Shown here: positions 1 through 64,000 of the stretch, one piece after another
Position numbering within the stretch: the stretch's first letter is position 1
How the letters are laid out: every line of letters starts with the position of its first letter
Origin: Paracoccaceae bacterium
GTDB lineage: Bacteria; Pseudomonadota; Alphaproteobacteria; Rhodobacterales; Rhodobacteraceae
Assembly (NCBI GenBank): GCA_947468085.1
Contig: CANIKY010000003.1
Location: 1,853 to 65,852 of the forward strand
DNA length: 64,000 nucleotides
Reading direction: 5' to 3'
Made by a program: the position numbers and the translations under genes
Notes under the pieces: generated by a model
The model's database searches: none
What the model was told of the DNA's origin: nothing
Seen by the model: only the letters and a program-made list of their open reading frames with translations

Positions 1-375
1 GAATGCGCCCCGCAGATTCAACGCGGCTATGACCCAACGGATGACCTGCTGCAGGTTTGGCCCGTCCATGGATTGGCTGGCGTGGAACGCGCTTTGACCG
101 AGGTGCTGCGTGATCAGATCAAGCCAGATATGGTCTATCTGCAATGGGAAATGATCCTTTCGGCGGCCAATTTGGGGCTGGATATGATCGCGCTCTCGCA
201 TGCCGAGGGGGTCAAAATTGATGCTTGGACCCATCACATGGAAAACCCCATCGTAGGGTTCAGCCCCGCCGAAGGTGCTGAATTTGCCAAGCTTTTGGCA
301 CTAAAGCCCGACCAGATCACCACCGACGAACCCATTGCAACCGAGGCCGCTTGGGCCGCATGGAGCGCGCTATGA
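1..375 (+). CDS. Glycerophosphodiester phosphodiesterase (GDPD) family protein, C-terminal part (5' end outside window)
   Basis: Frame 1 is open from base 1 to TGA at 373-375. The C-terminus 'VKIDAWT...LLALKPDQITTDEP' is typical of the last strands of the GDPD barrel. Confidence 0.7.
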   Translation, partial: ECAPQIQRGYDPTDDLLQVWPVHGLAGVERALTEVLRDQIKPDMVYLQWEMILSAANLGLDMIALSHAEGVKIDAWTHHMENPIVGFSPAEGAEFAKLLALKPDQITTDEPIATEAAWAAWSAL

Positions 376-1445
376 AATCATGGTCCGACACCCCGCAAAC
401 TCGGCTGGTAGAACGGCTTAAACCTGTACCGGCCCCCTTGCGCGCCCATCTGCGCGAAGGGCCCTTTACCTTTGCGCGCCATGACGCTGCCTTTGATGAA
501 CTGCCCGCCCTGCGCGAGATTGAAAAGGCTGGCCCCGCGCCAAAGCGCGAGGAGTTGACAGGGGCTGCCAAGTTAATCTTTTGGAACGTGGAGCGTCTGC
601 GCCATCTGGACGCCATTGCTGCCCACCTGCAAGACCAAGCTGCTGATGTGATCTTGCTGTCCGAAGTGGATCGCGGCATGGCGCGCACAGGCAACAGTGA
701 CCGGATCGCGACCCTGTCGGACCGCTTGGGGTTGGGCTATCTTTTTGCAGTGGAGTTTGTCGAGCTTGACCTTGGCGATGTGCACGAACAACGCACGCAT
801 GCGGGCGAGCAGAACGTTGAGGGCTTGCATGGGGCGGCCATCTTGTCGGATGTGGTCTTGCACACACCCGCCCTAATCCGCCTTGAACGGCGTGGCAATT
901 GGTATGGGCTTGACCGCCACGAACCCCGCATCGGCAGCACGATCGCGCTGTTGGCTTGGGTGAAGATCGACGGTGAGCGGGTGCTGATGGCCAATGTCCA
1001 TCTGGAAAGCCATGAAACCCCCGCCTCACGCGGTGAAGATATGCAAAATCTTTTGAATATGATCGAAACCTTGGCCCCCAAAGGTCGGGTGATACTGGGC
1101 GGTGATTTCAACACCTCAACCGCATCGCATGGCGCGCGGTACGGCGACCCCACAGGCTGGGCCGCACGGCTGGCGGCTGAACCCCTGCGTCTGTTGCGCC
1201 CCGAACCTTACGAGCCGCTGTTCGCGGCTGCGGCTGCACTTGGGTATGAATGGCAGTCCTGCAATCTGCCCGATCAGCCCACCACGCGGTATCCTGCAGG
1301 ATCATCCCGCCCACCCGCCAAGATCGACTGGGTCTTTACCCGCAACCTCAAGGCCCGCGACGTGGCCCTGCTGCACGCGGTGCAACCCGATGGCACGCCT
1401 GCCAGCGACCATGAGGGCTTGGTGGTGACCATCACTTTGGCCTGA
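372..1445 (+). CDS. Endonuclease/exonuclease/phosphatase (EEP) family protein
   Basis: Motifs WNVE, LSEVD, NVHLES, GGDFN, KIDWVF, SDH. ATG at 372 overlaps the upstream stop (ATGA); the ORF track starts at 351. Confidence 0.9.
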   Translation: MKSWSDTPQTRLVERLKPVPAPLRAHLREGPFTFARHDAAFDELPALREIEKAGPAPKREELTGAAKLIFWNVERLRHLDAIAAHLQDQAADVILLSEVDRGMARTGNSDRIATLSDRLGLGYLFAVEFVELDLGDVHEQRTHAGEQNVEGLHGAAILSDVVLHTPALIRLERRGNWYGLDRHEPRIGSTIALLAWVKIDGERVLMANVHLESHETPASRGEDMQNLLNMIETLAPKGRVILGGDFNTSTASHGARYGDPTGWAARLAAEPLRLLRPEPYEPLFAAAAALGYEWQSCNLPDQPTTRYPAGSSRPPAKIDWVFTRNLKARDVALLHAVQPDGTPASDHEGLVVTITLA

Positions 1446-1459
1446 TAGGCCAAAGGGGT

Positions 1460-2782
1460 TCAGCCCACAAAGATCGGATTGGTGACGGCGTGCAGCCTGC
1501 CCGTGGCATCGCGCAATTCGGCCATGACAAAGCCCTCAGCGCCCACGAACTCTGCCCGTCCAGCAGCATTGGCTGCGGCGGGGTGATGGCTTTGCACCCC
1601 TTTTGCGTCGACAAAGCTGAGAGTCAGGGCAACGTCCTGTGACTGCCAGTCGGCTTGAAAGACAGCGCCTTGGTCTGTCGTCTCGCCCATGGCGGCCAGC
1701 CCGCCTTGCGCGGACTGCGCCTGCAAAATCAGCCGGGGACCCGAGGACAGGTAGTTTCGCCCCGCCTGAACCGCTTGCAAAACAGCCAAGGCTGTCAGGC
1801 CATCGGCCTCGACATGGTTAAAGCCCACCTGCCCCACGCCGCCCTCTGGCCCGTGGATATCACTTCCCGCCGTGGCACGCAGGCGGTGGCCTTGGGCAAG
1901 CCACTGGCGATACAGCGCCAACCCTTCTTCGTTGTAATCCGACCAAGGGCCGCCATTCCAGATTTCGACCAATCCGGCATTGCCCGGGCGCATATCGTCA
2001 TATTCCCATCGACAGCCTGTGCAGGCCGGATCGCCGGGCGACATCGGGTGGGCGATGACAAAAAGCCCGCCTTTGCCCATGATATCAGCCGCAAGCATCG
2101 GCATGGTTTGCCCCGTCACCGGCCCCACTCGCCATTGTGGCAGATGTTCCACCCCCAAGGCCACAGCATGGCCCCAATGGGTGGTCAACTCCATCCCACC
2201 CAGCGTCAGCAAATCATCGCCCGCCATGGAATGCACTTCGGCATGGCCAGAGGTGGTGTTGTGATCCGACAAGGTCATGAAATCCAACCGGCGCGCGCGT
2301 GCCCAAGCGACCAGATCGGCGATAGACCAACTGCCGTCTGAATGCAGCGTATGGGCATGCAGATCGCCGCGATACCAGCCACGGCCCCGCGCTTGGGTCT
2401 TGGCTGCGATAAAGGCGGGTTGGGCGGGGACGGGGGTGGTTTGGCAATCGATTTCGACCACGTAGTCAATTCGGCCCATCACGCGGAAACAATCCAAGTA
2501 CAGCGTCCAAGTGCCCGGTTCGATCGCGCCGGGCAGATAGCCCGGCGTGGCCGACGTTTGCGAAATCGCAAAGTCCCAGACCGGATTGTTATGCCGCGCC
2601 CCGCGCGGGCCTGCGGGGCCAAACAGGCTGAGCGAGATCATATTGTCAAAAAATGCCCCCGCTTCGCGTTGTGGAGAGGCTTTTAAACGCACGACCAGTT
2701 GGGTTGTGCCTTCAGGTACTTCAAAGGTCAGGGGCACATGGGCCTTGTGATGGCTCGCATCAAGTTGTCCGGTCAGGGTCAT
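1460..2782 (-). CDS. PHP-domain metallohydrolase (CehA/McbA-like) with N-terminal accessory domain
   Basis: PHP metal-ligand motifs GDLHAHTLHSDG, SDHNT, GMELTT, AHP, EIWNG, GSDIHG. Confidence 0.88.
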   Translation of the reverse strand: MTLTGQLDASHHKAHVPLTFEVPEGTTQLVVRLKASPQREAGAFFDNMISLSLFGPAGPRGARHNNPVWDFAISQTSATPGYLPGAIEPGTWTLYLDCFRVMGRIDYVVEIDCQTTPVPAQPAFIAAKTQARGRGWYRGDLHAHTLHSDGSWSIADLVAWARARRLDFMTLSDHNTTSGHAEVHSMAGDDLLTLGGMELTTHWGHAVALGVEHLPQWRVGPVTGQTMPMLAADIMGKGGLFVIAHPMSPGDPACTGCRWEYDDMRPGNAGLVEIWNGGPWSDYNEEGLALYRQWLAQGHRLRATAGSDIHGPEGGVGQVGFNHVEADGLTALAVLQAVQAGRNYLSSGPRLILQAQSAQGGLAAMGETTDQGAVFQADWQSQDVALTLSFVDAKGVQSHHPAAANAAGRAEFVGAEGFVMAELRDATGRLHAVTNPIFVG

Positions 2783-3840
2783 GCTGTGGCTCCGGCGGTT
2801 TGGGCGGGAAGGGGGGATTGGGCGAGGCCGATCAGCATCCCGTCGCGAAAGGCATGCAAGCGGCGAGGCAGCAGGGTTAGAAGGCGGCCAAGATCAGGGG
2901 CTTGGTCGCGCGGGCAGGTCCATGTGATCAGGTCGCCCGCCTCGGTCATCAGGTTGACCTTGGTCACAGGGCCAAGGTCGATCACCCGCGTCACGCGGGC
3001 GGCGGCACCCTTGGCGTCAAGGTAAAGATCCTCAGGCCGGCAAAGAAGCGCCACTTCGCCGTCAGGCAGCGGCAGGCGCAGGTCTAGGCCATACCAATCC
3101 GCAGCCCCTTGCCGCAGCGTGGTGGTGCAGGTGTTCATCGCGCCGATGAACTGCGCCACACCCAAAGTCGAGGGGTTTTGATACAGCGCTCCGGGCGGGC
3201 CCACCTGTTCCACGCGGCCGCCCTGCATCACCACGATGCGGTCGGCCAGTTCCATCGCCTCTTCTTGGTCATGGGTCACAAAGATTGTGGTCAGGTCCAA
3301 GCGGCCCTGCAACGCCTTAAGCTCTTCGCGCAATCCCTTGCGCAGATGGGCGTCAAGGGCCGAGAAAGGCTCATCCATCAGCAAAACCTTGGGCTCCACC
3401 ACCAAACACCGCGCCAAGGCCACGCGTTGGGCTTGCCCGCCCGACAATTCCGCGGGAAGGCGTTTGGCAAAGGCAGCAAGCCCCACCAGATCCAGCACGG
3501 CGGCTGTCTTGGCGGCGATCTCGGCCTTGGGCAAGCCGCGCACGCGCAGGCCAAATCCCACATTCTGCGCCACACTCATATGCGACCACAAAGCGTGGCT
3601 TTGAAAGACCATCGCTGTTGGGCGGCGGTTGGCTTGGGTGGCAGTCATATCAACACCTTCGATCCGGACAGACCCGCTGTCAGAGCCGGTCAGGCCCGAG
3701 ATGATGCGCAGCAAGGTCGACTTACCGCAGCCCGAAGGCCCAAGCAGGCACACCAACTCGCCCCGCGCCACCGCAAAAGAGGCGTCGCGCACGGCGGGGG
3801 TGCCTTGGTACATCTTCGTGATGGCGTCAATCTGCAGCAT
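2779..3840 (-). CDS. ABC transporter ATP-binding protein (PotA/MalK-like, C-terminal TOBE)
   Basis: Walker A GPSGCGKS, signature LSGGQ, Walker B LLMDEPFSALD, VTHDQEEA. ATG at 3840 chosen over the TTG at 3852. Confidence 0.95.
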   Translation of the reverse strand: MLQIDAITKMYQGTPAVRDASFAVARGELVCLLGPSGCGKSTLLRIISGLTGSDSGSVRIEGVDMTATQANRRPTAMVFQSHALWSHMSVAQNVGFGLRVRGLPKAEIAAKTAAVLDLVGLAAFAKRLPAELSGGQAQRVALARCLVVEPKVLLMDEPFSALDAHLRKGLREELKALQGRLDLTTIFVTHDQEEAMELADRIVVMQGGRVEQVGPPGALYQNPSTLGVAQFIGAMNTCTTTLRQGAADWYGLDLRLPLPDGEVALLCRPEDLYLDAKGAAARVTRVIDLGPVTKVNLMTEAGDLITWTCPRDQAPDLGRLLTLLPRRLHAFRDGMLIGLAQSPLPAQTAGATA

Positions 3841-3841
3841 G

Positions 3842-4642
3842 TCAGGCTCCAAACCCTTGGGCGATGCCCTTTGAGGTCATAAATCGGCGGCTTAGCAGCA
3901 TTAAAACAAAACACGGTACCCAGATCAGCACGCACAGCACCGCCGCCTCTTGCACGATGACTTTGGAGGATAGGGTCATCAGCAACAAAGGCATAGTGGT
4001 GACAGTGGGCGCGCCAATCAGAAGGGCGCTGTCGACCTCGAACAAGATCGAGACAAAGCCCAACACATAGCTTGCCGCCAGTGCGGGCATGGCCTGCGGT
4101 AAGGTGATGAACAAAAACACCCGCAGGCGTGATGCGCCAAGGTCAAATGCAGCTTCTTCCAGCGCAGGCGGGATGCCGCGAAAGGCGGCGGTGGGGATCC
4201 AGATCATGAACAGCACGGCTGACAGCATCTGCACCACCACCACGCCCCAGAAATTGCCGACCAACCCCAACTTCAGGAAGATCACCGCGATTGACACAAA
4301 CAGCGCAAACTTCGGCACGGCTTGGGCGGCGATAAAAGAAAACAGCAGCAGTTGGCGGCCGGGGAATTTCAGCCGTGCAAAAGCATAGGCCGCAGGCCAG
4401 CAGATCAGCGCCGCCGTGGTCGTGGCAATGGATGTCAGCGCCAACGAGGTCAGCACCGGCGTGATCACCGTCTCGCGCCCAAGCATCGCAAACCAGTATT
4501 TCAGGCCCCATTCCGTGGGCAACAAATGCGGGTAGCGCCATTTGACGGTAAAGGCCCATAAAACCACCGTCAAAATCGGCCCAAGCATGGCAAGGCCCAA
4601 GCTGCCAAGCAGAATCAATCCGCCAAAGGGTGTCCGTTTCAT
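3842..4642 (-). CDS. ABC transporter permease (PotC-like)
   Basis: Hydrophobic TM segments; EAA loop 'LEEAAFDLGAS'. Start at 4642 overlaps the upstream stop (ATGA). Confidence 0.92.
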   Translation of the reverse strand: MKRTPFGGLILLGSLGLAMLGPILTVVLWAFTVKWRYPHLLPTEWGLKYWFAMLGRETVITPVLTSLALTSIATTTAALICWPAAYAFARLKFPGRQLLLFSFIAAQAVPKFALFVSIAVIFLKLGLVGNFWGVVVVQMLSAVLFMIWIPTAAFRGIPPALEEAAFDLGASRLRVFLFITLPQAMPALAASYVLGFVSILFEVDSALLIGAPTVTTMPLLLMTLSSKVIVQEAAVLCVLIWVPCFVLMLLSRRFMTSKGIAQGFGA

Positions 4643-5532
4643 CGCGCACCTGCCGAGGATTTGACCATCGTGGCAATATAAAACCCACCAACGATGGACG
4701 AGATCACCATCAGCACCACCGCCTGCACTTGGGCGGATGCCGGATCGTGTAGATTGCCCAAGGTGCGCTGCATGAAGACGCTCATCATCTCGGGTGCGGG
4801 CGGGCCAAGCATATAGGGCACGGTAAAGGCGCCGATGATGCCCATGAAGATCAGCGCAAAGGCGATCAGCAGCGAACGGCGCATTTGCGGCAACAAAATC
4901 TCCCACAGGATGCGGGGGGCTTTTGCGCCAAGGTCGCGCGCCGCCTCGACAGCGTGGTCAGAGACTTGCGAAAGGCCAGCGCTAAGAACCAGAACCGGCA
5001 GGGGAATATTCTCCCACACAAAGGCCAGAAAGGGACCAACGGGGGTTAAATAGGGCGTACGGTACTGGGTGAAGCCCACCTGTTCCAGCATCAGTTGAAG
5101 CAACCCGTTCGGCCCCAAAAACCGCACCAAAGCGTAAGAAATGATGATCGAGGGCACGAACAGTGGAAAAAGGGACAGGCCGTGGATCATCGTAGCGATC
5201 CGTCCGGCGGAAAAGCGCAGGTATAGGGCTAAGCCAAAGGAAATCCCCAAGGCCGCCAAGGCCGACACCAATCCCATTTCCAGCGTATAGCGCAGGTTGG
5301 CCATGGTGTAGGCATCGTTGAAAAAGGCAAAATAGCGTTCAGGGCTCAGAGTGCCGTCAACTAAGACAGTGGCCGTAACCATCCGCACTGTCGGCCATAA
5401 GATCAGCGTGACCAAAAGCCCCACCGGCAGGGCCACAAGCGCAAGACCGGCCAAGGCTTGAAAGCCATGGCCGGTGCGCTGGGTTTGTCCGGGGGCGAGG
5501 CCCCCGGACGGTTTTGTGATGTCAAGCATCAA
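4639..5532 (-). CDS. ABC transporter permease (PotB-like)
   Basis: TM segments; EAA loop 'VEAARDLGAK'. Confidence 0.92.
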   Translation of the reverse strand: MMLDITKPSGGLAPGQTQRTGHGFQALAGLALVALPVGLLVTLILWPTVRMVTATVLVDGTLSPERYFAFFNDAYTMANLRYTLEMGLVSALAALGISFGLALYLRFSAGRIATMIHGLSLFPLFVPSIIISYALVRFLGPNGLLQLMLEQVGFTQYRTPYLTPVGPFLAFVWENIPLPVLVLSAGLSQVSDHAVEAARDLGAKAPRILWEILLPQMRRSLLIAFALIFMGIIGAFTVPYMLGPPAPEMMSVFMQRTLGNLHDPASAQVQAVVLMVISSIVGGFYIATMVKSSAGAR

Positions 5533-6671
5533 TCGCGAACGATGTTGGTGGCAACGTTCTTGTACCAGCCGTCATTCTTGGCAGTCTGCCAATCGCCCGA
5601 AGGGAAGGTCGGGATCGAAACCGGGATCACGTCGATGTATTCTGCCTTCAGATCTGCCGGCAGATTGTCCCACGAAATTCCGGGGAAGCCGCCGATATCG
5701 CGCACGCACGACGTTTGGGTTTCGGGCGAGAGCATAAAGTTCGCCAAGGCCAAAGCGCCTTCCAGATCGGTTGCGTTGGACGGGATGGCCGAATAAGCAA
5801 AGCCACCGCACAAAGCCAGATCCTGCAACTGCACGACCTTGACGGTTTCGGGCAGACCGCCGTTGTTGATGGCCTGCAAGGCCATATCCGACCAAGCCGG
5901 GATCATGTCGACAGCGCCCTGTGCCAAAAGTTGCAGCGCGGGGGAGTTGCCGGCGGGATAGGTGCCTTCGCCAAAGGTGAAGGGGTGCAGGTCCTTCAAG
6001 ATGGCCCAGCCCTTTTGCAGCATCTCTTCGGCCTTGGCGGCTTCGAAGTTGTCTTTTGTGAAGGCTGCGGGATCTTGACCATTGGCTTCGTGGATGGCGC
6101 GGATCACGAAGTTCGACCCCGAACCACCTTTGTCGGGGCGGCCATAGGTGAAGCGGCCCGGATTGGCCTTGGCCCAAGCGACGAGGTCGGCAAAGGTCTT
6201 GGGCGGGTTGGCAACTTTGGCGCTGTCATAGGCGATCAGAACCTGGCTGCCGCGATAGGGCAGGCGGATCGGGGTTTGAACGGCGGCGGGGTTGATCATC
6301 TTCAGATTCGGCACATTGGAGTCTGCAGTTTCCAGCCAAAGGCCAGCCTCGACCGAGCCTGCAACCGATGCGGGCTCAATTTCCTCAAAATAGTCGACCT
6401 GCGGGTCAGCCTTGGCCTGCAAAGCGGCCAAAGCACGCTCGGCGATCGTGCCGTTGCCGTCGGCCACGCCGCGGGTGATGGTCACATTGAACGTGTGGCC
6501 GGGATTGGCAGCCTCAAACGCGGGCTTCAGGATATTGTTCCACCAATCAGAGATATTGGTATCCCCGTCGATGTAAACTTGCAGGGTCTTGATGTCTGCC
6601 GCGGAAACGCGGGTGGACACAAGAGTGGCAGCAGCGGCCGAAGTGGCCAGAAATTGACGACGCGACAACAT
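5529..6671 (-). CDS. ABC transporter substrate-binding protein (PotD/YnjB-like), Tat signal peptide
   Basis: N-terminus MLSRRQFLATSAAAA..VSA is a twin-arginine signal; SBP motifs 'PPKTFADLVAWAKANPGRFTY'. Start reassigned to ATG 6671. Confidence 0.9.
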   Translation of the reverse strand: MLSRRQFLATSAAAATLVSTRVSAADIKTLQVYIDGDTNISDWWNNILKPAFEAANPGHTFNVTITRGVADGNGTIAERALAALQAKADPQVDYFEEIEPASVAGSVEAGLWLETADSNVPNLKMINPAAVQTPIRLPYRGSQVLIAYDSAKVANPPKTFADLVAWAKANPGRFTYGRPDKGGSGSNFVIRAIHEANGQDPAAFTKDNFEAAKAEEMLQKGWAILKDLHPFTFGEGTYPAGNSPALQLLAQGAVDMIPAWSDMALQAINNGGLPETVKVVQLQDLALCGGFAYSAIPSNATDLEGALALANFMLSPETQTSCVRDIGGFPGISWDNLPADLKAEYIDVIPVSIPTFPSGDWQTAKNDGWYKNVATNIVRD

Positions 6672-6723
6672 GGCAAAGATCCTTTCAAAGGGCGAACTTG
6701 CAGAAACAACCTCTGCCTCATCG

Positions 6724-6774
6724 GTAACTTTGCGATGACGCTGTGGTGAACCTTGGATGACGCCTATGTGACGC
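6724..6774 (-). promoter_or_regulatory. Tandem Pho-box-like array (five half-sites at 11-bp period)
   Basis: Minus strand reads GCGTCAC-ATAG-GCGTCAT-CCAA-GGTTCAC-CACA-GCGTCAT-CGCA-AAGTTAC, 53-103 bp upstream of the SBP ATG. Resembles the PhoB consensus CTGTCAT-N4 repeats. Confidence 0.72.
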
Positions 6775-6922
6775 TTCAAAGCGCGATGTTTAGGCTGGAA
6801 AACCTGCCCGATCTCAGCAAGGATAGGGCTGCGCTACCTCGCCAGAAATAGGTTGATGCCTGCATTTTTTGACAGCCATTTTTTGATGGATTTTTTGATG
6901 AGTTTTTTAATGAGAGTGATTT

Positions 6923-9769
6923 ATGCCAAAAATAACTTGTATAACAACGACATATAACGAAGGCGAATTGCTTTTGACGGCGGTAGAATCTGTTTTGAAC
7001 CAAAGTTTTGCCGATTTCGAATATCTGATTATAGATGATGGATCTTCAGAAGAAACGCTTGAAATTCTAGGCCGCTTGTCCGACCCACGGTTGAGGGTCA
7101 TCCGGCAGGCCAACGCCGGTTTATCCGCTGCGCGCAACGCCGGTATAGCACTGGCTCTGGGCGATTATATCTGTTTTTTAGATGCCGACGATTTGCGCCC
7201 GAATTGGTCCTTTGCTGCAATAGCCTCCGTCATTGATGCCGCGCAACCTGATCTGGTGCTGTGCCCCGGAATGCTGTGTGACCTGCGCGGTCAGGTTGAA
7301 GATTTTTATGATGCAGCGGTCTTTAGGCAGATTGCAGAAATCCTGCCGGGTGGGGTAAGTGAACGGCGCGATCCAAAACATACCCAACTTTGCGTCTTGG
7401 CGCAGCAGCTAGAACCGCAATCCGCCAACAAAGTGGTGCGACGATCGTTTTTAAGGGCAGCAGGGCTTCGCTTTCCTGCGCCCTATTTTTTTGAAGACAT
7501 ATTTTTCCATACCAATGCCATCGTTCAGGCCGATCGCATTGTCATTCTTGACTGTCCGGCCTTTACCTATTTTCACCGTTACCAACGGCGTCAAATTACC
7601 ACGACTGCGGGCGAATTGCGCTTTGACATTCTTGCCGTAGTGAAGTTGACGCTCGACGCCTTTGCGCTGCGACCAGAGTTCGGCAATTTGGCCTACCGAG
7701 GGGTTGTTTTCGCCAGTTGCCTAAAACTGATTGATTGGTGTGAAAACTGCCTGGGGCATCCACTACGCGCGGCCTTTCGGCAAAATGTCCAAGAGATGAT
7801 GGCGTCGTTACACTCAGGATTTAGTGAGATTCAGTGTGATCAAGGCTTACATCCTGCCTTTTTGACACCGCTCTGCCGACATCTTGGTATTTCAGAAGAA
7901 CGGGTGGGGCAGATGTACGTTAAACCACTGAACTTGGTTCAAGAACACCAAGTGGCCACTCCGTTTGGAAACCAAATTTTCGATCCTGACGAGCGGATCG
8001 AAGTGCAAGCATTTGGGCAAACTATTTCTATCCTTGCGCCCAAGATTGACTTTCTTCGAACAGATTCTTTCTACAGATTACGCCATATTTATCAACCGGC
8101 CCTCGCTGCGCAAACCTTGGCGGTTGAAGGTGTCGCTTTGGATATTGGCGCAGGGTTTGGCGTTTTCGCGCTGCCTTTTGCATTGGCTTACCCTGGGTGG
8201 AAGGTCTTTTGTTTTGAGCCCGATCCAACAGCCTTTGCATTCTTGCAAAAAAATATCTGCGATTTGGCACTGAGCCAAATCACCGCTTTGCCCTTTGCCA
8301 TCGGCCATCAAATAAGGGGCGGGCAGCAGGAAGAAAAAGCCGTCGAGGCGGCTTTGAGGCAGTTGATGTTCGATCCAAGCGCTCAGGTCGACAGGCTAGC
8401 GGCCTTGCTGCCCTTAATTGAACATAGTAAGTCAAAGATAAATATAGGGTATTTAGAGCGGGGGCACAACGCATCGGCAGAGTTCGACGTTGTCCAAGTG
8501 CCCACTCTTGCCGCCCAGGCGCTGGAAGTTTTAGCGCCGTCTTTGGTGAAACTCACTGCGCCCAAGGCGGAGGCTGAAATTCTTTCTGACCTGTCGCAGT
8601 CAAAGATTGATCATGTGATTGGTGAAAGCTGGCAGCATATACCGTCCGCTATCATCCATGCGCCGTCTAGGGGTTTGCGTCAAACTTGGATACCTCGTGC
8701 GGGACAATCTAAATTTGGGTTGCGCAGGTCAGTTGATTCGGCGGGCAAGTCATTAAGCTTGGATGTTGTTCTTGCGTTGCCCTTCGTTGGTAATGTCGAT
8801 TTTGCGTGGATTGCAGGACTGTTGTCTGATCCATCAAAAGACATAAACGTGCTTCTTGTTGGCGATAAGTTAACAAAACCCGCAGAGGCCGCAATGCAGG
8901 CCTGTTCGCGCAACGATCCACGCGTTCGCTTTTTGCATAGGCCAATCGACACGCAAGTGTCTGCTTGGAATTTTGGGCGCTTGCAATCGGCGGCCACACA
9001 TATTGCTTTTGTCGATGCGCAAAGTCGCCCGGGAAAGAATTTCTTTGCTGGCCTATTGGACCTTGCGCGTCAGACCGGGGCCGAGGTTGTGCAGGGGCCA
9101 TTTCGTTGCATTGGAGGTGACAATCTTTTGAAAATGGCTCCAAGCGTATCGAGGCAAGAAACCCATGCATCGCCCATGTCACGGTTTGAAATATTTGACA
9201 CGACCTATCACTACTGTGGCGTCTTTGAACTGATGGCAGAGCCGCCAACGATTTGGCGGCGGGTTTATCGGCGTGATTTTTTGGATAATCGGAGGATTTG
9301 GTTTCCTGATCATCTGGCGTCGACGGGTGAATTTGTTTTCCAGACGCTTAGTCTAAACAATATCCCTGATGTGCCGACTTTAGATGGTGTCATATTTTGC
9401 CGCGGCCCAAGCAAACCCGCTGGGCAGGACTTGGCCTTGTGCACCCTAGAATCGTTTAGGATTTTGCTTAATCGAGCCGGGGTCGAGGGGTGGAACGATC
9501 TTTCCCCTCTGTTTCAATCTATCGCACTCCAACTTAATGCCTGCGTGACGCATATTATTCCACAGGACACATCAGCGTTCCTTCAGGCTGCTGCGAAACT
9601 TTGGGCCTATGCCCACAAAGCCTTCGGTTCAGAGGCCTTTGAACAAGCGCCATTAGACCTGTTCGAGCCCTCAGAATTTGCGCAACAGTTCAATCGTATT
9701 ATTGCGCAGCTTGGTCCTTTGAGCACCACCCAAGCTTGGGATTTCTTAGAGCTAACCTCTGCGCTGTGA
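6923..9769 (+). CDS. Multidomain glycosyltransferase: GT2 + FkbM-family methyltransferase + second GT2-like domain
   Basis: N-terminal 'TTYNEG..IIDDGS..NAGLSAARN..CFLDADD'; central 'ALDIGAGFGVFA..CFEPDP'; C-terminal 'WNFGR..IAFVDAQ..IWRRVYRRDFL'. Confidence 0.85.
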   Translation: MPKITCITTTYNEGELLLTAVESVLNQSFADFEYLIIDDGSSEETLEILGRLSDPRLRVIRQANAGLSAARNAGIALALGDYICFLDADDLRPNWSFAAIASVIDAAQPDLVLCPGMLCDLRGQVEDFYDAAVFRQIAEILPGGVSERRDPKHTQLCVLAQQLEPQSANKVVRRSFLRAAGLRFPAPYFFEDIFFHTNAIVQADRIVILDCPAFTYFHRYQRRQITTTAGELRFDILAVVKLTLDAFALRPEFGNLAYRGVVFASCLKLIDWCENCLGHPLRAAFRQNVQEMMASLHSGFSEIQCDQGLHPAFLTPLCRHLGISEERVGQMYVKPLNLVQEHQVATPFGNQIFDPDERIEVQAFGQTISILAPKIDFLRTDSFYRLRHIYQPALAAQTLAVEGVALDIGAGFGVFALPFALAYPGWKVFCFEPDPTAFAFLQKNICDLALSQITALPFAIGHQIRGGQQEEKAVEAALRQLMFDPSAQVDRLAALLPLIEHSKSKINIGYLERGHNASAEFDVVQVPTLAAQALEVLAPSLVKLTAPKAEAEILSDLSQSKIDHVIGESWQHIPSAIIHAPSRGLRQTWIPRAGQSKFGLRRSVDSAGKSLSLDVVLALPFVGNVDFAWIAGLLSDPSKDINVLLVGDKLTKPAEAAMQACSRNDPRVRFLHRPIDTQVSAWNFGRLQSAATHIAFVDAQSRPGKNFFAGLLDLARQTGAEVVQGPFRCIGGDNLLKMAPSVSRQETHASPMSRFEIFDTTYHYCGVFELMAEPPTIWRRVYRRDFLDNRRIWFPDHLASTGEFVFQTLSLNNIPDVPTLDGVIFCRGPSKPAGQDLALCTLESFRILLNRAGVEGWNDLSPLFQSIALQLNACVTHIIPQDTSAFLQAAAKLWAYAHKAFGSEAFEQAPLDLFEPSEFAQQFNRIIAQLGPLSTTQAWDFLELTSAL

Positions 9770-10019
9770 TTTTTTTGCGCCCTGCACCACTGGTTGCGAC
9801 CCTGATGCTGATATACAAGCAGTGCGTTTATTTGGTCGGGCCTTATCCCGTAGGGCTTGCAAGTTGGCATCTGCCACAAACCAGTCGTGGGCGGTAATTC
9901 CCTCAAACGCCACCCAGACATCGTCTTTGGAAATGCCCATCGTGTCGGTCATGGCCGAGACGATCTTGGCCGACACGGTTTTTCTTGGACATGTGATCTT
10001 CGGAGGTGGCGTCTTGCAT
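9752..10019 (-). pseudogene. Probable tautomerase (4-OT-like) remnant, frameshifted or truncated
   Basis: Peptide 'KTVSAKIVSAMTDTMGISKDDVWVAFEGITAHDW' resembles the 4-OT beta-alpha-beta unit. The RBS-preceded ATG (10019) is out of frame at an A-run, and there is no N-terminal Pro. Confidence 0.35.
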
Positions 10020-10096
10020 GATCCTTGTGGTGACCAAGAGGATAAGGCCAAAACCAGCATCACGCTTGACGGCCAGTTTGTTGGCTGCAAGCCAAA

Positions 10097-10120
10097 AACA
10101 ACCGAAATAGGTTGTTGACA
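10097..10120 (+). promoter_or_regulatory. Inverted repeat AACAACC-N6-GGTTGTT overlapping a TTGACA hexamer upstream of glpD
   Basis: IR at 10097-10116; TTGACA at 10115-10120. No good -10 element found. Confidence 0.35.
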
Positions 10121-10167
10121 AGGGCCTTCTCCAAGGTGCCCTTGGGTCCCATTCGGGGAGGCTTGAA

Positions 10168-11742
10168 ATGGTCAGTCTAGAGCAGCCAAGTGTGGCTGAT
10201 CTGTTCATCATTGGTGGTGGTATCAACGGCTGCGGGATCGCGCGCGATGCGGTGGGCCGTGGGCTGTCTGTCGTTCTGGCCGAGCAGGGCGATTTGGCGC
10301 AAGCGACGTCGTCTGCTTCCACCAAGCTCTTTCACGGTGGACTGCGGTATCTTGAGTATTTCGAGTTCCGCCTTGTGCGCGAGGCGCTGGAAGAGCGTGA
10401 AACCCTGCTCTCGGCTATGCCCCACATTTCGTGGCCGATGCGCTTTGTGTTGCCCTACCACCGCGATATGCGCTTTGAAGGCGACACGCCAACAGGTCGG
10501 CTGATGGCAACCTTTATGCCTTGGATGAAGGGGCGCAGACCGGCTTGGCTGATCCGTTTGGGGTTGTTTTTGTATGACATGATGGGTGGGCGCAAGATCC
10601 TGCCCGCCACGTGCACCCTTGACCTGCGCACTGATCCTGCGGGTGTACCGCTGCAAGCACGATTTGAGAGGGCTTTTGAATACTCTGATTGCTGGGTTGA
10701 GGATGCAAAGCTTGTCTCGCTCAATGCCCGCGATGCGGCGGAACGGGGCGCAGTTATTCTGACGCGCACCCGCGTCCTGAGTGCCGAACGTCGCGGCGAT
10801 GTATGGCATATTGTGACGCAAGGGTTAGCCGGCACACAAACCCACGCCGCGCGCGTCTTGGTCAATGTGGGCGGCCCTTGGGTCGAAGATATCATCCAAA
10901 ACGTGGCGCGCATAAATTCGCTTGAAGGGGTGCGCTTGGTGCGCGGTTCGCATATCGTCACCAAAAAGCTGTACGACCACGACCGCTGCTATTTCTTTCA
11001 AGGAACAGATGGCCGGATCATTTTCGTCATTCCTTACGAACAGGATTTTACTCTGATCGGTACGACCGACAAAGACCATCAGGGCCCGCCCGGGGATCCA
11101 TATTGTACTGATGAAGAGCGTGATTACCTTTGCGCTTTTGCCAGCCAGTATTTCGCCAAGCCTGTCAGCGCCGCTGATGTGGTTTGGACCTATTCCGGCG
11201 TGCGGCCTTTGTACAATGATGGGGCTAAATCGGCCACGGCGGCCACACGCGATTATGTCTTAAGTTTGGATGAAAACGGGCCGCCCTTGCTGAATGTGTT
11301 TGGCGGTAAGATCACCACCTATCGCCGCTTGGCCGAAGGGGCGCTGGCCAAACTAACCCCCTATTTTCCAGCGGCAAAATCGGCATGGACAGCGCGTGCA
11401 CCGCTTCCGGGTGGCGATTTTCTGGTGGGCGATGTGGCCCGCCTGACGGCAGAGTTGCAGCAAAACCACGCCTTCCTTACCCCGTATTGGGCCGCGCGTC
11501 TGATCCGCGCCTATGGGGCCGACGCGGTTATTCTGCTGCAAGGCGTGCGCAGCGCGGCTGACCTAGGCCGCGATTTTGGCGCCACCTTGACCGAGGTCGA
11601 GGTGCGATGGCTGATGGCCCATGAATTTGCCCGTGCCGCTGACGATGTTGTCTGGCGGCGCACGAAACTGGGCCTTCGGATGAACCAAGCACAAATCGCA
11701 GTGCTGGAAGAATTCATGGCGCAGGCTTACAACCAGACCTAA
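10168..11742 (+). CDS. glpD: Aerobic glycerol-3-phosphate dehydrogenase
   Basis: FAD motif IIGGGINGCG, 'ATSSASTKLFHGGLRYLE', 'GGKITTYR', 'WRRTKLGL'; GGAGG RBS. Confidence 0.97.
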   Translation: MVSLEQPSVADLFIIGGGINGCGIARDAVGRGLSVVLAEQGDLAQATSSASTKLFHGGLRYLEYFEFRLVREALEERETLLSAMPHISWPMRFVLPYHRDMRFEGDTPTGRLMATFMPWMKGRRPAWLIRLGLFLYDMMGGRKILPATCTLDLRTDPAGVPLQARFERAFEYSDCWVEDAKLVSLNARDAAERGAVILTRTRVLSAERRGDVWHIVTQGLAGTQTHAARVLVNVGGPWVEDIIQNVARINSLEGVRLVRGSHIVTKKLYDHDRCYFFQGTDGRIIFVIPYEQDFTLIGTTDKDHQGPPGDPYCTDEERDYLCAFASQYFAKPVSAADVVWTYSGVRPLYNDGAKSATAATRDYVLSLDENGPPLLNVFGGKITTYRRLAEGALAKLTPYFPAAKSAWTARAPLPGGDFLVGDVARLTAELQQNHAFLTPYWAARLIRAYGADAVILLQGVRSAADLGRDFGATLTEVEVRWLMAHEFARAADDVVWRRTKLGLRMNQAQIAVLEEFMAQAYNQT

Positions 11743-11763
11743 GAGGCACTTATCATAGGCCAG

Positions 11764-13245
11764 ATGATGACCCAAATCCTTGCTATAGATCAGGGCACCA
11801 CCTCGACCCGGTCGATCTTGTTTTCACAAGATCTGCGGCCCATCACATCGGCGCAGGAAGAATTTAGCCAGTACTTCCCCAAGTCTGGCTGGGTCGAGCA
11901 TGATCCGGCCGATCTGTGGCGCACCACGCTGTCCACCGCGCGGGCCGTTTTGGCGCGAACTGATCTTGCCAAGGTGGCCGCCATCGGCATCACCAACCAA
12001 CGCGAAACCACCTTGCTTTGGGATCGTGACACGGGCATCCCCGTGGCCAACGCCATTGTCTGGCAAGACCGCCGCAGTGCCGATATCTGCGCCGCGCTGA
12101 AAGAGGCGGGCCACGAGGCGATGATAACTGCCCGCACGGGATTGCTTCTCGATCCCTATTTCAGTGGCACCAAGATCAAATGGCTGCTGGACCATATTCC
12201 TGGCGCGCGCGCCAATGCAGAGGCAGGTAAACTGGCCTTTGGCACAGTGGACAGCTATCTGATCTGGAACCTAACCGCGGGCCGTGTTCACGCGACTGAT
12301 GCCACCAACGCGGCGCGTACGCTGATTTACAACATCAAAACCGGCACTTGGGATGCCGAAATTTGTGCTTTGTTGGGCATTCCTATGTCGTTGCTGCCGC
12401 AAGTAAAAGACAGTGCTGCCGAGTTTGGCGTGACCGATCCTGCCCTTTTTGGCAGGGCTATTCCCATTCGCGGTGTGGCTGGTGATCAGCAGGCGGCTAC
12501 AGTGGGCCAAGCCTGCTTTGCCCCCGGCATGATGAAAGCAACCTATGGAACAGGGTGTTTTGCCTTGCTTAACACCGGAACGGATATGGTTTTGTCAAAG
12601 AACCGCTTGTTGACCACCATCGCCTATCAACTGAACGGCCAACCCACCTATGCGTTGGAAGGATCGATCTTTGTGGCAGGCGCGGTTGTGCAATGGCTGC
12701 GCGATGGCTTGAAAATCATCACCACGGCGGGCGAAACCCAAGGCCTGGCAGATCAAGCCGACCCGGGGCAAGACGTTGTCGTGGTGCCCGCCTTCACTGG
12801 CTTTGGCGCTCCCTATTGGCGGCCTGACAGTCGCGGGGCGATCTTTGGCGTGACAAGGGCCACAGGAGCGCCCGAACTCGCCAAGGGCGCACTGGAAAGC
12901 GTGGGCTATCAAACCCGCGACCTATTGGAAGCGATGCGCGCCGATTGGGGCCATGGTGCCGAGGGTGTCTTGCGGGTGGATGGTGGCATGGTCGCCAGCG
13001 ATTGGGCTATGCAGTTTTTGGCCGATATTCTGGGCGCGCCAGTAGATCGGCCAGTGGTGACCGAAACCACCGCTTTAGGTGCTGCTTACCTTGCGGGCTT
13101 GCAAAGCGGCCTTTGTCCAGAACCCGCCCGTTTTGCTGAAACTTGGGTCCTAGAGCGTCGCTTTGCCCCCGCTATGCCAGCGGATCTTCGCGCTGCGAAA
13201 TACGCCCGATGGGGCAGGGCGGTTGCTGCAACCCTGATGGTTTAG
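11764..13245 (+). CDS. glpK: Glycerol kinase
   Basis: '[10 protein letters not shown]', 'GITNQRETT', 'DPYFSGTK', 'GDQQAA', 'KATYGTGCF', 'GAPYW'. Confidence 0.98.
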
Positions 13246-13271
13246 CCTGTTTTTCTGCGGCAGCCCTTAAA

Positions 13272-13505
13272 TCACCGGCCCCTAATCCGTGGGTCCAATG
13301 CATCGCGCAAACCATCGCCGATGTAATTGACTGACAAGACCGTCAGCGAGATTGCAAGGCCAGGCCAAATCACACGTTCGGGGTAAAGTTGGAGATAATT
13401 CAACCCATCGAACAATAATCGGCCCCATGTTGGAAAATCTGGCGGAAAGCCAAGGCCCAAAAAGGACAGAACCGACTCCGTGATAATAGCCTCTGCCACG
13501 CCCAA
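13272..13505 (-). pseudogene. C-terminal fragment of oligo/dipeptide ABC permease (OppC/DppC)
   Basis: 'AIITESVLSFLGLG.PP..PTWG....G....NYIGDGLRDALDP'; N-terminal part missing. Confidence 0.9.
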
Positions 13506-13659
13506 ACTTTCCCGACCCGGTTTCGCCTACCACACCCAAAACTTCCCCGCGCTTCAAACTGAGGTTGACGGCGCTGACAGCGTGAATCTCACCCTGTCTG
13601 GTATGAAAAACGGTCTTTAGCCCCCGAACATCCAGAACGGGCGCTGCGCCATTGGCCAT
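13506..13659 (-). pseudogene. N-terminal fragment of oligo/dipeptide ABC ATPase (OppD/DppD), broken at Walker A
   Basis: 'VLDVRGLKTVFHTRQGEIHAVSAVNLSLKRGEVLGVVGETGSGK', then an abrupt switch to permease DNA in another frame. Confidence 0.9.
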
Positions 13660-13956
13660 GAATTTCTCTCCAGAAGGCCGTTTTTATCTATGTTTGTTCA
13701 GCAGATAAGCTTTCAGACACTTGCGCAGAAAAAAGTCTTTCGCATTTCGCGCCTTCGAGGAACCTAGAATTTTGCGGATGTGCCGATCTGGTGCTGTATG
13801 AGCCCGAAAAGGGGCGCACGCCCTTGGGCGGAAACGATCGGGCGAGCAATCATTTAGCCCCCCGCGCCCATCAAACCTTGCGCAAGACCTTTATCTGCTT
13901 TCCCAAAGCCGCCCGACCCAGTATGCGTAACAATCTTTGAAGATTTGGGAAAAATC

Positions 13957-14502
13957 ATGGCGCAGAATGCCACCATCTACAAAGTCGAGCTTTCCATCTC
14001 TGACATGGATCGCCACTATTATGACACCCACAAACTGACCATTGCCAAGCACCCCTCAGAGACGGATGAACGCTTGATGGTGCGCATTCTGGCCTTTGCG
14101 CTGAATGCCCATGAGTATTTGGAAATGACCAAGGGCCTTTCGACCGATGATGAGCCCGACATTTGGCAAAAAAGCCTAAGCGGCGAGCTTGATGTTTGGG
14201 TTGCCCTTGGATTGCCCAGCGAAAAGGTGATGCGCCAATCCTGTGGCAAGGCCCGCAAGGTGGTGGTTTATCCCTATGGAGGCAAGCCGGCCGAAATCTG
14301 GTGGGATAAGATCAAGTCCAGCGTGGTCCGCTTTGATAATCTTGAGGTGACGAATTTTTCCGAGCAAGATACGGCTGCATTGGCAAAACTGGCGAACCGC
14401 GCGATGAAACTGCAGGTCAATATTCAAGAATGTGATGTGATGGTCAGTGTCGGGGAAACCATCGCTTACGTCACCCCGCTGAAATGGAAGACCCCAGAAT
14501 AA
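13957..14502 (+). CDS. yaeQ: YaeQ family protein
   Basis: 'ATIYKVELSISDMDRHYY..LTIAKHPSETDERLMVRILAF..GLSTDDEPDIW..WVALGLP'. Confidence 0.9.
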   Translation: MAQNATIYKVELSISDMDRHYYDTHKLTIAKHPSETDERLMVRILAFALNAHEYLEMTKGLSTDDEPDIWQKSLSGELDVWVALGLPSEKVMRQSCGKARKVVVYPYGGKPAEIWWDKIKSSVVRFDNLEVTNFSEQDTAALAKLANRAMKLQVNIQECDVMVSVGETIAYVTPLKWKTPE

Positions 14503-14669
14503 AGCGTCATCGCAGGGTGTTTGTAGTGTAAACTTACCAGCGGTGTCATTGCTGGTAACTGGGTGATCTGCCGCGCCAGTACGGTGACACTCATCCTACT
14601 TGCCATTTCGCCCTGTGATCCAGACAGGTAATCTGCCGCCGCCCGCCGGCATCGTTTCATAGCGCCCTC

Positions 14670-15049
14670 GTGAGGCGTGATTTCCCCTTTCCCTGTTGAA
14701 CTTAGGCCATTCTGACGATCTCAGCGGTGCCGAGCGCATTGAAGCGGTTGATGAGGGCGATGCGGATTTGGATTTCGGCGGTTTGGCGGTCTGGGTCTCT
14801 CGCGGCGATGCGTTCTCCGAAGGCCTTGAGGCAGCGCATCTTGGCCTCGGTCCGGCTTGGGACGTGATATCCGGTCCAGCGCTTCCAGAACGCCCCTCCA
14901 TAGTGCCGGGTGGCGCGCAGCGTTTCGTTGCGGGCGATTGCGGCCGGGCAGTCTTCGTTCCACGGCCGGCCGTTCTTACGGATCGGGATGATTGCAGTGG
15001 CTTGGCGGTCGATGATGGCAGTGTGGCAGCGGCGCATGTCATAGGCCAC
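14670..15049 (-). mobile_element. IS5-family (IS903-group-like) remnant: transposase C-terminus only
   Basis: 'AYD.RRCH.AI..RQA.AIIPIRKN..W..GYH..SR.EAKMRCLK.FGERI.ARDPDRQ.AEIQIR'. 5' end truncated; no terminal IR recognised. Confidence 0.88.
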
Positions 15050-15132
15050 GACATCCAGTACCGGTTTGAGTATCCCGACGTCTGGATCTTCGACAAACGT
15101 TGGTCTTGGAACGAGATTTACATAGTTCGCGC
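15046..15132 (+). repeat. 87-bp partial copy of 16304-16390 (inside the downstream methyltransferase gene)
   Basis: Manual alignment gives 82/87 identical with no gaps; abuts the truncated IS. Confidence 0.93.
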
Positions 15133-15494
15133 TGCGGCCGCAGCCAAGGCGGCAATTGCAGGCTTCGCCACCGCGTTCAATTCAGTGAACCTTGGCCTTG
15201 TGCATCGACTGAAGGCCCCGACTGAAAGGCGCTTTGAGAATGTGGCGCGGTCCGCCCACGCGGATGCAGCATTCCCCTGCACGACAGGGGGGGACGATGA
15301 CGAACCCAAGTAAGACCGCTTTCGTGTCAACGACGGTTTGCTCGCGTGGTCTGAGGCTGATCTCCCGGATGGCAGGCGTTGCAGTTGCCCCATGTGTCGA
15401 TGACGCACAACGCCAAGTCCGCAGGCTGACGACTTGCAGCAACCGGCCATCGTGAGTATGTTTAGGGAGTATTTTAGCATGGAGATTTTCGGAC

Positions 15495-16532
15495 ATGGAG
15501 ATTGGTCAAAACGACCCGCTTAAGGCTGATATTGTGACGCCCCAACAGATTGCGTTGCTAGCACAGCATGTTTTGAAACGCGAACTGTTACCCGGCGAGA
15601 TTGCGAACTGGATGAACCGCGCAACGAAAATGGGCCATGATTTCGAGGCCTGTTTCGCGCTGATGATCGTAACGCCGGAGTATCTAGGCCGTGCCGGTGT
15701 GAACCCGGGGCATCCGCCCGGTCACTACTATTCCCCGATCGTGAACCCTGCGGAACTGAAGACCCATTTTCGCGTCGATCGCAAAAAGCGGGTCGACGAC
15801 CTTCCGGGACTGCTTGTGCGCGACGCCACGTTGCAGGCCGAATTCGCGGTGCTTGCGCCCTTGATTGCAAAGCACCGCTTCTCGAAGACCAAGACGGAAG
15901 GCGAACGCTATTTCATCGACAACGGTGTCTATCCGCAGGGCGACGCGATCATACTTGCCGCGATGATAGCCCGTTTTCGGCCAAAGCAGATCATCGAGAT
16001 CGGTTCGGGCTTCTCTACCGCGTGCATGCTTGATGCGATCGAACGTGAGGGGCTGGAGACGACGATCATCTGCGTGGAGCCTTTCCCGCAACGCCTGCGC
16101 AGCACCCTGACCGACCGTGACACGGACCGCGTGACGATCATCGAGGCGATGGTCCAGACCACCGCGCCTGAGATGTACGACACGCTGGAAGCGGGCGACA
16201 TCCTGTTCATCGACTCGACCCATGTGGTGAAGACCGGCAGCGATGTGTGCTTTGAGATTTTCGAGATCCTGCCGCGGCTTAAGCCGGGCGTTATCGTGCA
16301 TTTCCACGACATCCATTACCCGTTCGAGTATCCCGACGTCTGGATCTTTGACAAACGTTGGTCTTGGAACGAGATTTACATGGTTCGCGCGTTCCTGATG
16401 TACAATGATCGCTTCCGCGTGATCGCCTTTAACAACTATTGGGGGCAGCACCACCGCCCAGAGCTTGAGTCAGCCTATGGCGCGTCCGTCCCAAACCCCG
16501 GTGTAAGCATCTGGATGCGGGTTTTGGAATAA
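15495..16532 (+). CDS. Class I SAM-dependent methyltransferase (Methyltransf_24-like) with N-terminal extension
   Basis: 'IIEIGSGFST', 'ILFIDSTHVVKTGSDV', 'VHFHDI.YPFEYP..W....WNE.Y'. This family is typical of surface-polysaccharide loci. Confidence 0.88.
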   Translation: MEIGQNDPLKADIVTPQQIALLAQHVLKRELLPGEIANWMNRATKMGHDFEACFALMIVTPEYLGRAGVNPGHPPGHYYSPIVNPAELKTHFRVDRKKRVDDLPGLLVRDATLQAEFAVLAPLIAKHRFSKTKTEGERYFIDNGVYPQGDAIILAAMIARFRPKQIIEIGSGFSTACMLDAIEREGLETTIICVEPFPQRLRSTLTDRDTDRVTIIEAMVQTTAPEMYDTLEAGDILFIDSTHVVKTGSDVCFEIFEILPRLKPGVIVHFHDIHYPFEYPDVWIFDKRWSWNEIYMVRAFLMYNDRFRVIAFNNYWGQHHRPELESAYGASVPNPGVSIWMRVLE

Positions 16533-16534
16533 TT

Positions 16535-16738
16535 TCAGAGAGGTTTTGATTTTGATAAACGTTGGTTGTCTGCCACTGCCTTCTCAGACACCTTGCCATA
16601 GCTGGTCAACATGGCCTGACGCCACGAACTGCCAGCATAATTGTTCGAAAAAGCGATCTTCATCGATGACGTATCAGCAAAGCTGACGGTCGAGGCGGCG
16701 GACAGCAACAAAGCCGCAAGTGCGAGCGTATTTTTCAT
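16535..16738 (-). pseudogene. Truncated sugar ABC transporter substrate-binding protein (N-terminal ~57 aa)
   Basis: Signal peptide plus 'MKIAFSNNYAGSSWRQAML'; homology-like sequence ends near 16567. Confidence 0.8.
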
Positions 16739-16812
16739 TGGTGATTCCCTCCCAAGTGTCCACCGTTACGATCCCGCTTCTTTGGCAGACCGGGTGGCAA
16801 AAAGAAGCGCCA

Positions 16813-16828
16813 CACTAACTTGTTAGTG
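16813..16828. promoter_or_regulatory. Palindrome CACTAAC-TT-GTTAGTG, candidate operator
   Basis: Perfect 7-bp inverted repeat about 75 bp upstream of the truncated SBP start. Confidence 0.45.
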
Positions 16829-16858
16829 AGTCAATTCGCATAAGGGGCCGAAATATTA

Positions 16859-16887
16859 GGAAAATCAATGCATTTCATTGATTTTCC
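16859..16887. repeat. Perfect 12-bp inverted repeat GGAAAATCAATG-N5-CATTGATTTTCC
   Basis: Read directly from the sequence; function unknown (hairpin or operator). Confidence 0.6.
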
Positions 16888-17029
16888 ATTCTGCAAACGC
16901 CGAGGCAGAGAAACCCTTTTTAACCACCCGCAGCTATAATCTCGGCCAAGAAAAGCGCAGGCTGTTGCCAGCACTGCGCCCTTTCCCATGCTTTCTGGGT
17001 CAGCCCAACTGCCCCTTTAGGCCTTGGGC

Positions 17030-17674
17030 TTGCGAATGACCAGTTGAGCCCACGCGCCCTTAAAGCCGGGCTTCGGTGGGGCATGCGATCGTGTTCTCCA
17101 TGACGGTCGTATCGACCGTCCCAGGGCTGACGCTGCTCTCGTCGATGGCGCCGGATTTGCGCCCAGCCTCGATGGTCTGGGTCAGCAGCCATTGCACGGA
17201 GGGTCCTCCCCGATCCCCTTGCGCCAGCTTGTCAGCGAGGACGGATCGATGGGCAGGCGGTGCCGATAGAAGGGCGCACCAGTGAGATGCTGGTTGTATG
17301 GGTTCTCAACCCAGCGGGCGACAGTCACTTCATCTGACACCCGATAGGCGTGCTGCAGATAAAGCAGGCCCGCCACCAGTCTCGAGGGTATGGCCGGCCG
17401 CCCGGTTGCCGATGGAAAGAACCCCGATCATTCCCGATCAAAGACCTCCCAGTCGATCAGGGCCGTCAACGTCATCAATTCATGGCGCAGATCTATCAGG
17501 TCGACCAGACGCCGGCGGAGCAAGTCATCTTGTTCAGACGGGCGCGGTGCTTCATTTGCATACCGAAATTGCAGGGTTCACCATGAAATCATATAAAACC
17601 CTACAGGCGGAGGCCAGAAAACAGTCACAGTATAATGCAAAATCAATGGGCTGGAGGGTGTTCAGGGTGAACTA
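17030..17674 (-). mobile_element. Degenerate IS5-family element (5' end plus transposase N-terminus with stops and frameshift)
   Basis: ATG at 17555: 'MKHR...DDLLR.RLVD.ID.RHEL..L..LIDWE'; 'AGLLYLQHAYR.SDE..VARWVENPY', 'PIDPSSLT.WRK.IGE', 'WLLTQTIEAGRKSGAIDESS..VDTTVME'. Internal TGA/TAA stops. Probable left end near 17671-17674. Confidence 0.88.
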
Positions 17675-17690
17675 TTTAAATCACTCCACG

Positions 17691-18998
17691 TTAGTCACGA
17701 AGGGCAAGTTCTTGAATCCGGGCTATCGGCTGCCAGAAATACTCCAAAACACTTCTTTTGCCTGACAATACATCCACCGTGGCAGTCATACCTGGGATAA
17801 TTTTGGCAACTTCTCCATTAGCCATACGCAATTCGCCTAACAGTGCTACATCTACCAGATAATAACTCGTACTTTTACTCCGGTCGTCCACAACAGCATC
17901 TGGACTGATGCGCCGGACCACACCATCTACTGAACCATATTTGGTTGAATCATAAGCCGATAGTCGTATGCGCACCGCATCGTCCAATCTTATGCGTGAT
18001 ATGTCCTTTGGCATGATCCTTGCCTCAACCATCAGTGCTTCACCGGTTGGAACTAATTCGAGCATCGCGTCCCCTGTTTTCACAAAACCACCGGACGTTC
18101 TGAAGTTCAACTTGCTAACGATCCCATCCATCGGCGCGCGGATCACTGTACGGCTCACTCGTTCTTGCAAGCGAGGAAGAGATTCCCGCTGTTCACTCTG
18201 ATCGGCGACTACGGCGTTAAGTTCTTCCATTGCGCGCAGTTTGTAGTTAGCGCGGGTATTTTCGACTTCCGATTCAATTTGTAATATAGATGATTGCGCT
18301 TGCTCAATCGCAATTGCCGCCCTGTCATGGTCTCCGAGCGCTTGCTCTAACTGACGCCGAAGTTCCAAAAGCCGGGTCTCTGGCGCTATGTTGTCGCGAA
18401 CCAATGGCTCGACCATTTTAATTTCTTGGGTAAGCAGGCCAGCAGTCCGCTCAGCAGTTCCAACAGTTGTTTCGGCGACACGTAAATCTTGTTGGCCCTG
18501 CCTAATACGCTGATCAAGTACAGCCAGCTGTCCGGCCAGTTCCGCACGGCGGGCCGCGAAAAGGTTTTGTTCTGTCAGAACGACCAGTGGCGATTTTGCA
18601 TCAAGGTCGGCAGCAATGGATAGGTCTTTACCGGAGATCTCGGCACGAAGCCTTTGCTCTTTTATATCAAGGCTGGCCAGACGCTGGGTCAAACTGTTAA
18701 ATTCACTACTTGCGTCGACTGGATCGATCTCAAATAAGGTTTCACCTTCCGCAACAACAGAGTTCTCAGACACAAATCGACGCAATATCACCCCGCCCTC
18801 TGAAGCTTGCACGATCTGGTTTTGAACTGACGATATAATGCGACCCTCACCACGGGTGACATTGTCAAGTTTCGCCCATGAGGCCCAAACCAACAGCATC
18901 ACGATCATCGTTCCGATGGCTAAGATTACTGCCGAACCAGCCAACCCATCACGCCCAGCCAAATCACGAGACAGACGCTTAAAATCAAATTCAGACAT
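17691..18998 (-). CDS. HlyD-family type I secretion periplasmic adaptor
   Basis: N-terminal TM helix, 'VTRGEGRII', coiled coil, 'IRAPMDGIV', 'DISRI', 'PGMTATVDVLSGKRSVLEY'. Confidence 0.96.
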   Translation of the reverse strand: MSEFDFKRLSRDLAGRDGLAGSAVILAIGTMIVMLLVWASWAKLDNVTRGEGRIISSVQNQIVQASEGGVILRRFVSENSVVAEGETLFEIDPVDASSEFNSLTQRLASLDIKEQRLRAEISGKDLSIAADLDAKSPLVVLTEQNLFAARRAELAGQLAVLDQRIRQGQQDLRVAETTVGTAERTAGLLTQEIKMVEPLVRDNIAPETRLLELRRQLEQALGDHDRAAIAIEQAQSSILQIESEVENTRANYKLRAMEELNAVVADQSEQRESLPRLQERVSRTVIRAPMDGIVSKLNFRTSGGFVKTGDAMLELVPTGEALMVEARIMPKDISRIRLDDAVRIRLSAYDSTKYGSVDGVVRRISPDAVVDDRSKSTSYYLVDVALLGELRMANGEVAKIIPGMTATVDVLSGKRSVLEYFWQPIARIQELALRD

Positions 18999-19009
18999 TG
19001 TGCAGCCCC

Positions 19010-21295
19010 TTACCGCGCCTGTGACCGGAGTTTGTCCGGTGTCGTGTCAGCTACTACCATGCCCTGCTCCATAACGATCACACGGTCGACTAACTCTAAA
19101 ATTGTGTTTCGGTGCGTAACTATAACCAAAGTTCTATCCTTGGCCCAAGCGCTTAGGCGGCTAAGCACGATCTTTTCTGTCGAGGTATCCATTGATGCCG
19201 TCGGTTCATCAAGAATAAGAATACTGGGAGCATGCAGCATCGCGCGCGCTAAGCTAATTGACTGGCGTTGACCACCAGAAATACCTTCACCACGTTCTTT
19301 CAATACTAAATCGTATCCCTGTGGATGACTTGATAAGAAGTCATCTACCCCAGCGGTCCGAGCAACCGAAAGTATGTGAGCGTCGTCGTATTCGTAAAAA
19401 CCCATCTGCAGGTTTTCTTTAACGGAGCCAGAAAATAGCCAAGTTTCTTGAAGCATAACGCCAATGTTTCGTCGTACATCCGACCTATCTAGTTGTCGCA
19501 AATCCACGCCATCAATCAAAATTGCACCCTCGCTGGGTTCAATTAAGCCTGAGATCAATCGCGACACAGTAGATTTACCTGATCCCATTTTGCCGAGTAT
19601 TGCCACTTTCTGCCCCGCTGGAATCTTCAGGGACAAATTACGTATGATAGGGCTACTCGCACCAGGAAAGCTGTAGGTTACACCCTTAACTTCAATACTG
19701 CCGTCGATATGCGGTCGGCTGAGTCGAGCGTGTACTTCGTTTGAAGCGCCATCACTTGGATTCATTACGGAAGAAAGCGATCGATAAGCCTCGCGCGCAC
19801 CATTGGCGCGGGACAACGCAGCCGCGAGTTGCGATAATGGACCCAGCGCACGGCCGCCTAGCATCACAGCGGCGATCATAGAGCCCATCGTTATTGTGCC
19901 CGCTTGGATAAGAAACACGCCGTAGAATATTGTAGCTATCTGAGCAAATTGTTGAAGTGATGCTGCAGAGTTAATCGCAAAGTTCGAAAGTAATCTACTT
20001 TTCAGGCCAAGATTGGATTGGGCATCTGCTGCTTCTTCAAACCGTCGACGCATCATTCGACCCGAGCCTGTAGCTTGAACCGTTTCTAGCCCCGTGAGGG
20101 TTTCAACAAGAACGCCTTGCTTTGACATATTACTTTGCATCGAGCCTTGGGTGACCCGAGCAAGAAAAGGCTGAATGACGAGACCCGTCAAAATAACTAG
20201 TGGCACGGCGATCAAGGGAATGATCGCAAGAGGCCCAGCGATCATCCAAATCACCCAAATGAACAAGAAGATGAAGGGTAGGTCAATCACTGCAATCAAC
20301 GTTGCAGACGTAAAAAACTCCCGAAGAGTATCAAATTCACGAACGATGCTAGCCATGGCCCCTGACATTTGACGACGGTTGTCAAGTTTCATCGTAATAA
20401 TCTTTTCAAATATCAATCGTGACATTCGTGCATCGGCTCGTTTGCCAGCTTTGTCCACGAACTGCGCTCGGAGCGTCTTGATTAGGAAATCAAACCCGAG
20501 GGCGATAAGTACCCCAATTGTAAGCGCAATCAATGACTCAATCGCCTCGTTTGGTACAACGCTATTGTAAACCACCATGATGAAGAGAGAAGTTGAAAGT
20601 CCCAGAAAGTTAGACAAGGCAGCAGCGATCAATACTTGTACGTAGATCCACTTTCCTTGCAGCAGCGAGCCAAACAACCAATCGTTCTTTCTTTTCAATC
20701 TATCGGCAACATGTACTTTGCGTGCAAAAATGAAGTACGGTTCGAGTTGTTCAGTCAGTTTATCTTTTACAAATCGTTGATCAATTATTTTTGCATCATC
20801 CTCAAACCGGCGCACAAGAAGAAAGTCCTGTTCATCTTTTGAGTGAATGACCACAGGCGCTCCTGTTTTGAGAAAGCCAATGGCTGGCAGGTGTCCGTCC
20901 TTAAGTTTCTTTGGGTGCATCTCGCCGTAACTTGCCTGAAAGCCTGCATGATTAAGAGCCGCAACTGCCGATATGGGATTAAAGCTTGCAGTGTTCAATT
21001 CAGGCAAATCACGCACGGCCCCGATGGAAAACCTTTGTCCCGACAGTGACAGTATATGCTGCACAGCAAGTATTAACGGCGGGGAAGGAATTGCACTTCC
21101 GTGGGAATTACTGCGGCTTTCGGCAGTGGTCAAACCTGAACCCAAAAATTTTTCATTTTCACTGCTGTGCTGAGCAGTGGGTTCAGGATCATTGATCTGT
21201 TCCAGTACTACGCTGACGATCGCATCACGTTCGTCGCCGTCAGTATTGACAGAAGCGGCAACCGAAGAAGTGCCTGCGACATCACCTTTCACCAT
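19010..21295 (-). CDS. Type I secretion ABC permease/ATPase (LapB/HlyB-like, with C39-like domain)
   Basis: C39-like N-domain with no evident catalytic Cys, 'VYNSVVPNEA', Walker A GKMGSGKS, ISGGQRQ, LILDEPT. Confidence 0.95.
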   Translation of the reverse strand: MVKGDVAGTSSVAASVNTDGDERDAIVSVVLEQINDPEPTAQHSSENEKFLGSGLTTAESRSNSHGSAIPSPPLILAVQHILSLSGQRFSIGAVRDLPELNTASFNPISAVAALNHAGFQASYGEMHPKKLKDGHLPAIGFLKTGAPVVIHSKDEQDFLLVRRFEDDAKIIDQRFVKDKLTEQLEPYFIFARKVHVADRLKRKNDWLFGSLLQGKWIYVQVLIAAALSNFLGLSTSLFIMVVYNSVVPNEAIESLIALTIGVLIALGFDFLIKTLRAQFVDKAGKRADARMSRLIFEKIITMKLDNRRQMSGAMASIVREFDTLREFFTSATLIAVIDLPFIFLFIWVIWMIAGPLAIIPLIAVPLVILTGLVIQPFLARVTQGSMQSNMSKQGVLVETLTGLETVQATGSGRMMRRRFEEAADAQSNLGLKSRLLSNFAINSAASLQQFAQIATIFYGVFLIQAGTITMGSMIAAVMLGGRALGPLSQLAAALSRANGAREAYRSLSSVMNPSDGASNEVHARLSRPHIDGSIEVKGVTYSFPGASSPIIRNLSLKIPAGQKVAILGKMGSGKSTVSRLISGLIEPSEGAILIDGVDLRQLDRSDVRRNIGVMLQETWLFSGSVKENLQMGFYEYDDAHILSVARTAGVDDFLSSHPQGYDLVLKERGEGISGGQRQSISLARAMLHAPSILILDEPTASMDTSTEKIVLSRLSAWAKDRTLVIVTHRNTILELVDRVIVMEQGMVVADTTPDKLRSQAR

Positions 21296-21350
21296 AATCT
21301 GAAATTCCTGTATTGTTCAGACCGATCAACGGTCAAGGTATAAACGGAAA

Positions 21351-22805
21351 TCAAAGTCCAAGCTTGCGACTTAATTCACCGGTACGCGACCCTATAACCA
21401 GCAGCAACAAATCATACTCTGCTTTCATAGTGACCATCTGATCACGCGCACGGAAATTCCGGATTTTCGTATCAATCAACTGACGCAGGTCCGACTGGCC
21501 AGTAGCAATCTCTGATTGAGCGGTATCAATTTCAGTTTCTGAGAGGCGTATTTTCTCATCTATCAATGGCATTGATTTTTCAAGCGCTTTCAATCTGCTC
21601 ATTGCAACATTTAACTCTGTTTCCAACAGATGCTGCGCCTCGTTTAAAGCTGCTTGTGTGCTGTCAAGTTGCGATTTTGCTGCATTCAACTGAGCTTTCC
21701 TGCGCCCACCATCCGTGAACGTGTAGTTGAATACTAAACCGATAGAAGCGTCACTGCTTTGATCGCTCTTTAGTGGTGTAGTTAGCCCGGCCTGTATCCG
21801 TGCACGGGGGCGGAAATTGGATTCAGCGACGGCTAATGATTGTTGAGCGATCAATACCGCTGAGGCGCTGCGCTGTAAGCTTGGCGACTGGCGCCAACCA
21901 GCTGCCACCTCGTGCGCTGCAGCATATTTTATGACCTGTTCAGGCGGCGAAATGTTATTTGGGTTCTGTTTATAGTAGTGTTCAAACTGTGACTTTGCCT
22001 CGTCAAGGCTTGTTTTCAGCTGAAGTTCCTCAAGCGTGAAATCCATGGCCTGACTGCGTGCGCTATCTAGGGCGGAACGCCCTATCATGCCATTTTGTTC
22101 CATTCGTTCCATTTGAGCAATTAGCGTCTCCATCTCTGCTCTTCGAGAGGCAAGCAGGTTAAGACGCTCACTAAATTGCCAGAAATCAATCCAAGCCCGC
22201 GCTGCGGCGAGGGCGGTGGTATTTCCTTGAACCATGCGATCGGCCTGAGCGCCCAATGCCTCTGCAGTCGCAATATTTGTGGTTGCAGCACTTTCGCCGC
22301 CATCAAATACCAACTGAGACAGCGTAACACCACCGGCAATCCCAGCGTCTCCAGATGCGGTGGAACTTCCAATCGGTCCTATGGCACCGACATTCGCATT
22401 ACTGGAAACTTGTGCCCGCCTCGCACTGGAGGCCACTAAAATGCGGCTCTTGGCGGCTTCTTCAAGCGCCATAGCCGCGCGATAACCTTCGTTCATCGTT
22501 ACCGCAGAGCGAAGCGCAGATTGAAAGCCCTTTGAAACATCCACAGGGTTAATCTGTGAAGAGGGGCTGGTAGTTCCACCTGCTGCAAGCTCAGCTGTGA
22601 CACCTTTGGACATGTTGTCTATATCGATGGGTTTTTCGCCACATGCTGTCAAAGACACGGCAAGGAAAGACACGCACATAATTTTGAATATGCTGACGGG
22701 CCGCATTGGGTTGAACCTGTTCATTGGTTCTGCGGGGATTTTGCGCTGCAAATCCATATTTGAAACGATCGTCAATGTCTGCACGGAAACCAGTTTGTTA
22801 GGCAT
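21351..22805 (-). CDS. TolC-family outer-membrane channel (lipobox LTAC)
   Basis: OEP helical repeats, 'QLVFDGG'. Start uncertain: ATG 22805 overlaps the upstream stop, while ATG 22706 gives the best lipoprotein signal. Confidence 0.88.
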   Translation of the reverse strand: MPNKLVSVQTLTIVSNMDLQRKIPAEPMNRFNPMRPVSIFKIMCVSFLAVSLTACGEKPIDIDNMSKGVTAELAAGGTTSPSSQINPVDVSKGFQSALRSAVTMNEGYRAAMALEEAAKSRILVASSARRAQVSSNANVGAIGPIGSSTASGDAGIAGGVTLSQLVFDGGESAATTNIATAEALGAQADRMVQGNTTALAAARAWIDFWQFSERLNLLASRRAEMETLIAQMERMEQNGMIGRSALDSARSQAMDFTLEELQLKTSLDEAKSQFEHYYKQNPNNISPPEQVIKYAAAHEVAAGWRQSPSLQRSASAVLIAQQSLAVAESNFRPRARIQAGLTTPLKSDQSSDASIGLVFNYTFTDGGRRKAQLNAAKSQLDSTQAALNEAQHLLETELNVAMSRLKALEKSMPLIDEKIRLSETEIDTAQSEIATGQSDLRQLIDTKIRNFRARDQMVTMKAEYDLLLLVIGSRTGELSRKLGL

Positions 22806-23034
22806 TTTTGTCCGCCTTTGCACCCGACACAGCGCCGACAAGTTTGCCGGTGGCTTGCAGTTCTGCCTTCAGTTGCTCAGTAAATCCTGTCTTAGCCATT
22901 TGGTAAACAGCGATCTCTTGGTTTATCTTCTGCATCTGACTTTTTACCAACTGAAGTCCAGACAAATTGGCTCTTCCAGCATCGCTCAAATCTTCCGAGT
23001 GGAACTCGATCCCATCAATCTTGATTCTAGGCAT
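22798..23034 (-). CDS. Small DUF6447-like protein (78 aa)
   Basis: 'IKIDGIEF..EDLSD.GRANL..LQ.V..QM.KI.QEIAVYQ.AK' matches my recollection of the DUF6447 pattern; lies in operon position. Confidence 0.7.
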   Translation of the reverse strand: MPRIKIDGIEFHSEDLSDAGRANLSGLQLVKSQMQKINQEIAVYQMAKTGFTEQLKAELQATGKLVGAVSGAKADKNA

Positions 23035-23049
23035 ACATTCTCTCCGGCG

Positions 23050-23280
23050 TCACTCTTCACCCAAAATCGAACGCAAATCCACACCGGTCTTGTTTCGGAC
23101 AATTTCTATCTTAAGGTCAGAAACGTAGGTGTTCATAGCCTTCGTAAGCAGTACCTGCTGTTTGCGCAACTCTAATAATCGGGCTTCGACAAAGGAAAGG
23201 TTTTTTATCGTCACTTTCCCTTGATCGGTAAGATCATCTTCTTTGACGTCGTGTCCATCTAACCTGATGCGCAAGCTCAT
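23050..23280 (-). CDS. Second small DUF6447-like protein (76 aa)
   Basis: 'IRLDG..V.EDDLTD.GK..IKNL.FVEARL.EL..Q..LL.KA.NTYV..LK' has the same hairpin-plus-helix layout as its neighbour; GGAG RBS before ATG 23280. Confidence 0.65.
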   Translation of the reverse strand: MSLRIRLDGHDVKEDDLTDQGKVTIKNLSFVEARLLELRKQQVLLTKAMNTYVSDLKIEIVRNKTGVDLRSILGEE

Positions 23281-23386
23281 TGATCTTAACACTCCATGTT
23301 TTTGGGGGAATGGTGGTCAGGTGACGTCAAAGCCTATGACCTGGCAGATGCGATTAAGGCGTTTGAAGGGCTGTCTTATCAAATTT

Positions 23387-23411
23387 TTAGGGCCGCAAAA
23401 AGCGGCCCTAA
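23387..23411 (-). terminator. Stem-loop after the large RTX gene (terminator or mRNA-stabilising hairpin)
   Basis: TTAGGGCCGC-N5-GCGGCCCTAA, a perfect 10-bp stem about 50 bp past the stop codon; weak U-tract. Confidence 0.6.
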
Positions 23412-23461
23412 GGTAGTCAGTTATGTAATCGCATTTGAGAGCGACTTTGGCACAGTTTACA

Positions 23462-26400
23462 TCAAATACCGGTAAACTGCAGGATCTTGTCATCATCGGT
23501 TGTTGTCACGTCTACGAAGTAATCGAACTTGATAATCGTGTCATCACCACTGTTTGTGTCGAAAGCCCCATCTGCGTTGGCGTCCATCAGCACATAAGTG
23601 TTCCCGTCAGCATGGGTCACTAGGATGTTCGAACTTGCTTCGTTGAACACACCATTGTCAGCGGCAGCTGCCATCATGTCTTCAAATGACCCGTAGTCGG
23701 TGTCGTCTGTTGCCAGTTCAGACGGGCCCTCTTCGCCAATGCTCGTCAGGTCAAGGGTTCCGTAGCCGTCGCCAATCGTATCCATGGCGTCAGCGTTAGA
23801 GTCTTCGACAGATGTGAACACGTAGGTGTCGTCACCGCCGTCACCGTCCAAATAGTCAGCGCCACTTCCGCCTGATAGACGGTCGTCATGATACCCGCCG
23901 TAAAGCGTGTCGTCACCATCACCGCCGGCCAAGGTGTCTTCATCGTCAGAACCTTCCAGTAGGTCGTTACCGGCGTCACCGTTAATAGAGTCAGCGCCAT
24001 AATAACCGTACAACTCGTCGTCACCATCACCGCCGGCCACGGTGTCATCACCCCAATCGGCGTTCAGTTCGTCGTTACCGGCGCCACCTATCAAGGAGTC
24101 TTCATCATCCCCGCCGTTGATATAGTCGTCGCCCTCACCGCCGGCCAAGATGTCATCACCATCTTCGCCGTACATTTCTTCATCGCCGGCGTCACCCATT
24201 ACAGAGTCATTACCATCGCCAGCCTCGATATAGTCATCACCCTCACCGCCGGCCACGGTGTCGTCACCGTCACCGCCGTACAGCTCGTCACCACCGGCGT
24301 CACCCATCAAAGAGTCGTCGCCGCCGTTACCCTCGATATTGTCGTAAACAGCACCGCCATACACGGTGTCATTGCCACTGCCAGTTTGGATATCATCGCC
24401 GCGCGCCCCGCCGTAGACGGTTAGGTTGGCGTTAATATCCCTCAGATCCATGTCTTCAGAGAAGGCGCTGCCGTAGACAGTGAGATCAGAGATATTGTTA
24501 TCCAACCGGTGCCAATTGGCTTCAGACCCTTTCAGATCCTGGAAGTCGACGCTGGCCGTGAATTGGTTGTCATACTCGTCGTCGTCGGCATTCAATCTAA
24601 ACAGCGAGGCTGCGTCTGTTTCAGTAATGTTCGCAGTCACCGCCCCATCCGTCAGGGCAGCAATCGCAAGTGCCTGGGTAACAGTGATGGACTCTTCCAT
24701 GACAGTGACATTCACATCGTCGCCGACGTAGCCGTTGTCGTTTTCTAGCAGGTTCTCATAGGTGTCAGCGATCCCGTCTTCAGCATAATTCAGGTCAGCG
24801 TTGCCATTGGCATCATCGGCAGCGGCAACCTGGGCTAGGGTTGCGGCATCTGTGAACGTTATGTCGATGCCGTTTAGATCAATATCGCCAACATTTGCCG
24901 CAATATTCGCGGCACTGTCCAAGATATCTGTGAAGTGGACCCATCCGATGCCATTCATCGCATTCATCTGGGTGATGTCATCAAGCGAAGCACCCGTAAC
25001 GTTGATGTTAAAGTTCGCCGGGCTGTCAATGTCAGCTTGCGACAGGGCGTACAGATCTTCGATTGATCCTGAGATTTCTGTCACCCCGGTCGCATCGATC
25101 ATGACACCAGTTTTGTCAATCAGATCCAACAGATCGTCAGCGTCAGCTGCACCGGTAACTGTCAGTGTCAGCATGTCATCGCTGTCAGTGTCGTCGAGAT
25201 CAATATTAAGGCTCGCAGCCGTACCAGAAGTTACAGTTGCGGTTACCACGCCCTCGGTCGCGGCACACAGCAAGTTGGCGTTGGTTGCCGAGATAGCCGC
25301 GCCAGTCACAGTGACGGCCACATCTCCAGATACCCAGTCATTAACACCATTATCTTCTGAGAGATCGATAAGGTGGGTGGCGGTGTCACTGATCGCGTCA
25401 TAAGACAAATTGTCAGGATCAGCGTTTGATATTGCCTCCAGTTGGTCGATCGTGGCTGCGTTTGTCACGGTCACATCATCCGCGCCGTCCAAGTACGCGC
25501 CGCCAGCGTTCAGAAGATGGCCCGCAGTATCGCTGAGGTCGTAGAATAGTTGAAAGTCCCCCATCAGATCTAAAGCGTGAATTTGATCAACAGTGGCGTT
25601 TTCAAGCACGTCAACGTTCAAGACACCATGAACCCAATCACTTGCAAGAAGGTCTGCGATAGTGCCGCTTACAAAATCATAGCTCACGTCACCAGTTGTG
25701 GCGTCAGCTATCGTATCAAGATCGGAAACCAACGCGTAGTAGCCTGTTACGTCAGCATCAAAGTTGGCCTTCAAAGTGATGTCGCCATATTCAATGATTT
25801 GCACAATGTCAGCAGCCGGTCCAGCAATCGCCACTACCGCCGACGCATTGATCGTCTCACCAGTTCTGTCATCCAAGAAAATCAGATCCGCAGCGCTGGT
25901 CTCGGCGTCGAGCACTGTCAGTGACAGCATGTCATCGCCGTTGGCGTGACTGAGGTCACCGCGAAGGTTCTCAGCCGTATCAGCAGTTACAGTTGCGGTT
26001 ACCACTCCGCCTGTCGCATCGCAGATTGTGTTGGCGTCTTCAGCGGAAATCGCGGCGTCCGTTACAGTGACGTTAACACTGCCATATACCCAGCTTTCGA
26101 GATCATCGTTAATGTTCTCGAAAGTGTCGCTGATCGCGTCATAACTAAAACCATCTCCTACAGCGTTAGCGATCGTAGACAGTTGGTCGATCGTGGCTGC
26201 GTTTGTCACGGTCACATAATCGGCGTCTGACAAGTAATTGCTGGCAGCGATCGTAAGAAGATGGCTCGCTGTGTCAGCAAGGTTGAAGGTCAATTCACCG
26301 TCCGTCATCAGGTCTAAGTCGGCAATTTGATCGACAGTGGCGTCGTCACTCACGGTGACGTCCAAGTCCACGTCGCCCTCGTAGTCAGTAATCCAGTCAC

Positions 26401-28729
26401 TCACTAAAAGGTCTGCGATGTCTCCGCTTACGCTCGTATAGCTTATGGTTCCACTTGTCACCGCAGCAATCCCGTCAAGGTCTGAAAGCGACGGCGTACC
26501 TTCCACGACAACATCAAAGTCCTCATCCAAAGTGATGTCGGCGTCGCCAATGAGGCTCGCAGCAATGTCGTCGGCGTCTACTGTAATCTCTGTCACGCCT
26601 GATGCATCAATCGTTACATCAGTTTTATCATCCAGATCGAACAGTTGCGAGGCGCTAGCTGTACCGGTAACTGTCAGGGTAAGCATGTCATCGCTATCGG
26701 CGTCGCCGAGCGCAGCAAGTAGGTTTGACGCTGTATCAGGCGACACTGTGGCAGTAACCACATCGTTTGTGTTGTCGCAGATTGTGTTGGCGTCTTCAGC
26801 GTCAATCGCGCCGCCCGTCACAGTGACCTTCGGGTCATAGTTCCAGATATAGCTGACGTCAGCATCAACGTCGGCAAGAAGGTTGTCGATGCTGTCGCTG
26901 ATCGAAAACGTCACAAAATTCATGTTGTAAACTGCATCAATCGCTGTAAGTTGCGCGATGGTTGCCGGGTCAGTGATTTCAATTTCACGGGCGCTACTGA
27001 CGTAATGGCCATCGTTTGCGGCGAGGTTTTCCGCCGTATCCATCAGGACATAGTCAAGATCACCAGCGCCATTTAGGGCGTCAAGTTGAGCGATTTGATC
27101 AATTGTGATCAGGGCCCACTCCTCTGTCCGCTCGTCCCACGTTTGTATGTCGTAGCGGGTACCAAGATCGAGTGTTTCAGATGTTGATAAGGCCAACAGG
27201 TCTTCATACGACCCCCAAATATTCGTCACGCCTGTAGCATCAACCGTCGCGGTCGTAATCGCGGCAAGCGCTAGCAGGTCCGACGCAGCAAATTCGCCCT
27301 CCACTTCAAAGCTCCAAGCGTTCCCAGCTTCAAGGCTCAGAAGGTCATCGAGGAACCCATCAACAGAGTCTAGGTCCTCCACCACAGTTGCGGTGATCGC
27401 CACCTCAGTCGCTGCCGCGATGGCATCCGCCTGAGCGAAGGTGGTGTTTCCACTTGCCGTGACGCCCGTCGCATCTGCCAAGATCGAAGCATCAGCGTTG
27501 GCCAGATTTTCGCCCGAATCGAGCAGCGAGTAGGTGCCATCGTTCACGGTGATAGTGTCACGGTTTGTAGCGTCATCGACAACCGCACCGTTACGCACTG
27601 TTGCCTCAGCGGCATCTTGCGCGGCCGACAGACCGGCCACAGACGCGTTCGACACGTTAGCCGCCGTCAGCGATTCGTCGGTCAAGGTGTAAGACGTTGC
27701 GCCAGACAGCACGCCTTCGTCAGCGTCAGTCAAATTCTCCAGCGTATCGAGCAGCGTGTAGGTGACATTGCTGGTCAAATCATCTGCGTTTACAGCATTT
27801 TCTACAATAGTTTCAACTGCAGCAACATGATCTGCCAGTTCAGCGACAGTCCTTTCGCCAGCATCATAGTTCGCGTCGGCAAGCGCATAATGATCAGGGC
27901 TGGATCCATCATCTAGATAATTTGCAACCAATTCAGACAGGGTGAGCGTTGGCGGAGCCCCTGTTTCATCAACAACGTCTGCGCCTCCATCGTTGAGTTC
28001 CCGAATTTGATCAGCGGTCAACGATCCGGCCTCGGCTTCAAACGTAACCGTCACGCCCTCGCAAGCCGCCAATTTTGCCATTACGGCGTCAAAATCGTCA
28101 CCGACCGCAAATTCAACACGGATGTCCGCAGACGTTGCGCCCGAGCGCAGTTCGACATCAAGCAATGCAGCAAACTGATCGGCAGTGAGCACCGCTGTTG
28201 AGCCAAGGATCATCGTAACGCCATCGAAGGCTGAACTGTCGATGGCGGTAAAATCAACCGTGCCGTTTACAACTTCGATGATCGAGAAGCCCGTAATCGT
28301 GCTCGTGCCCGTCAATACCACAGTGTCTTCGGCGTTACCGTCAAGGAACTTGAACGACAACTTATCGCCACTTGCCGCGTCGCCCGTGGCAGTAATTTCT
28401 ATGCCGTCGTAGTGATTATCACCAGCAATGTCCGCAACGTTGATCACGGCACCAACGCTCGTGCCCTGGATCACGATTGGGCTTAGCATGTTCCCCGGGT
28501 TCAGCTGGGCAACGGTCGCTACCACCACAGGAGGTACCACAGGATCAGACGAAGACCCGCAGGCCGCCAAGGTCAGCAGCGTTGTCGAAAGGCCAATGCC
28601 ATTTGCAACAACTGCGGAATTTTTTCGAGTCAAAAGGGTTCTAACGCCTTCAGACCGACGCTCTAGAGGCTTCGGTGCCAGTGCATTAGATACGGCTTCC
28701 TTAGAACCAAACTCAAAATCTTTCGCCAT
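23462..28729 (-). CDS. Large acidic repeat-rich RTX/calcium-binding surface protein (adhesin or S-layer-like), T1SS substrate
   Basis: About 20 GGxGxD-type nonapeptides near the C-terminus, long D/T/A/V-rich beta repeats, no classical Sec signal, upstream of the T1SS genes. Confidence 0.92.
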   Translation of the reverse strand: MAKDFEFGSKEAVSNALAPKPLERRSEGVRTLLTRKNSAVVANGIGLSTTLLTLAACGSSSDPVVPPVVVATVAQLNPGNMLSPIVIQGTSVGAVINVADIAGDNHYDGIEITATGDAASGDKLSFKFLDGNAEDTVVLTGTSTITGFSIIEVVNGTVDFTAIDSSAFDGVTMILGSTAVLTADQFAALLDVELRSGATSADIRVEFAVGDDFDAVMAKLAACEGVTVTFEAEAGSLTADQIRELNDGGADVVDETGAPPTLTLSELVANYLDDGSSPDHYALADANYDAGERTVAELADHVAAVETIVENAVNADDLTSNVTYTLLDTLENLTDADEGVLSGATSYTLTDESLTAANVSNASVAGLSAAQDAAEATVRNGAVVDDATNRDTITVNDGTYSLLDSGENLANADASILADATGVTASGNTTFAQADAIAAATEVAITATVVEDLDSVDGFLDDLLSLEAGNAWSFEVEGEFAASDLLALAAITTATVDATGVTNIWGSYEDLLALSTSETLDLGTRYDIQTWDERTEEWALITIDQIAQLDALNGAGDLDYVLMDTAENLAANDGHYVSSAREIEITDPATIAQLTAIDAVYNMNFVTFSISDSIDNLLADVDADVSYIWNYDPKVTVTGGAIDAEDANTICDNTNDVVTATVSPDTASNLLAALGDADSDDMLTLTVTGTASASQLFDLDDKTDVTIDASGVTEITVDADDIAASLIGDADITLDEDFDVVVEGTPSLSDLDGIAAVTSGTISYTSVSGDIADLLVSDWITDYEGDVDLDVTVSDDATVDQIADLDLMTDGELTFNLADTASHLLTIAASNYLSDADYVTVTNAATIDQLSTIANAVGDGFSYDAISDTFENINDDLESWVYGSVNVTVTDAAISAEDANTICDATGGVVTATVTADTAENLRGDLSHANGDDMLSLTVLDAETSAADLIFLDDRTGETINASAVVAIAGPAADIVQIIEYGDITLKANFDADVTGYYALVSDLDTIADATTGDVSYDFVSGTIADLLASDWVHGVLNVDVLENATVDQIHALDLMGDFQLFYDLSDTAGHLLNAGGAYLDGADDVTVTNAATIDQLEAISNADPDNLSYDAISDTATHLIDLSEDNGVNDWVSGDVAVTVTGAAISATNANLLCAATEGVVTATVTSGTAASLNIDLDDTDSDDMLTLTVTGAADADDLLDLIDKTGVMIDATGVTEISGSIEDLYALSQADIDSPANFNINVTGASLDDITQMNAMNGIGWVHFTDILDSAANIAANVGDIDLNGIDITFTDAATLAQVAAADDANGNADLNYAEDGIADTYENLLENDNGYVGDDVNVTVMEESITVTQALAIAALTDGAVTANITETDAASLFRLNADDDEYDNQFTASVDFQDLKGSEANWHRLDNNISDLTVYGSAFSEDMDLRDINANLTVYGGARGDDIQTGSGNDTVYGGAVYDNIEGNGGDDSLMGDAGGDELYGGDGDDTVAGGEGDDYIEAGDGNDSVMGDAGDEEMYGEDGDDILAGGEGDDYINGGDDEDSLIGGAGNDELNADWGDDTVAGGDGDDELYGYYGADSINGDAGNDLLEGSDDEDTLAGGDGDDTLYGGYHDDRLSGGSGADYLDGDGGDDTYVFTSVEDSNADAMDTIGDGYGTLDLTSIGEEGPSELATDDTDYGSFEDMMAAAADNGVFNEASSNILVTHADGNTYVLMDANADGAFDTNSGDDTIIKFDYFVDVTTTDDDKILQFTGI
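23815..24415 (-). repeat. RTX (hemolysin-type Ca-binding) nonapeptide array
   Basis: Contiguous GGxGDDxL/AGGEGDDY repeats in the translation. Confidence 0.93.
25265..26801 (-). repeat. Internal ~252-aa (756-bp) tandem repeats in the RTX gene, three copies (anchor span)
   Basis: Repeat Cys codons at 25265, 26021 and 26777 (756-bp spacing). Identical 27-mer at 26019/26775 and identical 38-mer at 25439/26180. Confidence 0.9.
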
Positions 28730-28812
28730 TTGACCCGATTTCCTTTTTTTGCAGATGATTTACCCGATGGTTACCCTTTAACTCTGGACTAAGATCCATG
28801 AAAGGATAAAAG

Positions 28813-40709: not shown

Positions 40710-40736
40710 CCCAACTGGGCCGTTGAAACACGTTCA

Positions 40737-40767
40737 AAAGCCCGGGTGCAAACCTTGGGCTTTTTTC
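40737..40767 (+). terminator. Rho-independent terminator after ftsZ
   Basis: AAAAGCCC...GGGCTTTT stem followed by a T-run. Confidence 0.65.
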
Positions 40768-40911
40768 TTTTATATCAACGCATTGCGCGCATTTTGGGAT
40801 TGTTACAAGACGTCACAAAGCGTGAATTGAGCTTGCCTGCTTGACGCGCTATCGAAGGGCTATAAAAGGGCGAACTTATAGTCTGTGTGCAGGAACTTTT
40901 AAGAGGTGCTG

Positions 40912-41832
40912 GTGCAAAATACGGTCAAATCGGCGGTAAGCTTTAAAGGTACGGGCCTGCACAGTGGCAAGCCGGTGCATATGGCTATTCGCCCTGCCTC
41001 GGCCGATTATGGCATTTGGTTTCGGCGCACCGATCTGCGCAGGGGCGACCCTTTGGTGGCCGCGCGCTGGGATGCAGTTGTTCCTTCAAAGCTGTGCACC
41101 CAAATCGCCAATGACGACGGCGTGCAGGTGTCCACCATCGAACATCTGATGGCAGCATTGGCCGGTTTGGCCGTGAACAACGCCTTGATTGAAATCGACG
41201 GCCCTGAAGTGCCGATCCTTGACGGTTCTGCTGCGCCATTTGTTGCGGGTATCATGGCCAAGGGCATTCAACCCCAATCGGCACCCGCCCGCGCCATTCG
41301 CGTTCTTTTGCCGGTTGAGGTTCAAGACGGTGCAGCCTTTGCCCGCCTAGACCCCGCCGAAATGCTTGAAATCGACTTTCGAATCGACTTTGCTGATGGT
41401 GGGATTGGCCAGCAATCGCGCCATCTGAATATGGCCAACGGCGCCTTTGTGCGCGAGCTGTGCGATTCGCGCACCTTCTGCCGCCAATCAGATGTCGAGG
41501 CAATGCGCGCTGTGGGCCTTGCCCAAGGCGGCACTTTGGACAATGCGGTGGTGTTTGACGGCGACAAGGTGCTGTCTCCGGGCGGTTTACGCTATGCGGA
41601 CGAACCTGTGCGCCACAAGATGTTGGATGCTTTGGGGGATCTTTCTTTGGCCGGCGCGCCGCTTTTGGCCCGCTATACGGGGGTTCGGGCGGGTCATGCC
41701 CTGACAAACCGGCTGCTCCATAAGCTTTTCACCACGCCGGGCGCCTTTGTCATGGATGATTGCGATGCCTTGGCGGGTGGTAAGTTGCCCGGTGTTGGCG
41801 TGCATCGCGGGGATTTCCCGCTTTACGCCTAA
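40912..41832 (+). CDS. lpxC: UDP-3-O-acyl-GlcNAc deacetylase
   Basis: 'G.GLHSG', 'TIEHLMAAL', 'PILDGSA', 'SRTF', 'HKMLDALGD'. GTG start uncertain (40906 or 40912). Confidence 0.97.
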   Translation: MQNTVKSAVSFKGTGLHSGKPVHMAIRPASADYGIWFRRTDLRRGDPLVAARWDAVVPSKLCTQIANDDGVQVSTIEHLMAALAGLAVNNALIEIDGPEVPILDGSAAPFVAGIMAKGIQPQSAPARAIRVLLPVEVQDGAAFARLDPAEMLEIDFRIDFADGGIGQQSRHLNMANGAFVRELCDSRTFCRQSDVEAMRAVGLAQGGTLDNAVVFDGDKVLSPGGLRYADEPVRHKMLDALGDLSLAGAPLLARYTGVRAGHALTNRLLHKLFTTPGAFVMDDCDALAGGKLPGVGVHRGDFPLYA

Positions 41833-41951
41833 GCCTGCGCCGCGAAGACGAAAGCCGTTTTGCGCCCCGGATTTTTATGTGTTAGGACATCGTAAAGGAT
41901 GGCAAGGCGCAGGTTGTGTCAGGCCACGATGGGTTGGGGATAGGCAAGACG

Positions 41952-42809
41952 ATGGCAATGGCAAGGTCAAGCTTACAGCGCGGTCTGGGAATTGCGCTGA
42001 TATTGGCCGCGCTGGCCGCTTGCAGCCCAAAAACCCCAGACGCCAATCCTCTCGACAGTTTGACGGCCGAACAGATCTATATGAAGGGCGAATTGGCCTT
42101 TGATGGCAAAGGCGATGCCAAGACCAACGCCAAGACAGCCCTAACCTATTTTCAAGATGTGGAACGGCTTTATCCTTATACGGAATGGGCTAAGCGCGCC
42201 GTGATCATGCAGGCCTTTACGCTGCATAAAACAAAGAACTACGACGAATCGCGCGTCGCCGCCCAACGCTATATCGAGTTCTACCCCGCCGGCGAAGATA
42301 TGGCTTATGCCCATTATCTTGTGGCGCTTTCCTATTACGATCAAATCGACGAGGTGGGCCGCGATCAGGGCCTGACCTTCCAAGCCCTGCAAGCCCTTCG
42401 CGTGGTGATCGAGCAATATCCTGACAGCGAATATGCCAAATCTGCCATGATGAAATTCGATTTGGCCTTTGACCATCTGGCCGCCAAAGAAATGGAAATT
42501 GGACGCTATTATCTTAAAAAGCGCCAATACAGCGCCGCTTTGAACCGCTTTCGCACAGTGGTTCAAGATTACCAAAACACCGCCCAGACGGCCGAGGCGC
42601 TGGAACGTTTGGTTGAATGCTATCTGGCCCTTGGCCTGCCGGACGAAGCACAGACCGCCGGTGCCATTTTGGGCTATAACTATAAATCCAGCCCATTTTA
42701 CGTTGATGCCTTTAACCTGCTGAAAAAGCAGGGCTTGGCCCCCGAAGCCAAAGGCACGGGCTGGCTGTCAACGATTTACCGGCAGATGATCAAAGGCGAG
42801 TGGCTGTGA
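41952..42809 (+). CDS. bamD: Outer-membrane protein assembly lipoprotein BamD (ComL)
   Basis: Lipobox LAAC, TPR-like 'VERLYPYTEWAKRA', 'GRDQGLT', 'KEMEIGRYY'. Confidence 0.95.
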   Translation: MAMARSSLQRGLGIALILAALAACSPKTPDANPLDSLTAEQIYMKGELAFDGKGDAKTNAKTALTYFQDVERLYPYTEWAKRAVIMQAFTLHKTKNYDESRVAAQRYIEFYPAGEDMAYAHYLVALSYYDQIDEVGRDQGLTFQALQALRVVIEQYPDSEYAKSAMMKFDLAFDHLAAKEMEIGRYYLKKRQYSAALNRFRTVVQDYQNTAQTAEALERLVECYLALGLPDEAQTAGAILGYNYKSSPFYVDAFNLLKKQGLAPEAKGTGWLSTIYRQMIKGEWL

Positions 42810-42833
42810 CACCAAAGGCCCGCGGATGGCGTG

Positions 42834-44477
42834 ATGCTACGCATCCTTGAAATCCGCGATGTGCTGATTATTGATCGGTTGGATCTGTCGTTCCAGCCGG
42901 GCCTGAACGTGCTGACGGGCGAAACCGGTGCGGGCAAATCCATTTTGCTGGACGCTTTGGGCTTTGTGCTTGGCTGGCGCGGCCGCGCTGATTTGGTGCG
43001 CTCTGGCGCCGATCAGGGCGAGGTGACAGCCGTCTTTGACCTGCCCCAAAATCACGCCGCCCGCGCCGTGCTAAAGGCCGCGGGGCTTGAGCCTGCGGAT
43101 GAGTTGATCTTACGGCGGACCAACAGTTCCGATGGCCGCAAAAGCGCTTATGTGAACGACCGCCGCGCCTCGGGTGAGGTGCTGCGGGATCTGTCGGAGA
43201 CGTTGGTTGAACTGCATGGCCAGCACGATGATCGTGGCCTGCTAAACCCGCGCGGCCATCGCCAATTGCTGGACAGTTTTGCAGCCCTTGATCTGTCAGG
43301 CCTGCGCGCCGCTTGGCGGGCAAGGGCCGATGCGTTACGCGATCTGACTGCGGCCGAATCCGCCCTTGCCGCCATCCGCGCCGAAGAGGATTTTTTGCGC
43401 CACGCTGTGGCCGAATTGAACAAGCTTGATCCCAAGGCGGGCGAAGAAGCCGCTCTCGACACCCAGCGCCGATCCATGCAGGGGGCATCGCGCATCCGTG
43501 AAGACATCGCCCGCGCGCAACAGGTTTTGGGGCAGGGGGCTGACCCCGCTTTGCAAGATGCGCTGCGCTGGCTGGCCGGCGTGTCAGACAAGGCCGAAGC
43601 GCGGCTTGATGCACCCCTCGGCGCCCTTGAACGTGCCATTGCGGAATTGGCGGAAGCTCAATCAGGTGTGGAAAGCTGCCTAGACGCGCTCGATTTTGAC
43701 GAGACCGCCCTAGAACGCTTGGAAGAACGCCTCTTTGCGATCCGTGCGCTTGCGCGCAAGCATGGGGTGTTGCCCGATGATCTGGGCCCGCATGCCGATG
43801 TGCTGCGCGCAAGACTGGACGCGCTGGATGGTGGCGAGCGCGGGTTGATCCGCTTGCGCCAAGCAGCCAGCACGGCTGAAGCCGACTTTACCCGCCGCGC
43901 TGAGGCTATGACCCAAGCACGCCGTTTAGCAGGCGTGCGGCTAGACAGCGCGATGCAGGGCGAACTTGCCCCGCTCAAGATGGAACGCGCCGTCTTTCGC
44001 ACCGAACTTGCGCCCCAACAGCCTGGCCCCGATGGGCAAGATGAAGTGACCTTTACAGTCGCCCCCAATCCGGGCGCTCCTGCGGGGCCTTTGAACCGCA
44101 TCGCCTCGGGTGGGGAACTCAGCCGCTTTCTTTTGGCGCTGAAGGTCTGCCTGACCGGCCAAACGCCCGGCCTGACGCTGATCTTTGACGAGATTGACCG
44201 CGGTGTTGGTGGGGCCACGGCCGATGCCGTGGGCCGCCGTCTGGCGCATTTGTCGCAGGATGCACAGGTGCTGGTTGTCACCCATTCGCCACAGGTGGCG
44301 GCCTTGGGCGCGCATCATTGGCGCGTGGAAAAGCGCGTGGAAAACGACATGACCCTGTCCACGGTTGTCGCCCTAACCCGCGAAGCACGGGTCGAAGAAA
44401 TCGCACGCATGCTGGCGGGTGATACGATCACCCAAGCCGCCCGCGACGCTGCGCGCGCCCTATTGGCCGGTGGCTGA
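42834..44477 (+). CDS. recN: DNA repair protein RecN
   Basis: 'LTGETGAGKSILLD', 'LHGQHD', 'IASGGELSRFLLALK', 'FDEIDRGVGG'. Confidence 0.98.
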   Translation: MLRILEIRDVLIIDRLDLSFQPGLNVLTGETGAGKSILLDALGFVLGWRGRADLVRSGADQGEVTAVFDLPQNHAARAVLKAAGLEPADELILRRTNSSDGRKSAYVNDRRASGEVLRDLSETLVELHGQHDDRGLLNPRGHRQLLDSFAALDLSGLRAAWRARADALRDLTAAESALAAIRAEEDFLRHAVAELNKLDPKAGEEAALDTQRRSMQGASRIREDIARAQQVLGQGADPALQDALRWLAGVSDKAEARLDAPLGALERAIAELAEAQSGVESCLDALDFDETALERLEERLFAIRALARKHGVLPDDLGPHADVLRARLDALDGGERGLIRLRQAASTAEADFTRRAEAMTQARRLAGVRLDSAMQGELAPLKMERAVFRTELAPQQPGPDGQDEVTFTVAPNPGAPAGPLNRIASGGELSRFLLALKVCLTGQTPGLTLIFDEIDRGVGGATADAVGRRLAHLSQDAQVLVVTHSPQVAALGAHHWRVEKRVENDMTLSTVVALTREARVEEIARMLAGDTITQAARDAARALLAGG

Positions 44478-44846
44478 GAAAGTCATGCTCACGGCCTGCC
44501 ATCCCTTGTTGCGCGCCGTCAAAACTGCCGTCAGAACCGCGCTAAACCGCGGCATTTCGGCGCCCTGATCGTCGCGCGCGCCACTGACAACAAAGCGCTG
44601 CGTCACAATCGCAGCCCCGGGCCCCAACATCCGCAAGCGGTGCTTGCCCGATACCAAGCGCGCGGCGGCAAAGATCCCAGCGAACTCGCCTGCAAAGGCC
44701 ACTTCAGCATTAGCAGCGCTGTCAACCAAAGCCCCCGTCAAGGTCAGCACGTCGGCATCTTCGGCCAAGAAACCGGCCAGTTCAGCCCCATCCTGCCGCC
44801 CAAAGGCGCTGGCGAAATGCTTGGCAAACTCTTCTGGGCCCGTCAT
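44460..44846 (-). CDS. SnoaL/NTF2-like (SgcJ/DUF4440-type) protein
   Basis: 'F..AF...D...LA..LAEDAD..TLTG', strand-rich C-half 'W.AVSMTFS'. Confidence 0.75.
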   Translation of the reverse strand: MTGPEEFAKHFASAFGRQDGAELAGFLAEDADVLTLTGALVDSAANAEVAFAGEFAGIFAAARLVSGKHRLRMLGPGAAIVTQRFVVSGARDDQGAEMPRFSAVLTAVLTARNKGWQAVSMTFSATGQ

Positions 44847-45484
44847 TGCGCCATCCGCTTCATTGTTGTGGCCAGATCCCCATATCCAGTGAATCGGCGT
44901 TCATAGGCAAGCCCAAGTCGATTGGCGCAGTCGGCGGCTTTCACATCCAAGGCGGGGTCGTTGGTTTGGGCCTGATAGACTAGTTTGGTGTAATTGCCAA
45001 AGTAAGTGTCGCGAAGTTGAGGATAGCGGTCCAATCCCATGGGCTTCCAGACAAAGGCATCAAATTGGCGCACCAGAAAGTCGGTCAGATAAAAGGCCGA
45101 GATTTCGCTGTCCAGATGCTGGGCAAAGGTTTCATTGCCTTCAAAGAACGAATAACAATGCGGGCCTGCGATCATCTCGACGCCCAATTCGGCGCATTTG
45201 GCCGCCAGCAACCCGCCCGTGCCGCAATCGGCATAAAGGACGAACAGCGACTGATACCGGTCGCGGTGCTCTTCGATGGTGCGGGCCACTTCGGCCGTGA
45301 TCTTTTCTGGGTAGAGATGCAACTTGGCGGGCAGACATTGCACATCCATATGCTGCCAGCCATTGGCCTTGATCAGCGCCAAAACCTCATGGGCCAAAGC
45401 GCCACAAGCGATCAACAGCACCGAACCGCTTTGACGGGGTGCCAGACCAGTTTCGGTCAGGTCGATGTCATTTGGCTGTTCCAT
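44843..45484 (-). CDS. DUF1638-domain protein
   Basis: 'IACGALAHE', 'LPAKLH..P..I', 'YADCGTGG.L', 'GPHCY.FF.G', 'FYLTDFL.RQF'. Confidence 0.85.
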   Translation of the reverse strand: MEQPNDIDLTETGLAPRQSGSVLLIACGALAHEVLALIKANGWQHMDVQCLPAKLHLYPEKITAEVARTIEEHRDRYQSLFVLYADCGTGGLLAAKCAELGVEMIAGPHCYSFFEGNETFAQHLDSEISAFYLTDFLVRQFDAFVWKPMGLDRYPQLRDTYFGNYTKLVYQAQTNDPALDVKAADCANRLGLAYERRFTGYGDLATTMKRMAQ

Positions 45485-45527
45485 GCGCTCTTTTAGATGG
45501 CTCTGCGCCAAAGCCCAAGCCACAAAT

Positions 45528-45551
45528 GAAAACCCCGGGCTTAGGGCCCGG
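45528..45551 (-). terminator. Terminator-like hairpin after the corrinoid gene
   Basis: Minus strand CCCCGGGC-CCTAA-GCCCGGGG followed by TTTT. Confidence 0.65.
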
Positions 45552-45573
45552 GGCTATCGGCGATTTTCAGCGA

Positions 45574-46272
45574 TCAGGCGGTGGCGCGGTTGTGCTTGCG
45601 CAGCATATAGGCCTTGGCCGTTTCAACCGCCACTGCCGCATCGCGGCAATAGGCGTCTGCACCGATGGCTTTGGAAAACTCTTCGTTCAAAGGCGCTCCG
45701 CCCACCAGAACGATATAATCCTCGCGCATGCCCTTTTCTTTCAACGTGTCGATCACGACTTTCATATAGGGCATGGTCGTGGTTAGCAGCGCCGACATGC
45801 CCAAGATATCGGGCTTTTCAGATTCTATCGCCGCCAGATATTTCTCGACCGAGTTGTTGATGCCCAGATCTTTCACCTCAAACCCAGCGCCTTCCATCAT
45901 CATGCCGACAAGGTTCTTGCCGATATCATGAATGTCGCCTTTGACGGTACCGATCACCATCTTGCCCATGCGCGGTGCGCCCGTTGCAATCAACAGCGGT
46001 TTTAGAATGGCCATGCCACCCTTCATCGCATTGGCGGCCAGCAGCACTTCGGGCACAAACAAAATGCCGTCGCGGAAGTCTGCGCCCACGATCGTCATGC
46101 CCGCAACCAAAGCTTTGGTCAGCGTGTCATAGGGCGTCCAATTGCGCGCGATCAGGATGTTGACGCCTTCTTCGATCTCTTCTTTCAGACCGTCGTAAAG
46201 ATCGTCGTGCATTTGCAAGACAAGTTCATCGTCAGACAGTTCAGACAGGATGATTTCCTCGTCGTCGGCCAT
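45574..46272 (-). CDS. Stand-alone corrinoid (B12-binding) protein of the split methionine synthase
   Basis: Cap domain 'FVPEVLLAANAMK', 'GTVKGDIHDIGKNLV' (DxHxxG), 'SALLTTTM', 'VGGAP'. Confidence 0.93.
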   Translation of the reverse strand: MADDEEIILSELSDDELVLQMHDDLYDGLKEEIEEGVNILIARNWTPYDTLTKALVAGMTIVGADFRDGILFVPEVLLAANAMKGGMAILKPLLIATGAPRMGKMVIGTVKGDIHDIGKNLVGMMMEGAGFEVKDLGINNSVEKYLAAIESEKPDILGMSALLTTTMPYMKVVIDTLKEKGMREDYIVLVGGAPLNEEFSKAIGADAYCRDAAVAVETAKAYMLRKHNRATA

Positions 46273-46321
46273 GCTCATGCTCCTTCGCGCGTTTCTTCGT
46301 CAATGGGGCCAAAGCCCGCCG

Positions 46322-46363
46322 GCCACTTTTCCTTTAGCGACATGCCCCGAATGAAAGCCGACA
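46322..46363 (-). promoter_or_regulatory. Tandem 21-bp repeat TGTCG(G/C), resembling GATase-AraC (ArgR/GbdR/GlxA-type) regulator sites
   Basis: Minus strand TGTCGG-CTTTCATT-CG-GGGCA / TGTCGC-TAAAGGAA-AA-GTGGC; the second copy fits TGTCGC-N8-AA-N5. Confidence 0.5.
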
Positions 46364-46485
46364 GCAAGGGGGCAAGTGCGCGGCGAATTGTAAAGGATTT
46401 TGGCGGCTTGGCCTATCTGGGGGTTAGGGTATGGCAGGCAGCGATGCGCCGTTTGCGACAGTTTTGCGGGAAAGCCCCTTGTGAT

Positions 46486-46500
46486 GTTCTTATTATGTTC
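46486..46500 (+). promoter_or_regulatory. Alphaproteobacterial LexA (SOS) box GTTC-N7-GTTC
   Basis: GTTC-TTATTAT-GTTC, ending 13 bp before the radical SAM ATG. Confidence 0.8.
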
Positions 46501-46512
46501 TAAAATGGCTGC

Positions 46513-47604
46513 ATGGATCATCCAAAGCCCCTCTCGAATCCTGCCCAAAAGCTGCGTGCCCGTGGTGCTGCCAGCAACGCGGCGGGACGATTTGAGCCTA
46601 CCCAACGTGAGGTTTTCGATGATGGCTGGGATTTGCCTGCTGATCCCCACCTGCTGCGCACCGAGGTGCGCATCGAAGAACCGCGCTCTGCTATCACCTA
46701 CAACACCTCACCCGATCTGCCCTTTGACCGCTCGATCAACCCGTATCGCGGCTGCGAGCATGGCTGTATTTATTGCTTTGCGCGCCCCACCCATGCCTAT
46801 CTGAACCTCTCGCCGGGGTTGGATTTTGAAACCAAACTCATCGCCCGCCCCGGCATCGCCCAAGTGCTTGACCGCGAGTTGCGGGCCCGCGCTTACAAAG
46901 TGGCTCCCATAGCCCTTGGCACCAACACCGACCCTTACCAGCCGATCGAGGCGGAACAGCGCGTGATGCGCGATGTCTTGGCGACCTTGCTTGCCTTTCG
47001 TCACCCCGTCGCCATCACCACCAAGGGCACCTTGGTCGAACGTGATTTAGACCTGCTGGTGCCCTTGGCCCAGTTGGGCCTGACGCGGGTAGGCATTTCG
47101 GTGACCACACTTGACCCAGTCCTTTCGCGCAAGATGGAACCGCGCGCGCCAAGCCCCGCGCGCCGTTTGGCGGTGATCGAAAAGCTGGCCAAGGCGGGGG
47201 TGTCGGTGCGGGTGATGGTGTCGCCCTTGGTGCCCGGCCTGTCAGATCATGAATTGGAACCGATCCTAGAGGCTGCCGGCAAGGCGGGGGCTACGGCGGC
47301 AAGCTACATCAACCTGCGCCTGCCGCGTGAAGTGTCGCCGTTGTTTCAAGACTGGCTGGCCACCCATTACCCCGACCGCGCCGCCAAGGTCATGGCGCGG
47401 GTGCGCGAAATGCATGGCGGCAAGGACTATGACGCCGACTGGGGCGAACGTTTTACCGGCACCGGCCTATGGGCAAACCTGATGAAACGCCGCTTTCATG
47501 TGGCCGTTGCGCGCTTTGGTCTAGACCAACCGCTGACCGCCTTGCGCACTGATCTCTTCCGCGCGCCCACCGCACGGGGCGCACAAATGAGGTTTGATCT
47601 GTAA
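46513..47604 (+). CDS. PA0069-family radical SAM protein (SplB-related)
   Basis: 'SINPYRGCEHGCIYCFARP' (CxxxCxxC), 'GTNTDPYQP.E', 'ITTKG'. Confidence 0.92.
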   Translation: MDHPKPLSNPAQKLRARGAASNAAGRFEPTQREVFDDGWDLPADPHLLRTEVRIEEPRSAITYNTSPDLPFDRSINPYRGCEHGCIYCFARPTHAYLNLSPGLDFETKLIARPGIAQVLDRELRARAYKVAPIALGTNTDPYQPIEAEQRVMRDVLATLLAFRHPVAITTKGTLVERDLDLLVPLAQLGLTRVGISVTTLDPVLSRKMEPRAPSPARRLAVIEKLAKAGVSVRVMVSPLVPGLSDHELEPILEAAGKAGATAASYINLRLPREVSPLFQDWLATHYPDRAAKVMARVREMHGGKDYDADWGERFTGTGLWANLMKRRFHVAVARFGLDQPLTALRTDLFRAPTARGAQMRFDL

Positions 47605-47624
47605 GGCCGTGCTGCCTGACAGCA

Positions 47625-48641
47625 TCACCCCCGCTTGTTGCGGCGTTCGCGCTTGGGGTCGCCCGATGTGTCGCCCGTGCCATCCTTGGCCGAAGAGAAC
47701 GCGCCAAGCTTGGTCTGAATATCCTCAACCGATGGCTTGGGCCCTTTGGGCCGCGTTTCCAAAGCGTGGCGCATCGCCTTTAGATGCTCTGGCATGGTGC
47801 CGCAGCACCCGCCGATGATCTTCACCCCCGCATCACGGGCCAGCACCGCATAATCGGCCATCAGGTCGGGCGTGCCGTCATAATGGATGTGGCCATCGTG
47901 ATACTTCGGAATGCCCGCATTGCCCTTGGCAATGATCGCACGGTGGGTGTTTGTCATTTCAAACCCCAAGACCGTGCGCATCAGATCGGCCGCCCCAACG
48001 CCGCAATTGGCCCCAAAGGCCAGCGGCGGATGTGCCATCTTTTCCACCAACGCCGCCATTCCGGCAGAGGTCAGGCCCATCATCGTGCGCCCTGCGGTGT
48101 CAAAGCTCATCGTGCCGCACCACGCCATACCGGCAAGCGAGGCGGCCTCGGCGGCGGCGGCGTATTCTTCAAAGGCCGACATGGTTTCAATCCACAAAAC
48201 ATCCGCGCCGCCGGCTTTCAAAGCCTCGGCCTGTTCGTGGAAAATCTCGACGGCCAGCGCATGGGTCATGGTGCCCATGGGTTCAAAAATCTCGCCCGTC
48301 GGGCCGATGGATCCTGCCACAACCACAGGGCGGCCAGCGGCATCGGCAATCTCGCGCCCCAAACTGGCGGCCACACGGTTCAACTCTCCCACGCGGCCTT
48401 GCGCGCTGTGCAGCTTTAATCGCGCCGCATTGCCGCCAAAAGAGTTGGTTAGGAACAAATCCGACCCCGCCTGAACCGCGCCGCGGTAGAGGGTGCGGAT
48501 GTTGTCGGGTTGGTCAATGTTCCAAAACTCCGGCGGCTCGCCCGAGGACAGGCCCATATTGAACAGATTGGTGCCGGTGGCCCCATCTGCCAAAAGCCAG
48601 TCCTGCGTCGCCATCAGGCGGGACAGAAGATCTTGTGCCAT
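47625..48641 (-). CDS. bmt: Betaine--homocysteine S-methyltransferase (homocysteine-binding module)
   Basis: 'LADGATGTNL', 'TNSFGG', 'GSIGPTG', 'GANCGVG', 'KGNAGIP', 'IIGGCCGT'. Confidence 0.9.
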   Translation of the reverse strand: MAQDLLSRLMATQDWLLADGATGTNLFNMGLSSGEPPEFWNIDQPDNIRTLYRGAVQAGSDLFLTNSFGGNAARLKLHSAQGRVGELNRVAASLGREIADAAGRPVVVAGSIGPTGEIFEPMGTMTHALAVEIFHEQAEALKAGGADVLWIETMSAFEEYAAAAEAASLAGMAWCGTMSFDTAGRTMMGLTSAGMAALVEKMAHPPLAFGANCGVGAADLMRTVLGFEMTNTHRAIIAKGNAGIPKYHDGHIHYDGTPDLMADYAVLARDAGVKIIGGCCGTMPEHLKAMRHALETRPKGPKPSVEDIQTKLGAFSSAKDGTGDTSGDPKRERRNKRG

Positions 48642-48659
48642 AAGGCCCCCTTGATCCTA

Positions 48660-48974
48660 TCAGAGTTCGGTCAGCAGTTGCGCCTTCGCTTCGGGCATAA
48701 GGGCCATCAGTTTGGCACGCACGGCATCGGCGCTGGACTGGGCACCCAGATCTTTGGCAACCTTGGCGACAACATCCTCAGATCCGGCCTCGGCCATATC
48801 GGCCATGACGACCTCCATCGCGTAGGCATCGGCATCCGCCCCTGATTTGCCCAAAAGCCCTGCGGCCCAAAGGCCCAAAAGCTTGTTGCGCCGCGCTTCG
48901 GCGCGAAACTGCATTTCGGAATCATGGGCGAATTTGCTTTCAAACGCATTTTCGCGGTCATTGAACGTGGTCAT
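48660..48974 (-). CDS. DUF1476 protein (alphaproteobacterial F1Fo ATP synthase zeta inhibitor)
   Basis: 'MTTFNDRENAFESKFAHD.E.QFRAEARRNKLLGLWAA', the conserved zeta N-terminal helix. Confidence 0.9.
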   Translation of the reverse strand: MTTFNDRENAFESKFAHDSEMQFRAEARRNKLLGLWAAGLLGKSGADADAYAMEVVMADMAEAGSEDVVAKVAKDLGAQSSADAVRAKLMALMPEAKAQLLTEL

Positions 48975-49088
48975 GATAGGCCCCTTGGCTGCTTTGTGCT
49001 TTGCTGCTTCATATGCCTGCCCCAAGGCCCTACTTCAAGGGGCCCCCGCTACTTTCCGCACGGGTCTGGGGGGCTTGGCCGATCCGCC

Positions 49089-49117
49089 TTGCCGCAGGGC
49101 GGGCCATGGCGTATAGC
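49089..49117 (+). promoter_or_regulatory. Sigma70-like promoter TTGCCG-N17-TATAGC for the purC-like gene
   Basis: Hexamers at 49089-49094 and 49112-49117. Confidence 0.55.
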
Positions 49118-49189
49118 CCCCCCAGAAGGGTCGGCGCCCATGGTGCCGCGTAAGGCAAGCGCCGCCCTGTGGAAAGTTTCGGAGCGTTC

Positions 49190-49951
49190 ATGGCACGGCG
49201 CAAGAAGATTTACGAAGGCAAGGCAAAGATCCTGTACGAAGGACCAGAGCCGGGCACATTGGTACAATATTTCAAAGACGAAGGGGCTGCAGGCCCCACC
49301 GCGACCGAAGGCGAAAACCTCGCGCCGGAAGGCAAGGGCGTGCTGAACAACCGCCTGTCAGAATTCTTCATGTCGGGCCTGAATTCTATCGGCGTGCCCA
49401 CCCATTTCATCCGCCGCATCAACATGCGCGAGCAGTTGGTCCGCGAGGTCGAGATTGTGCCGCTAGAGGTTGTTGTGCGCAACTTTGCCGCCGGCGATCT
49501 GTCGGCGCGCTTGGGCATTCCCGAAGGCACGGCCCTGCCGCGCCCGATTGTGGAGTATTTCTACAAAGACCCGCGCCTGAATGCGCCCTTGGTCAGTGAA
49601 GAGCATATCATCGCCTTTGGTTGGGCCAGCCAGCAGGATCTGGACGATATCATCGCCCTTGCCCTGCGGGTGAACGACTTTTTGTCTGGCGTCATGCTGG
49701 GCGTGGGCATCCGCTTGGCCGATTTTCGCATCGAAGTGGGCAGGGTTTGGGAGGGCGATTTCATGCGCCTGCTTCTGGCCGATGAAATCAGCCCCGACAG
49801 TTGCCGCCTGTGGGACCTGCGCCGCCCTGAAGGGGCAGCCGGTGTTGCAGAGCCCGGCCCTTTGGCCGATGTCTACACCGAACTGGCACGGCGCTTGGGG
49901 GTTTTGCCTTCCAACGTCACGCATGCGCCAAAACCGACCCTGATCAACTGA
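49190..49951 (+). CDS. purC: PurC (SAICAR synthetase) homologue with degenerate substrate-binding motifs
   Basis: '[10 protein letters not shown]', 'GKGVLNNR', 'EVVVRN.AAG', '[13 protein letters not shown]' are retained; several conserved motifs are altered (see findings). Confidence 0.85.
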
Positions 49952-49968
49952 TCCTATAGGAGCCCGCG

Positions 49969-50208
49969 ATGAAAGCCCGTGTCACCGTTATGCTCAAAGC
50001 TGGCGTTTTGGATGTGCAAGGCGAAGCCGTGCGCTTTGCCTTGGGCACTTTGGGTTTTGCAGGGGTGAACGGCGTGCGCCAAGGCAAGGTGATCGAGTTG
50101 GATTTGGCCGAACCCGATGCCACCGCCGCCGAGGCTGCTGTGAAGGCCATGTGCGAGAAGCTTTTGGCCAATACAGTGATTGAAAGCTACAAGGTCGAAA
50201 TCCTGTAA
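49969..50208 (+). CDS. purS: Phosphoribosylformylglycinamidine synthase subunit PurS
   Basis: 'KARVTVMLK.GVLD.QG.AV..AL..LGF.GV..VRQGK.IELDL..MCEKLLAN.VIE.Y'. Confidence 0.96.
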   Translation: MKARVTVMLKAGVLDVQGEAVRFALGTLGFAGVNGVRQGKVIELDLAEPDATAAEAAVKAMCEKLLANTVIESYKVEIL

Positions 50209-50267
50209 GCGCCGTCTTGACCTTACCGCCGCCCTGCGCCACCCCTTGATCATCAGGGGGATCTATC

Positions 50268-51305
50268 ATGCGCGCAGCCGTTATCCGACAGTATCGGGCC
50301 GATCTTAGCCTTGAAACCGTGCCCGACCCCGTCTGTGAGGCGGACGGCGTGGTGGTCAAGGTGCTGGCCTGCGGCATCTGCCGCAGCGATTGGCACGGCT
50401 GGGTCGGCGAACATGCCAAGGTGAAACCCGGGGCCATTCCGGGCCATGAATACTGCGGCGAAGTGGTCGAAGCGGGCCCCTTGGCGCGCTGGAAGGTGGG
50501 CGAGCGGATCATTGCGCCCTTCATCCTAGCCTGTGGTGACTGCCCTGAATGCAGATCAGGTCAAACCACCACCTGCCGCGCCCAACGCGTGCCGGGCTTT
50601 GGCGAGCCGGGGGCCTATGCGGAATATGTCTCGGTCCCTCATGCGCACAACCTGACGCGCTTGCCTGATTTTCTAACGCCCGCGTTGGCGGCAGGTTTGG
50701 GGTGCCGTGTGACGACCGCCTATCATGCGCTTACGGGGCGGGCGGGTTTGCAGGCGGGCGAATGGCTGGCCATCCACGGTACGGGCGGCATCGGCCTTTC
50801 GGCCCTGATCATCGGCAAGGCGCTTGGGGCGCGGATCGTGGCGGTGGATGTGGTGGGCGAACGGCTGACCCATGCGCTTTCCTTAGGGGCCGAACATGTC
50901 ATCAACGCAGCGGAAGGCGACACAGCCGCCCGCATCCGCGAGGTGACAGGCGGCGGGGCCCATGTTTCGATCGAAGCCTTGGGGATTGCGGCCACCGCCA
51001 ATGCCTCGATCGAATGTCTGCGGCCCTTGGGGCGGCATGTGCAGGTGGGCTTGCCCACGGGGCATACAGCGCAGATGCAGATCAATATGAACGCGGTTTA
51101 TATGAAGCAACTCGCCCTTTTTGGCACGCGCGGCATGCCCGCGTGGCGCTATCCCTCGCTGTTGTCGCTGATCGAAACCGGTCAAGTCGATGTGCGCCCG
51201 ATTGTGGCGCGCCATGTTGCGCTGTCACAGGCCAGCGCCGAATTGCGCGCCTTTGACGGGCCGATGGCCCCCGGCGTGGCCGTGATCACCGATCTTTTGG
51301 GCTAA
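50268..51305 (+). CDS. Zinc-dependent alcohol dehydrogenase (MDR family)
   Basis: 'CGICRSDWH', 'GHE', structural 'CGDCPECRSGQTTTC', 'GTGGIG'. Confidence 0.95.
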   Translation: MRAAVIRQYRADLSLETVPDPVCEADGVVVKVLACGICRSDWHGWVGEHAKVKPGAIPGHEYCGEVVEAGPLARWKVGERIIAPFILACGDCPECRSGQTTTCRAQRVPGFGEPGAYAEYVSVPHAHNLTRLPDFLTPALAAGLGCRVTTAYHALTGRAGLQAGEWLAIHGTGGIGLSALIIGKALGARIVAVDVVGERLTHALSLGAEHVINAAEGDTAARIREVTGGGAHVSIEALGIAATANASIECLRPLGRHVQVGLPTGHTAQMQINMNAVYMKQLALFGTRGMPAWRYPSLLSLIETGQVDVRPIVARHVALSQASAELRAFDGPMAPGVAVITDLLG

Positions 51306-51307
51306 GG

Positions 51308-52870
51308 TCAGCGGGCCTTGGGCGCTTGCCCCTTGGTCAGGTGGTAAAACCCATTCCCCGCCACCTTGGCCCAGTCTGACGCGCTGCCATCCGGCCAGAT
51401 CACCCGCACCTCGGCCTTCGCACTGGCTCCAAGACCAAAGTGCCACCAGCCCAACTGCCCGCCCGCATGGCCCCCGCCCGACGTAATCTCGCGCCGCTGC
51501 ACAAGCTCGCCTTGGCGCACCTCGATCCACGCGCCAATGCTGTCGCGGTTGGCCCCGTCTTGATGCAGCGCAAGTTGCAGCCAGTGGCCTTTGCTTGCAC
51601 CCTCATTGCGCCACACCTCGGCCCCCGTGTTGCGATTGACAACCACGATGTCTAACTGCCCATCGTCGTTCAAATCCACAACCGAAGCGCCGCGCGCTTG
51701 GGCAAAGCTTGCCACACCGGTCCGATCGCCCGCCTCCTCAAACGTGCCATCGGGCAGGCCCAAAAGCAGGTTGTTGGGGTCTTTCATCGCGAAATCCGGC
51801 ATGGCCGACACATTGCCCTTCGCGATAAACAGGTCTTGCACGCCGTCGTTGTTCACATCCTGAAACTCGGCATGCCAACCGGTGGAGGGGTGAAAATCCC
51901 CGCCCGTATAGGGCCGCTGGGCGATGGCATGGCTGGCAAAGGCGATGTCTTTGAAGGTGGCCTTGTCTGGCCCTGCGGCCAGCACCTGCAACTTGCTGTC
52001 TGCCATCGAGGTCAGGAAGTAATCTGGAAAGCCGTCGCCATTCACATCGGTGCTGGCAATGCCCATGCCCCAGATTTTCAGCGGCTTCCACCCTTCGGCT
52101 GCCGTATAAAGGGTAGGCGGCGCATCGGGGGCGATCTGCCACATCTGCTCGGTGCCGCCCTTGTAATACTCGCGGTCGTTTGACACGCGCAAAGACGGGG
52201 TGCCAGAACGGTTCCAGTCGGTGAACAGCATCGACAGGCTGCAAAAGCTGGGTTTCAGATCAAAGGGTGCCGTAAAGCCCTGCCCCTTGGGGCGGTACAG
52301 CGCATCCGGCGTGCATGATCCCCAAGGAAAAGCTTCCTCCTTGCGGTCGATATAGGTGCCAATGGCGAATGTGGGCCAAGTCTGGCCTTTTTCCCAAGTT
52401 GCGGCAAAGGCGGTTGACCACAGATCGCGCCCGTCAAAGCCCCACGCCTCGTTGGCGCGACTAAACTGGCACTGGCCCAAACCGCGCATCACCACATCTT
52501 CGCCCGAGCGCAACAGATTAAGGTCAAGGATCCCGTCGCTGTCGATGTCCAGCGGATAGGCCCCCGTCACGCGGTCCAACTCTACCCCCGAGGTCAGCGC
52601 GGTGAATTTGAGCGCGCCCCCCGTTGGGCTTTCATTGGCGTAAAGCGTGGCCTTTTGCGTGCCACCTGCCAAAAGCAATTCCGGCTTGCCATCGCCCGAA
52701 CAGTCAAAAGCCGCAACGCCGCCGCCCGTCATAAACTCCCAATCGCCCGCATAGGTGCTGGAAACGCCGGCGGTGGCGGTTTCGTTCACATAGCGCGGAA
52801 CCTCGACATCGGCGAAAGCCGGCGCTGCCAAGGCTGGGCTGACCAGCAGGGTTAAGGCCAAAAGCCGCAT
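51308..52870 (-). CDS. CRTAC1-like FG-GAP repeat protein with C-terminal ASPIC/UnbV domain, Sec signal
   Basis: Repeats 'DCSGDGKPEL', 'DIDSDGILDL', 'DVNGDGFPDY', 'DVNNDGVQDL', 'DLNDDGQLDI'; 'NRDSIGAWIEV..GGHAG..HFGLG..V.WPDG'. Confidence 0.92.
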   Translation of the reverse strand: MRLLALTLLVSPALAAPAFADVEVPRYVNETATAGVSSTYAGDWEFMTGGGVAAFDCSGDGKPELLLAGGTQKATLYANESPTGGALKFTALTSGVELDRVTGAYPLDIDSDGILDLNLLRSGEDVVMRGLGQCQFSRANEAWGFDGRDLWSTAFAATWEKGQTWPTFAIGTYIDRKEEAFPWGSCTPDALYRPKGQGFTAPFDLKPSFCSLSMLFTDWNRSGTPSLRVSNDREYYKGGTEQMWQIAPDAPPTLYTAAEGWKPLKIWGMGIASTDVNGDGFPDYFLTSMADSKLQVLAAGPDKATFKDIAFASHAIAQRPYTGGDFHPSTGWHAEFQDVNNDGVQDLFIAKGNVSAMPDFAMKDPNNLLLGLPDGTFEEAGDRTGVASFAQARGASVVDLNDDGQLDIVVVNRNTGAEVWRNEGASKGHWLQLALHQDGANRDSIGAWIEVRQGELVQRREITSGGGHAGGQLGWWHFGLGASAKAEVRVIWPDGSASDWAKVAGNGFYHLTKGQAPKAR

Positions 52871-52871
52871 C

Positions 52872-54188
52872 TTATGCCCTTGTCTTCAAAGCAATGGCAT
52901 AGGCCGCAATGCAGCGGCCTTGATCTTGCCCATTCGTGATGGCGGGCATGAAATGAATGCCGCCGTAAAGCCTGGACATCGCAGCCTCATCCGCTGCGGC
53001 CCAGAAACTGGCAAAGCTGCGGGTCGGCGCGCCGTCTGGCGTGGGGCTTTCGTCGGTAAAGCTATAATCCGCACCAAAAAGGGCGGTCAAAACTGCCGCT
53101 GCCGCCGCCGATTGGGTGGAATGGCCCGAAGGGTATTCGGGGAAGGGCGGGGTGGTCAGCAAAGGCTCCCACTTGGGGTCGATGACCTTTTTGATATAGC
53201 TGATCGGGCGGATCAGATCGTATTGGAACTTGGCCGACCAGCAGCCAATGAAGGCATCGGCCATGGCCACGCCCATACGCGCCAAAGCTTCGACCTGCGC
53301 GGTCAGGTCCAGCCCTTTTTCGCGGGAAACTTGGGCCATGATGGCGACCCAATGGCCGGGCGGGGTGTAAGACAGCATAGCGTCATCCGACCAAAACCGC
53401 GCGATTTGCTTTTGGTCGTCTGTCAGCGATTGGCTGGTGGTGTAAACCTCCATCGCCTCGGCATAAAAGGCAGAGGACGGGTCTTCCGAATAGTCCGTGG
53501 GTGCTGGCAAGGTGCAGGTGTCGCCCGCAGGCATCGCAAAGGGGCGGTTTTTGCCCCAGTCGGGGAGCAAAGGCGCTTGTTGCAGAACGATTTTTGACGT
53601 GGGCACCCAATGCCCCGGTGCAAGGTTCAAGGCATAGGTCGCCGGAAAGCCCATGTTCGCAATCACAGCGCCGCCATCAGTGCGGCTCCACTCAAGGATC
53701 GCCGCAGCCAAAGTGGCGCCGTAAGACCGGCTTGCCGCCACGACATCTGCCGCCATGCCCATTGCCGCCTGCTCAGCCAAGCGGGCGGTCAGCGTTTGCA
53801 TCGCGTGTTGGCCAGTGGGGCCAGTGTTGGAAAAGAGATCGTGGATCAAAACATCCATCACGGCGTTCAAAATGACGGCTGCATCATAGCCTTGCCCCGG
53901 TGCGCGGTCGGGCAGGGTGGTCAGGCCATTCAACTGGCCGCGCAAACTGTGCAGGGCCTTGTCACCACTGGCCAGCGCCTCAAACGCAGCCACACCCATA
54001 TAGGCCAGCGTACGGCTAGCGACGGGCGGGGTATAGGTGGGTGTGTGGCGCACCAGTTCTAGGGCAAGACGCAGCCAAGTGCCCAGCACCTTAGACGCAA
54101 CAGCCTCGCGCGTCTCGCCTTGCGCACGGGCCGTGCCGCCCAACAGTGCCAAGGCCACGCCCGCGCTTAGAAATTCCCGCCGCAGCAT
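52872..54188 (-). CDS. Vanadium-dependent haloperoxidase (PAP2 superfamily), Tat signal
   Basis: 'MLRREFL' twin-Arg signal; vanadate motifs 'W.AKFQYDLIRP', 'PFPEYPSGHS', 'SRLYGGIHF'. Confidence 0.9.
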   Translation of the reverse strand: MLRREFLSAGVALALLGGTARAQGETREAVASKVLGTWLRLALELVRHTPTYTPPVASRTLAYMGVAAFEALASGDKALHSLRGQLNGLTTLPDRAPGQGYDAAVILNAVMDVLIHDLFSNTGPTGQHAMQTLTARLAEQAAMGMAADVVAASRSYGATLAAAILEWSRTDGGAVIANMGFPATYALNLAPGHWVPTSKIVLQQAPLLPDWGKNRPFAMPAGDTCTLPAPTDYSEDPSSAFYAEAMEVYTTSQSLTDDQKQIARFWSDDAMLSYTPPGHWVAIMAQVSREKGLDLTAQVEALARMGVAMADAFIGCWSAKFQYDLIRPISYIKKVIDPKWEPLLTTPPFPEYPSGHSTQSAAAAAVLTALFGADYSFTDESPTPDGAPTRSFASFWAAADEAAMSRLYGGIHFMPAITNGQDQGRCIAAYAIALKTRA

Positions 54189-54198
54189 CCCCCCGCCC

Positions 54199-54247
54199 CC
54201 CCATTTTGTCTTTGTCCCAATACTCCGGGGTCCGGGGCTGGCCCCGG
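54199..54247. repeat. REP-like intergenic element ending in a GC hairpin
   Basis: 'TCTTTGTCCCAATACTCCGGGGTCCGGGGCTGGCCCCGG' resembles short intergenic palindromic repeats I recall from Rhodobacteraceae; single copy in this window. Confidence 0.4.
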
Positions 54248-54277
54248 TAATGCTGCAACCTGCTTAGCCATGTCAGA

Positions 54278-55579
54278 TCAAACGAAGCGGTTCCACAGGT
54301 TTTCCAACCGCTCTTGCCGGCCCGATTTGGGTTGAGGCTCTAGCCCCTCGGCTGTGACGCGGGCGGCGGCTTCGGCCAGACCGCCCTTCAGCATCGCCTG
54401 CGCTTTGGGGGTGGACCAGCCTGCATAACGCGCGGCGCGGGCCTTTTCCAACCCGCCATCGGTCAACAAACCAGCCGCGGCTTTCAACGCGCGTGCGCAG
54501 GTGTCCATACCGCCGACATGGCCCAAGATCAGATCCTCGGCATCCAAGCTTTGGCGGCGGATCTTGGCGTCAAAGTTCGTACCGCCGGTGTGCAGCCCGC
54601 CGCCTTTGAGGATCTCGTAATAGGCCAGCGCCATTTCGGGCGTGTTGTTGGGGAATTGGTCAGTGTCCCAGCCCGACTGGTAATCGTTGCGGTTCATGTC
54701 GATCGACCCAAGGATCCCCAGCGACGCGGCAAGCGCCAGTTCATGTTCGAACGAATGGCCCGCCAAGATCGCATGGCCCTGTTCGATGTTCACCTTAACC
54801 TCTTTTTCCAAGCCAAACTGCACCAAAAAGCCGTAAACCGTGGCCACGTCATAGTCATACTGGTGTTTGGAAGGTTCTTGCGGCTTGGGTTCGATCAGGA
54901 TCGTGCCTTTAAAGCCGATCTTGTGTTTATATTCGACCACCTGTTGCAAGAAGCGGCCTGCATGTTCGCGTTCGGCCTTCAGATCGGTATTCAGCAGCGT
55001 TTCATAGCCTTCGCGCCCACCCCACAGCACATAGTTTGCCCCGCCCAGTTTATGGGTGGCATCCAGATTGGCTTTCACCATCGCCGCCGCATAGGCGTAA
55101 ACATCGGGATCGGGGTTGGTGGCAGCGCCGCTCATCCAGCGGCGGTTCGAGAACATATTGGCCGTGCCCCACAAAAGCTTGGCCTTATGGGTCGCTTGTT
55201 TTTCGCCTAGATAATCCACCATCGCTTCCAGATTGCGGGTGCTTTCGGCGAAAGTGGCCCCTTCAGGGCGCACATCGGCGTCGTGGAAGCAGTAAAAGGG
55301 CACGCCCAAGATATCAAACATCTCAAAGGCGGCGTCAGCTTTCAGGCGGGCCAGGTCCATCGTCTCGCCAAACCACGGGCGCAGCAGCGTTTGGCCGCCA
55401 AAGGGGTCGTGGCCCTGATAGGCGAACGAGTGCCAATAGGCCACGGCAAAGCGCAAGTGGTCCTCCATCCGCTTGCCCATGACCACTTCATCGGGGTTGT
55501 AGTGGTGAAAGGCGAATTCGTTGGTGGACGCGGGGCCTTCGTACTTGATGGCCGGGATAGCTTTGAAAAAGTCGGTCAT
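54278..55579 (-). CDS. xylA: Xylose isomerase
   Basis: '[10 protein letters not shown]', 'FHDAD', 'LWGTAN', 'WGGREGYE', '[13 protein letters not shown]', 'GWDTDQF'. Confidence 0.98.
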
Positions 55580-55604
55580 GGCGGCCCTCAGGTTTTGGGT
55601 TGTC

Positions 55605-57044
55605 TTAATGTGAAAGTTGCTGGATCGCCGCTGCCGCGGCACGGTAGCGGGCATGACCGGCGTCAAAGGCGGCGGTCAGTTTGGGGTCGGGGTCGATGGT
55701 GCGGGCGATGGGGGGCATCGTGGCAATCTCGGCCCCGGCACCTGTCGCGGCCATCATGCCCAAACGTGCAGCGCCCAAGGCGCCGCCGAAATCGCCGGCT
55801 GCGGGCACCAGAACGGGGCAATCTAGCGCTGTGGCGATGGCCTTCAGCCAATAGTCCGATTTGGCCCCGCCACCCACGGCCAGCAGGCTTTCCAACTTTG
55901 TACCCGTTGCGGCCAAGGCATCGCGGCTGTCGCGGAAGGCAAAGGTGACACCTTCCAGCACCGCGCGTGTGCCTGCGGCGCGGTCGGTTTGGTGTTCCAG
56001 ACCCAAGAGTGCGCCGCGAATGGCGGCATCGTTCAAAGGCGTACGCTCGCCGCCCAGATAGGGCAGGAACAGTGCTTTGCCAGGGGATTGCAGCGCGCCA
56101 AGCTCACCCGTCAGGGTGGCGGCGGGTTGGCCCACAAGTGCTGCATACCAGTTCAGCGCATCGGTTGCGGCCAATATGACCCCCATCTGGTGCCATGTGT
56201 TGGGCAATGCATGGCAAAAGGTGTGCACGGCGGTCGCAGGGTCAGGCTGATAGCCCGCATTGGCGGCAAACAGCACGCCCGAGGTGCCAAGGCTGACGAA
56301 GGCTTGACCCGCCTTCACCACGCCCACGCCCACCCCCGCTGCGGCATTATCGCCGCCACCGCCTGCCACAACCACACCGCTTGCCAAGCCCCATCGGCTG
56401 GCCAATTCGCCGCGCACATGGCCCGAGGCGGCCGAGCCTTCCACCAGACGCGGCATCTGTGCGCGTGTCAGGCCTGTGGCTTGCAGCAGGTCATCCGACC
56501 AATCGCGGCGACCTGTATCCAACCAAGCGGTGCCAGCCGCATCAGACATCTCGCCCACATGCTCGCCCGTCAGCCACAGGCGCAGGTAATCCTTGGGCAA
56601 AAGAACCTTGGCCACCTTGGCCCAAAGGGCCGGCTCGTGCTTTTGCACCCAAGCCAGCTTGGGCGCGGTAAAGCCCGGAAAAACGATATTGCCGGTGACG
56701 CGCCGGAAAAGCGGGTCGGTGTCCATCTTCGCGGCTTGGGCATGGCTGCGGGTGTCGTTCCAAAGAATGCAGGGCCGCAGCACATCATCGGCCGCATCCA
56801 GCAGGGTCGCGCCGTGCATATGGCCCGACAGGCCAATGCCGCGCACCGATCCCAGACCATGGGATGACAGCTTGTCCAAAACGGCCTCGGCGGCGGTGAT
56901 CCAGCCGTCGGGGGCCTGCTCGCTCCACCCGTCATGGGGGCGTTGTGCGGTCAGGGGGGCCGTGGCCTCGGCCACGATCTTCTGATCGTCGTCGATCAGA
57001 ATACCTTTTAAGCCAGAGGTTCCAAGGTCAAGACCGATGTACAT
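55605..57044 (-). CDS. xylB: Xylulokinase
   Basis: '[11 protein letters not shown]', 'GLSGHMHGA', 'ILWND', 'PKDYLRL', 'GGGDNAA', 'PYLGGERTP'. Confidence 0.97.
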
Positions 57045-57805
57045 TAGGCAGCCTTTGCGGGTTTCTTTCCAAGGATGATCATGGAGAGGATATCTTCGTC
57101 TGTCACCTGTTTGACATCGACCGTGCCAACCAATTGCCCGTTTTTCATCACTGAAGCGCGGTCGCATAGTTTCATCACATTATGGATGTCATGTTCAATC
57201 AGGAAAATGCCCAGACCTTGGGCTTTAAGTTCTTGGATCAGTTCGGCCACCATCTGGGTTTCTTGCGGGCCAAGGGCGGCTGTGGGTTCATCCATAATCA
57301 GAATCTTGGCGTTGAAATAGACAGCGCGCGCAATGGCCACCGACTGGCGCTGCCCGCCCGACAAAGCACTGACCGGCACGTTGAACTTGCGAAAGTTCGG
57401 GTTCAGTCGGGCCATGATCTTGCGGGTTTCGGCCTCCATCTTGCTGTCGTCCAGAAAGCCGCCCGGTCCAACCAGTTCGCGCCCCAAAAACAGGTTCGAG
57501 GCGGCGTTCAGATTGTCGGCAAGGGCCAGCGTTTGATAGATCGTCTCGATGTTTTGGGCGCGGGCATCGCGGGGATTGTTGATGTCAACCTCAGCACCGT
57601 TGATCAAAATCTGCCCGGCATCGGCCTTGTAGGCGCCTGACAGGCATTTGATCAGCGTCGATTTTCCCGCCCCGTTGTGGCCCAAAAGCCCCACAACCTC
57701 GCCCGGATACAGGTCAACCGTGACATGATCGACCGCCTTGATCCCGCCGAACGAGATTGACATATCCCGCAGTTCGACAAGAGGAGTGCGTGTTTTATTC
57801 ACCAT
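57044..57805 (-). CDS. xylG: Sugar (xylose) ABC transporter ATP-binding protein, single NBD
   Basis: [22 protein letters not shown]; located in the xyl operon. Confidence 0.88.
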
Positions 57806-57818
57806 GATCCTGACCCCC

Positions 57819-59174
57819 TCACTTGATGCGCTTGCGATAAACGATGTCCAGCCAGACGGCCAAGACCAAGGCGATGCCGATCACGATGCGCTGGTATGAG
57901 CCATCGCCAAACCCGATCAACACCATGCCCGTCTGCAGGGATGTCAGGATCAACGCGCCGATGATGGCCCCGTAAACCGTACCAACCCCACCGGCCAGCG
58001 ACGTGCCGCCCACCACAGCAGCGGCAATCACATACAACTCGTCAAGGTTGCCCATGGCGTTGGTTGCGCTGTTTTGCCGGGCAGAGCCGATCACAGCCGC
58101 AATCCCGGCCAAACCGCCCATCAGGGCAAAGATTTTGACAGTCATGGCGCGGGTGTTGATGCCCGACAGGGCCGCCGCCTCGGGGTTGCCGCCGATGGCG
58201 AAAACATAGCGGCCAAAGCGGGTGCGCGTCATCAAGACGGTCATGAAGATGGCGACCACGATCAAGATCAGCACAGGATAGGCGTAGCCGTGACCAAACT
58301 CTGCCCCTTCAGGCACGGCCAAACCCAGCTGGTCGTAGTATTTCTTGATATTACCCTTGGGCCAGATGTAGGAATTCACGATAGCCGTGGCCCCCAGGAT
58401 GACAGCGCAGATCAGGCCGCCCATGAACCATTCCGCCCAGACCGGGCGCTGTTGAAAACCGTGCAGTGTGCGCGCCTTGCGGCTTTTTATGACACCCCAA
58501 ACCACAGCAACAACGGCAACGGCGGCAAAAATCCAGCTTCCGGTGCGGCCCAAGGCGCCAAAAGACCCGCCGCCGATCAGCGCGAATGTATCGTCCATCG
58601 GGGCGATTGTCTTGCCGCCGGCAACCAAAAAGGCAGCGCCCCGCCATACCAGCAAACCGCCCAAGGTGACGATGAAAGAGGGGATGTTCAAATAGGCAAT
58701 CATGCTGCCCTGCAAGGCCCCGATCAGCACGCCCATGGCAATCCCAAAGATCACCGTTATCGCCCAGATCGCTGGATGGCCCAGCCCAAGGGCGGGCGTT
58801 AGAAAATCAACCTGCAAAAGCCCCATATACATCCCCACCATGCCCATGATCGAGCCAACGGAGAGGTCAATGTTGCGCGTGACAATGACCAGCACCATAC
58901 CCGTGGCCATGATGCCAATATAGGCGGTTTGAACACTGAGGTTCCACACGTTGCGCGGGGTCAAAAATCCATTCGCCTCCGATTGGGCCGCCCCCAGCAA
59001 CATGCTTGGGCGGCCCAGCACGATGGTCGAATAGGTCTCAAACGCAACCCATATCAGAACCAAGGCGCCGACCATGCCCAAAAGGCGAGGGTCAATTTCG
59101 GTGGCACGCAAGAACCGGCCAAAGCCGCTTTCGGGTGAGGATTGGGTCGCGGGGGAATGGGATGTGTTGCTCAT
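57819..59174 (-). CDS. xylH: Xylose ABC transporter permease
   Basis: 'RNIDLSVGS', '[10 protein letters not shown]', '[14 protein letters not shown]', '[14 protein letters not shown]'. Confidence 0.92.
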
Positions 59175-59280
59175 GTCCTCGTCCAGCCAGAGAGGGGGTT
59201 GGCTCGCAAGCGCTTGGGGCGAAGGCCGCAACTGGCAGCGCCACGATCCGGCATGTCATGCCACCCGATATTCATAAACG

Positions 59281-59317
59281 AAAACCGGCGCCGCCTGATT
59301 GGAAGGCGACGCCGGCA
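59281..59317 (-). terminator. Hairpin/terminator between xylF and xylH
   Basis: Minus strand CCGGCGTCGCCT-TCCAATC-AGGCGGCGCCGG-TTTT. Confidence 0.6.
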
Positions 59318-59329
59318 GGTCAGACTAGA

Positions 59330-60355
59330 TCACTGGCAAGCAGCAACGTCGGGCATAGCCCCTTCGCAAGCGGCTTCTTTCGAGATGTGGCCTGCGTCAA
59401 TCGCAAGGTTCAGGGTCTCTTTGGTGATCGGTGTCGGGTTCAGAAGGATCGCGTTCATTTCCACGCCCTTTTCGCCGCCCGAGAACTTGGAAGCGCCCGG
59501 AATTGCATCCAGCGCTGCCCCATCCGCCAAAGCCGAGGCGATTTCGCCAGCGGCCTTGCCAAGATCACGTGCGTTCTTCCAGACCGAAACGGTCTGAGTG
59601 CCGCGTGCCACACGGTTGATGGCCGCCATGTCGCCGTCTTGGCCACCCAACGGAATGTTCAGGCCTTGGGCTGCCAAAGCTGCCGCAGCACCACCGGCCA
59701 TGCCGTCGTTCTGGCTTAGAACAGCGTCAACAGCGTTGTTGTTGGCGGTGAGGATCTGTTCCATGTTCTTTTGCGCATTCTCGGGCTTCCAGCCGTCCGA
59801 GTTTGCTTCGCCAACGATCACGATGTCGCCCGAGGCAACGGCCGCGCCGATGACTTCTTCCATGCCTTGACGCAGGAAGCCAACGTTCGGATCACCGGGG
59901 TCGCCCTTGATGATGGCGTAGTTGCCCTTGGGGGCGACTGCAAAAACCGATTCCGCGATGATGCGGCCGACGCCGACGTTGTCGAACGTCAGGTAGAAGG
60001 TGCGCGCGTCTTCGATCAGGCGGTCGTAGCCTACGACCGGAATGCCTTCGGCAGCGGCTTTCTCGATAGCCGGTGCAATGGCGTCTTTGTCCCAAGCGTT
60101 GATGATCAAGGCGTCAACGCCCTGTGCGATCAGCGCGTCGATGTCGGACAATTGCTTTTCAGCCGAAGATTGCGCGTCAGCCGAGACATACTCGTTGCCA
60201 GCCGCTTCAATCGCAGCCTTCATCGCGGCTTCGTCGATCTTCCAACGCTCTTCTTGGAACTGTGCCCAAGAAACGCCGATTTTTTTGCCTTCTGCATAAG
60301 CTGCAGTGGAAAGGCCGGTGGCTGCGATAACGGCAGCTAGAAGTACATTGCGCAT
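59330..60355 (-). CDS. xylF: D-xylose ABC transporter substrate-binding protein
   Basis: 'IGVSW..FQEERWK.DE', 'YDRLI', 'FDNV.VG', 'GWKPENAQ', 'NDGMAGG', 'GQDGD'. Confidence 0.93.
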   Translation of the reverse strand: MRNVLLAAVIAATGLSTAAYAEGKKIGVSWAQFQEERWKIDEAAMKAAIEAAGNEYVSADAQSSAEKQLSDIDALIAQGVDALIINAWDKDAIAPAIEKAAAEGIPVVGYDRLIEDARTFYLTFDNVGVGRIIAESVFAVAPKGNYAIIKGDPGDPNVGFLRQGMEEVIGAAVASGDIVIVGEANSDGWKPENAQKNMEQILTANNNAVDAVLSQNDGMAGGAAAALAAQGLNIPLGGQDGDMAAINRVARGTQTVSVWKNARDLGKAAGEIASALADGAALDAIPGASKFSGGEKGVEMNAILLNPTPITKETLNLAIDAGHISKEAACEGAMPDVAACQ

Positions 60356-60495
60356 GAAAATCCTCCCAATGGATGCGGCCCTGCGGTGGCCGTCCCTGCA
60401 GATTCGCGGGGATTTGGGGTTGATGCCCCCAATAAATTCAGTTGTCAAAATAAAAATGCGGTGGCAAGCTGGTAAATGCCATAAAATGCGACCTT

Positions 60496-60518
60496 AAATT
60501 GCTGCGTCGCAGCAATTT
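60496..60518. promoter_or_regulatory. Perfect palindrome AAATTGCTGCG-T-CGCAGCAATTT between divergent xylF and xylR
   Basis: 11-bp arms read directly from the sequence. Confidence 0.5.
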
Positions 60519-60567
60519 TGGGTAAGTTACAACGAGTGGAACGATATTTCGTTCGGAGTGTGAAGAA

Positions 60568-61842
60568 ATGCGGAAGGACAAGGTGGCAGGTGCCGACACG
60601 GGCCGCTTGGGCTGCGGCCCGCTGATCACGCCGTGGTCTGAACAGATGCGGCCGCTGCGCCAACAGGTGTTTGAACGGGTCCGCGCGCAAGGCTTGGTGG
60701 CGCGGGTGCAGGTGGCCAAAGATCTGGGTGTTAGCCCCGCCACGGTGACCACGCTCACCTCCGAACTGATCGAGGCAGGCTTGATTGAAGAGGTCGCCGT
60801 GCCGCGTGACGCCGACCTGGGCCGAGGCAGGCCCGCCGTGGCCTTGGGCGTGCGGGGCGCTGCCCATTATGTGGTGGGCATGAAACTGTCTGACCGCGAG
60901 CATACCGCCGTGGTTGCGGATTTTGCGGGCCATAAACTCGCCGATGACGCCATAGCTCGTGATCCGGGCCCCACTTCTGTTGCTGAAATGCTGGATGCGG
61001 TTGAGCATTTGCTGGACCGCGTCTGCGCCAAGGCGGGGATCGGGCGGGGCGATTTGTCGGGCTTGGGCATTGGCCTGCCCGGATTTGTTGATCACGATAC
61101 GGGGCTGGTTCATTGGTCGTCAACCTTGGTCGAACGCGCCGTGCCTTTTGCTGCTGCAGCCCAAGCGCGGTTGGGGCTGCCCGTCTCGATCGACAATGAT
61201 GCCAACTTGGTGGCCTTGGCCGAACTGTGGTTTGGTGCAGGCCGCAGCTTGGCCGATTTTGCGGTGGTGACGATTGAGCACGGCGTGGGCATGGGCTTTG
61301 TGATGAACCACCGCATCTACCGCGGCGCGCAAAGGTTGGGGCTGGAACTGGGCCATATCAAGGTGCAACTGGACGGCGCACTTTGTCGCTGCGGCCAGCG
61401 CGGCTGTCTTGAGGCTTATGTGGCCGATTACGCCCTTGCGCGCGAGGCAGTGACGGCTTTGAATCTGAACGCCAGCCAAAGCCTGTCGATGCCGGTTTTG
61501 CTGGAAAGCCTGTATGACCACGCCAAAGCCGGCAATGCCACCGCTCGCAGCATTTTTCGCAGGGCAGGGCGCTATCTGGCGATGGGTTTGGCCAATGTGG
61601 TCAATCTGTTTGATCCAGCACTCATCATCCTGTCGGGCGTGCGGATGCAATATGACTATCTTTATGCGGCTGAAACCTTGGCCGAGATGCAGGATCTTGT
61701 CATCAACTCTGGCAGGCCGCGCCTGCCCATCGAGATCCACGCTTGGGGCGATCTGATGTGGGCACATGGCGCGGCCGCTTTGGCCCTGTCGGCGGTGAGC
61801 GAAAAGGCATTGTCTGCCCAGCGCGAGATCGCTGCGCAGTAA
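60568..61842 (+). CDS. xylR: ROK-family transcriptional regulator (XylR)
   Basis: HTH 'ARVQVAKDLGVSPATVT', 'GRGRP', 'IDNDAN', 'GVGMG', 'ELGH', 'CRCGQRGCLE'; divergent from the xyl operon. Confidence 0.9.
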   Translation: MRKDKVAGADTGRLGCGPLITPWSEQMRPLRQQVFERVRAQGLVARVQVAKDLGVSPATVTTLTSELIEAGLIEEVAVPRDADLGRGRPAVALGVRGAAHYVVGMKLSDREHTAVVADFAGHKLADDAIARDPGPTSVAEMLDAVEHLLDRVCAKAGIGRGDLSGLGIGLPGFVDHDTGLVHWSSTLVERAVPFAAAAQARLGLPVSIDNDANLVALAELWFGAGRSLADFAVVTIEHGVGMGFVMNHRIYRGAQRLGLELGHIKVQLDGALCRCGQRGCLEAYVADYALAREAVTALNLNASQSLSMPVLLESLYDHAKAGNATARSIFRRAGRYLAMGLANVVNLFDPALIILSGVRMQYDYLYAAETLAEMQDLVINSGRPRLPIEIHAWGDLMWAHGAAALALSAVSEKALSAQREIAAQ

Positions 61843-61875
61843 GCTTTGCCCAAAGAGGCGCGTAATGGGAGGGCG

Positions 61876-62781
61876 TTAAGCCGCCACCACCTGATAGCCC
61901 GCCGCCGCCATCACGCGGTGCAGCTCTTTGTTGCCCTTGGTTGACCATTCCAGTGGCGGGGCTTTTTTGGGGTCTTGCTCAGCTTCGACCACAAACCAGC
62001 CCTCGTAGCCGTAGCTGGCAAGGCGTTTGACAATCGCCTCGAAATCCAAGGATCCATCGCCGGGCACGGTAAAGGCACCCTTGACCACGGCGTCAAGAAA
62101 GCTGTCCTTGGAACGGTCTAGCGCGTTGATCACATCCATCCGCACGTCTTTGGTATGCACATGGGTGATGCGGGCGTGGTGGGTGTCGATGGCGCGCAGC
62201 ACATCGCCGCCCGCAAAGGCCAGATGGCCCGCATCAAACAGCAAAGGGATGCCCGCGCCAGAGTGTTTCATGAACAGGTCAAGCTCGGCTTCGGTTTCAA
62301 TCACCGCCGCCATATGGTGATGATACGACAGCGGCATGCCCTGTTGCGCACACCATTCACCAAAGATCGTCATATTGCGCGCATAGGTCTTGATCTGCTC
62401 TTCATCCAGCTTGGGCTTACTGGCCAAGGGCTTAGAGCGATCCCCTTGGACCGATCGCGCCACTTCGCCGTACACAATGCACGGCGCCTTGGCCGCGATA
62501 AACAAATCCATCTGCGCGCGGATGCGGTCTTTGTTCTCTTCCAGATCACCCTCTAGCACAGTGCCCGAGAACCAACCGCCACAGACGGACATGCCATATG
62601 TCTGCAGGATCGGCCCAAGCTCGGCCATGGTCATCGGAAAGCGCCGACCGGTTTCCATGCCGGTATAGCCCGCCTGTGCGGCCTGACGCAGGCATTCTTC
62701 CAAGCTGACATCGTCAGACAGTTCGACCAGATCGTCGTTCCACCAGCAGATCGGGGAAATCCCCAGTTTGGCCTTGAGCAT
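61876..62781 (-). CDS. iolE: Myo-inosose-2 dehydratase
   Basis: 'LGISPI.WWNDD', 'YHHHM...IE', 'DAGH', 'HVHTKDVR', 'GAFTVPGDG', 'VVEAEQDP'. Confidence 0.95.
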   Translation of the reverse strand: MLKAKLGISPICWWNDDLVELSDDVSLEECLRQAAQAGYTGMETGRRFPMTMAELGPILQTYGMSVCGGWFSGTVLEGDLEENKDRIRAQMDLFIAAKAPCIVYGEVARSVQGDRSKPLASKPKLDEEQIKTYARNMTIFGEWCAQQGMPLSYHHHMAAVIETEAELDLFMKHSGAGIPLLFDAGHLAFAGGDVLRAIDTHHARITHVHTKDVRMDVINALDRSKDSFLDAVVKGAFTVPGDGSLDFEAIVKRLASYGYEGWFVVEAEQDPKKAPPLEWSTKGNKELHRVMAAAGYQVVAA

Positions 62782-62959
62782 CGCATCACCCTTTGGATTG
62801 ATTTGACTTTGGACTAGCCAATCCGCCCGCGTCGGGCAAGGGGTTTGGAATGAAAATTCCAAAAGCAGCGCGGCGTGTCACAGACATGTCACGACCAATT
62901 CCCGCTTGCGGCTTGGGCCAGCCCCCCTATGGTCGCGCTTTACCTTGCAGGAGATTCCC

Positions 62960-64000
62960 ATGGCCCGCCCGCGCCCGATTGACCAGATCATTGCCGCTGA
63001 AATTGGTGCGTCAAGCGGGCAGGTGCAGGCGGCGGTGGCATTGCTGGACGCAGGATCCACTGTGCCCTTTATCGCGCGCTATCGCAAAGAGGCAACCGGC
63101 GGCTTGGATGACACCCAGTTGCGCAATCTGGCCGAACGCTTGGTTTATTTGCGCGAATTGGCGGACAGGCGCGGGGCAATTGCCAGTTCGATTGAGGGGC
63201 AGGGCAAGATGACCGACGCGCTGGCCTTGGCTATAACGGGTGCCGTCACCAAAGCCGAGTTGGAGGATTTGTACCTACCCTATAAGCCCAAGCGCCGCTC
63301 CAAGGCGATGATCGCGCGGGAATTGGGGTTGCAAGGGTTACATGATGGGATTTTAGCCCAGCGAGGTGCTGACCCAATGGCTTTGGCTGCGGCCTATCTC
63401 ACCGATGCCGTGCCCGATGCCAAAACAGCCCTAGAGGGGGTGCGCGATATTCTGGCCGAAGGCTTGGCCGAAAGCGCCGATCTTTTGGGCCGTCTGCGCA
63501 GCCATATGAAGCAGGTGGGCCAGTTATCGGCCAAGGTCGTGGCGGGAAAAGAGGTCGAGGGGGCTAAGTTTTCAGACTATTTCAGCCATGTGGAAGCTTG
63601 GGCCACGGCCCCGTCGCACCGCGTTCTGGCCATGCTGCGCGGGCAGAATGAGGGTTTTTTGGCGTTGGATTTGGCCATTGATGCCGATGTGGCCAAGGGC
63701 GAAAGCCCGTCAGAGCGCGCCTGTGCCGCGATGCTGGGCGCGGGCGGCACGGGCTTGGGCAACGCTTGGCTGCGCGAGGCTGCGGCATGGGCGTGGCGCA
63801 TCAAACTGCGCACCAGCCTGACGCTGGATCTGATGGGCGAGATTCGCGCGCGCGCTGAAGCCGAAGCCATCCGCGTTTTTGCGCGCAACATGAAAGACCT
63901 GCTTTTGGCGGCGCCAGCCGGGGGTAAGGCCACGATGGGCCTTGATCCGGGCATTCGCACGGGTGTGAAGGTCGCGGTGATTGATGGTACGGGCAAGGTC
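62960..64000 (+). CDS. tex: Tex family RNA-binding transcriptional accessory protein (3' end outside window)
   Basis: Translation from ATG 62960: 'QVQAAVALLDAGSTVPFIARYRKEATGGLDDTQLR', 'LEDLYLPYKPKRR', 'MGLDPGIRTGVKVA'. Confidence 0.96.
   Translation, partial: MARPRPIDQIIAAEIGASSGQVQAAVALLDAGSTVPFIARYRKEATGGLDDTQLRNLAERLVYLRELADRRGAIASSIEGQGKMTDALALAITGAVTKAELEDLYLPYKPKRRSKAMIARELGLQGLHDGILAQRGADPMALAAAYLTDAVPDAKTALEGVRDILAEGLAESADLLGRLRSHMKQVGQLSAKVVAGKEVEGAKFSDYFSHVEAWATAPSHRVLAMLRGQNEGFLALDLAIDADVAKGESPSERACAAMLGAGGTGLGNAWLREAAAWAWRIKLRTSLTLDLMGEIRARAEAEAIRVFARNMKDLLLAAPAGGKATMGLDPGIRTGVKVAVIDGTGKV

What the first reader, a model, noticed from the sequence alone, without database searches (positions are those of the whole stretch)
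1..6671. Candidate uncharacterised organophosphate-scavenging system: PotABCD-like transporter, PHP hydrolase, convergent GDPD and EEP
Seen: three different phosphoester-hydrolase folds (GDPD, EEP, PHP) surround one ABC transporter; SBP-permease-permease-ATPase-PHP have 4-bp overlaps or 1-bp gaps. Established: each fold includes phospho(di)esterases. Inference: the transporter would be annotated as polyamine/iron type but probably imports a phosphodiester or other organophosphate. The PHP, EEP and GDPD enzymes have no evident signal peptide (the GDPD N-terminus is outside the window) and may dismantle the substrate in the cytoplasm.
Basis: partly seen in the sequence, partly recalled or inferred. 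Interest (0 to 1): 0.72.

Follow-up and report, generated by a model that had tools for sequence, protein, structure and literature searches.

The report
Phosphate-starvation organophosphate import and hydrolysis locus
A freshwater Rhodobacterales bacterium carries an uncharacterised ABC importer, routinely mislabelled as a polyamine transporter, that sits behind the strongest predicted phosphate-starvation (PhoB) binding site in its genome and, in every relative examined, beside cytoplasmic phosphoester hydrolases, so it most likely scavenges an organic phosphate ester whose identity is still unknown.

Summary
The locus holds a five-gene, translationally coupled operon on the minus strand: Tat-exported binding protein, two permeases, ATPase, PHP metallohydrolase. 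A GDPD-EEP gene pair converges on it.

1. Predicted phosphate regulation. Five in-phase Pho-box half-sites lie upstream of the binding-protein gene. They form the best such array in the whole 3.2-Mb genome, ahead of both pstS promoters. Pho-box pairs recur upstream of the orthologue in most of 80 related loci.

2. Conserved enzyme partners. Every related locus with enough flanking DNA (69 of 69) carries at least one phosphoesterase gene next to the transporter. GDPD is the commonest partner. The second enzyme varies by clade:
   - PHP and/or EEP in the window's clade
   - an inositol-monophosphatase-family enzyme in the Rhizobiales-rich clade

The pattern points to import of a phosphodiester followed by two-step cytoplasmic hydrolysis, as in Ugp/UgpQ or the agrocinopine acc operon. 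The binding protein, however, belongs to a different, uncharacterised family; its predicted fold is nearest PhnS and TbpA.

The ligand cannot be named from sequence. Adjacency to glpD/glpK is not conserved in relatives. I found no published characterisation.

Verdict: a new variant of a known kind, of moderate to high interest.

The parts
1..375 (+). 3' part of a variant GDPD phosphodiesterase gene. The full gene is 285 aa and starts 483 bp before the window, at G000:C3:1370.
   Evidence: PF03009 at 39.2 bits on the full protein. Catalytic H22-R23 (motif RLKWHR), E49, D51 and H64-D65 are conserved across 18 family members. No signal peptide is evident.
372..1445 (+). EEP (endonuclease/exonuclease/phosphatase fold) hydrolase, 357 aa. 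Its ATG overlaps the GDPD stop codon (ATGA).
   Evidence: PF03372. The model has pLDDT 95 and hits only EEP-fold structures such as TDP2 and nocturnin. E98, D245, N247, D346 and H347 are invariant in 25 homologues. Junction read.
1436..1454 (.). Inverted repeat TTTGGCC-TGATA-GGCCAAA, lying exactly between the convergent EEP and PHP stop codons.
   Evidence: Read directly from the sequence. The consensus terminator scan did not call it. Its function was not tested.
1460..2782 (-). PHP-fold metallohydrolase of the CehA/McbA family, 440 aa, with an N-terminal extra domain of about 130 aa. It is the last gene of the transporter operon.
   Evidence: NF038032 at 226.8 bits against a cut-off of 80. 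The PHP metal ligands D140, H142, H144, D173-H174, E198, H205, H245, D308 and H310 are invariant in 12 orthologues. The PDB profile search hits PHP phosphoesterases 3e0f, 9etk, 2yb1 and 7ug9. ATGA overlap with the ATPase gene.
2779..3840 (-). ABC ATPase with a TOBE domain.
   Evidence: PF00005 and PF08402. The best NCBIfam hits are PhnT2, PotA and UgpC, all below their cut-offs.
3842..4642 (-). Permease 2.
   Evidence: PF00528. ATGA overlap with permease 1.
4639..5532 (-). Permease 1.
   Evidence: PF00528. Its start overlaps the SBP stop codon.
5529..6671 (-). Tat-exported substrate-binding protein, 380 aa, from an uncharacterised cluster-D-type family.
   Evidence: PF13416 and PF01547, plus a Tat motif. 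Sub-threshold match to YnjB-like PRK11622, 129.7 bits against 203. By sequence the PDB gives only weak PotD matches. The model has pLDDT 84.6 and its nearest folds are PhnS 4r6y, TbpA 2qry, FbpA, PotD, AfuA and P5PA.
6724..6774 (-). Predicted PhoB binding array of five in-phase half-sites with an 11-bp period: GCGTCAC-ATAG-GCGTCAT-CCAA-GGTTCAC-CACA-GCGTCAT-CGCA-AAGTTAC. It ends 53 bp before the SBP start codon.
   Evidence: Sequence read. The genome's own pstS promoters carry the same kind of repeat. The four-site score of 40.1 is the highest in the genome and exceeds the maximum of 30 shuffled genomes, 39.2. Pho-box pairs are conserved upstream of orthologues.

Best explanation
This is a PhoB-activated phosphorus-scavenging module. 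Under phosphate limitation the cell makes a Tat-exported periplasmic binding protein and an ABC importer that take up an organic phosphate ester, most probably a phosphodiester such as a glycerophosphodiester or a related polyol or sugar phosphodiester. In the cytoplasm the ester is taken apart in two steps. A variant GDPD phosphodiesterase cuts the diester. A second metal-dependent hydrolase, here the operon-encoded PHP enzyme and/or the EEP enzyme, removes the remaining phosphate as Pi.

Shown here: the gene content, the translational coupling, the Pho-box array and its conservation, intact catalytic residues, and conserved co-localisation with phosphoesterases.

Inferred: induction by low phosphate, the direction of transport, the ligand, and which enzyme performs which step.
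For: 1. Pho regulation.
- Five in-phase half-sites lie upstream of the SBP gene. They match the repeat type found at this genome's two pstS promoters.
- It is the best four-site array among about 6.4 million positions. Four real sites score at least 38, against 0.17 expected from shuffles.
- The other top sites precede pstS, two phnC-like ATPases and two further ABC/phosphoesterase operons, so the scan does recover phosphorus-acquisition genes.
- In 44 of 67 related loci of at least 10 kb, the 350 bp before the SBP gene hold the locus-wide best three-half-site array, against 0.6 expected from position alone. Examples are CTGTCAT-CACG-CTGTCAT in Inquilinus and CTGTCAT-GTCG-ATGTTAC in Rhizobium.

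2. Partner enzymes.
- All 69 related loci with enough flank carry GDPD, GDPD_2, EEP, PHP or IMPase-family genes within 3.5 kb, while other flanking genes differ.
- On the SBP tree, PHP/EEP (clade A, no IMPase) and IMPase (clade B) are near-exclusive alternatives next to GDPD. This fits interchangeable second-step hydrolases.
- EEP homologues elsewhere sit inside the same kind of operon (Devosiaceae), or next to a Ugp-like SBP-permease-ATPase-Metallophos operon (Mesorhizobium).

3. Catalytic residues of all three hydrolases are conserved. None has an evident signal peptide.

4. The SBP fold is nearest to binders of organophosphorus ligands: PhnS (2-aminoethylphosphonate), TbpA (thiamine phosphates), AfuA (hexose phosphates) and P5PA.

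5. Precedent. [quoted passage not shown]
Against: - No experiment supports any step. Pho boxes are predictions from a hand-made half-site score.
- The related loci share ancestry, so the counts overstate independence.
- The SBP fold group also contains polyamine and iron binders, and fold similarity (TM about 0.6) does not identify a ligand.
- In a Rhizobiaceae subclade only an IMPase-family gene accompanies the transporter. There the ligand could be a monoester.
- A 46%-identical Agrobacterium vitis homologue has sugar-catabolic neighbours and no phosphoesterase.
- The Pho-like element upstream of GDPD-EEP is weak, with one good half-site.
- The CehA/McbA family is named after carbamate hydrolases, not phosphatases.
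Confidence: 0.7

Rival explanations
1. The transporter imports a phosphomonoester, such as an inositol phosphate, glycerol phosphate or sugar phosphate as with AfuA, rather than a diester. The neighbouring hydrolases are alternative phosphatases. GDPD then serves a different, perhaps lipid-remodelling, role under phosphate stress.
For: A Rhizobiaceae subclade keeps only the IMPase-family partner. The structural neighbours AfuA and P5PA bind monoesters. In the window, GDPD lies in a separate convergent transcription unit with only a weak Pho-like element.
Against: GDPD is the most widespread partner. In many taxa it lies in the same operon directly after the ATPase gene. IMPase-only loci form a single derived subclade.
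Confidence: 0.15
2. It is a 2-aminoethylphosphonate or other phosphonate importer of the PhnSTUV/AepX type.
For: The best structural match of the SBP model is PhnS, 4r6y. The best ATPase hit is PhnT2 and one permease hits 2-AEP permease models. A Pho box fits a phosphonate system.
Against: All of these hits are far below the equivalog cut-offs; PhnS scores 28.9 bits against 310. No C-P-cleaving gene (phnW/X/A, pbfA or C-P lyase) lies in the window's locus or in the 80 related loci. The conserved partners are phosphoesterases.
Confidence: 0.05
3. It is an ordinary polyamine, iron or thiamine-type importer, and the hydrolase genes are unrelated neighbours.
For: Public annotation says spermidine/putrescine. 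There is weak PotD sequence similarity. PotD, FbpA and TbpA are among the fold neighbours. TenA and a ribokinase lie behind the IMPase gene in R. leguminosarum.
Against: No PotD, PotF, FbpA or ThiB equivalog is matched. Phosphoesterase adjacency is conserved across phyla while other neighbours change. Pho boxes are conserved upstream. The TenA context is confined to one Rhizobium subclade.
Confidence: 0.05

Closest known systems
Ugp system with UgpQ (E. coli ugpBAECQ)
   Same: A Pho-regulated ABC importer for phosphate esters, coupled to a cytoplasmic GDPD-family phosphodiesterase. The ATPase resembles UgpC (296 bits).
   Different: The binding protein is not a CUT1/UgpB-type protein; it is a PotD/PhnS/TbpA-like fold. 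The GDPD is a divergent subtype with an RLKWHR motif, only 21% identical to the genome's own UgpQ-like GDPD. There is an extra second hydrolase (PHP, EEP or IMPase). The ATPase scores below the UgpC cut-off of 432.
acc operon of Agrobacterium Ti plasmids (agrocinopine catabolism: AccA-E importer, AccF phosphodiesterase, AccG phosphatase; PMC4526662)
   Same: The same three-part logic: import of a phosphodiester, cytoplasmic diesterase, then a phosphatase. That AccF is GDPD-like and AccG is IMPase-like is recalled from memory and was not tested here.
   Different: AccA is a cluster-C (peptide/opine type) binding protein. The acc operon is controlled by the AccR repressor and opines, not by Pho boxes. 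The acc substrate is a plant-tumour opine.
PhnSTUV / AepXVW 2-aminoethylphosphonate importers (PMC8316502)
   Same: The same broad SBP fold class, with PhnS the top structural neighbour. Also a phosphorus-scavenging role.
   Different: Sequence similarity is far below the family cut-offs. No C-P bond-cleaving enzymes are nearby; phosphoesterases are present instead.
E. coli YnjBCD (uncharacterised ABC transporter)
   Same: It is the nearest named SBP family by sequence: PRK11622, E = 1e-37 over residues 144-380.
   Different: The score of 129.7 bits is below the cut-off of 203. YnjB itself has no known ligand; a literature search found no functional study.
GpxB glycerol-1-phosphate/glycerol-3-phosphate transporter of marine Rhodobacterales (PMC12718374)
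   Same: A recently discovered organophosphate ABC importer in the same bacterial order.
   Different: According to the paper, GpxB belongs to the PhnD/PhnT family. The protein here belongs to SBP_bac_8/SBP_bac_1. They are not homologous families.

Membership tests
Pho regulon operon (PhoB-activated) | Pho box upstream: at least two direct repeats of a CTGTCAT-like 7-mer with 11-bp periodicity | tested here: met
   Five in-phase half-sites lie at 6724-6774. The array is the top score in the genome, above both pstS promoters and above 30 of 30 shuffled genomes. It is conserved in relatives.
Pho regulon operon (PhoB-activated) | Transcription induced by phosphate limitation in a PhoB-dependent way | not testable with these tools
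No culture or transcriptome is available.
PotABCD/PotFGHI polyamine importer | Binding protein and ATPase reach the PotD/PotF and PotA/PotG equivalog scores | tested here: not met
   The SBP has no PotD or PotF NCBIfam hit. PotA scores 303 bits against 482 and PotG 251.7 against 613. The PDB PotD match has E = 9e-5 over 38 residues only.
Ugp glycerol-3-phosphate/glycerophosphodiester importer | CUT1-family UgpB binding protein and UgpC ATPase | tested here: not met
   The SBP's nearest folds are PhnS, TbpA and FbpA, not UgpB. UgpC scores 296.3 bits against 432.
Ugp glycerol-3-phosphate/glycerophosphodiester importer | Associated cytoplasmic GDPD (UgpQ) | tested here: met
   GDPD matches PF03009 with no signal peptide. 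It is adjacent here and sits in-operon in many relatives.
PhnSTUV 2-aminoethylphosphonate importer | PhnS equivalog score and linkage to phnW/phnX or other C-P cleavage genes | tested here: not met
   PRK15046 scores 28.9 bits against 310 and PhnT2 330.9 against 457.7. No such genes lie among the neighbours.
YnjB-type binding protein (NCBIfam PRK11622) | Score above the curated cut-off of 203 bits | tested here: not met
   129.7 bits.
GDPD (PF03009) | Pfam gathering score, plus the catalytic His-Arg, Glu, Asp and His residues | tested here: met
   39.2 bits against 23.6. H22-R23, E49, D51 and H64 are conserved. Enzyme activity was not tested.
EEP (PF03372) | Pfam gathering score, EEP fold and catalytic Glu/Asp/Asn/His residues | tested here: met
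   50.9 bits against 24.5. The model has pLDDT 95 and matches only EEP structures. Catalytic residues are invariant. No subfamily could be assigned.
PHP-fold CehA/McbA metallohydrolase (NF038032) | Curated cut-off and PHP metal-binding His/Asp/Glu residues | tested here: met
   226.8 bits against 80. The metal ligands are invariant in 12 orthologues. Substrate unknown.
acc-type phosphodiester catabolic operon | AccA-type (cluster C, PF00496) binding protein | tested here: not met
   The SBP matches PF13416 and PF01547.

The most novel reading that the evidence does not exclude
The binding-protein family defines a previously unrecognised, Pho-controlled uptake route for a class of phosphodiesters that Ugp does not serve, for example glycerophosphoinositol or another polyol or sugar phosphodiester from eukaryotic lipids or exudates. 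In this reading the variant RLKWHR-type GDPD leaves the phosphate on the non-glycerol moiety, or forms a cyclic phosphate. That would explain why a second hydrolase is always retained and has been swapped between three unrelated folds (IMPase, PHP, EEP) during evolution.
Probability: 0.3. Interest if true: 0.72.

Novelty: new variant of a known kind. Interest (0 to 1): 0.6.

Why it matters
Organic phosphorus turnover controls productivity in phosphate-poor lakes, oceans and soils. Each newly assigned transporter, such as AepXVW or GpxB, has changed which compounds are counted as bioavailable.

This family is annotated as a polyamine transporter in public databases, so omics studies of phosphorus stress would miss it or misread it. 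It occurs in freshwater Rhodobacterales, many Rhizobiales (often on plasmids), Rhodospirillales, Truepera and uncultured phyla.

Identifying its ligand would add a substrate to the microbial phosphorus cycle. It would also give a clean example of non-orthologous displacement among three phosphoesterase folds.

Tried and rejected
- **glpD/glpK as part of the system: rejected.** The genes lie 3.5 kb away, beyond a low-GC glycosyltransferase gene. They are not next to the operon in any of the 80 related loci, including 95%-identical ones.
- **Identity with the recently described GpxB G1P/G3P transporter: rejected.** GpxB belongs to a different SBP family, PhnD type.
- **Sequence search of the PDB** for the SBP, EEP, PHP and GDPD gave only remote matches.
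- **EEP fold search** gave TDP2 and nocturnin at TM about 0.5, which says nothing about substrate.
- **Literature searches** for the system, for YnjBCD, and for Rhizobium pRL9 locus information found no characterisation.
- **Phaeobacter MED193 lead, unresolved.** Its Pho regulon lists a 'PotD/PotA' transporter and a PHP protein (PMC10132767). I could not fetch those sequences, so homology to this system is untested.
- **Pho box for the GDPD-EEP unit: left undecided.** Only one strong half-site is conserved (GAAACTGTCAYGC).
- **Earlier scan notes** by sequence and by words returned nothing.
Full report
**Location and anatomy**

The window is G000:C3:1853-65852 of a 3.2-Mb, 196-contig assembly. 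Relatives of its proteins come from freshwater Rhodobacterales MAGs labelled Stagnihabitans, Pseudorhodobacter and Tabrizicola.

ORF listing and profile searches give a five-gene unit on the minus strand:

| Gene | Coordinates | Notes |
|---|---|---|
| SBP | 5529-6671 | Tat signal SRRQFLA; PF13416/PF01547 |
| Permease 1 | 4639-5532 | |
| Permease 2 | 3842-4642 | |
| ATPase | 2779-3840 | |
| PHP-fold protein | 1460-2782 | 440 aa; NCBIfam CehA/McbA metallohydrolase, 226.8 bits vs cut-off 80 |

An EEP gene (372-1445, PF03372) converges on this unit. Upstream of the EEP gene is a gene whose window-internal fragment gave no Pfam hit. I fetched the 1852 bp of contig that precede the window. That showed a complete 285-aa GDPD protein (PF03009) preceded by an OmpA-like gene.

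I read the junctions directly. ATGA overlaps occur at perm1/perm2, ATPase/PHP and GDPD/EEP. There is a TGATG overlap at SBP/perm1 and a 1-bp gap at perm2/ATPase. A 7-bp-stem inverted repeat (1436-1454) fills the 14-bp gap between the convergent stop codons.

**Are the enzymes intact?**

- PHP: alignment of 12 orthologues shows the full set of PHP metal ligands invariant.
- EEP: 25 homologues keep the catalytic Glu, Asp, Asn, Asp and His. The AlphaFold model (pLDDT 95) matches only EEP-fold structures.
- GDPD: it belongs to a divergent subtype with RLKWHR in place of the usual AHRG. It keeps the His-Arg, Glu, Asp and His-Asp catalytic positions. It is only 21% identical to the genome's second, UgpQ-like GDPD on contig C8.
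- None of the three begins with a hydrophobic signal, judged from the translations only.

**Regulation**

The genome's two pstS genes are preceded by CTGTCAT-N4-TCGTCAC-type repeats with an 11-bp period. The SBP upstream region reads GCGTCAC-ATAG-GCGTCAT-CCAA-GGTTCAC-CACA-GCGTCAT-CGCA-AAGTTAC.

I scored both strands of the whole genome for four in-phase half-sites:

- This array ranks first, at 40.1, ahead of the pstS promoters at 38.0 and 35.9.
- It also exceeds the maximum of 30 shuffled genomes, which is 39.2.
- Four real sites score at least 38, against 0.17 expected.
- The remaining top sites precede pstS, two phnC-like ATPases, a SBP_bac_6 ABC operon, and an operon of TIM-barrel, Metallophos and UgpB-like SBP genes. 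The scan therefore recovers phosphorus-acquisition genes.

The score is my own simple weight table, so this is a prediction and not a measurement.

**Comparative genomics**

A profile of 15 SBP homologues retrieved 80 loci from named genomes.

tblastn mapping of the window's proteins, and of partner proteins found along the way, shows that the SBP-permease-permease-ATPase core is always kept. Every locus with enough DNA beyond the core (69 of 69) has at least one phosphoesterase gene within 3.5 kb. The partners by group are:

| Group | Partner enzymes |
|---|---|
| Freshwater Rhodobacterales | PHP in-operon plus convergent GDPD, with or without EEP |
| Dongiaceae, Binatia, Vulcanimicrobiota | Divergent GDPD, with EEP after the ATPase |
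| Truepera (Deinococcota) | GDPD_2 and PHP |
| Inquilinus, Kaistia, Labrys, Pleomorphomonas, Devosia, Alloyangia, Ketogulonicigenium, some Rhizobium | GDPD directly after the ATPase, plus a convergent inositol-monophosphatase-family (PF00459) gene |
| A Rhizobiaceae subclade | Only the IMPase-family gene |

Other flanking genes differ between these groups. Shared synteny alone therefore does not explain the pattern.

On a maximum-likelihood SBP tree the family splits into two well-supported halves. One half uses PHP and/or EEP and never IMPase. The other uses IMPase. This near-exclusive alternation beside a common GDPD is what non-orthologous displacement of one pathway step would look like.

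EEP homologues outside the set point the same way. In a Devosiaceae genome the EEP gene is the fifth gene of an SBP-permease-permease-ATPase operon, with a GDPD-containing ABC operon nearby. In Mesorhizobium it lies divergent from a Ugp-like operon that ends in a Metallophos phosphoesterase.

The closest homologue of the window's GDPD in Rhizobium (55% identity) lies on a pRL9-type plasmid. There it converges on a CUT1 SBP-permease-permease-ATPase-GDPD-LacI-IMPase operon.

Pho boxes are conserved too. In 44 of 67 loci of at least 10 kb, the 350 bp before the SBP gene contain the locus-wide best three-half-site array, against 0.6 expected by position. Near-canonical examples occur in Inquilinus and Rhizobium. 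These loci are related, so the counts are not independent trials, but they span several orders and phyla.

The system is patchy. Only 2 of 301 sampled genomes of the window's order carry it at E <= 1e-80. In Rhizobium it sits on plasmids.

**What the binding protein resembles**

- By sequence it reaches no curated family. The nearest is the uncharacterised E. coli YnjB type, at 129.7 bits against 203. PhnS scores 28.9 against 310, and there is no PotD or FbpA hit.
- The PDB holds only remote PotD similarity.
- The AlphaFold model (pLDDT 84.6) is closest to PhnS (4r6y), then TbpA, FbpA, PotD, AfuA and P5PA, with TM 0.55-0.65.
- Several of these bind organophosphorus ligands. This fold class also binds polyamines and iron, so the fold alone does not decide the ligand.
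- Invariant Arg/Ser/Gly-rich motifs (RGSQ, YGRPDKGGSG, WSD, GGFPG) would suit anion binding. That is only an impression.

**Mechanism proposed**

Low phosphate leads to PhoB activation of the operon. The binding protein is exported by Tat and the ABC system imports a phosphate ester. The GDPD cleaves the diester in the cytoplasm, and PHP and/or EEP release Pi. In other clades the IMPase-family enzyme takes that second step.

The logic matches Ugp/UgpQ, and more closely the acc operon: importer, phosphodiesterase AccF, phosphatase AccG (PMC4526662). The need for a second hydrolase suggests that the phosphate stays on a moiety which central metabolism cannot use directly. That is why I rank polyol or sugar phosphodiesters such as glycerophosphoinositol among the candidates. 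This step is inference, and the ligand remains unknown.

**Rivals**

- A monoester ligand remains possible, given the IMPase-only subclade.
- A phosphonate importer is unlikely, because there are no C-P cleavage genes and the profile scores are far below threshold.
- A plain polyamine, iron or thiamine importer is contradicted by the conserved Pho boxes and phosphoesterase partners.
- The glpD-glpK pair at 10168-13245 looked supportive, but it is not conserved next to the operon in any relative. I do not count it as part of the system.

**Novelty**

I found no paper or solved structure that characterises this family.

The Phaeobacter MED193 Pho regulon includes a 'PotD/PotA' transporter and a PHP protein (PMC10132767). 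These may be related, but I could not test that.

I class the finding as a new variant of a known kind: a Pho-regulated organophosphate importer with cytoplasmic esterases, built on a different binding-protein family and with a swappable second hydrolase.

Noticed in passing
window 6923-9769 (+): A 948-aa GT2-FkbM methyltransferase-GT2 fusion in a stretch of about 50% GC, against about 60% in the flanking DNA. A 72%-identical copy sits in the same position next to the SBP gene in a related MAG (L006).
   Followed up: partly
window 10168-13245 (+): glpD (NF008899, 741 bits) and glpK (NF000756, 699 bits) lie 3.5 kb from the operon. This adjacency is absent from all 80 related loci, so it is probably coincidental.
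   Followed up: yes
G000:C7:30511-35500 (L099): A second high-scoring in-phase Pho-box array (38.4) precedes an operon of a xylose-isomerase-like TIM barrel, a Metallophos phosphoesterase, a UgpB-like 442-aa SBP and permeases. This is another candidate organophosphate import and hydrolysis system. It resembles the Mesorhizobium locus L090, where an EEP homologue is the divergent neighbour.
   Followed up: partly
G000:C46:3500-8900 (L098): A Pho-box array scoring 39.9, second in the genome, precedes a Tat-signal SBP_bac_6 binding protein, two permeases and an ATPase of the iron/2-AEP type.
   Followed up: partly
L097 (Rhizobium leguminosarum plasmid NZ_CP090099.1, 281070-297864): The closest Rhizobium homologue (55%) of the window's GDPD converges on a CUT1 SBP-permease-permease-ATPase-GDPD-LacI-IMPase operon. 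That operon lies about 50 kb from the plasmid's copy of the SBP-family operon. The GDPD plus IMPase pairing thus recurs with a second transporter type.
   Followed up: partly
L086 (Rhizobium johnstonii 3841 pRL9, 236254-240411): Behind the convergent IMPase-family gene lie ribokinase, TenA-family, BtpA/SgcQ-family and glutamine amidotransferase genes on the same strand. This is an unexplained set confined to one Rhizobium subclade.
   Followed up: no
L089 (Agrobacterium vitis plasmid NZ_AP023281.1): A 46%-identical SBP homologue has no phosphoesterase neighbour. It is flanked instead by an alpha-mannosidase, a ROK protein, a sugar-phosphate isomerase/epimerase and a Gfo/Idh/MocA oxidoreductase. 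This branch of the family may have shifted to a sugar or polyol ligand.
   Followed up: no
window 1436-1454: A perfect 7-bp-stem inverted repeat (TTTGGCC TGATA GGCCAAA) contains the EEP stop codon and lies between the convergent EEP and PHP genes. It has no T-run, so it is not a canonical intrinsic terminator.
   Followed up: no
G000:C3:1300-1345 (L002), and upstream of GDPD in L004, L007, L010-L012: A conserved GAAACTGTCAYGC element lies 50-70 bp before the GDPD start. It has one strong Pho half-site and weak partners, so it may be a weak PhoB site for the GDPD-EEP unit.
   Followed up: partly

What the first reader, a model, noticed from the sequence alone, without database searches (positions are those of the whole stretch)
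6724..6774. Five in-phase Pho-box-like half-sites upstream of the transporter operon
Seen: five 7-mers (GCGTCAC, GCGTCAT, GGTTCAC, GCGTCAT, AAGTTAC) at an exact 11-bp period on the operon strand. Established: PhoB binds CTGTCAT-N4 direct repeats with 11-bp periodicity. Inference: the operon is induced by phosphate starvation, which independently supports a P-acquisition role.
Basis: partly seen in the sequence, partly recalled or inferred. Interest (0 to 1): 0.65.

Follow-up and report, generated by a model that had tools for sequence, protein, structure and literature searches.

The report
Phosphate-starvation operator before ABC importer operon
Five evenly spaced short repeats in front of a transporter operon are very probably a real binding array for the phosphate-starvation regulator PhoB; this is an ordinary kind of switch, and its interest is that it ties an uncharacterised importer and hydrolase to phosphorus scavenging.

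Summary
On the minus strand, 6774-6724 holds five 7-mers (GCGTCAC, GCGTCAT, GGTTCAC, GCGTCAT, AAGTTAC) at an exact 11-bp period. The last one ends 52 nt before the ATG of a Tat-signal solute-binding protein that heads an SBP, permease, permease, ATPase, PHP-hydrolase operon.

- **Not chance:** 100 shuffles gave no match. A matrix trained only on other Pho promoters of the same genome (pstS, a second pstS-family gene, phnM, phnF, phoH, a lipid acyltransferase, a 2-AEP-like SBP) ranks this array as the best non-training 4- and 5-unit array in 3.2 Mb.
- **Regulator present:** the genome has one true PhoB. Its recognition helix and wing match E. coli PhoB.
- **Conserved:** 18 of 20 orthologous operons in freshwater Rhodobacterales carry a strong 4-unit array at the same place, although the flanks differ. 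The other two carry one box.
- **Refinements:** units 2-5 are the conserved core, and unit 1 is lineage-specific. Unit 3 is a conserved non-consensus TTCAY. A -10-like hexamer lies exactly 10 nt downstream, and there is no -35.

This is a new member of a known kind. Binding and induction are untested. An earlier report of this scan on the operon had already noted the site.

The parts
6768..6774 (-). Half-site 1, GCGTCAC (spacer atag 6764-6767). This is the distal, lineage-specific unit.
   Evidence: It scores 8.4 bits with the matrix trained on other promoters. An equivalent unit is present only in the window, L023 and L026.
6757..6763 (-). Half-site 2, GCGTCAT (spacer ccaa). This is the first unit of the conserved four-unit core.
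   Evidence: It scores 7.6 bits. Orthologs mostly read CTGTCAY here, and the GTCA positions are kept in 17-19 of 21 sequences.
6746..6752 (-). Half-site 3, GGTTCAC (spacer caca). This is a conserved non-consensus unit of the TTCAY type.
   Evidence: It scores -1.5 bits. T at position 3 is found in 18 of 21 orthologs and in none of the 18 training half-sites. A GCTTCAC unit also occurs in the phnC promoter of the same genome.
6735..6741 (-). Half-site 4, GCGTCAT (spacer cgca).
   Evidence: It scores 6.3 bits. T, C and A at positions 4-6 are kept in 20-21 of 21 orthologs.
6724..6730 (-). Half-site 5, AAGTTAC (spacer cgat 6720-6723). This is the promoter-proximal unit and takes the place of a -35 element.
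   Evidence: It scores 3.4 bits. Orthologs read AGGTTAC, AGGTCAC or CGGTCAY at the same place.
6708..6713 (-). Candidate -10 hexamer GAGGTT, exactly 10 nt downstream of half-site 5.
   Evidence: In the 21 aligned promoters, A at position 2 occurs in 19, T at position 5 in 14 and T at position 6 in 13. The same 10-nt gap before an NAnnnT-like hexamer is seen at phoH, the olsF-like gene, phnF and the C7 promoter. No sigma-70 consensus promoter is found in 6500-7000. This part is inferred: there are no transcription start data.
6680..6685 (-). Shine-Dalgarno sequence AAAGGA, 8 nt before the start codon.
   Evidence: Read directly from the sequence.
5529..6671 (-). First gene of the operon: a periplasmic solute-binding protein with a Tat signal. 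The ATG is at 6669-6671.
   Evidence: Pfam SBP_bac_8 3.7e-23 and TAT_signal. NCBIfam PRK11622 subfamily 130 bits, below its cut-off, and a weak match to 2-AEP SBPs. Orthologs align from residue 1.
4639..5532 (-). ABC permease 1.
   Evidence: BPD_transp_1.
3842..4642 (-). ABC permease 2. Its ATG at 4642 overlaps the end of permease 1.
   Evidence: BPD_transp_1 and the translation.
2779..3852 (-). ABC ATPase with a TOBE domain, PhnT2/PotA/UgpC-like.
1460..2782 (-). Last gene of the operon: a PHP-fold CehA/McbA-family metallohydrolase, presumed to be a phosphoesterase.
   Evidence: NF038032 at 226.8 bits against a cut-off of 80. It is kept downstream of the ATPase in every ortholog whose contig reaches that far.

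Best explanation
The five in-phase repeats are a PhoB operator, that is, tandem Pho boxes in the promoter of the SBP, permease, permease, ATPase, PHP-hydrolase operon.

Under phosphate limitation PhoR would phosphorylate PhoB. PhoB~P dimers would then bind head-to-tail to the 11-bp units. The four conserved units 2-5 would hold two dimers. The proximal unit sits where a -35 element would be, 10 nt upstream of a weak -10 (GAGGTT). From there PhoB would recruit the sigma-70 RNA polymerase and switch the operon on.

Unit 1 is an extra distal half-site, or part of a duplicated 22-bp box, in this lineage. It probably adds occupancy through cooperative extension. The conserved weak TTCAY unit 3 probably tunes affinity.

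Shown here: the motif, its phase, its statistical rarity, its match to the genome's own Pho boxes, its conservation, and the presence of PhoB. Inferred: PhoB binding, the -10 and transcription start, and induction at low Pi.
For: - **Sequence and phase:**
- **Against chance:** no match in 100 shuffles.
- **Genome scan:** intergenic, correctly oriented GTCAY-N6-GTCAY pairs precede pstS (upstream of pstB-phoU-phoB), a second pstS-family gene, phnM, phnF, phoH, an OlsF-like acyltransferase and a 2-AEP-like SBP. Further matrix hits precede phnC and an LpxH-like metallophosphoesterase.
- **Matrix ranking:** a matrix built from 18 half-sites of those other promoters scores this array 20.9 bits for 4 units. 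That is rank 5 of about 6.4 million positions, and the four above it are all training sites. For 5 units it scores 24.2 bits, rank 2.
- **Regulator:** one PhoB lies above the TIGR02154 cut-off (342 against 296 bits). Its DNA-binding domain aligns to E. coli PhoB 1GXP at 2.8e-29, with RTVDVH-x-x-RLRKAL and TVRG-x-GY retained.
- **Conservation:** 18 of 20 orthologous promoters (SBP 76-96% identical) have a 4-unit array of at least 10 bits, against a background 99th percentile of 5.7. Two have one box. Homologs at 50-55% identity in other Paracoccaceae and a Rhizobiales MAG also have boxes.
- **Position:** the array lies at a fixed place 44-66 nt before the ATG in most orthologs, with a conserved -10-like hexamer 10 nt after the last unit and no -35/-10 consensus promoter.
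- **Definition:** the 11-bp unit with a TGTCA tract and an A/T-leaning spacer follows PMC4415409 and PMC4447250.
Against: - There is no binding, footprint, transcription start or expression evidence.
- The window's own half-sites start with GC rather than the CT/TT usual in this genome. Unit 3 scores negative and unit 5 is weak.
- An odd number of half-sites does not fit a simple two-dimer picture. The internal 22-bp repeat (units 1-2 against units 3-4) suggests a different pairing register from the one that conservation suggests (units 2-3 and 4-5).
- The orthologs are related, so their conservation counts are not independent events.
- Six other OmpR-family regulators are encoded in the genome.
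Confidence: 0.85

Rival explanations
1. The array is bound by a different OmpR/PhoB-family response regulator that recognises similar 11-bp direct repeats. The operon would then answer to a signal other than phosphate.
For: Six further OmpR-family regulators score 144-189 bits against the PhoB model. The half-sites here begin with GC and include TTCAC and GTTAC variants that depart from CTGTCAT. A GCGTCAT-N4-TCGTCAT pair lies upstream of a peroxidase-like gene that is followed by one of those regulators, on C1.
Against: In most orthologs unit 2 is the canonical CTGTCAY. A matrix trained purely on pst, phn and phoH promoters ranks this site top. The TTCAC variant also occurs at the phnC promoter. 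No other regulator gene is linked to the operon in any ortholog.
Confidence: 0.07
2. The array serves, or also serves, the divergent low-GC GT2-FkbM-GT2 gene at 6923-9769. Under this reading it would be a bidirectional Pho-controlled region, by analogy with Pho-regulated glycolipid glycosyltransferases.
For: The two genes share the 251-bp intergenic region. L026 also has the GT2 gene as the divergent neighbour. Pho boxes next to glycosyltransferase genes are reported in marine bacteria (PMC4796936).
Against: The half-sites point away from the GT2 gene and end about 150 nt before its ATG. Of the 19 other orthologous loci, 18 keep an array or a single box without any GT2 neighbour, and their upstream flanks are unrelated.
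Confidence: 0.05
3. The periodic 7-mers are a chance or mutational repeat, for example a slipped 22-bp duplication, with no regulatory function.
For: The 22-bp direct repeat 6734-6754 / 6756-6776 is 71% identical and could have arisen by duplication.
Against: No match in 100 shuffles. It is the top-ranked non-training array genome-wide. It is conserved in phase and position in orthologs whose flanks have diverged completely.
Confidence: 0.02

Closest known systems
E. coli pstS and ugpB promoters (tandem Pho boxes bound by PhoB~P)
   Same: Direct repeats at an 11-bp period, each with a (T)GTCA tract and a 4-nt spacer leaning to A. There are two or more boxes in tandem, in the same orientation as the gene. 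The proximal box replaces the -35 element about 10 nt upstream of a weak -10. They control a high-affinity ABC importer for phosphorus compounds (PMC4415409, PMC4447250; architecture here).
   Different: There are five half-sites rather than an even number. The flanking positions and spacers are GC-richer (GCGTCAY rather than CTGTCAT, no A/T-only spacer). One internal unit is a conserved TTCAY. The controlled transporter is not Pst or Ugp but an uncharacterised importer of the PotD/YnjB type with a PHP hydrolase.
Alphaproteobacterial Pho boxes (Sinorhizobium meliloti and others; Yuan et al. 2006, cited in PMC4415409)
   Same: The same regulator family and the same TGTCA-type direct repeats in an alphaproteobacterium. 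The genome's own pstS, phn and phoH sites fit this pattern.
   Different: No published Pho box for freshwater Rhodobacterales was found.
Streptomyces coelicolor PhoP operators (GTTCACC direct-repeat units; simple and complex operators)
   Same: Units of 11 nt. The GTTCAC core equals unit 3 here. The number of repeat units per operator varies (PMC4415409).
   Different: A different phylum and a different regulator orthology group. Here TTCAY is the minority variant among GTCAY units.

Membership tests
PhoB-dependent Pho box operator | Two or more direct repeats of 11 bp, each a 7-nt conserved part with a TGTCA-like tract plus a 4-nt spacer | tested here: met
   There are five units at an exact 11-bp period. 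Three have GTCA, one TTCA and one GTTA. The definition is from PMC4415409 and PMC4447250.
PhoB-dependent Pho box operator | Matches the organism's own Pho boxes at canonical Pho genes (pst, phn, phoH) | tested here: met
   With a matrix built from 18 half-sites of 7 other promoters, this is the best non-training 4-unit (20.9 bits) and 5-unit (24.2 bits) array in the genome. The training genes were identified.
PhoB-dependent Pho box operator | Same orientation as the regulated gene and located at the -35 position, about 10 nt upstream of the -10 | tested here: inconclusive
   Orientation is met. A conserved -10-like hexamer lies 10 nt after unit 5, and there is no consensus -35.
PhoB-dependent Pho box operator | A cognate PhoB with the conserved DNA-recognition helix and wing is encoded in the genome | tested here: met
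   TIGR02154 scores 342 bits against a cut-off of 296, next to phoU and pstB. The DNA-binding domain aligns to 1GXP at 2.8e-29 with the helix and wing motifs retained.
PhoB-dependent Pho box operator | Conserved in orthologous promoters (phylogenetic footprint) | tested here: met
   18 of 20 close orthologs have arrays of at least 10 bits and 2 have one box. Four homologs at 50-55% identity also carry boxes, while the flanks are unrelated.
PhoB-dependent Pho box operator | PhoB~P binds the site, and transcription rises at low Pi in a phoB-dependent way | not testable with these tools
   This needs EMSA or footprinting and expression assays.

The most novel reading that the evidence does not exclude
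This operator is one of the two most extensive in the genome. It has more in-phase half-sites than pstS and is conserved across freshwater Rhodobacterales. It may mark an unrecognised importer-plus-PHP-hydrolase pathway for a so far unidentified organophosphorus compound as a front-line phosphate-starvation response of these lake bacteria. The conserved weak TTCAY unit and the lineage-specific fifth half-site would then act as evolved tuning of induction threshold or timing.
Probability: 0.3. Interest if true: 0.55.

Novelty: new member of a known kind. Interest (0 to 1): 0.3.

Why it matters
The element itself is a textbook type of switch. Its value is as regulatory evidence. It places an ABC importer that automatic annotation treats as polyamine- or 2-AEP-like, together with its PHP-fold hydrolase, in the phosphate-starvation regulon of a group of freshwater Rhodobacterales known mostly from metagenomes.

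It also gives a first in-genome Pho box matrix and a candidate Pho regulon for this group: pstSCAB-phoUB, a second pstS, phnC, phnF and phnM, phoH, acyltransferase and metallophosphoesterase genes for lipid remodelling, and two uncharacterised SBP operons.

It offers a clean natural series (arrays of 2, 4 and 5 units, and a conserved weak internal unit) for testing how operator architecture sets PhoB response thresholds.

Tried and rejected
- **Published alphaproteobacterial matrix:** Yuan et al. 2006 is not held. I used a matrix from this genome's own Pho promoters instead.
- **Firmicute homologs:** I scanned the distant Paenibacillus and Bacillaceae homolog loci for Bacillus-type PhoP boxes (TTHACA x4 at 11 bp). 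There were only 7 scattered hits. Two of them (L075, L092) lie near position 3800-3900, where the Firmicute loci appear to begin their transporter genes. This is inconclusive.
- **Ordinary promoter:** the sigma-70 consensus scan of 6500-7000 found none. This is consistent with activator dependence but proves nothing.
- **Array inside a longer ORF:** the longest ORF has a TTG start at 6779. I rejected it because orthologs align from the ATG at 6671, a Tat motif follows at once, a Shine-Dalgarno sequence precedes it, and upstream sequences are unrelated between orthologs.
- **Other GTCAY pairs as Pho sites:** I rejected the pairs that lie inside genes, and those before efp and carA, because they are in coding sequence or precede housekeeping genes.
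- **Crude gene calls:** my GC3-based gene caller misses low-GC genes and over-extends 5' ends. Its calls were used only as a guide, and every gene named here was checked by a profile search.

Full report
**1. The observation.**
On the minus strand, window 6774-6724 reads GCGTCAC atag GCGTCAT ccaa GGTTCAC caca GCGTCAT cgca AAGTTAC. The five 7-mers start exactly 11 nt apart, at 6768-6774, 6757-6763, 6746-6752, 6735-6741 and 6724-6730. They lie on the strand of the downstream operon.

A degenerate description of the array (KTYAY-N6, five times) matches once at 0 mismatches. A second match at 2 mismatches is the same array shifted by one unit. None of 100 dinucleotide-preserving shuffles gave a match.

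**2. What lies around it.**
The last half-site ends 52 nt before an ATG at 6671-6669. That ATG is preceded by an AAAGGA Shine-Dalgarno sequence and followed at once by a twin-arginine signal (TAT_signal).

The gene at 5529-6671 encodes a periplasmic solute-binding protein (SBP_bac_8). In NCBIfam it matches the PRK11622 subfamily below the cut-off and matches 2-aminoethylphosphonate SBPs only weakly. It is followed on the same strand by:
- two permeases, at 4639-5532 and 3842-4642;
- an ATPase of the PhnT2/PotA/UgpC type, at 2779-3852;
- a PHP-fold CehA/McbA-family metallohydrolase, at 1460-2782 (NF038032, 227 bits against a cut-off of 80).

An endonuclease/exonuclease/phosphatase-family gene converges on the operon's end (351-1445). 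On the other side a low-GC GT2-FkbM-GT2 gene (6923-9769) is transcribed divergently, followed by glpD and glpK.

The longest ORF over the SBP gene starts at a TTG at 6779 and would swallow the array. I reject that start, because orthologs align from the ATG at 6671 and their upstream sequences are unrelated.

**3. Is it a Pho box by the genome's own standard?**
The window is contig C3 of a 3.22-Mb, 59% GC draft genome. Its closest public relatives are freshwater Rhodobacterales MAGs named Stagnihabitans, Pseudorhodobacter, Tabrizicola and Gemmobacter.

The genome encodes exactly one protein above the curated PhoB cut-off (TIGR02154, 342 against 296 bits). It lies directly downstream of phoU and pstB. 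Its DNA-binding domain aligns to E. coli PhoB of the PhoB-DNA complex 1GXP at 2.8e-29. The recognition-helix motif RTVDVH-x-x-RLRKAL and the wing motif TVRG-x-GY are retained.

A plain scan of the whole genome for GTCAY-N6-GTCAY gave 31 hits. Those that are intergenic and point at a gene start precede:
- the pstS-family gene upstream of pstB-phoU-phoB (C45);
- a second pstS-family gene (C33);
- phnM (C58) and phnF (C178);
- phoH (C139);
- an OlsF-like acyltransferase (C20);
- a 2-AEP-like SBP (C46, four units in phase).

This is the gene set expected of a Pho regulon, so the motif is this organism's Pho box.

I then built a weight matrix from the 18 half-sites of those seven promoters, leaving the C3 site out, and scored every position of both strands. 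For four consecutive units the C3 array scores 20.9 bits. That is rank 5 of about 6.4 million positions, and the four above it are all training sites. For five units it scores 24.2 bits, rank 2, behind only the C46 training site.

Further high-scoring sites outside the training set precede phnC (C127) and an LpxH-like metallophosphoesterase of the kind used for lipid remodelling (C57). They also precede another SBP_bac_8 protein (C110), whose substrate is unknown. This shows that the matrix has specificity.

**4. Conservation.**
A scan of one genome per species returned 20 loci whose SBP is 76-96% identical, and six more at 50-55%. Wherever the contig reaches far enough, the order SBP, permease, permease, ATPase, PHP hydrolase is kept.

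In the 200 nt before the start codon, 18 of the 20 close orthologs have a four-unit array scoring 10-22 bits. Random 200-nt windows from the same loci have a mean of -12.9 and a 99th percentile of 5.7. The remaining two (L039, L041) have a single two-unit box.

Among the more distant homologs, a Rhizobiales MAG, two Paracoccaceae MAGs and a Rubellimicrobium MAG also carry boxes. A Devosia locus and two Anaerolineae loci do not.

The sequence upstream of the array differs completely between orthologs, and only one (L026) shares the GT2 neighbour. The array therefore travels with the transporter operon, not with the neighbouring gene.

**5. Anatomy refined.**
Aligning the arrays on their promoter-proximal unit shows that the conserved core is four units. 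These correspond to window units 2-5:
- **Unit 2:** [C/G][T/C]GTCAY, with a spacer ending in AA.
- **Unit 3:** G[G/C]TTCAY.
- **Unit 4:** GC[G/T]TCAY.
- **Unit 5:** [A/C]GGT[C/T]AY.

Unit 1 exists only in the window and its two nearest relatives, L023 and L026. Within the window, units 1-2 and units 3-4 form a 22-bp direct repeat of 71% identity. The fifth unit may therefore have come from duplication of a box.

Unit 3 is a conserved departure from the consensus. It has T at position 3 in 18 of 21 promoters, although none of the 18 training half-sites has T there. The same GCTTCAC variant occurs in the phnC promoter. GTTCAC is also the core of the Streptomyces PhoP repeat unit (PMC4415409). 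It is thus a tolerated weak variant, not a sign of another regulator.

Exactly 10 nt after the last half-site lies a hexamer, GAGGTT in the window at 6708-6713. Across the 21 promoters it has A at position 2 in 19, T at position 5 in 14 and T at position 6 in 13. The same 10-nt gap before an NAnnnT-like hexamer is visible at the phoH, olsF-like, phnF and C7 promoters. No sigma-70 consensus promoter is found in 6500-7000.

This is the classical architecture of PhoB-dependent promoters: the box replaces the -35. It is inferred here, not shown, because no transcription start data could be obtained.

**6. Mechanism.**
The most likely mechanism, at about 0.85, is as follows. At low phosphate PhoB~P binds head-to-tail to the 11-bp units, probably as two dimers on units 2-5. 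Unit 1 offers cooperative extension or an alternative register. PhoB then activates transcription of the importer-hydrolase operon from a promoter that lacks a -35.

The description of a Pho box as two 11-bp repeats follows PMC4415409 and PMC4447250. Each repeat has a TGTCA tract read in the major groove and a spacer read in the minor groove. PMC4447250 also shows that the information content of the 22-bp site predicts affinity and the timing of induction. This makes plausible, though untested, the idea that the conserved weak unit and the extra unit tune the threshold.

**7. Rivals.**
- **Another OmpR-family regulator (about 0.07).** Six paralogs are encoded. This cannot be excluded without binding assays. 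It is disfavoured by the canonical CTGTCAY in most orthologs and by the matrix result.
- **A role for the divergent GT2 gene (about 0.05, not exclusive).** This is disfavoured by the orientation, the distance, and the absence of that gene next to the other orthologs.
- **A functionless repeat (about 0.02).** This is contradicted by the conservation.

**8. Comparison and novelty.**
The element meets every sequence-level criterion of a Pho box. The position criterion is met only by inference, and binding and induction are untested. It works like the tandem boxes of E. coli pstS and ugpB. It differs in its odd number of units, its GC-richer flanks and its conserved TTCAY unit.

It is a new member of a known kind. 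I found no published Pho box description for freshwater Rhodobacterales.

An earlier report of this scan on the operon (e1-5278892) had already called this the strongest predicted PhoB site in the genome. My independent scan agrees for non-training sites and adds the unit-by-unit conservation, the -10 spacing and the lineage-specific fifth unit.

It rests on the operator together with the gene content, because Pho regulons also hold non-uptake genes.

**9. Verdict.**
The element is ordinary in kind. It is useful as regulatory evidence for an uncharacterised transporter-hydrolase system. Interest is 0.3.

Noticed in passing
window 6864-6914: A T-rich 12-bp tandem repeat (TTTTTTGATGAG, 3 copies plus a diverged fourth) lies directly upstream of the ATG at 6923 of the low-GC GT2-FkbM-GT2 gene. 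It could be curved promoter DNA, a regulator array or a slippage-prone tract. Its function is unknown.
   Followed up: no
window 62875-62892 (+): A second Pho-box-like pair, GTGTCAC-N4-ATGTCAC, scores 17.7 bits as two units, about rank 14 genome-wide. It lies in the intergenic region 14 nt before the longest-ORF start of a Tex-like gene (62906 onward). Tex is not a usual Pho regulon member, so this may be chance.
   Followed up: partly
G000:C46:8700-8754 (-): Four in-phase half-sites (CAGTCAT, ACGTCAC, GCATCAT, ATGTCAC) lie 47 nt before a second uncharacterised SBP (SBP_bac_6, weakly 2-AEP-like). This is the other extensive Pho operator of the genome.
   Followed up: partly
G000:C57:6499-6520 (-) and G000:C20:7095-7116 (-): Pho boxes precede an LpxH-like metallophosphoesterase (possibly a PlcP-type lipid-remodelling phospholipase) and an OlsF-like acyltransferase. 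This suggests Pho-controlled replacement of phospholipids in this bacterium.
   Followed up: partly
G000:C7:30511-30554 (+) and G000:C10:4267-4288 (-): Good Pho-box arrays lie before a xylose-isomerase-like TIM-barrel protein (AP_endonuc_2, 271 aa) and before an ORF with no family match. Both are candidate new Pho regulon members.
   Followed up: partly
G000:C1:20616-20631 (+): GCGTCAT-N4-TCGTCAT lies 120 nt before a 622-aa protein with an animal-haem-peroxidase domain, which is followed by an OmpR-family response regulator (C1:22638-23312). It may be chance, a Pho-regulated peroxidase, or the site of that other regulator.
   Followed up: no
window 6709-6747: An imperfect inverted repeat (15-nt arms, 80% complementary, 9-nt gap) spans the candidate -10 region and half-site 4. 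It is probably incidental.
   Followed up: no

What the first reader, a model, noticed from the sequence alone, without database searches (positions are those of the whole stretch)
22798..23280. Two tandem DUF6447-like microproteins embedded in the T1SS operon
Seen: two 76-78-aa proteins share an I.(I/L)DG hairpin, an (E/D)DL(S/T)D motif and a long amphipathic helix. They lie between cargo and TolC, 15 bp apart, and the second overlaps a possible TolC start. Established: canonical T1SS have three components. Inference: unrecognised accessory subunits, such as a heterodimeric cytoplasmic chaperone for the huge acidic cargo or an assembly factor.
Basis: partly seen in the sequence, partly recalled or inferred. 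Interest (0 to 1): 0.7.

Follow-up and report, generated by a model that had tools for sequence, protein, structure and literature searches.

The report
Paired microproteins travelling with T1SS cargo
Two small, related coiled-coil proteins encoded between a giant secreted RTX protein and its type I secretion pump belong to a large uncharacterised family (DUF6447) that sits beside such cargo genes in many bacteria, so they are probably a cargo-specific helper that no paper in the searched library describes.

Summary
On the minus strand, 76-aa gene A (23280-23050) and 78-aa gene B (23034-22798) lie 15 nt apart. They sit between a 1755-aa RTX protein and TolC/LssB-type ABC/HlyD genes. A and B are paralogues (25% identity, E 1e-8) under purifying selection.

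Neither protein hits Pfam directly. A profile of their clade, however, matches bona fide DUF6447 proteins at 99.5% probability. A profile search found 1177 family clusters.

In Rhodobacterales the family usually forms tandem triplets of three subtypes. The window carries subtypes 2 and 3. Natural fusions of two family domains exist. AlphaFold gives a beta-hairpin plus a 45-residue helix for each protein, and no solved structure resembles it.

Of 63 genomic loci, 30 have a T1SS HlyD-type gene within 10 kb, against about 1.3% expected. A further 13 have SapC next door. At least six gene orders occur. Partner pumps are LssB-type or PrtD-type, so no C39-like domain is required.

In two genomes an RTX-SapC-pair cassette is repeated once per cargo gene. 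My best reading is a cargo-cognate cytoplasmic hetero-oligomer that acts as chaperone or adaptor. That function is inferred, not shown. Only 6 of 401 sampled genomes carry the family, while 105 have an LssB-type pump, so it is optional.

The parts
23050..23280 (-). Gene A: 76-aa microprotein, family subtype 2. It has a beta-hairpin, a long helix and a conserved C-terminal tail (K-T-G-V-D-L-x-x-x-L).
   Evidence: ORF and RBS. Homologues of 95-100% and 68% identity. Family HMM hit at 72 bits. Subtype assignment. dN/dS about 0.2. Fold.
22798..23034 (-). Gene B: 78-aa microprotein, family subtype 3 (the M-P-K-I-T-I-D-G-I-E-Y type).
   Evidence: ORF and strong GGAGAG RBS. Homologues. Family HMM hit at 91 bits. 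AlphaFold2 pLDDT 80 with strands 3-6 and 9-12 and helix 18-61.
23462..28729 (-). Cargo: 1755-aa acidic RTX protein directly upstream of A.
   Evidence: PF00353 HemolysinCabind at 98.6 bits. pI 4.1 and 11 GxGxD motifs.
23387..23411 (-). 10-bp GC-rich stem-loop just after the cargo stop codon. It may be a partial terminator or a transcript-stabilising element that separates the cargo from A, B and the pump genes.
   Evidence: RNA fold of 23281-23470: z = -3.1, and the stem is kept in both the MFE and centroid structures. The consensus terminator scan did not call it because the U-tract is weak.
21351..22724 (-). TolC-family outer-membrane lipoprotein. The ORF stays open up to 22841, and the start is uncertain.
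   Evidence: PF02321 OEP at 103.6 bits. TIGR01844 at 85.9 bits, below its cut-off. The lipobox is seen in the translation.
19010..21295 (-). LssB-type T1SS ABC permease/ATPase, 761 aa.
   Evidence: TIGR03375 at 744 bits, above the 693-bit cut-off.
17691..18998 (-). HlyD-family T1SS membrane-fusion protein, 435 aa.
   Evidence: TIGR01843 at 321 bits, above the 209-bit cut-off. PF13437.

Best explanation
A and B are real, conserved, soluble cytoplasmic microproteins. They are two paralogous subtypes of the DUF6447 superfamily. Each is an N-terminal beta-hairpin followed by one helix of about 45 residues. They most likely pair through their helices into an antiparallel hetero-oligomer. This complex most likely acts as a cargo-cognate accessory factor for type I secretion of the adjacent RTX protein. 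It would be a holdase or adaptor that binds the unfolded, very acidic cargo or its C-terminal export region in the cytoplasm and hands it to the ABC/HlyD/TolC pump. This would parallel the small chaperones encoded beside type III effectors. Shown: the genes are real, they belong to the family, they form tandem paralogues and fusions, their fold is predicted, they are linked to T1SS cargo, SapC and pump genes, and the cassette is duplicated per cargo. Inferred: hetero-oligomerisation, cytoplasmic location, cargo binding and any effect on secretion.
For: Real genes: 1177 family clusters. Purifying selection, with dN 0.23 against dS 1.17 for A, and pN 0.16 against pS 0.86 among subtype-3 genes.

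Family: 56 of 97 profile hits match PF20045. hhalign of the window clade against 18 bona fide DUF6447 proteins gives 99.5% probability, E 1.5e-22.

Hetero-oligomer: tandem arrays of three fixed subtypes in the order 1-2-3 are the rule in Rhodobacterales. Natural subtype-2+3 fusions exist (P0011, P0160), as does a separate clade of two-domain proteins joined by a short conserved linker. The conserved residues (F29, A47, Y51, L55) fall on a 3-4 spacing typical of a helix-helix interface.

T1SS link: a family gene lies directly 3' of a 1197-1755-aa RTX/DUF4214 protein in the window and in L005, L019, L025, L027, L029 and L031, and after a 394-aa RTX protein in L030. A HlyD-type MFP lies within 10 kb in 30 of 63 genomic loci, and in 17 of 32 loci with at least 15 kb of flank. 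Only about 1.3% of positions in the window's own genome meet that criterion. All five hits of an unbiased HMM search of 400 genomes lie near T1SS, SapC or cargo genes.

Cargo-cognate: the cassette RTX-SapC-subtype 1-subtype 3 occurs twice, convergently, behind one pump operon in Yoonia (L062). It also occurs two to three times between integrases in CP180347.1 (L059). Loci also exist with cargo and small genes but no pump within 10 kb (L019, L029).

Cytoplasmic, chaperone-like properties: no hydrophobic run longer than 5 residues, and a family median pI of 5.0. The fused model has a prefoldin-beta-like topology (Foldseek probability 0.97, but E 0.43, not significant).
Against: No experiment or interaction prediction links these proteins to cargo, and AlphaFold-Multimer was not available. 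The structural resemblance to prefoldin is not statistically significant, and the monomer matches nothing. Subtype 3 is 70-90% identical across genera while cargo bodies differ widely. So any cargo contact would have to be with a conserved part, such as the RTX block or the C-terminal signal. That pattern fits binding to the conserved pump equally well. The window's own genome has 17 cargo-like giant acidic ORFs but only one A/B pair. Most LssB-type systems lack the family, so T1SS works without it. Window A (pI 6.6) and B (pI 8.0) are less acidic than typical secretion chaperones. Loci are phylogenetically related, so the enrichment counts overstate independence.
Confidence: 0.5

Rival explanations
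1. Pump-side factor: the A/B complex binds the cytoplasmic face of the machine (the ABC nucleotide-binding domain, or the N-terminal tail of HlyD). It would promote assembly or gate or regulate export, and would not touch the cargo.
For: In the window the genes lie after a stem-loop that follows the cargo gene and directly before TolC-ABC-HlyD, so they are probably co-transcribed with the pump. In six loci the triplet follows HlyD by about 550 nt (L038, L040, L041, L043, L061, L064). The high conservation of subtype 3 fits a conserved partner.
Against: The family accompanies two different exporter subfamilies, LssB-type in 7 of 10 and PrtD-type in 3 of 10. The cassette duplicates with cargo and not with the pump. 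Loci exist without any pump within 10 kb. About 95% of sampled genomes with an LssB-type exporter lack the family.
Confidence: 0.2
2. Co-exported small substrates: A and B are themselves secreted by the T1SS. They would be a two- or three-component bacteriocin-like or surface-layer accessory peptide set, comparable to the CdzC/CdzD pair of Caulobacter.
For: Tandem small paralogues next to a T1SS recall two-peptide bacteriocin loci (PMC5380434, seen). Subtype 2 and the betaproteobacterial single genes carry conserved C-terminal tails, G-V-D-L-x-x-L-F and G-D-T-L-K-F, which could be export or docking signals.
Against: There is no double-glycine leader, no glycine-zipper or hydrophobic segment, and no immunity gene. 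The sequences are highly conserved across genera, unlike fast-evolving bacteriocins. The whole protein is one conserved coiled-coil unit and leaves no separate 50-residue signal region.
Confidence: 0.08
3. Immunity or antidote proteins that neutralise a toxic domain of the adjacent RTX protein inside the producer.
For: The position is directly 3' of the cargo with one set per cargo gene. Polymorphic toxin-immunity pairs are arranged this way, and earlier notes of this scan describe RTX loci with immunity-like arrays.
Against: Immunity proteins diversify with their toxins. Here the small proteins are far more conserved than the cargo, whose sizes (394-1958 aa) and bodies differ. No toxin domain was found in the window cargo by Pfam. 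Fixed subtype order and fusions point to one conserved complex.
Confidence: 0.07
4. A coiled-coil structural protein unrelated to secretion, for example ZapA-like, that merely hitch-hikes on mobile islands which also carry T1SS genes.
For: Weak Pfam ZapA hits occur for 4 family members (E 0.001-0.004). A similar I-x-I-x-G-x-x-Y hairpin begins ZapA. Integrases and IS elements flank some loci. The window island is AT-richer than its flanks.
Against: hhalign against 25 ZapA sequences gives only 5-59% probability, confined to the hairpin. Foldseek does not retrieve ZapA. The genome has its own ZapA elsewhere. Adjacency to cargo, SapC or pump genes persists through at least six rearranged gene orders in three classes, which hitch-hiking does not explain.
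Confidence: 0.05

Closest known systems
Pfam PF20045 (DUF6447), a catalogued family of unknown function
   Same: Same length class, same hairpin plus helix, and same conserved positions (D7, Y11, L-S, L-Q-F, T-A-R/K-x-x-Y, L-K-x-E). Profile-profile probability is 99.5%. More than half of the window proteins' profile hits are Pfam-positive.
   Different: The window proteins score below the Pfam model. They represent two specialised subtypes that occur as fixed tandem partners. No paper in the searched library mentions the family.
Type III secretion class I chaperones (e.g. SycE or CesT type), an analogy only
   Same: Small, mostly acidic and oligomeric. Encoded next to the cognate secreted protein, with one set per substrate. 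Proposed to keep the substrate export-competent.
   Different: Different secretion system and a different fold (hairpin plus single helix, not the alpha/beta chaperone fold). No sequence relation. The function here is untested.
Prefoldin beta subunit and Skp-type 'jellyfish' holdases
   Same: The two-domain unit is modelled as helix, beta-hairpin, helix in an antiparallel coiled coil, like prefoldin beta (Foldseek probability 0.97, TM 0.72 on the target).
   Different: E-value 0.43, which is not significant. No Pfam prefoldin hit in 97 members. There is an extra N-terminal hairpin, and the oligomeric state is unknown.
SapC (PF07277) of the Campylobacter fetus sapCDEF S-layer secretion operon
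   Same: Another uncharacterised non-canonical protein encoded with T1SS genes. It is the immediate upstream neighbour of DUF6447-family genes in at least 13 loci, of which 9 were tested and all 9 confirmed as PF07277.
   Different: An unrelated protein of about 250-300 aa. It is absent from the window's island; the genome's only SapC-like ORF is on another contig.
SiiA/SiiB of the Salmonella SiiE giant-adhesin T1SS, and LssX/Y/Z of the Legionella lssXYZABD locus
   Same: These are precedents for extra genes in T1SS operons that export giant repeat proteins. The window's exporter is LssB-type (PMC6959600).
   Different: From my own knowledge, SiiAB are inner-membrane MotAB-like proteins, whereas A and B are soluble. 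Whether LssX/Y/Z are related could not be tested here.
ZapA (PF05164)
   Same: An N-terminal beta-hairpin of similar sequence pattern followed by a long coiled-coil helix. Weak HMM hits.
   Different: Profile-profile support is weak and local, and there is no structural match. The genomic context is entirely different.

Membership tests
Pfam DUF6447 (PF20045) | Score above the Pfam gathering threshold (27 bits) | tested here: not met
   hmmscan gives no hit at E<=1 for A or B. A six-frame scan of the whole genome with PF20045 gives no match at E<=10.
Pfam DUF6447 (PF20045) | Demonstrable homology to bona fide members | tested here: met
   hhalign of the window clade (A1) against 18 proteins that all hit PF20045 (A6): 99.5% probability, E 1.5e-22, 62 columns. 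56 of 97 profile hits are PF20045-positive.
Pfam DUF6447 (PF20045) | Size and architecture (60-80 aa, N-terminal hairpin, one long helix) | tested here: met
   76 and 78 aa. AlphaFold2 secondary structure.
Type I secretion system operon (LssB/LapB-type) | ABC exporter of the LssB subfamily | tested here: met
   TIGR03375 at 744.3 bits against a cut-off of 693.1.
Type I secretion system operon (LssB/LapB-type) | HlyD-family membrane-fusion protein | tested here: met
   TIGR01843 at 321 bits against a cut-off of 208.65.
Type I secretion system operon (LssB/LapB-type) | TolC-family outer-membrane factor | tested here: inconclusive
   PF02321 at 103.6 bits, above its cut-off. TIGR01844 reaches only 85.9 bits against a cut-off of 225.
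Type I secretion system operon (LssB/LapB-type) | Substrate with RTX nonapeptide repeats near the C-terminus | tested here: met
   PF00353 at 98.6 bits, 4 stretches, around residues 1593-1627 of 1755.
Dedicated secretion chaperone (functional class, by analogy with T3SS class I) | Binds the cognate substrate and is needed for its secretion or stability | not testable with these tools
   No multimer prediction or experiment was available. Only genomic linkage supports it.
Dedicated secretion chaperone (functional class, by analogy with T3SS class I) | Small, acidic, encoded beside the cognate substrate | tested here: inconclusive
   Size and adjacency are met. The family median pI is 5.0, but window A is 6.6 and B is 8.0.
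Prefoldin | Significant sequence or structure match to prefoldin subunits | tested here: not met
   No Pfam prefoldin hit. Foldseek E 0.43.
ZapA (PF05164) | Profile-level homology over the whole domain | tested here: inconclusive
   Pfam E 0.001-0.004 for 4 members. hhalign probability 5-59%, with only the hairpin aligned.
Two-peptide bacteriocin exported by a peptidase-ABC transporter | Double-glycine leader, hydrophobic or glycine-rich mature peptide, and a linked immunity gene | tested here: not met
   None is visible in the sequences. There is no hydrophobic run longer than 5 residues.

The most novel reading that the evidence does not exclude
DUF6447 proteins, often together with SapC, are the first dedicated, substrate-cognate cytoplasmic chaperone/adaptor family for type I secretion. 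They would form hetero-oligomeric coiled-coil holdases made of one to three paralogues that keep particular RTX or S-layer-type cargo export-competent and deliver it to either LssB-type or PrtD-type pumps. T1SS is currently taught as needing no dedicated substrate chaperone.
Probability: 0.35. Interest if true: 0.8.

Novelty: new variant of a known kind. Interest (0 to 1): 0.62.

Why it matters
Type I secretion is usually described as a three-part machine plus cargo, with no dedicated substrate chaperones. From my own knowledge, the known exceptions are few: SecB for HasA, SiiAB, and the LapD/G retention system. This work shows that a catalogued but unstudied microprotein family tracks T1SS cargo genes through many rearrangements in Alpha-, Beta- and Gammaproteobacteria. 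It also forms fixed tandem partner sets and is duplicated cargo by cargo. That gives a concrete, cheap set of experiments (deletions, pull-downs, structures of roughly 8-kDa proteins). Those experiments address an open question: how proteins of 1000-2000 residues stay unfolded, undegraded and targeted before C-terminus-first export. The finding would also improve annotation of abundant marine Roseobacter-group genomes and could help heterologous T1SS-based secretion. It also links SapC, unexplained since the 1990s, to a partner.

Tried and rejected
1. Direct family scans of A and B against Pfam and NCBIfam gave nothing. PADLOC gave only noise-level hits.

2. PHROGs: phrog_21153 (unknown function) hits B and two distant family members at E 3e-4 to 8e-4. 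However, tblastn of two family members against 50,697 phage records found no relative, and a pattern scan of IMG/VR found none either. I did not pursue this.

3. Word-based homologue searches with the single proteins found only 5 relatives each. The profile search was needed.

4. The search for related loci with the 97-sequence alignment failed for lack of a conserved stretch. A narrower alignment worked, but it biases the 63 loci towards subtype 3 and its relatives.

5. A block alignment of paired plus unpaired rows for the A+B fusion was misaligned by MAFFT and discarded. The 19-row paired alignment was used instead.

6. Programmed read-through between the in-frame genes: same-frame adjacency is 31 of 81, which is chance level. 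Rejected.

7. PDB sequence search and Foldseek against PDB and BFVD returned only non-significant generic coiled coils.

8. ZapA homology was inconclusive.

9. Literature searches for DUF6447 found nothing, and searches for T1SS accessory proteins or chaperones found nothing on this family. Searches for lssXYZABD and sapCDEF found papers on those loci, and the passages read did not describe such small proteins.

Full report
**What is in the sequence.** All relevant genes are on the minus strand. In order they are:
- a 1755-aa acidic protein with RTX repeats (28729-23462; PF00353, 98.6 bits);
- a 181-nt spacer;
- gene A (23280-23050, 76 aa);
- 15 nt of spacer;
- gene B (23034-22798, 78 aa);
- a TolC-family lipoprotein (ORF open from 22841, ending at 21351; PF02321);
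- an LssB-type ABC exporter (21295-19010; TIGR03375, 744 bits against a 693-bit cut-off);
- a HlyD-type adaptor (18998-17691; TIGR01843, 321 bits).

A has a GGAG 11 nt before its ATG, and B has a GGAGAG 5 nt before its ATG. The spacer after the cargo gene holds a 10-bp GC-rich stem-loop at 23387-23411 (fold z = -3.1). The consensus terminator scan does not call it. The TolC ORF has an ATG at 22805 that overlaps the end of B. Its lipoprotein signal (lipobox L-T-A-C) starts only at Met40 or Met46, so the true start is probably 22724 or 22706. The island has 46-55% G+C against 54-64% in the flanks.

**Are A and B real and related?**
- Close homologues exist in metagenomes. One contig (L005; A 68% and B 56% identical) has the same order: cargo, A, B, TolC, ABC, HlyD.
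- dN/dS for A between the window and L005 is about 0.2 (dN 0.23, dS 1.17). Among subtype-3 genes of different genera, non-synonymous differences are 0.16 per site while synonymous sites are saturated at 0.86.
- A profile of the two clades finds 1177 clusters at E<=1e-3 among 1.84 billion representatives, and 179 at E<=1e-10.

These are genuine, selected protein genes.

**Family assignment.**
- Pfam and NCBIfam give no hit for A or B. PF20045 (DUF6447) finds nothing in the six-frame translation of the whole genome at E<=10.
- Even so, 56 of 97 profile hits match PF20045 (best E 4e-9), and one is named 'DUF6447 family protein' by NCBI.
- A profile-profile comparison of the window clade with 18 proteins that all match PF20045 gives 99.5% probability, E 1.5e-22 over 62 columns.

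No paper in the searchable library contains 'DUF6447'.

**Anatomy of the family.**
- AlphaFold2 predicts, for B alone (103-row alignment, pLDDT 80), strands 3-6 and 9-12 and one helix at 18-61.
- For a read-through fusion of A and B, the same unit appears twice (19 paired rows, pLDDT 71, pTM 0.56). A and B are in the same frame, so table 4 yields a natural fusion.
- The nearly invariant residues (D7, Y11, L16, F29, A47, Y51, L55) include a 3-4-spaced set along the helix, as expected for a helix-helix interface.
- There is no hydrophobic run longer than five residues and no signal peptide. The family median pI is 5.0, with window A at 6.6 and B at 8.0.

A six-frame HMM scan of 63 genomic loci shows that in Rhodobacterales the genes usually come as tandem triplets, less often as pairs, and elsewhere as single genes. 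Three orthologous subtypes can be told apart and keep the order 1-2-3:
- subtype 1 carries N-E-W-A-V-A-D-T-A-R;
- subtype 2 is the window's A, with a conserved tail G-K-(S/T)-G-V-D-L-x-x-L-F;
- subtype 3 is the window's B, the highly conserved M-P-K-I-T-V-D-G-I-E-Y-N-T-E-D-L type.

The window has 2-3, and some genomes have 1-3. Natural single-chain fusions exist. Some join subtype 2 to subtype 3 (P0011, P0160). A separate clade has two domains joined by a short conserved linker, L-P-E-K-x-A-x-A-N-K-K-K. A linker of 11-15 residues cannot span a 65-Å helix, so the two helices must be antiparallel. This agrees with the prefoldin-beta-like topology that Foldseek reports for the fusion model (probability 0.97, but E 0.43). 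Same-frame adjacency of neighbouring genes is at chance (31 of 81), so there is no sign of programmed read-through.

No solved or viral predicted structure matches significantly. A weak resemblance to ZapA is confined to the hairpin and remains inconclusive.

**Genomic company.** Contigs with precomputed Pfam annotation show a family gene directly 3' of a large RTX/DUF4214 protein in L019, L025, L027, L029, L030 and L031, as in the window. It is followed either by a T1SS operon (L031, L022), by SapC (L027) or by unrelated convergent genes (L019, L029).

| Neighbour within 10 kb | All 63 species-representative loci | 32 loci with at least 15 kb of flank |
|---|---|---|
| HlyD-type T1SS adaptor | 30 | 17 |
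| SapC | 13 | 11 |
| Large acidic Cys-poor GxGxD-rich ORF | 28 | 20 |
| At least one of these | 43 | 26 |

All nine SapC-like neighbours that I tested are true PF07277.

For background, the window's own 3.2-Mb genome has two HlyD-type T1SS adaptors, so about 1.3% of positions lie within 10 kb of one. Cargo-like ORFs are common there (17), which makes 'any feature' a weak criterion (16% background). The HlyD and SapC adjacencies are the informative ones.

An HMM search of 400 genomes sampled across the phylum, free of pattern bias, found the family in five. All five loci have T1SS, SapC or cargo genes nearby.

At least six gene orders occur:
- cargo, small genes, pump;
- pump, then about 550 nt, then a triplet;
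- triplet, cargo, pump;
- pump, cargo, SapC, pair;
- SapC and a single gene, convergent with the pump;
- cargo and a single gene, with or without SapC.

They are spread over Alpha-, Beta- and Gammaproteobacteria. Linkage that survives this much rearrangement argues for function. The loci are nevertheless related, so I give no formal p-value.

**Which partner?** Ten neighbouring exporters were typed. Seven are LssB-type and three are PrtD-type, and the latter lack the N-terminal C39-like domain. That domain therefore cannot be the required partner.

In the same 401-genome sample, 105 genomes have an LssB-type exporter above the cut-off but only 6 have the family. None of 19 genomes in the window's own taxonomic family has it. 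So it is an optional add-on, here on an AT-richer, probably acquired island.

The most telling evidence comes from two genomes:
- In Yoonia (L062) one pump operon is followed by two convergent cassettes, each made of an RTX protein, SapC, subtype 1 and subtype 3.
- In CP180347.1 (L059) two such cassettes, plus a third truncated by an IS element, lie between phage-type integrases with no pump within 10 kb.

The small genes thus multiply with cargo genes and not with pumps.

**Mechanism.** The best-supported reading has three parts. The paralogues assemble through their helices into a soluble hetero-oligomer. That complex serves a particular cargo, and not the machine in general. Its task is to keep that long, unfolded, acidic protein export-competent or to present its conserved C-terminal region to the exporter.

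The strong conservation of subtype 3 against very diverse cargo bodies means that any cargo contact must involve a conserved part: the RTX block, the C-terminal signal or SapC. The same fact keeps the pump-side model alive. I put about 0.5 on the cargo-cognate chaperone/adaptor reading, 0.2 on a pump-side assembly or regulatory factor, and less than 0.1 each on co-secreted peptides, immunity proteins and an unrelated structural role. None of the functional steps is shown.

**Comparison with what is known.** The proteins are divergent relatives of a catalogued family of unknown function. The operon is an ordinary LssB-type T1SS. Extra genes in T1SS loci have precedents (SapC, SiiAB, LssXYZ), but these soluble coiled-coil microproteins match none of them by sequence or fold. 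Their cargo-wise distribution recalls type III effector chaperones without any homology. I found no description of this linkage in the papers searched.

**Limits.** The 63 loci were retrieved with subtype-3-biased patterns. Model coordinates could not be inspected.

Noticed in passing
window 23387-23411 (-): A perfect 10-bp GC-rich stem-loop lies immediately after the RTX gene's stop codon and is followed by A/U-rich sequence. It may attenuate transcription into A, B and the pump genes, or stabilise the cargo mRNA.
   Followed up: partly
window 22706-22841 (-): The TolC-family ORF has three candidate starts. A conserved ATG overlaps the B stop (ATGCCTAA) and is also used by the gene caller in L005, but the lipoprotein signal peptide starts 27-33 residues later.
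   Followed up: partly
G000 whole genome (contigs C2, C5, C6, C14, C17, C25, C30, C44, C73 and others): The genome encodes 17 large, very acidic, Cys-poor, GxGxD-rich ORFs, one of them about 7000 aa on C17. It has only two T1SS HlyD-type adaptors and a single DUF6447-family locus.
   Followed up: no
L059 (CP180347.1, Rhodobacterales MAG) 4371-20183; L062 (Yoonia sp.) 1878-16577: The cassette RTX protein-SapC-DUF6447 subtype 1-subtype 3 is repeated. In L059 it lies between two phage-type integrases and is once truncated by an rve-family IS, which suggests that the cassette is mobile.
   Followed up: partly
L025, L027, L029 (Azonexus and other betaproteobacterial contigs), upstream of the cargo gene: A conserved upstream module (FecR-domain protein, CHASE2 adenylate/guanylate cyclase, TPR protein, sometimes a Crp-like regulator) precedes the cargo-DUF6447 pair. 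The single betaproteobacterial DUF6447 proteins end in a conserved G-D-T-L-K-F-(x)-N tail, which might dock on the TPR protein.
   Followed up: no
P0018, P0021, P0024, P0028, P0031, P0042, P0044, P0064, P0084, P0128: A distinct clade of 127-147-aa proteins has two DUF6447 domains joined by a conserved basic linker (L-P-E-K-x-A-x-A-N-K-K-K). Their genomic context was not examined.
   Followed up: no
window B; P0164; P0115: All three hit PHROG family phrog_21153 (unknown function) at E 3e-4 to 8e-4 over nearly the full length. Neither a tblastn search of the phage records nor a pattern scan of the viral contigs found a relative.
   Followed up: partly
L003/L004 (metagenome contigs) 287-6255: A subtype-3 gene at a contig end is followed by a convergent block of a large TPR protein, a methyltransferase regulator (PF10119), a 2OG-Fe(II) oxygenase (PF13759) and a multi-methyltransferase. 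This may be a cargo-modification set.
   Followed up: no
window 18000-29000: The T1SS island has 46-55% G+C against 54-64% in the flanks. None of 19 genomes in the same taxonomic family carries DUF6447-family genes. Both facts fit horizontal acquisition.
   Followed up: partly
L036 (labelled Arcticimaribacter, Flavobacteriia) and L048 (labelled Limisphaerales): These MAG contigs carry Rhodobacterales-like triplets. L048 has the same layout as the Gemmobacter contigs L063 and L084. The contigs may be mis-binned.
   Followed up: no

Follow-up and report, generated by a model that had tools for sequence, protein, structure and literature searches.

SAICAR synthetase (PurC) is a textbook, well-characterised enzyme that is represented in the protein family PF01259 by canonical short-type proteins (TIGR00081), such as those of Escherichia coli (structures 2GQR and 2GQS) and Ehrlichia chaffeensis (3KRE), and by long-type, yeast Ade1-like proteins (NF009251/PRK12607). 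The residue roles used in this work come from the mechanism paper on human PAICS (PMC9376930) and, for the E. coli protein, from the contacts as quoted in PMC3261824. In human PAICS, T40, K191, K228, and R232 bind aspartate, with K228 and R232 contacting its carboxylates, N43 binds the ATP phosphates, and D137 bridges MgB and MgC (PMC9376930). In E. coli PurC, the CAIR-phosphate serine is S100, which corresponds to human S107, as Brown et al. 2011 (PMC3261824) quote it from the E. coli structure.

Second purC-like genes that are suspected to be inactive have been described in Thermococcus kodakarensis and T. gammatolerans, where they are truncated and lack the R215 region (Brown et al. 2011, PMC3261824). 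These archaeal copies share with the bacterial protein described here the presence of two purC-like genes per genome; however, they are truncated at the C terminus, whereas the bacterial protein is full-length and has lost internal motifs. Outside the PurC family, HisZ, a catalytically inactive paralogue of histidyl-tRNA synthetase, serves as an essential regulatory subunit of the short-form ATP phosphoribosyltransferase. HisZ could be a model for the PurC variant described below, being a dead paralogue of an ATP-using enzyme that is under selection inside a biosynthetic pathway and has retained its ligand pocket. It differs in having a demonstrated partner (HisG) and function, whereas the parent enzyme of the PurC variant belongs to the same pathway and the role of the variant is proposed here from sequence. 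Active PurC proteins also appear as interaction hubs: two-hybrid data for the E. coli pathway place PurK, PurE, and PurC at its centre, the animal purinosome is reported to centre on PAICS (PMC10912719), and a PurK4:PurE8:PurC8 docking model has been proposed. The SAICAR-synthetase domain of animal PAICS and E. coli PurC differ from the variant in being catalytically active; by analogy with them, a scaffold role would be the part that the variant has retained.

A literature search returned no paper that describes the protein as lacking activity or as forming a subfamily of its own, the nearest remark being the one on the truncated Thermococcus genes. New in this work are the map of the clade, its link with the long-type PurC, the state before the erosion, an independent replicate, the comparison of evolutionary rate with that of the live enzyme, and the connection to a phenotype in R. 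sphaeroides.

Short-type purC gene and its sequence motifs

The window, a 64,000-nucleotide stretch of genomic DNA from a member of the Paracoccaceae (contig CANIKY010000003.1), carries on its plus strand, at positions 49190..49951, an eroded short-type purC gene (pseudo-purC) of 253 codons plus stop, identified from its translated reading frame, its matches to PF01259 and TIGR00081, and its AlphaFold2 fold. The frame contains neither a stop nor a frameshift and starts with the ATG at position 49190 (MARRKK...), which is common to all homologues and is preceded by GGAG 10 nt upstream. The listed open reading frame opens earlier, with a GTG at position 49169. The protein matches PF01259 (SAICAR_synt) with 196.7 bits, the match ending at position 201 of the 233 in the profile. 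On the TIGR00081 equivalog model it scores 162.6 bits, below the cut-off of 189.9, and six other eroded homologues score 145-186 bits, whereas canonical short PurCs from the protein's own bacterial family reach 217-225 bits and cover the whole profile. All databases nevertheless name the eroded protein SAICAR synthetase (EC 6.3.2.6). The AlphaFold2 model, proposed as a check in the preliminary description of this gene, shows the PurC fold (mean pLDDT 80.5, pTM 0.78), and its best PDB matches are 3kre, 2ywv, 4fe2, and 2gqr, with TM scores of 0.75-0.81.

The purS gene (49969..50208, plus strand; PF02700, 104.5 bits) begins 17 nt past the stop codon of the eroded purC and has its own AGGAG. The same arrangement, with purS directly behind the eroded purC, is found in 85 of the 88 loci with enough flanking sequence, at a median gap of 17 nt. 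Upstream in the window, the minus strand encodes the ATPase inhibitor zeta subunit and a homocysteine S-methyltransferase, and a radical-SAM gene lies still further upstream on the plus strand. An Rfam scan of positions 46000-51500, with E values up to 1, found no relevant riboswitch or leader upstream of the eroded purC.

The motifs were compared in an alignment with canonical relatives, E. coli PurC, and the SAICAR-synthetase domain of human PAICS. The E. coli sequence used has the expected residue at each of the nine positions that Brown et al. 2011 number, and the human one was checked to be identical to residues 1-263 of 2h31_A. Conservation was counted in 88 non-identical eroded homologues and in 20 canonical ones, sorted by two criteria, one of which was the presence of DKDxFR. 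The pattern is repeated across 88 non-identical homologues whose genomes are independent of one another, which rules out chance or a fault of assembly.

Five segments of the active site differ from the canonical form. Residues 31-47 (49280..49330), at the place of the 'DATAFN' loop that handles substrate and the ATP phosphates, now form a hypervariable stretch rich in Ala, Pro, Glu, Thr, and Gly; with the KDDATAFN-type loop replaced, human T40 and N43 have no counterpart in the eroded protein, and the position of T40 is taken in the window protein by A33. At the serine that contacts the CAIR phosphate (E. coli S100, human S107), the change of RNxAAGS to RNFAAGD places D103 (49496..49498). This position holds Ser or Thr in 20 of 20 canonical sequences and Glu (45), Asp (30), Pro (10), or Gly (3) in the eroded ones. 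The segment from K126 to A132 (K126-D-P-R-L-N-A132; 49565..49585) corresponds to YKxDxLxDP, which has become YKDPRLNAP, so that the Lys is kept and human D137 is replaced by A132. An Asp is present here in all 20 canonical sequences and in only 9 of the 88 eroded ones, which otherwise carry Ser, Ala, Thr, Leu, or Cys. In D178-F-R180-I-E182 (49721..49735), which replaces DFKxE by DFRIE, the counterpart of human K191 is Arg in 84 of 88 eroded sequences and Lys in 20 of 20 canonical ones, while D178 and E182 are invariant. Finally, residues 211-222 (49820..49855) replace the KLDKDxFRR motif with a hypervariable stretch of Pro, Arg, Glu, Gly, and Ala, and no residue corresponds to E. coli K211 or R215 (human K228 and R232); DKDxFR, itself a sorting criterion for the two groups, is found in 20 of 20 canonical and 0 of 88 eroded sequences.

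The ATP side is preserved. The P-loop E9-G10-K11-A12-K13 (49214..49228) is retained, with G10, K11, and K13 invariant in 88 of 88 eroded and 20 of 20 canonical sequences. At the positions of the ATP site (E. coli K11, K13, and E179; human K131, E193, and D207), the window protein has G10, K11, K13, K126, E182, and D198, of which K126 is conserved in 87 of the 88 eroded sequences and the others in all of them. At the second and third Mg sites (human E97 and D137), E93 is kept and D137 is lost to A132. Of the CAIR contacts (E. coli R94, S100, D175, R199, and R215), three have invariant counterparts in R97, D178, and R206; D103, in place of S100, puts an acidic residue at a phosphate site, and R215 is absent. 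H72 (E. coli Q69), E93, D203, and S204 are likewise kept and invariant or nearly so in the 88 eroded sequences. The residues retained at the ATP and ribotide sites are thus invariant or nearly so, against 57% of core positions that are invariant overall. Judged from these alignments, the protein has lost the aspartate site and the CAIR-activating Mg site and has kept its ATP site, together with a large part of the site for the ribotide phosphate and ribose.

The preliminary description, made without database searches, had listed the changes in the KDDATAFN loop, RNFAAGD, KDPRLNAP, and DFRIE and the loss of KxDKDxFRR, together with the retention of EGKAK, E182, ADEISPD, the overall length, and the C-terminal tail in a frame free of stops and frameshifts; the reading frame and the alignment with canonical relatives and E. 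coli PurC bear out every item. Overall, the eroded protein is ∼70-77% identical to the canonical PurCs found within its bacterial family and shares with them the C-terminal tail, the location at the head of purS(-purQ), the P-loop, the Mg/ADP contacts, and the counterparts of E. coli R94, D175, and R199, but it lacks E. coli S100, K211, and R215, the Thr and Asn of DATAFN, and the Mg-bridging Asp, and has Arg for Lys in DFKxE.

Approximately nine substitutions are fixed specifically in the eroded clade, and most of them are conservative (K180R, V177A, L222P, A228V, V232L, and some Ile/Val swaps). The replaced loops contain no new conserved motif, which, together with the small number of fixed substitutions, argues against a re-engineered substrate site. 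An origin of the loops by compensated frameshifts is unsupported, as the other frames of the canonical DNA are interrupted by stops and bear no resemblance to the new loops. The low AlphaFold confidence in the loops was considered as evidence of disorder and set aside: pLDDT is below 50 at residues 31-46 and 214-220 of the eroded protein, but the control model of a canonical sibling (L153), for which the 59 sequences behind the first model were used again, has equally low values at residues 31-44 and 216-225, so that loop confidence is uninformative on the erosion.

The C-terminal tail (49907..49948) ends in PTLIN-COOH, an ending conserved in at least 90% of the 59 aligned sequences, eroded and canonical, with P249, L251, I252, and N253 each conserved in at least 90% of them; residues 251-253 have an entropy of 0.00 both in the eroded clade and in canonical family members. 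The tail is missing from E. coli PurC in the alignment, and its AlphaFold2 confidence is low (pLDDT below 50 at residues 243-245 and 250-253). It could serve as a docking peptide.

Phyletic distribution and the second, long-type PurC

The preliminary description had predicted that a second, functional purC should exist elsewhere in the genome, and one was found. A second PF01259 match, on another contig (G000:C65:12697-13656), encodes a long-type (ADE1-like) PurC of 320 aa that scores 468 bits on NF009251, for which the cut-off is 371. All the motifs checked in this protein are intact (GKVRD, SDRISAFD, RGYLAGT, DTKYE, DEIHTPDSSRYW, and FDKD). Its gene adjoins fructokinase-like and D-Tyr-tRNA deacylase genes, outside any pur operon. 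The long and the eroded short PurC, although members of the same Pfam family that are found in the same genomes, show only partial overlap, with ∼32% identity, and differ in that the catalytic motifs of the long one are intact. The long PurCs of the bacterial family form a single clade (SH-aLRT 99) nested among other alphaproteobacterial long PurCs, a pattern consistent with one gain of the long PurC in the family.

In the genus of the window, every genome that has the gene carries the eroded form (83-100% identity), and the closest public record comes from a lake metagenome-assembled genome labelled Pseudorhodobacter. In a sample of the family comprising 151 genomes from 150 genera, in which counts refer to genomes searched, one per genus, the eroded form was detected in 12 further genera; named carriers include Rhodobacter, Tabrizicola, Pseudotabrizicola, Cypionkella, Fuscovulum, Fertoeibacter, Falsirhodobacter, Cereibacter ovatus, and C. 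johrii. The long PurC is found in 15 of the 151 genomes, and 14 of these 15 also encode the eroded short PurC, the exception being G129, where the short PurC is still canonical. Conversely, 14 of the 15 sampled carriers of the eroded short PurC also have the long one, and the sole eroded genome without a long-PurC match, G067, is 85% complete. Among genomes without a long PurC, canonical motifs were present in 16 of the 16 checked.

When a maximum-likelihood tree was computed on the core columns alone, leaving out the loops, 40 eroded sequences grouped in a single clade (support 100/96); the clade spans at least 13 genera. The eroded sequence of G167, however, is the sister of the canonical sequence of G129 (100/99) and lies apart from the main eroded clade, which indicates that the erosion took place at least twice; the G167 lineage also has a long PurC. 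Across the class, the long PurC was found in 32 of the 251 sampled genomes. In 19 genomes of other families that carry both types, the short PurC is usually canonical, and only one clear further case of erosion (G212) was seen outside the family. Redundancy thus allows erosion of the short PurC without forcing it.

Selection and the R. sphaeroides phenotype

Selection was assessed from pairwise Nei-Gojobori dN/dS, with residues 31-47 and 211-222 treated as loops. The core has a dN/dS of 0.053 within the genus and 0.079 across all eroded sequences, while the ratio of loop dN to core dS is ∼0.6 and ∼0.8, respectively, so the two former active-site loops drift almost neutrally. Loop 31-47 varies in length from 11 to 21 residues in the eroded clade (66 distinct sequences among the 88) and is fixed at 14 residues in canonical proteins; the C-terminal loop varies from 11 to 19 residues, as compared to a fixed 15. 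Both loops are rich in Ala, Pro, Glu, Gly, and Thr.

The core of the eroded protein also evolves more slowly than the live enzyme. In 45 genome pairs from ten genera, between which dS is near saturation, the median dN is 0.081 for the eroded core and 0.172 for the long PurC (∼2.2-fold higher), and the eroded core is the slower of the two in 45 of 45 pairs. Pairs of canonical short PurCs, taken from one genome per genus, give dN/dS values of 0.16-0.19 with saturated dS, which are not comparable with those of the eroded proteins. The claim that the gene is still maintained thus stands, the core being far from decay, and the alternative of simple decay, which had been allowed for a dN/dS near 1, is refuted. 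The low core dN/dS and the slower rate relative to the long PurC exclude simple decay as well as an open reading frame kept only for purS expression: the gene is maintained by purifying selection across species.

Genetic data are available for R. sphaeroides 2.4.1, whose short PurC is RSP_2126 (250 aa, 753 bp). Letter for letter, this protein matches the C. johrii homologue; it has the eroded motifs and shares 81% identity with the window protein. Its gene has the same neighbours as in the window, namely, a radical-SAM gene, a methionine-synthase-like gene, a small hypothetical one (the zeta subunit), and purS. The long PurC is RSP_2258 (960 bp), the neighbours of which match those of the long purC in the window genome. 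Burger et al. 2017 (PMC5513736) used Tn-seq and report unique Tn5 insertions on LB (Table S1) and on aerobic minimal medium (Table S5): RSP_2126 had 22.5 insertions on LB and 0 on minimal medium, and RSP_2258 had 38 and 0, respectively; purS and purQ had 0 and 2 insertions on minimal medium. Both RSP_2126 and RSP_2258 are therefore dispensable on rich medium and needed on minimal medium (PMC5513736), and in their metabolic model the authors replaced the 'or' that joined RSP_2126 and RSP_2258 by 'and' (Table S6). On minimal medium, insertions do occur in the genes downstream of RSP_2258 (16 and 9; PMC5513736), so the requirement for the long PurC is genuine and not polar. For RSP_2126, the requirement on minimal medium may reflect a polar effect of Tn5 on purS and purQ, and the conditional essentiality that it shares with the long PurC is to be read with this in mind.

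It follows that in R. sphaeroides the intact eroded RSP_2126 cannot replace the long PurC on minimal medium; in contrast to canonical short PurC, this relative of the window protein is insufficient for purine prototrophy. The earlier suggestion that the eroded protein is unlikely to make SAICAR is supported by this failure of RSP_2126 to substitute for RSP_2258.

Possible functions of the eroded protein

On balance, the eroded protein is probably a pseudoenzyme that arose from the operonic short-type SAICAR synthetase and acts as a noncatalytic, nucleotide-binding partner or hub in purine synthesis, an assignment that we make with modest confidence. According to this scheme, an ancestor of Rhodobacter, Pseudorhodobacter, and Cereibacter would have gained a long-type PurC, which would now be the SAICAR maker. 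The short PurC could then have lost the aspartate site, the second and third Mg sites, and part of the CAIR site, while keeping its fold, the ATP P-loop, the MgA/ADP contacts, most of the ribotide-phosphate/ribose contacts, and the C-terminal tail, and would have been held since by very strong purifying selection for a noncatalytic job. The local loss of the aspartate and second Mg sites, the small number of fixed substitutions, the conservation of the rest of the protein, and the shared PTLIN tail suggest that the chemistry has stopped and that folding, nucleotide binding, and recognition have been kept; from this we infer a noncatalytic, assembly-type role. The likeliest job would be that of a nucleotide-binding partner or hub of PurE, PurK, and the long PurC or of the PurS-PurQ-PurL assembly, and a hub role is favoured by the central position of PurC and PAICS in the reported interaction networks. 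A more specific and distinctly tentative version is that the dead short PurC is an obligatory nucleotide-binding subunit of a purine assembly, its PTLIN tail docking on PurE, PurK, or the long PurC or on PurS-PurQ-PurL.

The same invariant P-loop, Mg/ADP, and ribotide residues fit an ATP-using enzyme equally well, so the protein might instead have been neofunctionalised, binding ATP-Mg and a ribotide and carrying out another ATP-dependent reaction (that of a kinase, a nonaspartate ligase, or an ATPase cycle) that is needed on minimal medium. The invariance or near invariance of the P-loop, K126, E182, D198, R97, D178, D203, and R206 in the 88 sequences, against 57% of the core, is what such an enzyme would be expected to show, as are the directional change of the phosphate Ser, to Asp or Glu in 75 of 88 sequences, the K180R replacement in 84 of 88, and, if it is not polar, the minimal-medium requirement in R. 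sphaeroides. Nevertheless, we regard this possibility, although it is the main rival and a serious one, as clearly less likely, because the loops that close the active site are hypervariable and nearly neutral, with no new substrate-binding element fixed in them, the Mg-bridging Asp and the ATP-phosphate Asn have been lost, and the clade-specific fixed substitutions number only about nine and are mostly conservative. Nor was a missing purine step found that the protein could fill among the two checked, as both purQ (contig C7) and purK (contig C80) are present.

Two further explanations fare worse. The protein could still be a SAICAR synthetase, a weak or conditional isozyme that uses other residues; its PurC fold and ATP site, its name in all databases, and the case of one archaeon whose PurC is cut short ahead of R215 and yet seems to suffice (Brown et al. 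2011, PMC3261824) would agree with that. This is improbable given that the four aspartate-binding positions have all been lost or changed, as have the Mg bridge and the phosphate Ser, that the protein falls below the equivalog cut-off, unlike its canonical relatives, that erosion is found almost only in genomes with a long PurC, and that R. sphaeroides, with RSP_2126 intact, cannot do without the long PurC on minimal medium. Least credible of all, and hardly worth considering, is a decaying gene, or a reading frame kept only for the transcription or translation of purS (and purQ) behind it. Although the active-site loops drift and purS lies 17 nt behind in nearly all genomes, purS has its own ribosome-binding site, the frame is intact from start to stop in 88 full-length non-identical homologues, and selection at the level of DNA or translation would be insufficient to produce a core dN/dS of 0.05-0.08 and a slower rate than that of the long PurC in 45 of 45 comparisons.

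If the eroded PurC, the preferred reading of which is that of a noncatalytic partner, is indeed dead, the annotations and metabolic models are wrong for a group of Rhodobacterales that includes the model organism R. sphaeroides, where the protein, as everywhere else, bears the name of a well-known enzyme. If an enzyme is dead and yet changes more slowly than the live one that replaced it, it must have another job. The system is tractable, given the genetics and the known phenotype of R. sphaeroides, with G129 offering the 'before' state, in which both copies are intact, and G167 an independent replicate. Finding that job would reveal an extra-catalytic role of PurC in alphaproteobacteria and would test whether purine-enzyme complexes are functional in bacteria. 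Should the short PurC prove to be an obligatory subunit, purine synthesis would fail without a noncatalytic protein, which would make it a HisZ-like pseudoenzyme and provide genetic evidence for a functional bacterial 'purinosome.'

Genomic neighborhood of the eroded purC gene

The pseudo-purC gene, which encodes an eroded short-type PurC protein, is a divergent neighbor of the gene for the F1-ATPase inhibitor zeta subunit (window positions 48660-49025, minus strand; PF07345, 130 bits). The related eroded short PurC of Rhodobacter sphaeroides, RSP_2126, adjoins the same zeta subunit gene, RSP_2125, labeled in that genome as a hypothetical protein. Zeta and purC thus lie side by side in more than one genus, a conserved arrangement.

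On its other side, pseudo-purC is still joined to purS, even though the purC-purS-purQ unit is broken in this genome: purS is not directly followed by purQ, whose place is occupied by a gene for a Zn-dependent alcohol dehydrogenase (50268-51305, plus strand), and purQ itself is found on a different contig (G000:C7:19387-20034). The purK gene was detected on yet another contig (G000:C80:5386-6429) with a match of 369 bits, which is above the cut-off. A single TAG is reported within the matched stretch; it could mark the edge of a gene, stem from faulty assembly, or mean that purK is broken.

The conserved C-terminal tail

The pseudo-purC product has a C-terminal tail (49907-49948, plus strand) whose last five residues, PTLIN, are at least 90% conserved among the 59 aligned sequences, in the family's eroded PurCs as well as its canonical ones. 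This tail is absent from E. coli PurC, and the match to the Ehrlichia PurC structure (3KRE) ends at residue 240 of the window protein, just short of the chain end. PTLIN looks like a putative short docking motif for some partner.

Diversity of short PurC erosion

Within the eroded clade, the protein from genome G076 (L044) sits on a long branch (0.30) and has a first loop of 21 residues. It additionally lacks the Lys that contacts the ATP phosphate (YK replaced by FN). Further decay of the protein, or a shift in its role, may be under way in this lineage.

Genome G129 encodes a fully canonical short PurC (L153) along with the long, Ade1-like PurC. In its sister, G167, the short PurC (L054) has been eroded independently, with the motifs AAGA, KDERLNNP, and KLDRES-HGGPG. 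In G212, a member of another family, the short PurC (L193) has been eroded differently, with AAGE and with DVTLT in place of DFKxE. These three genomes are natural replicates of the process of short PurC erosion.
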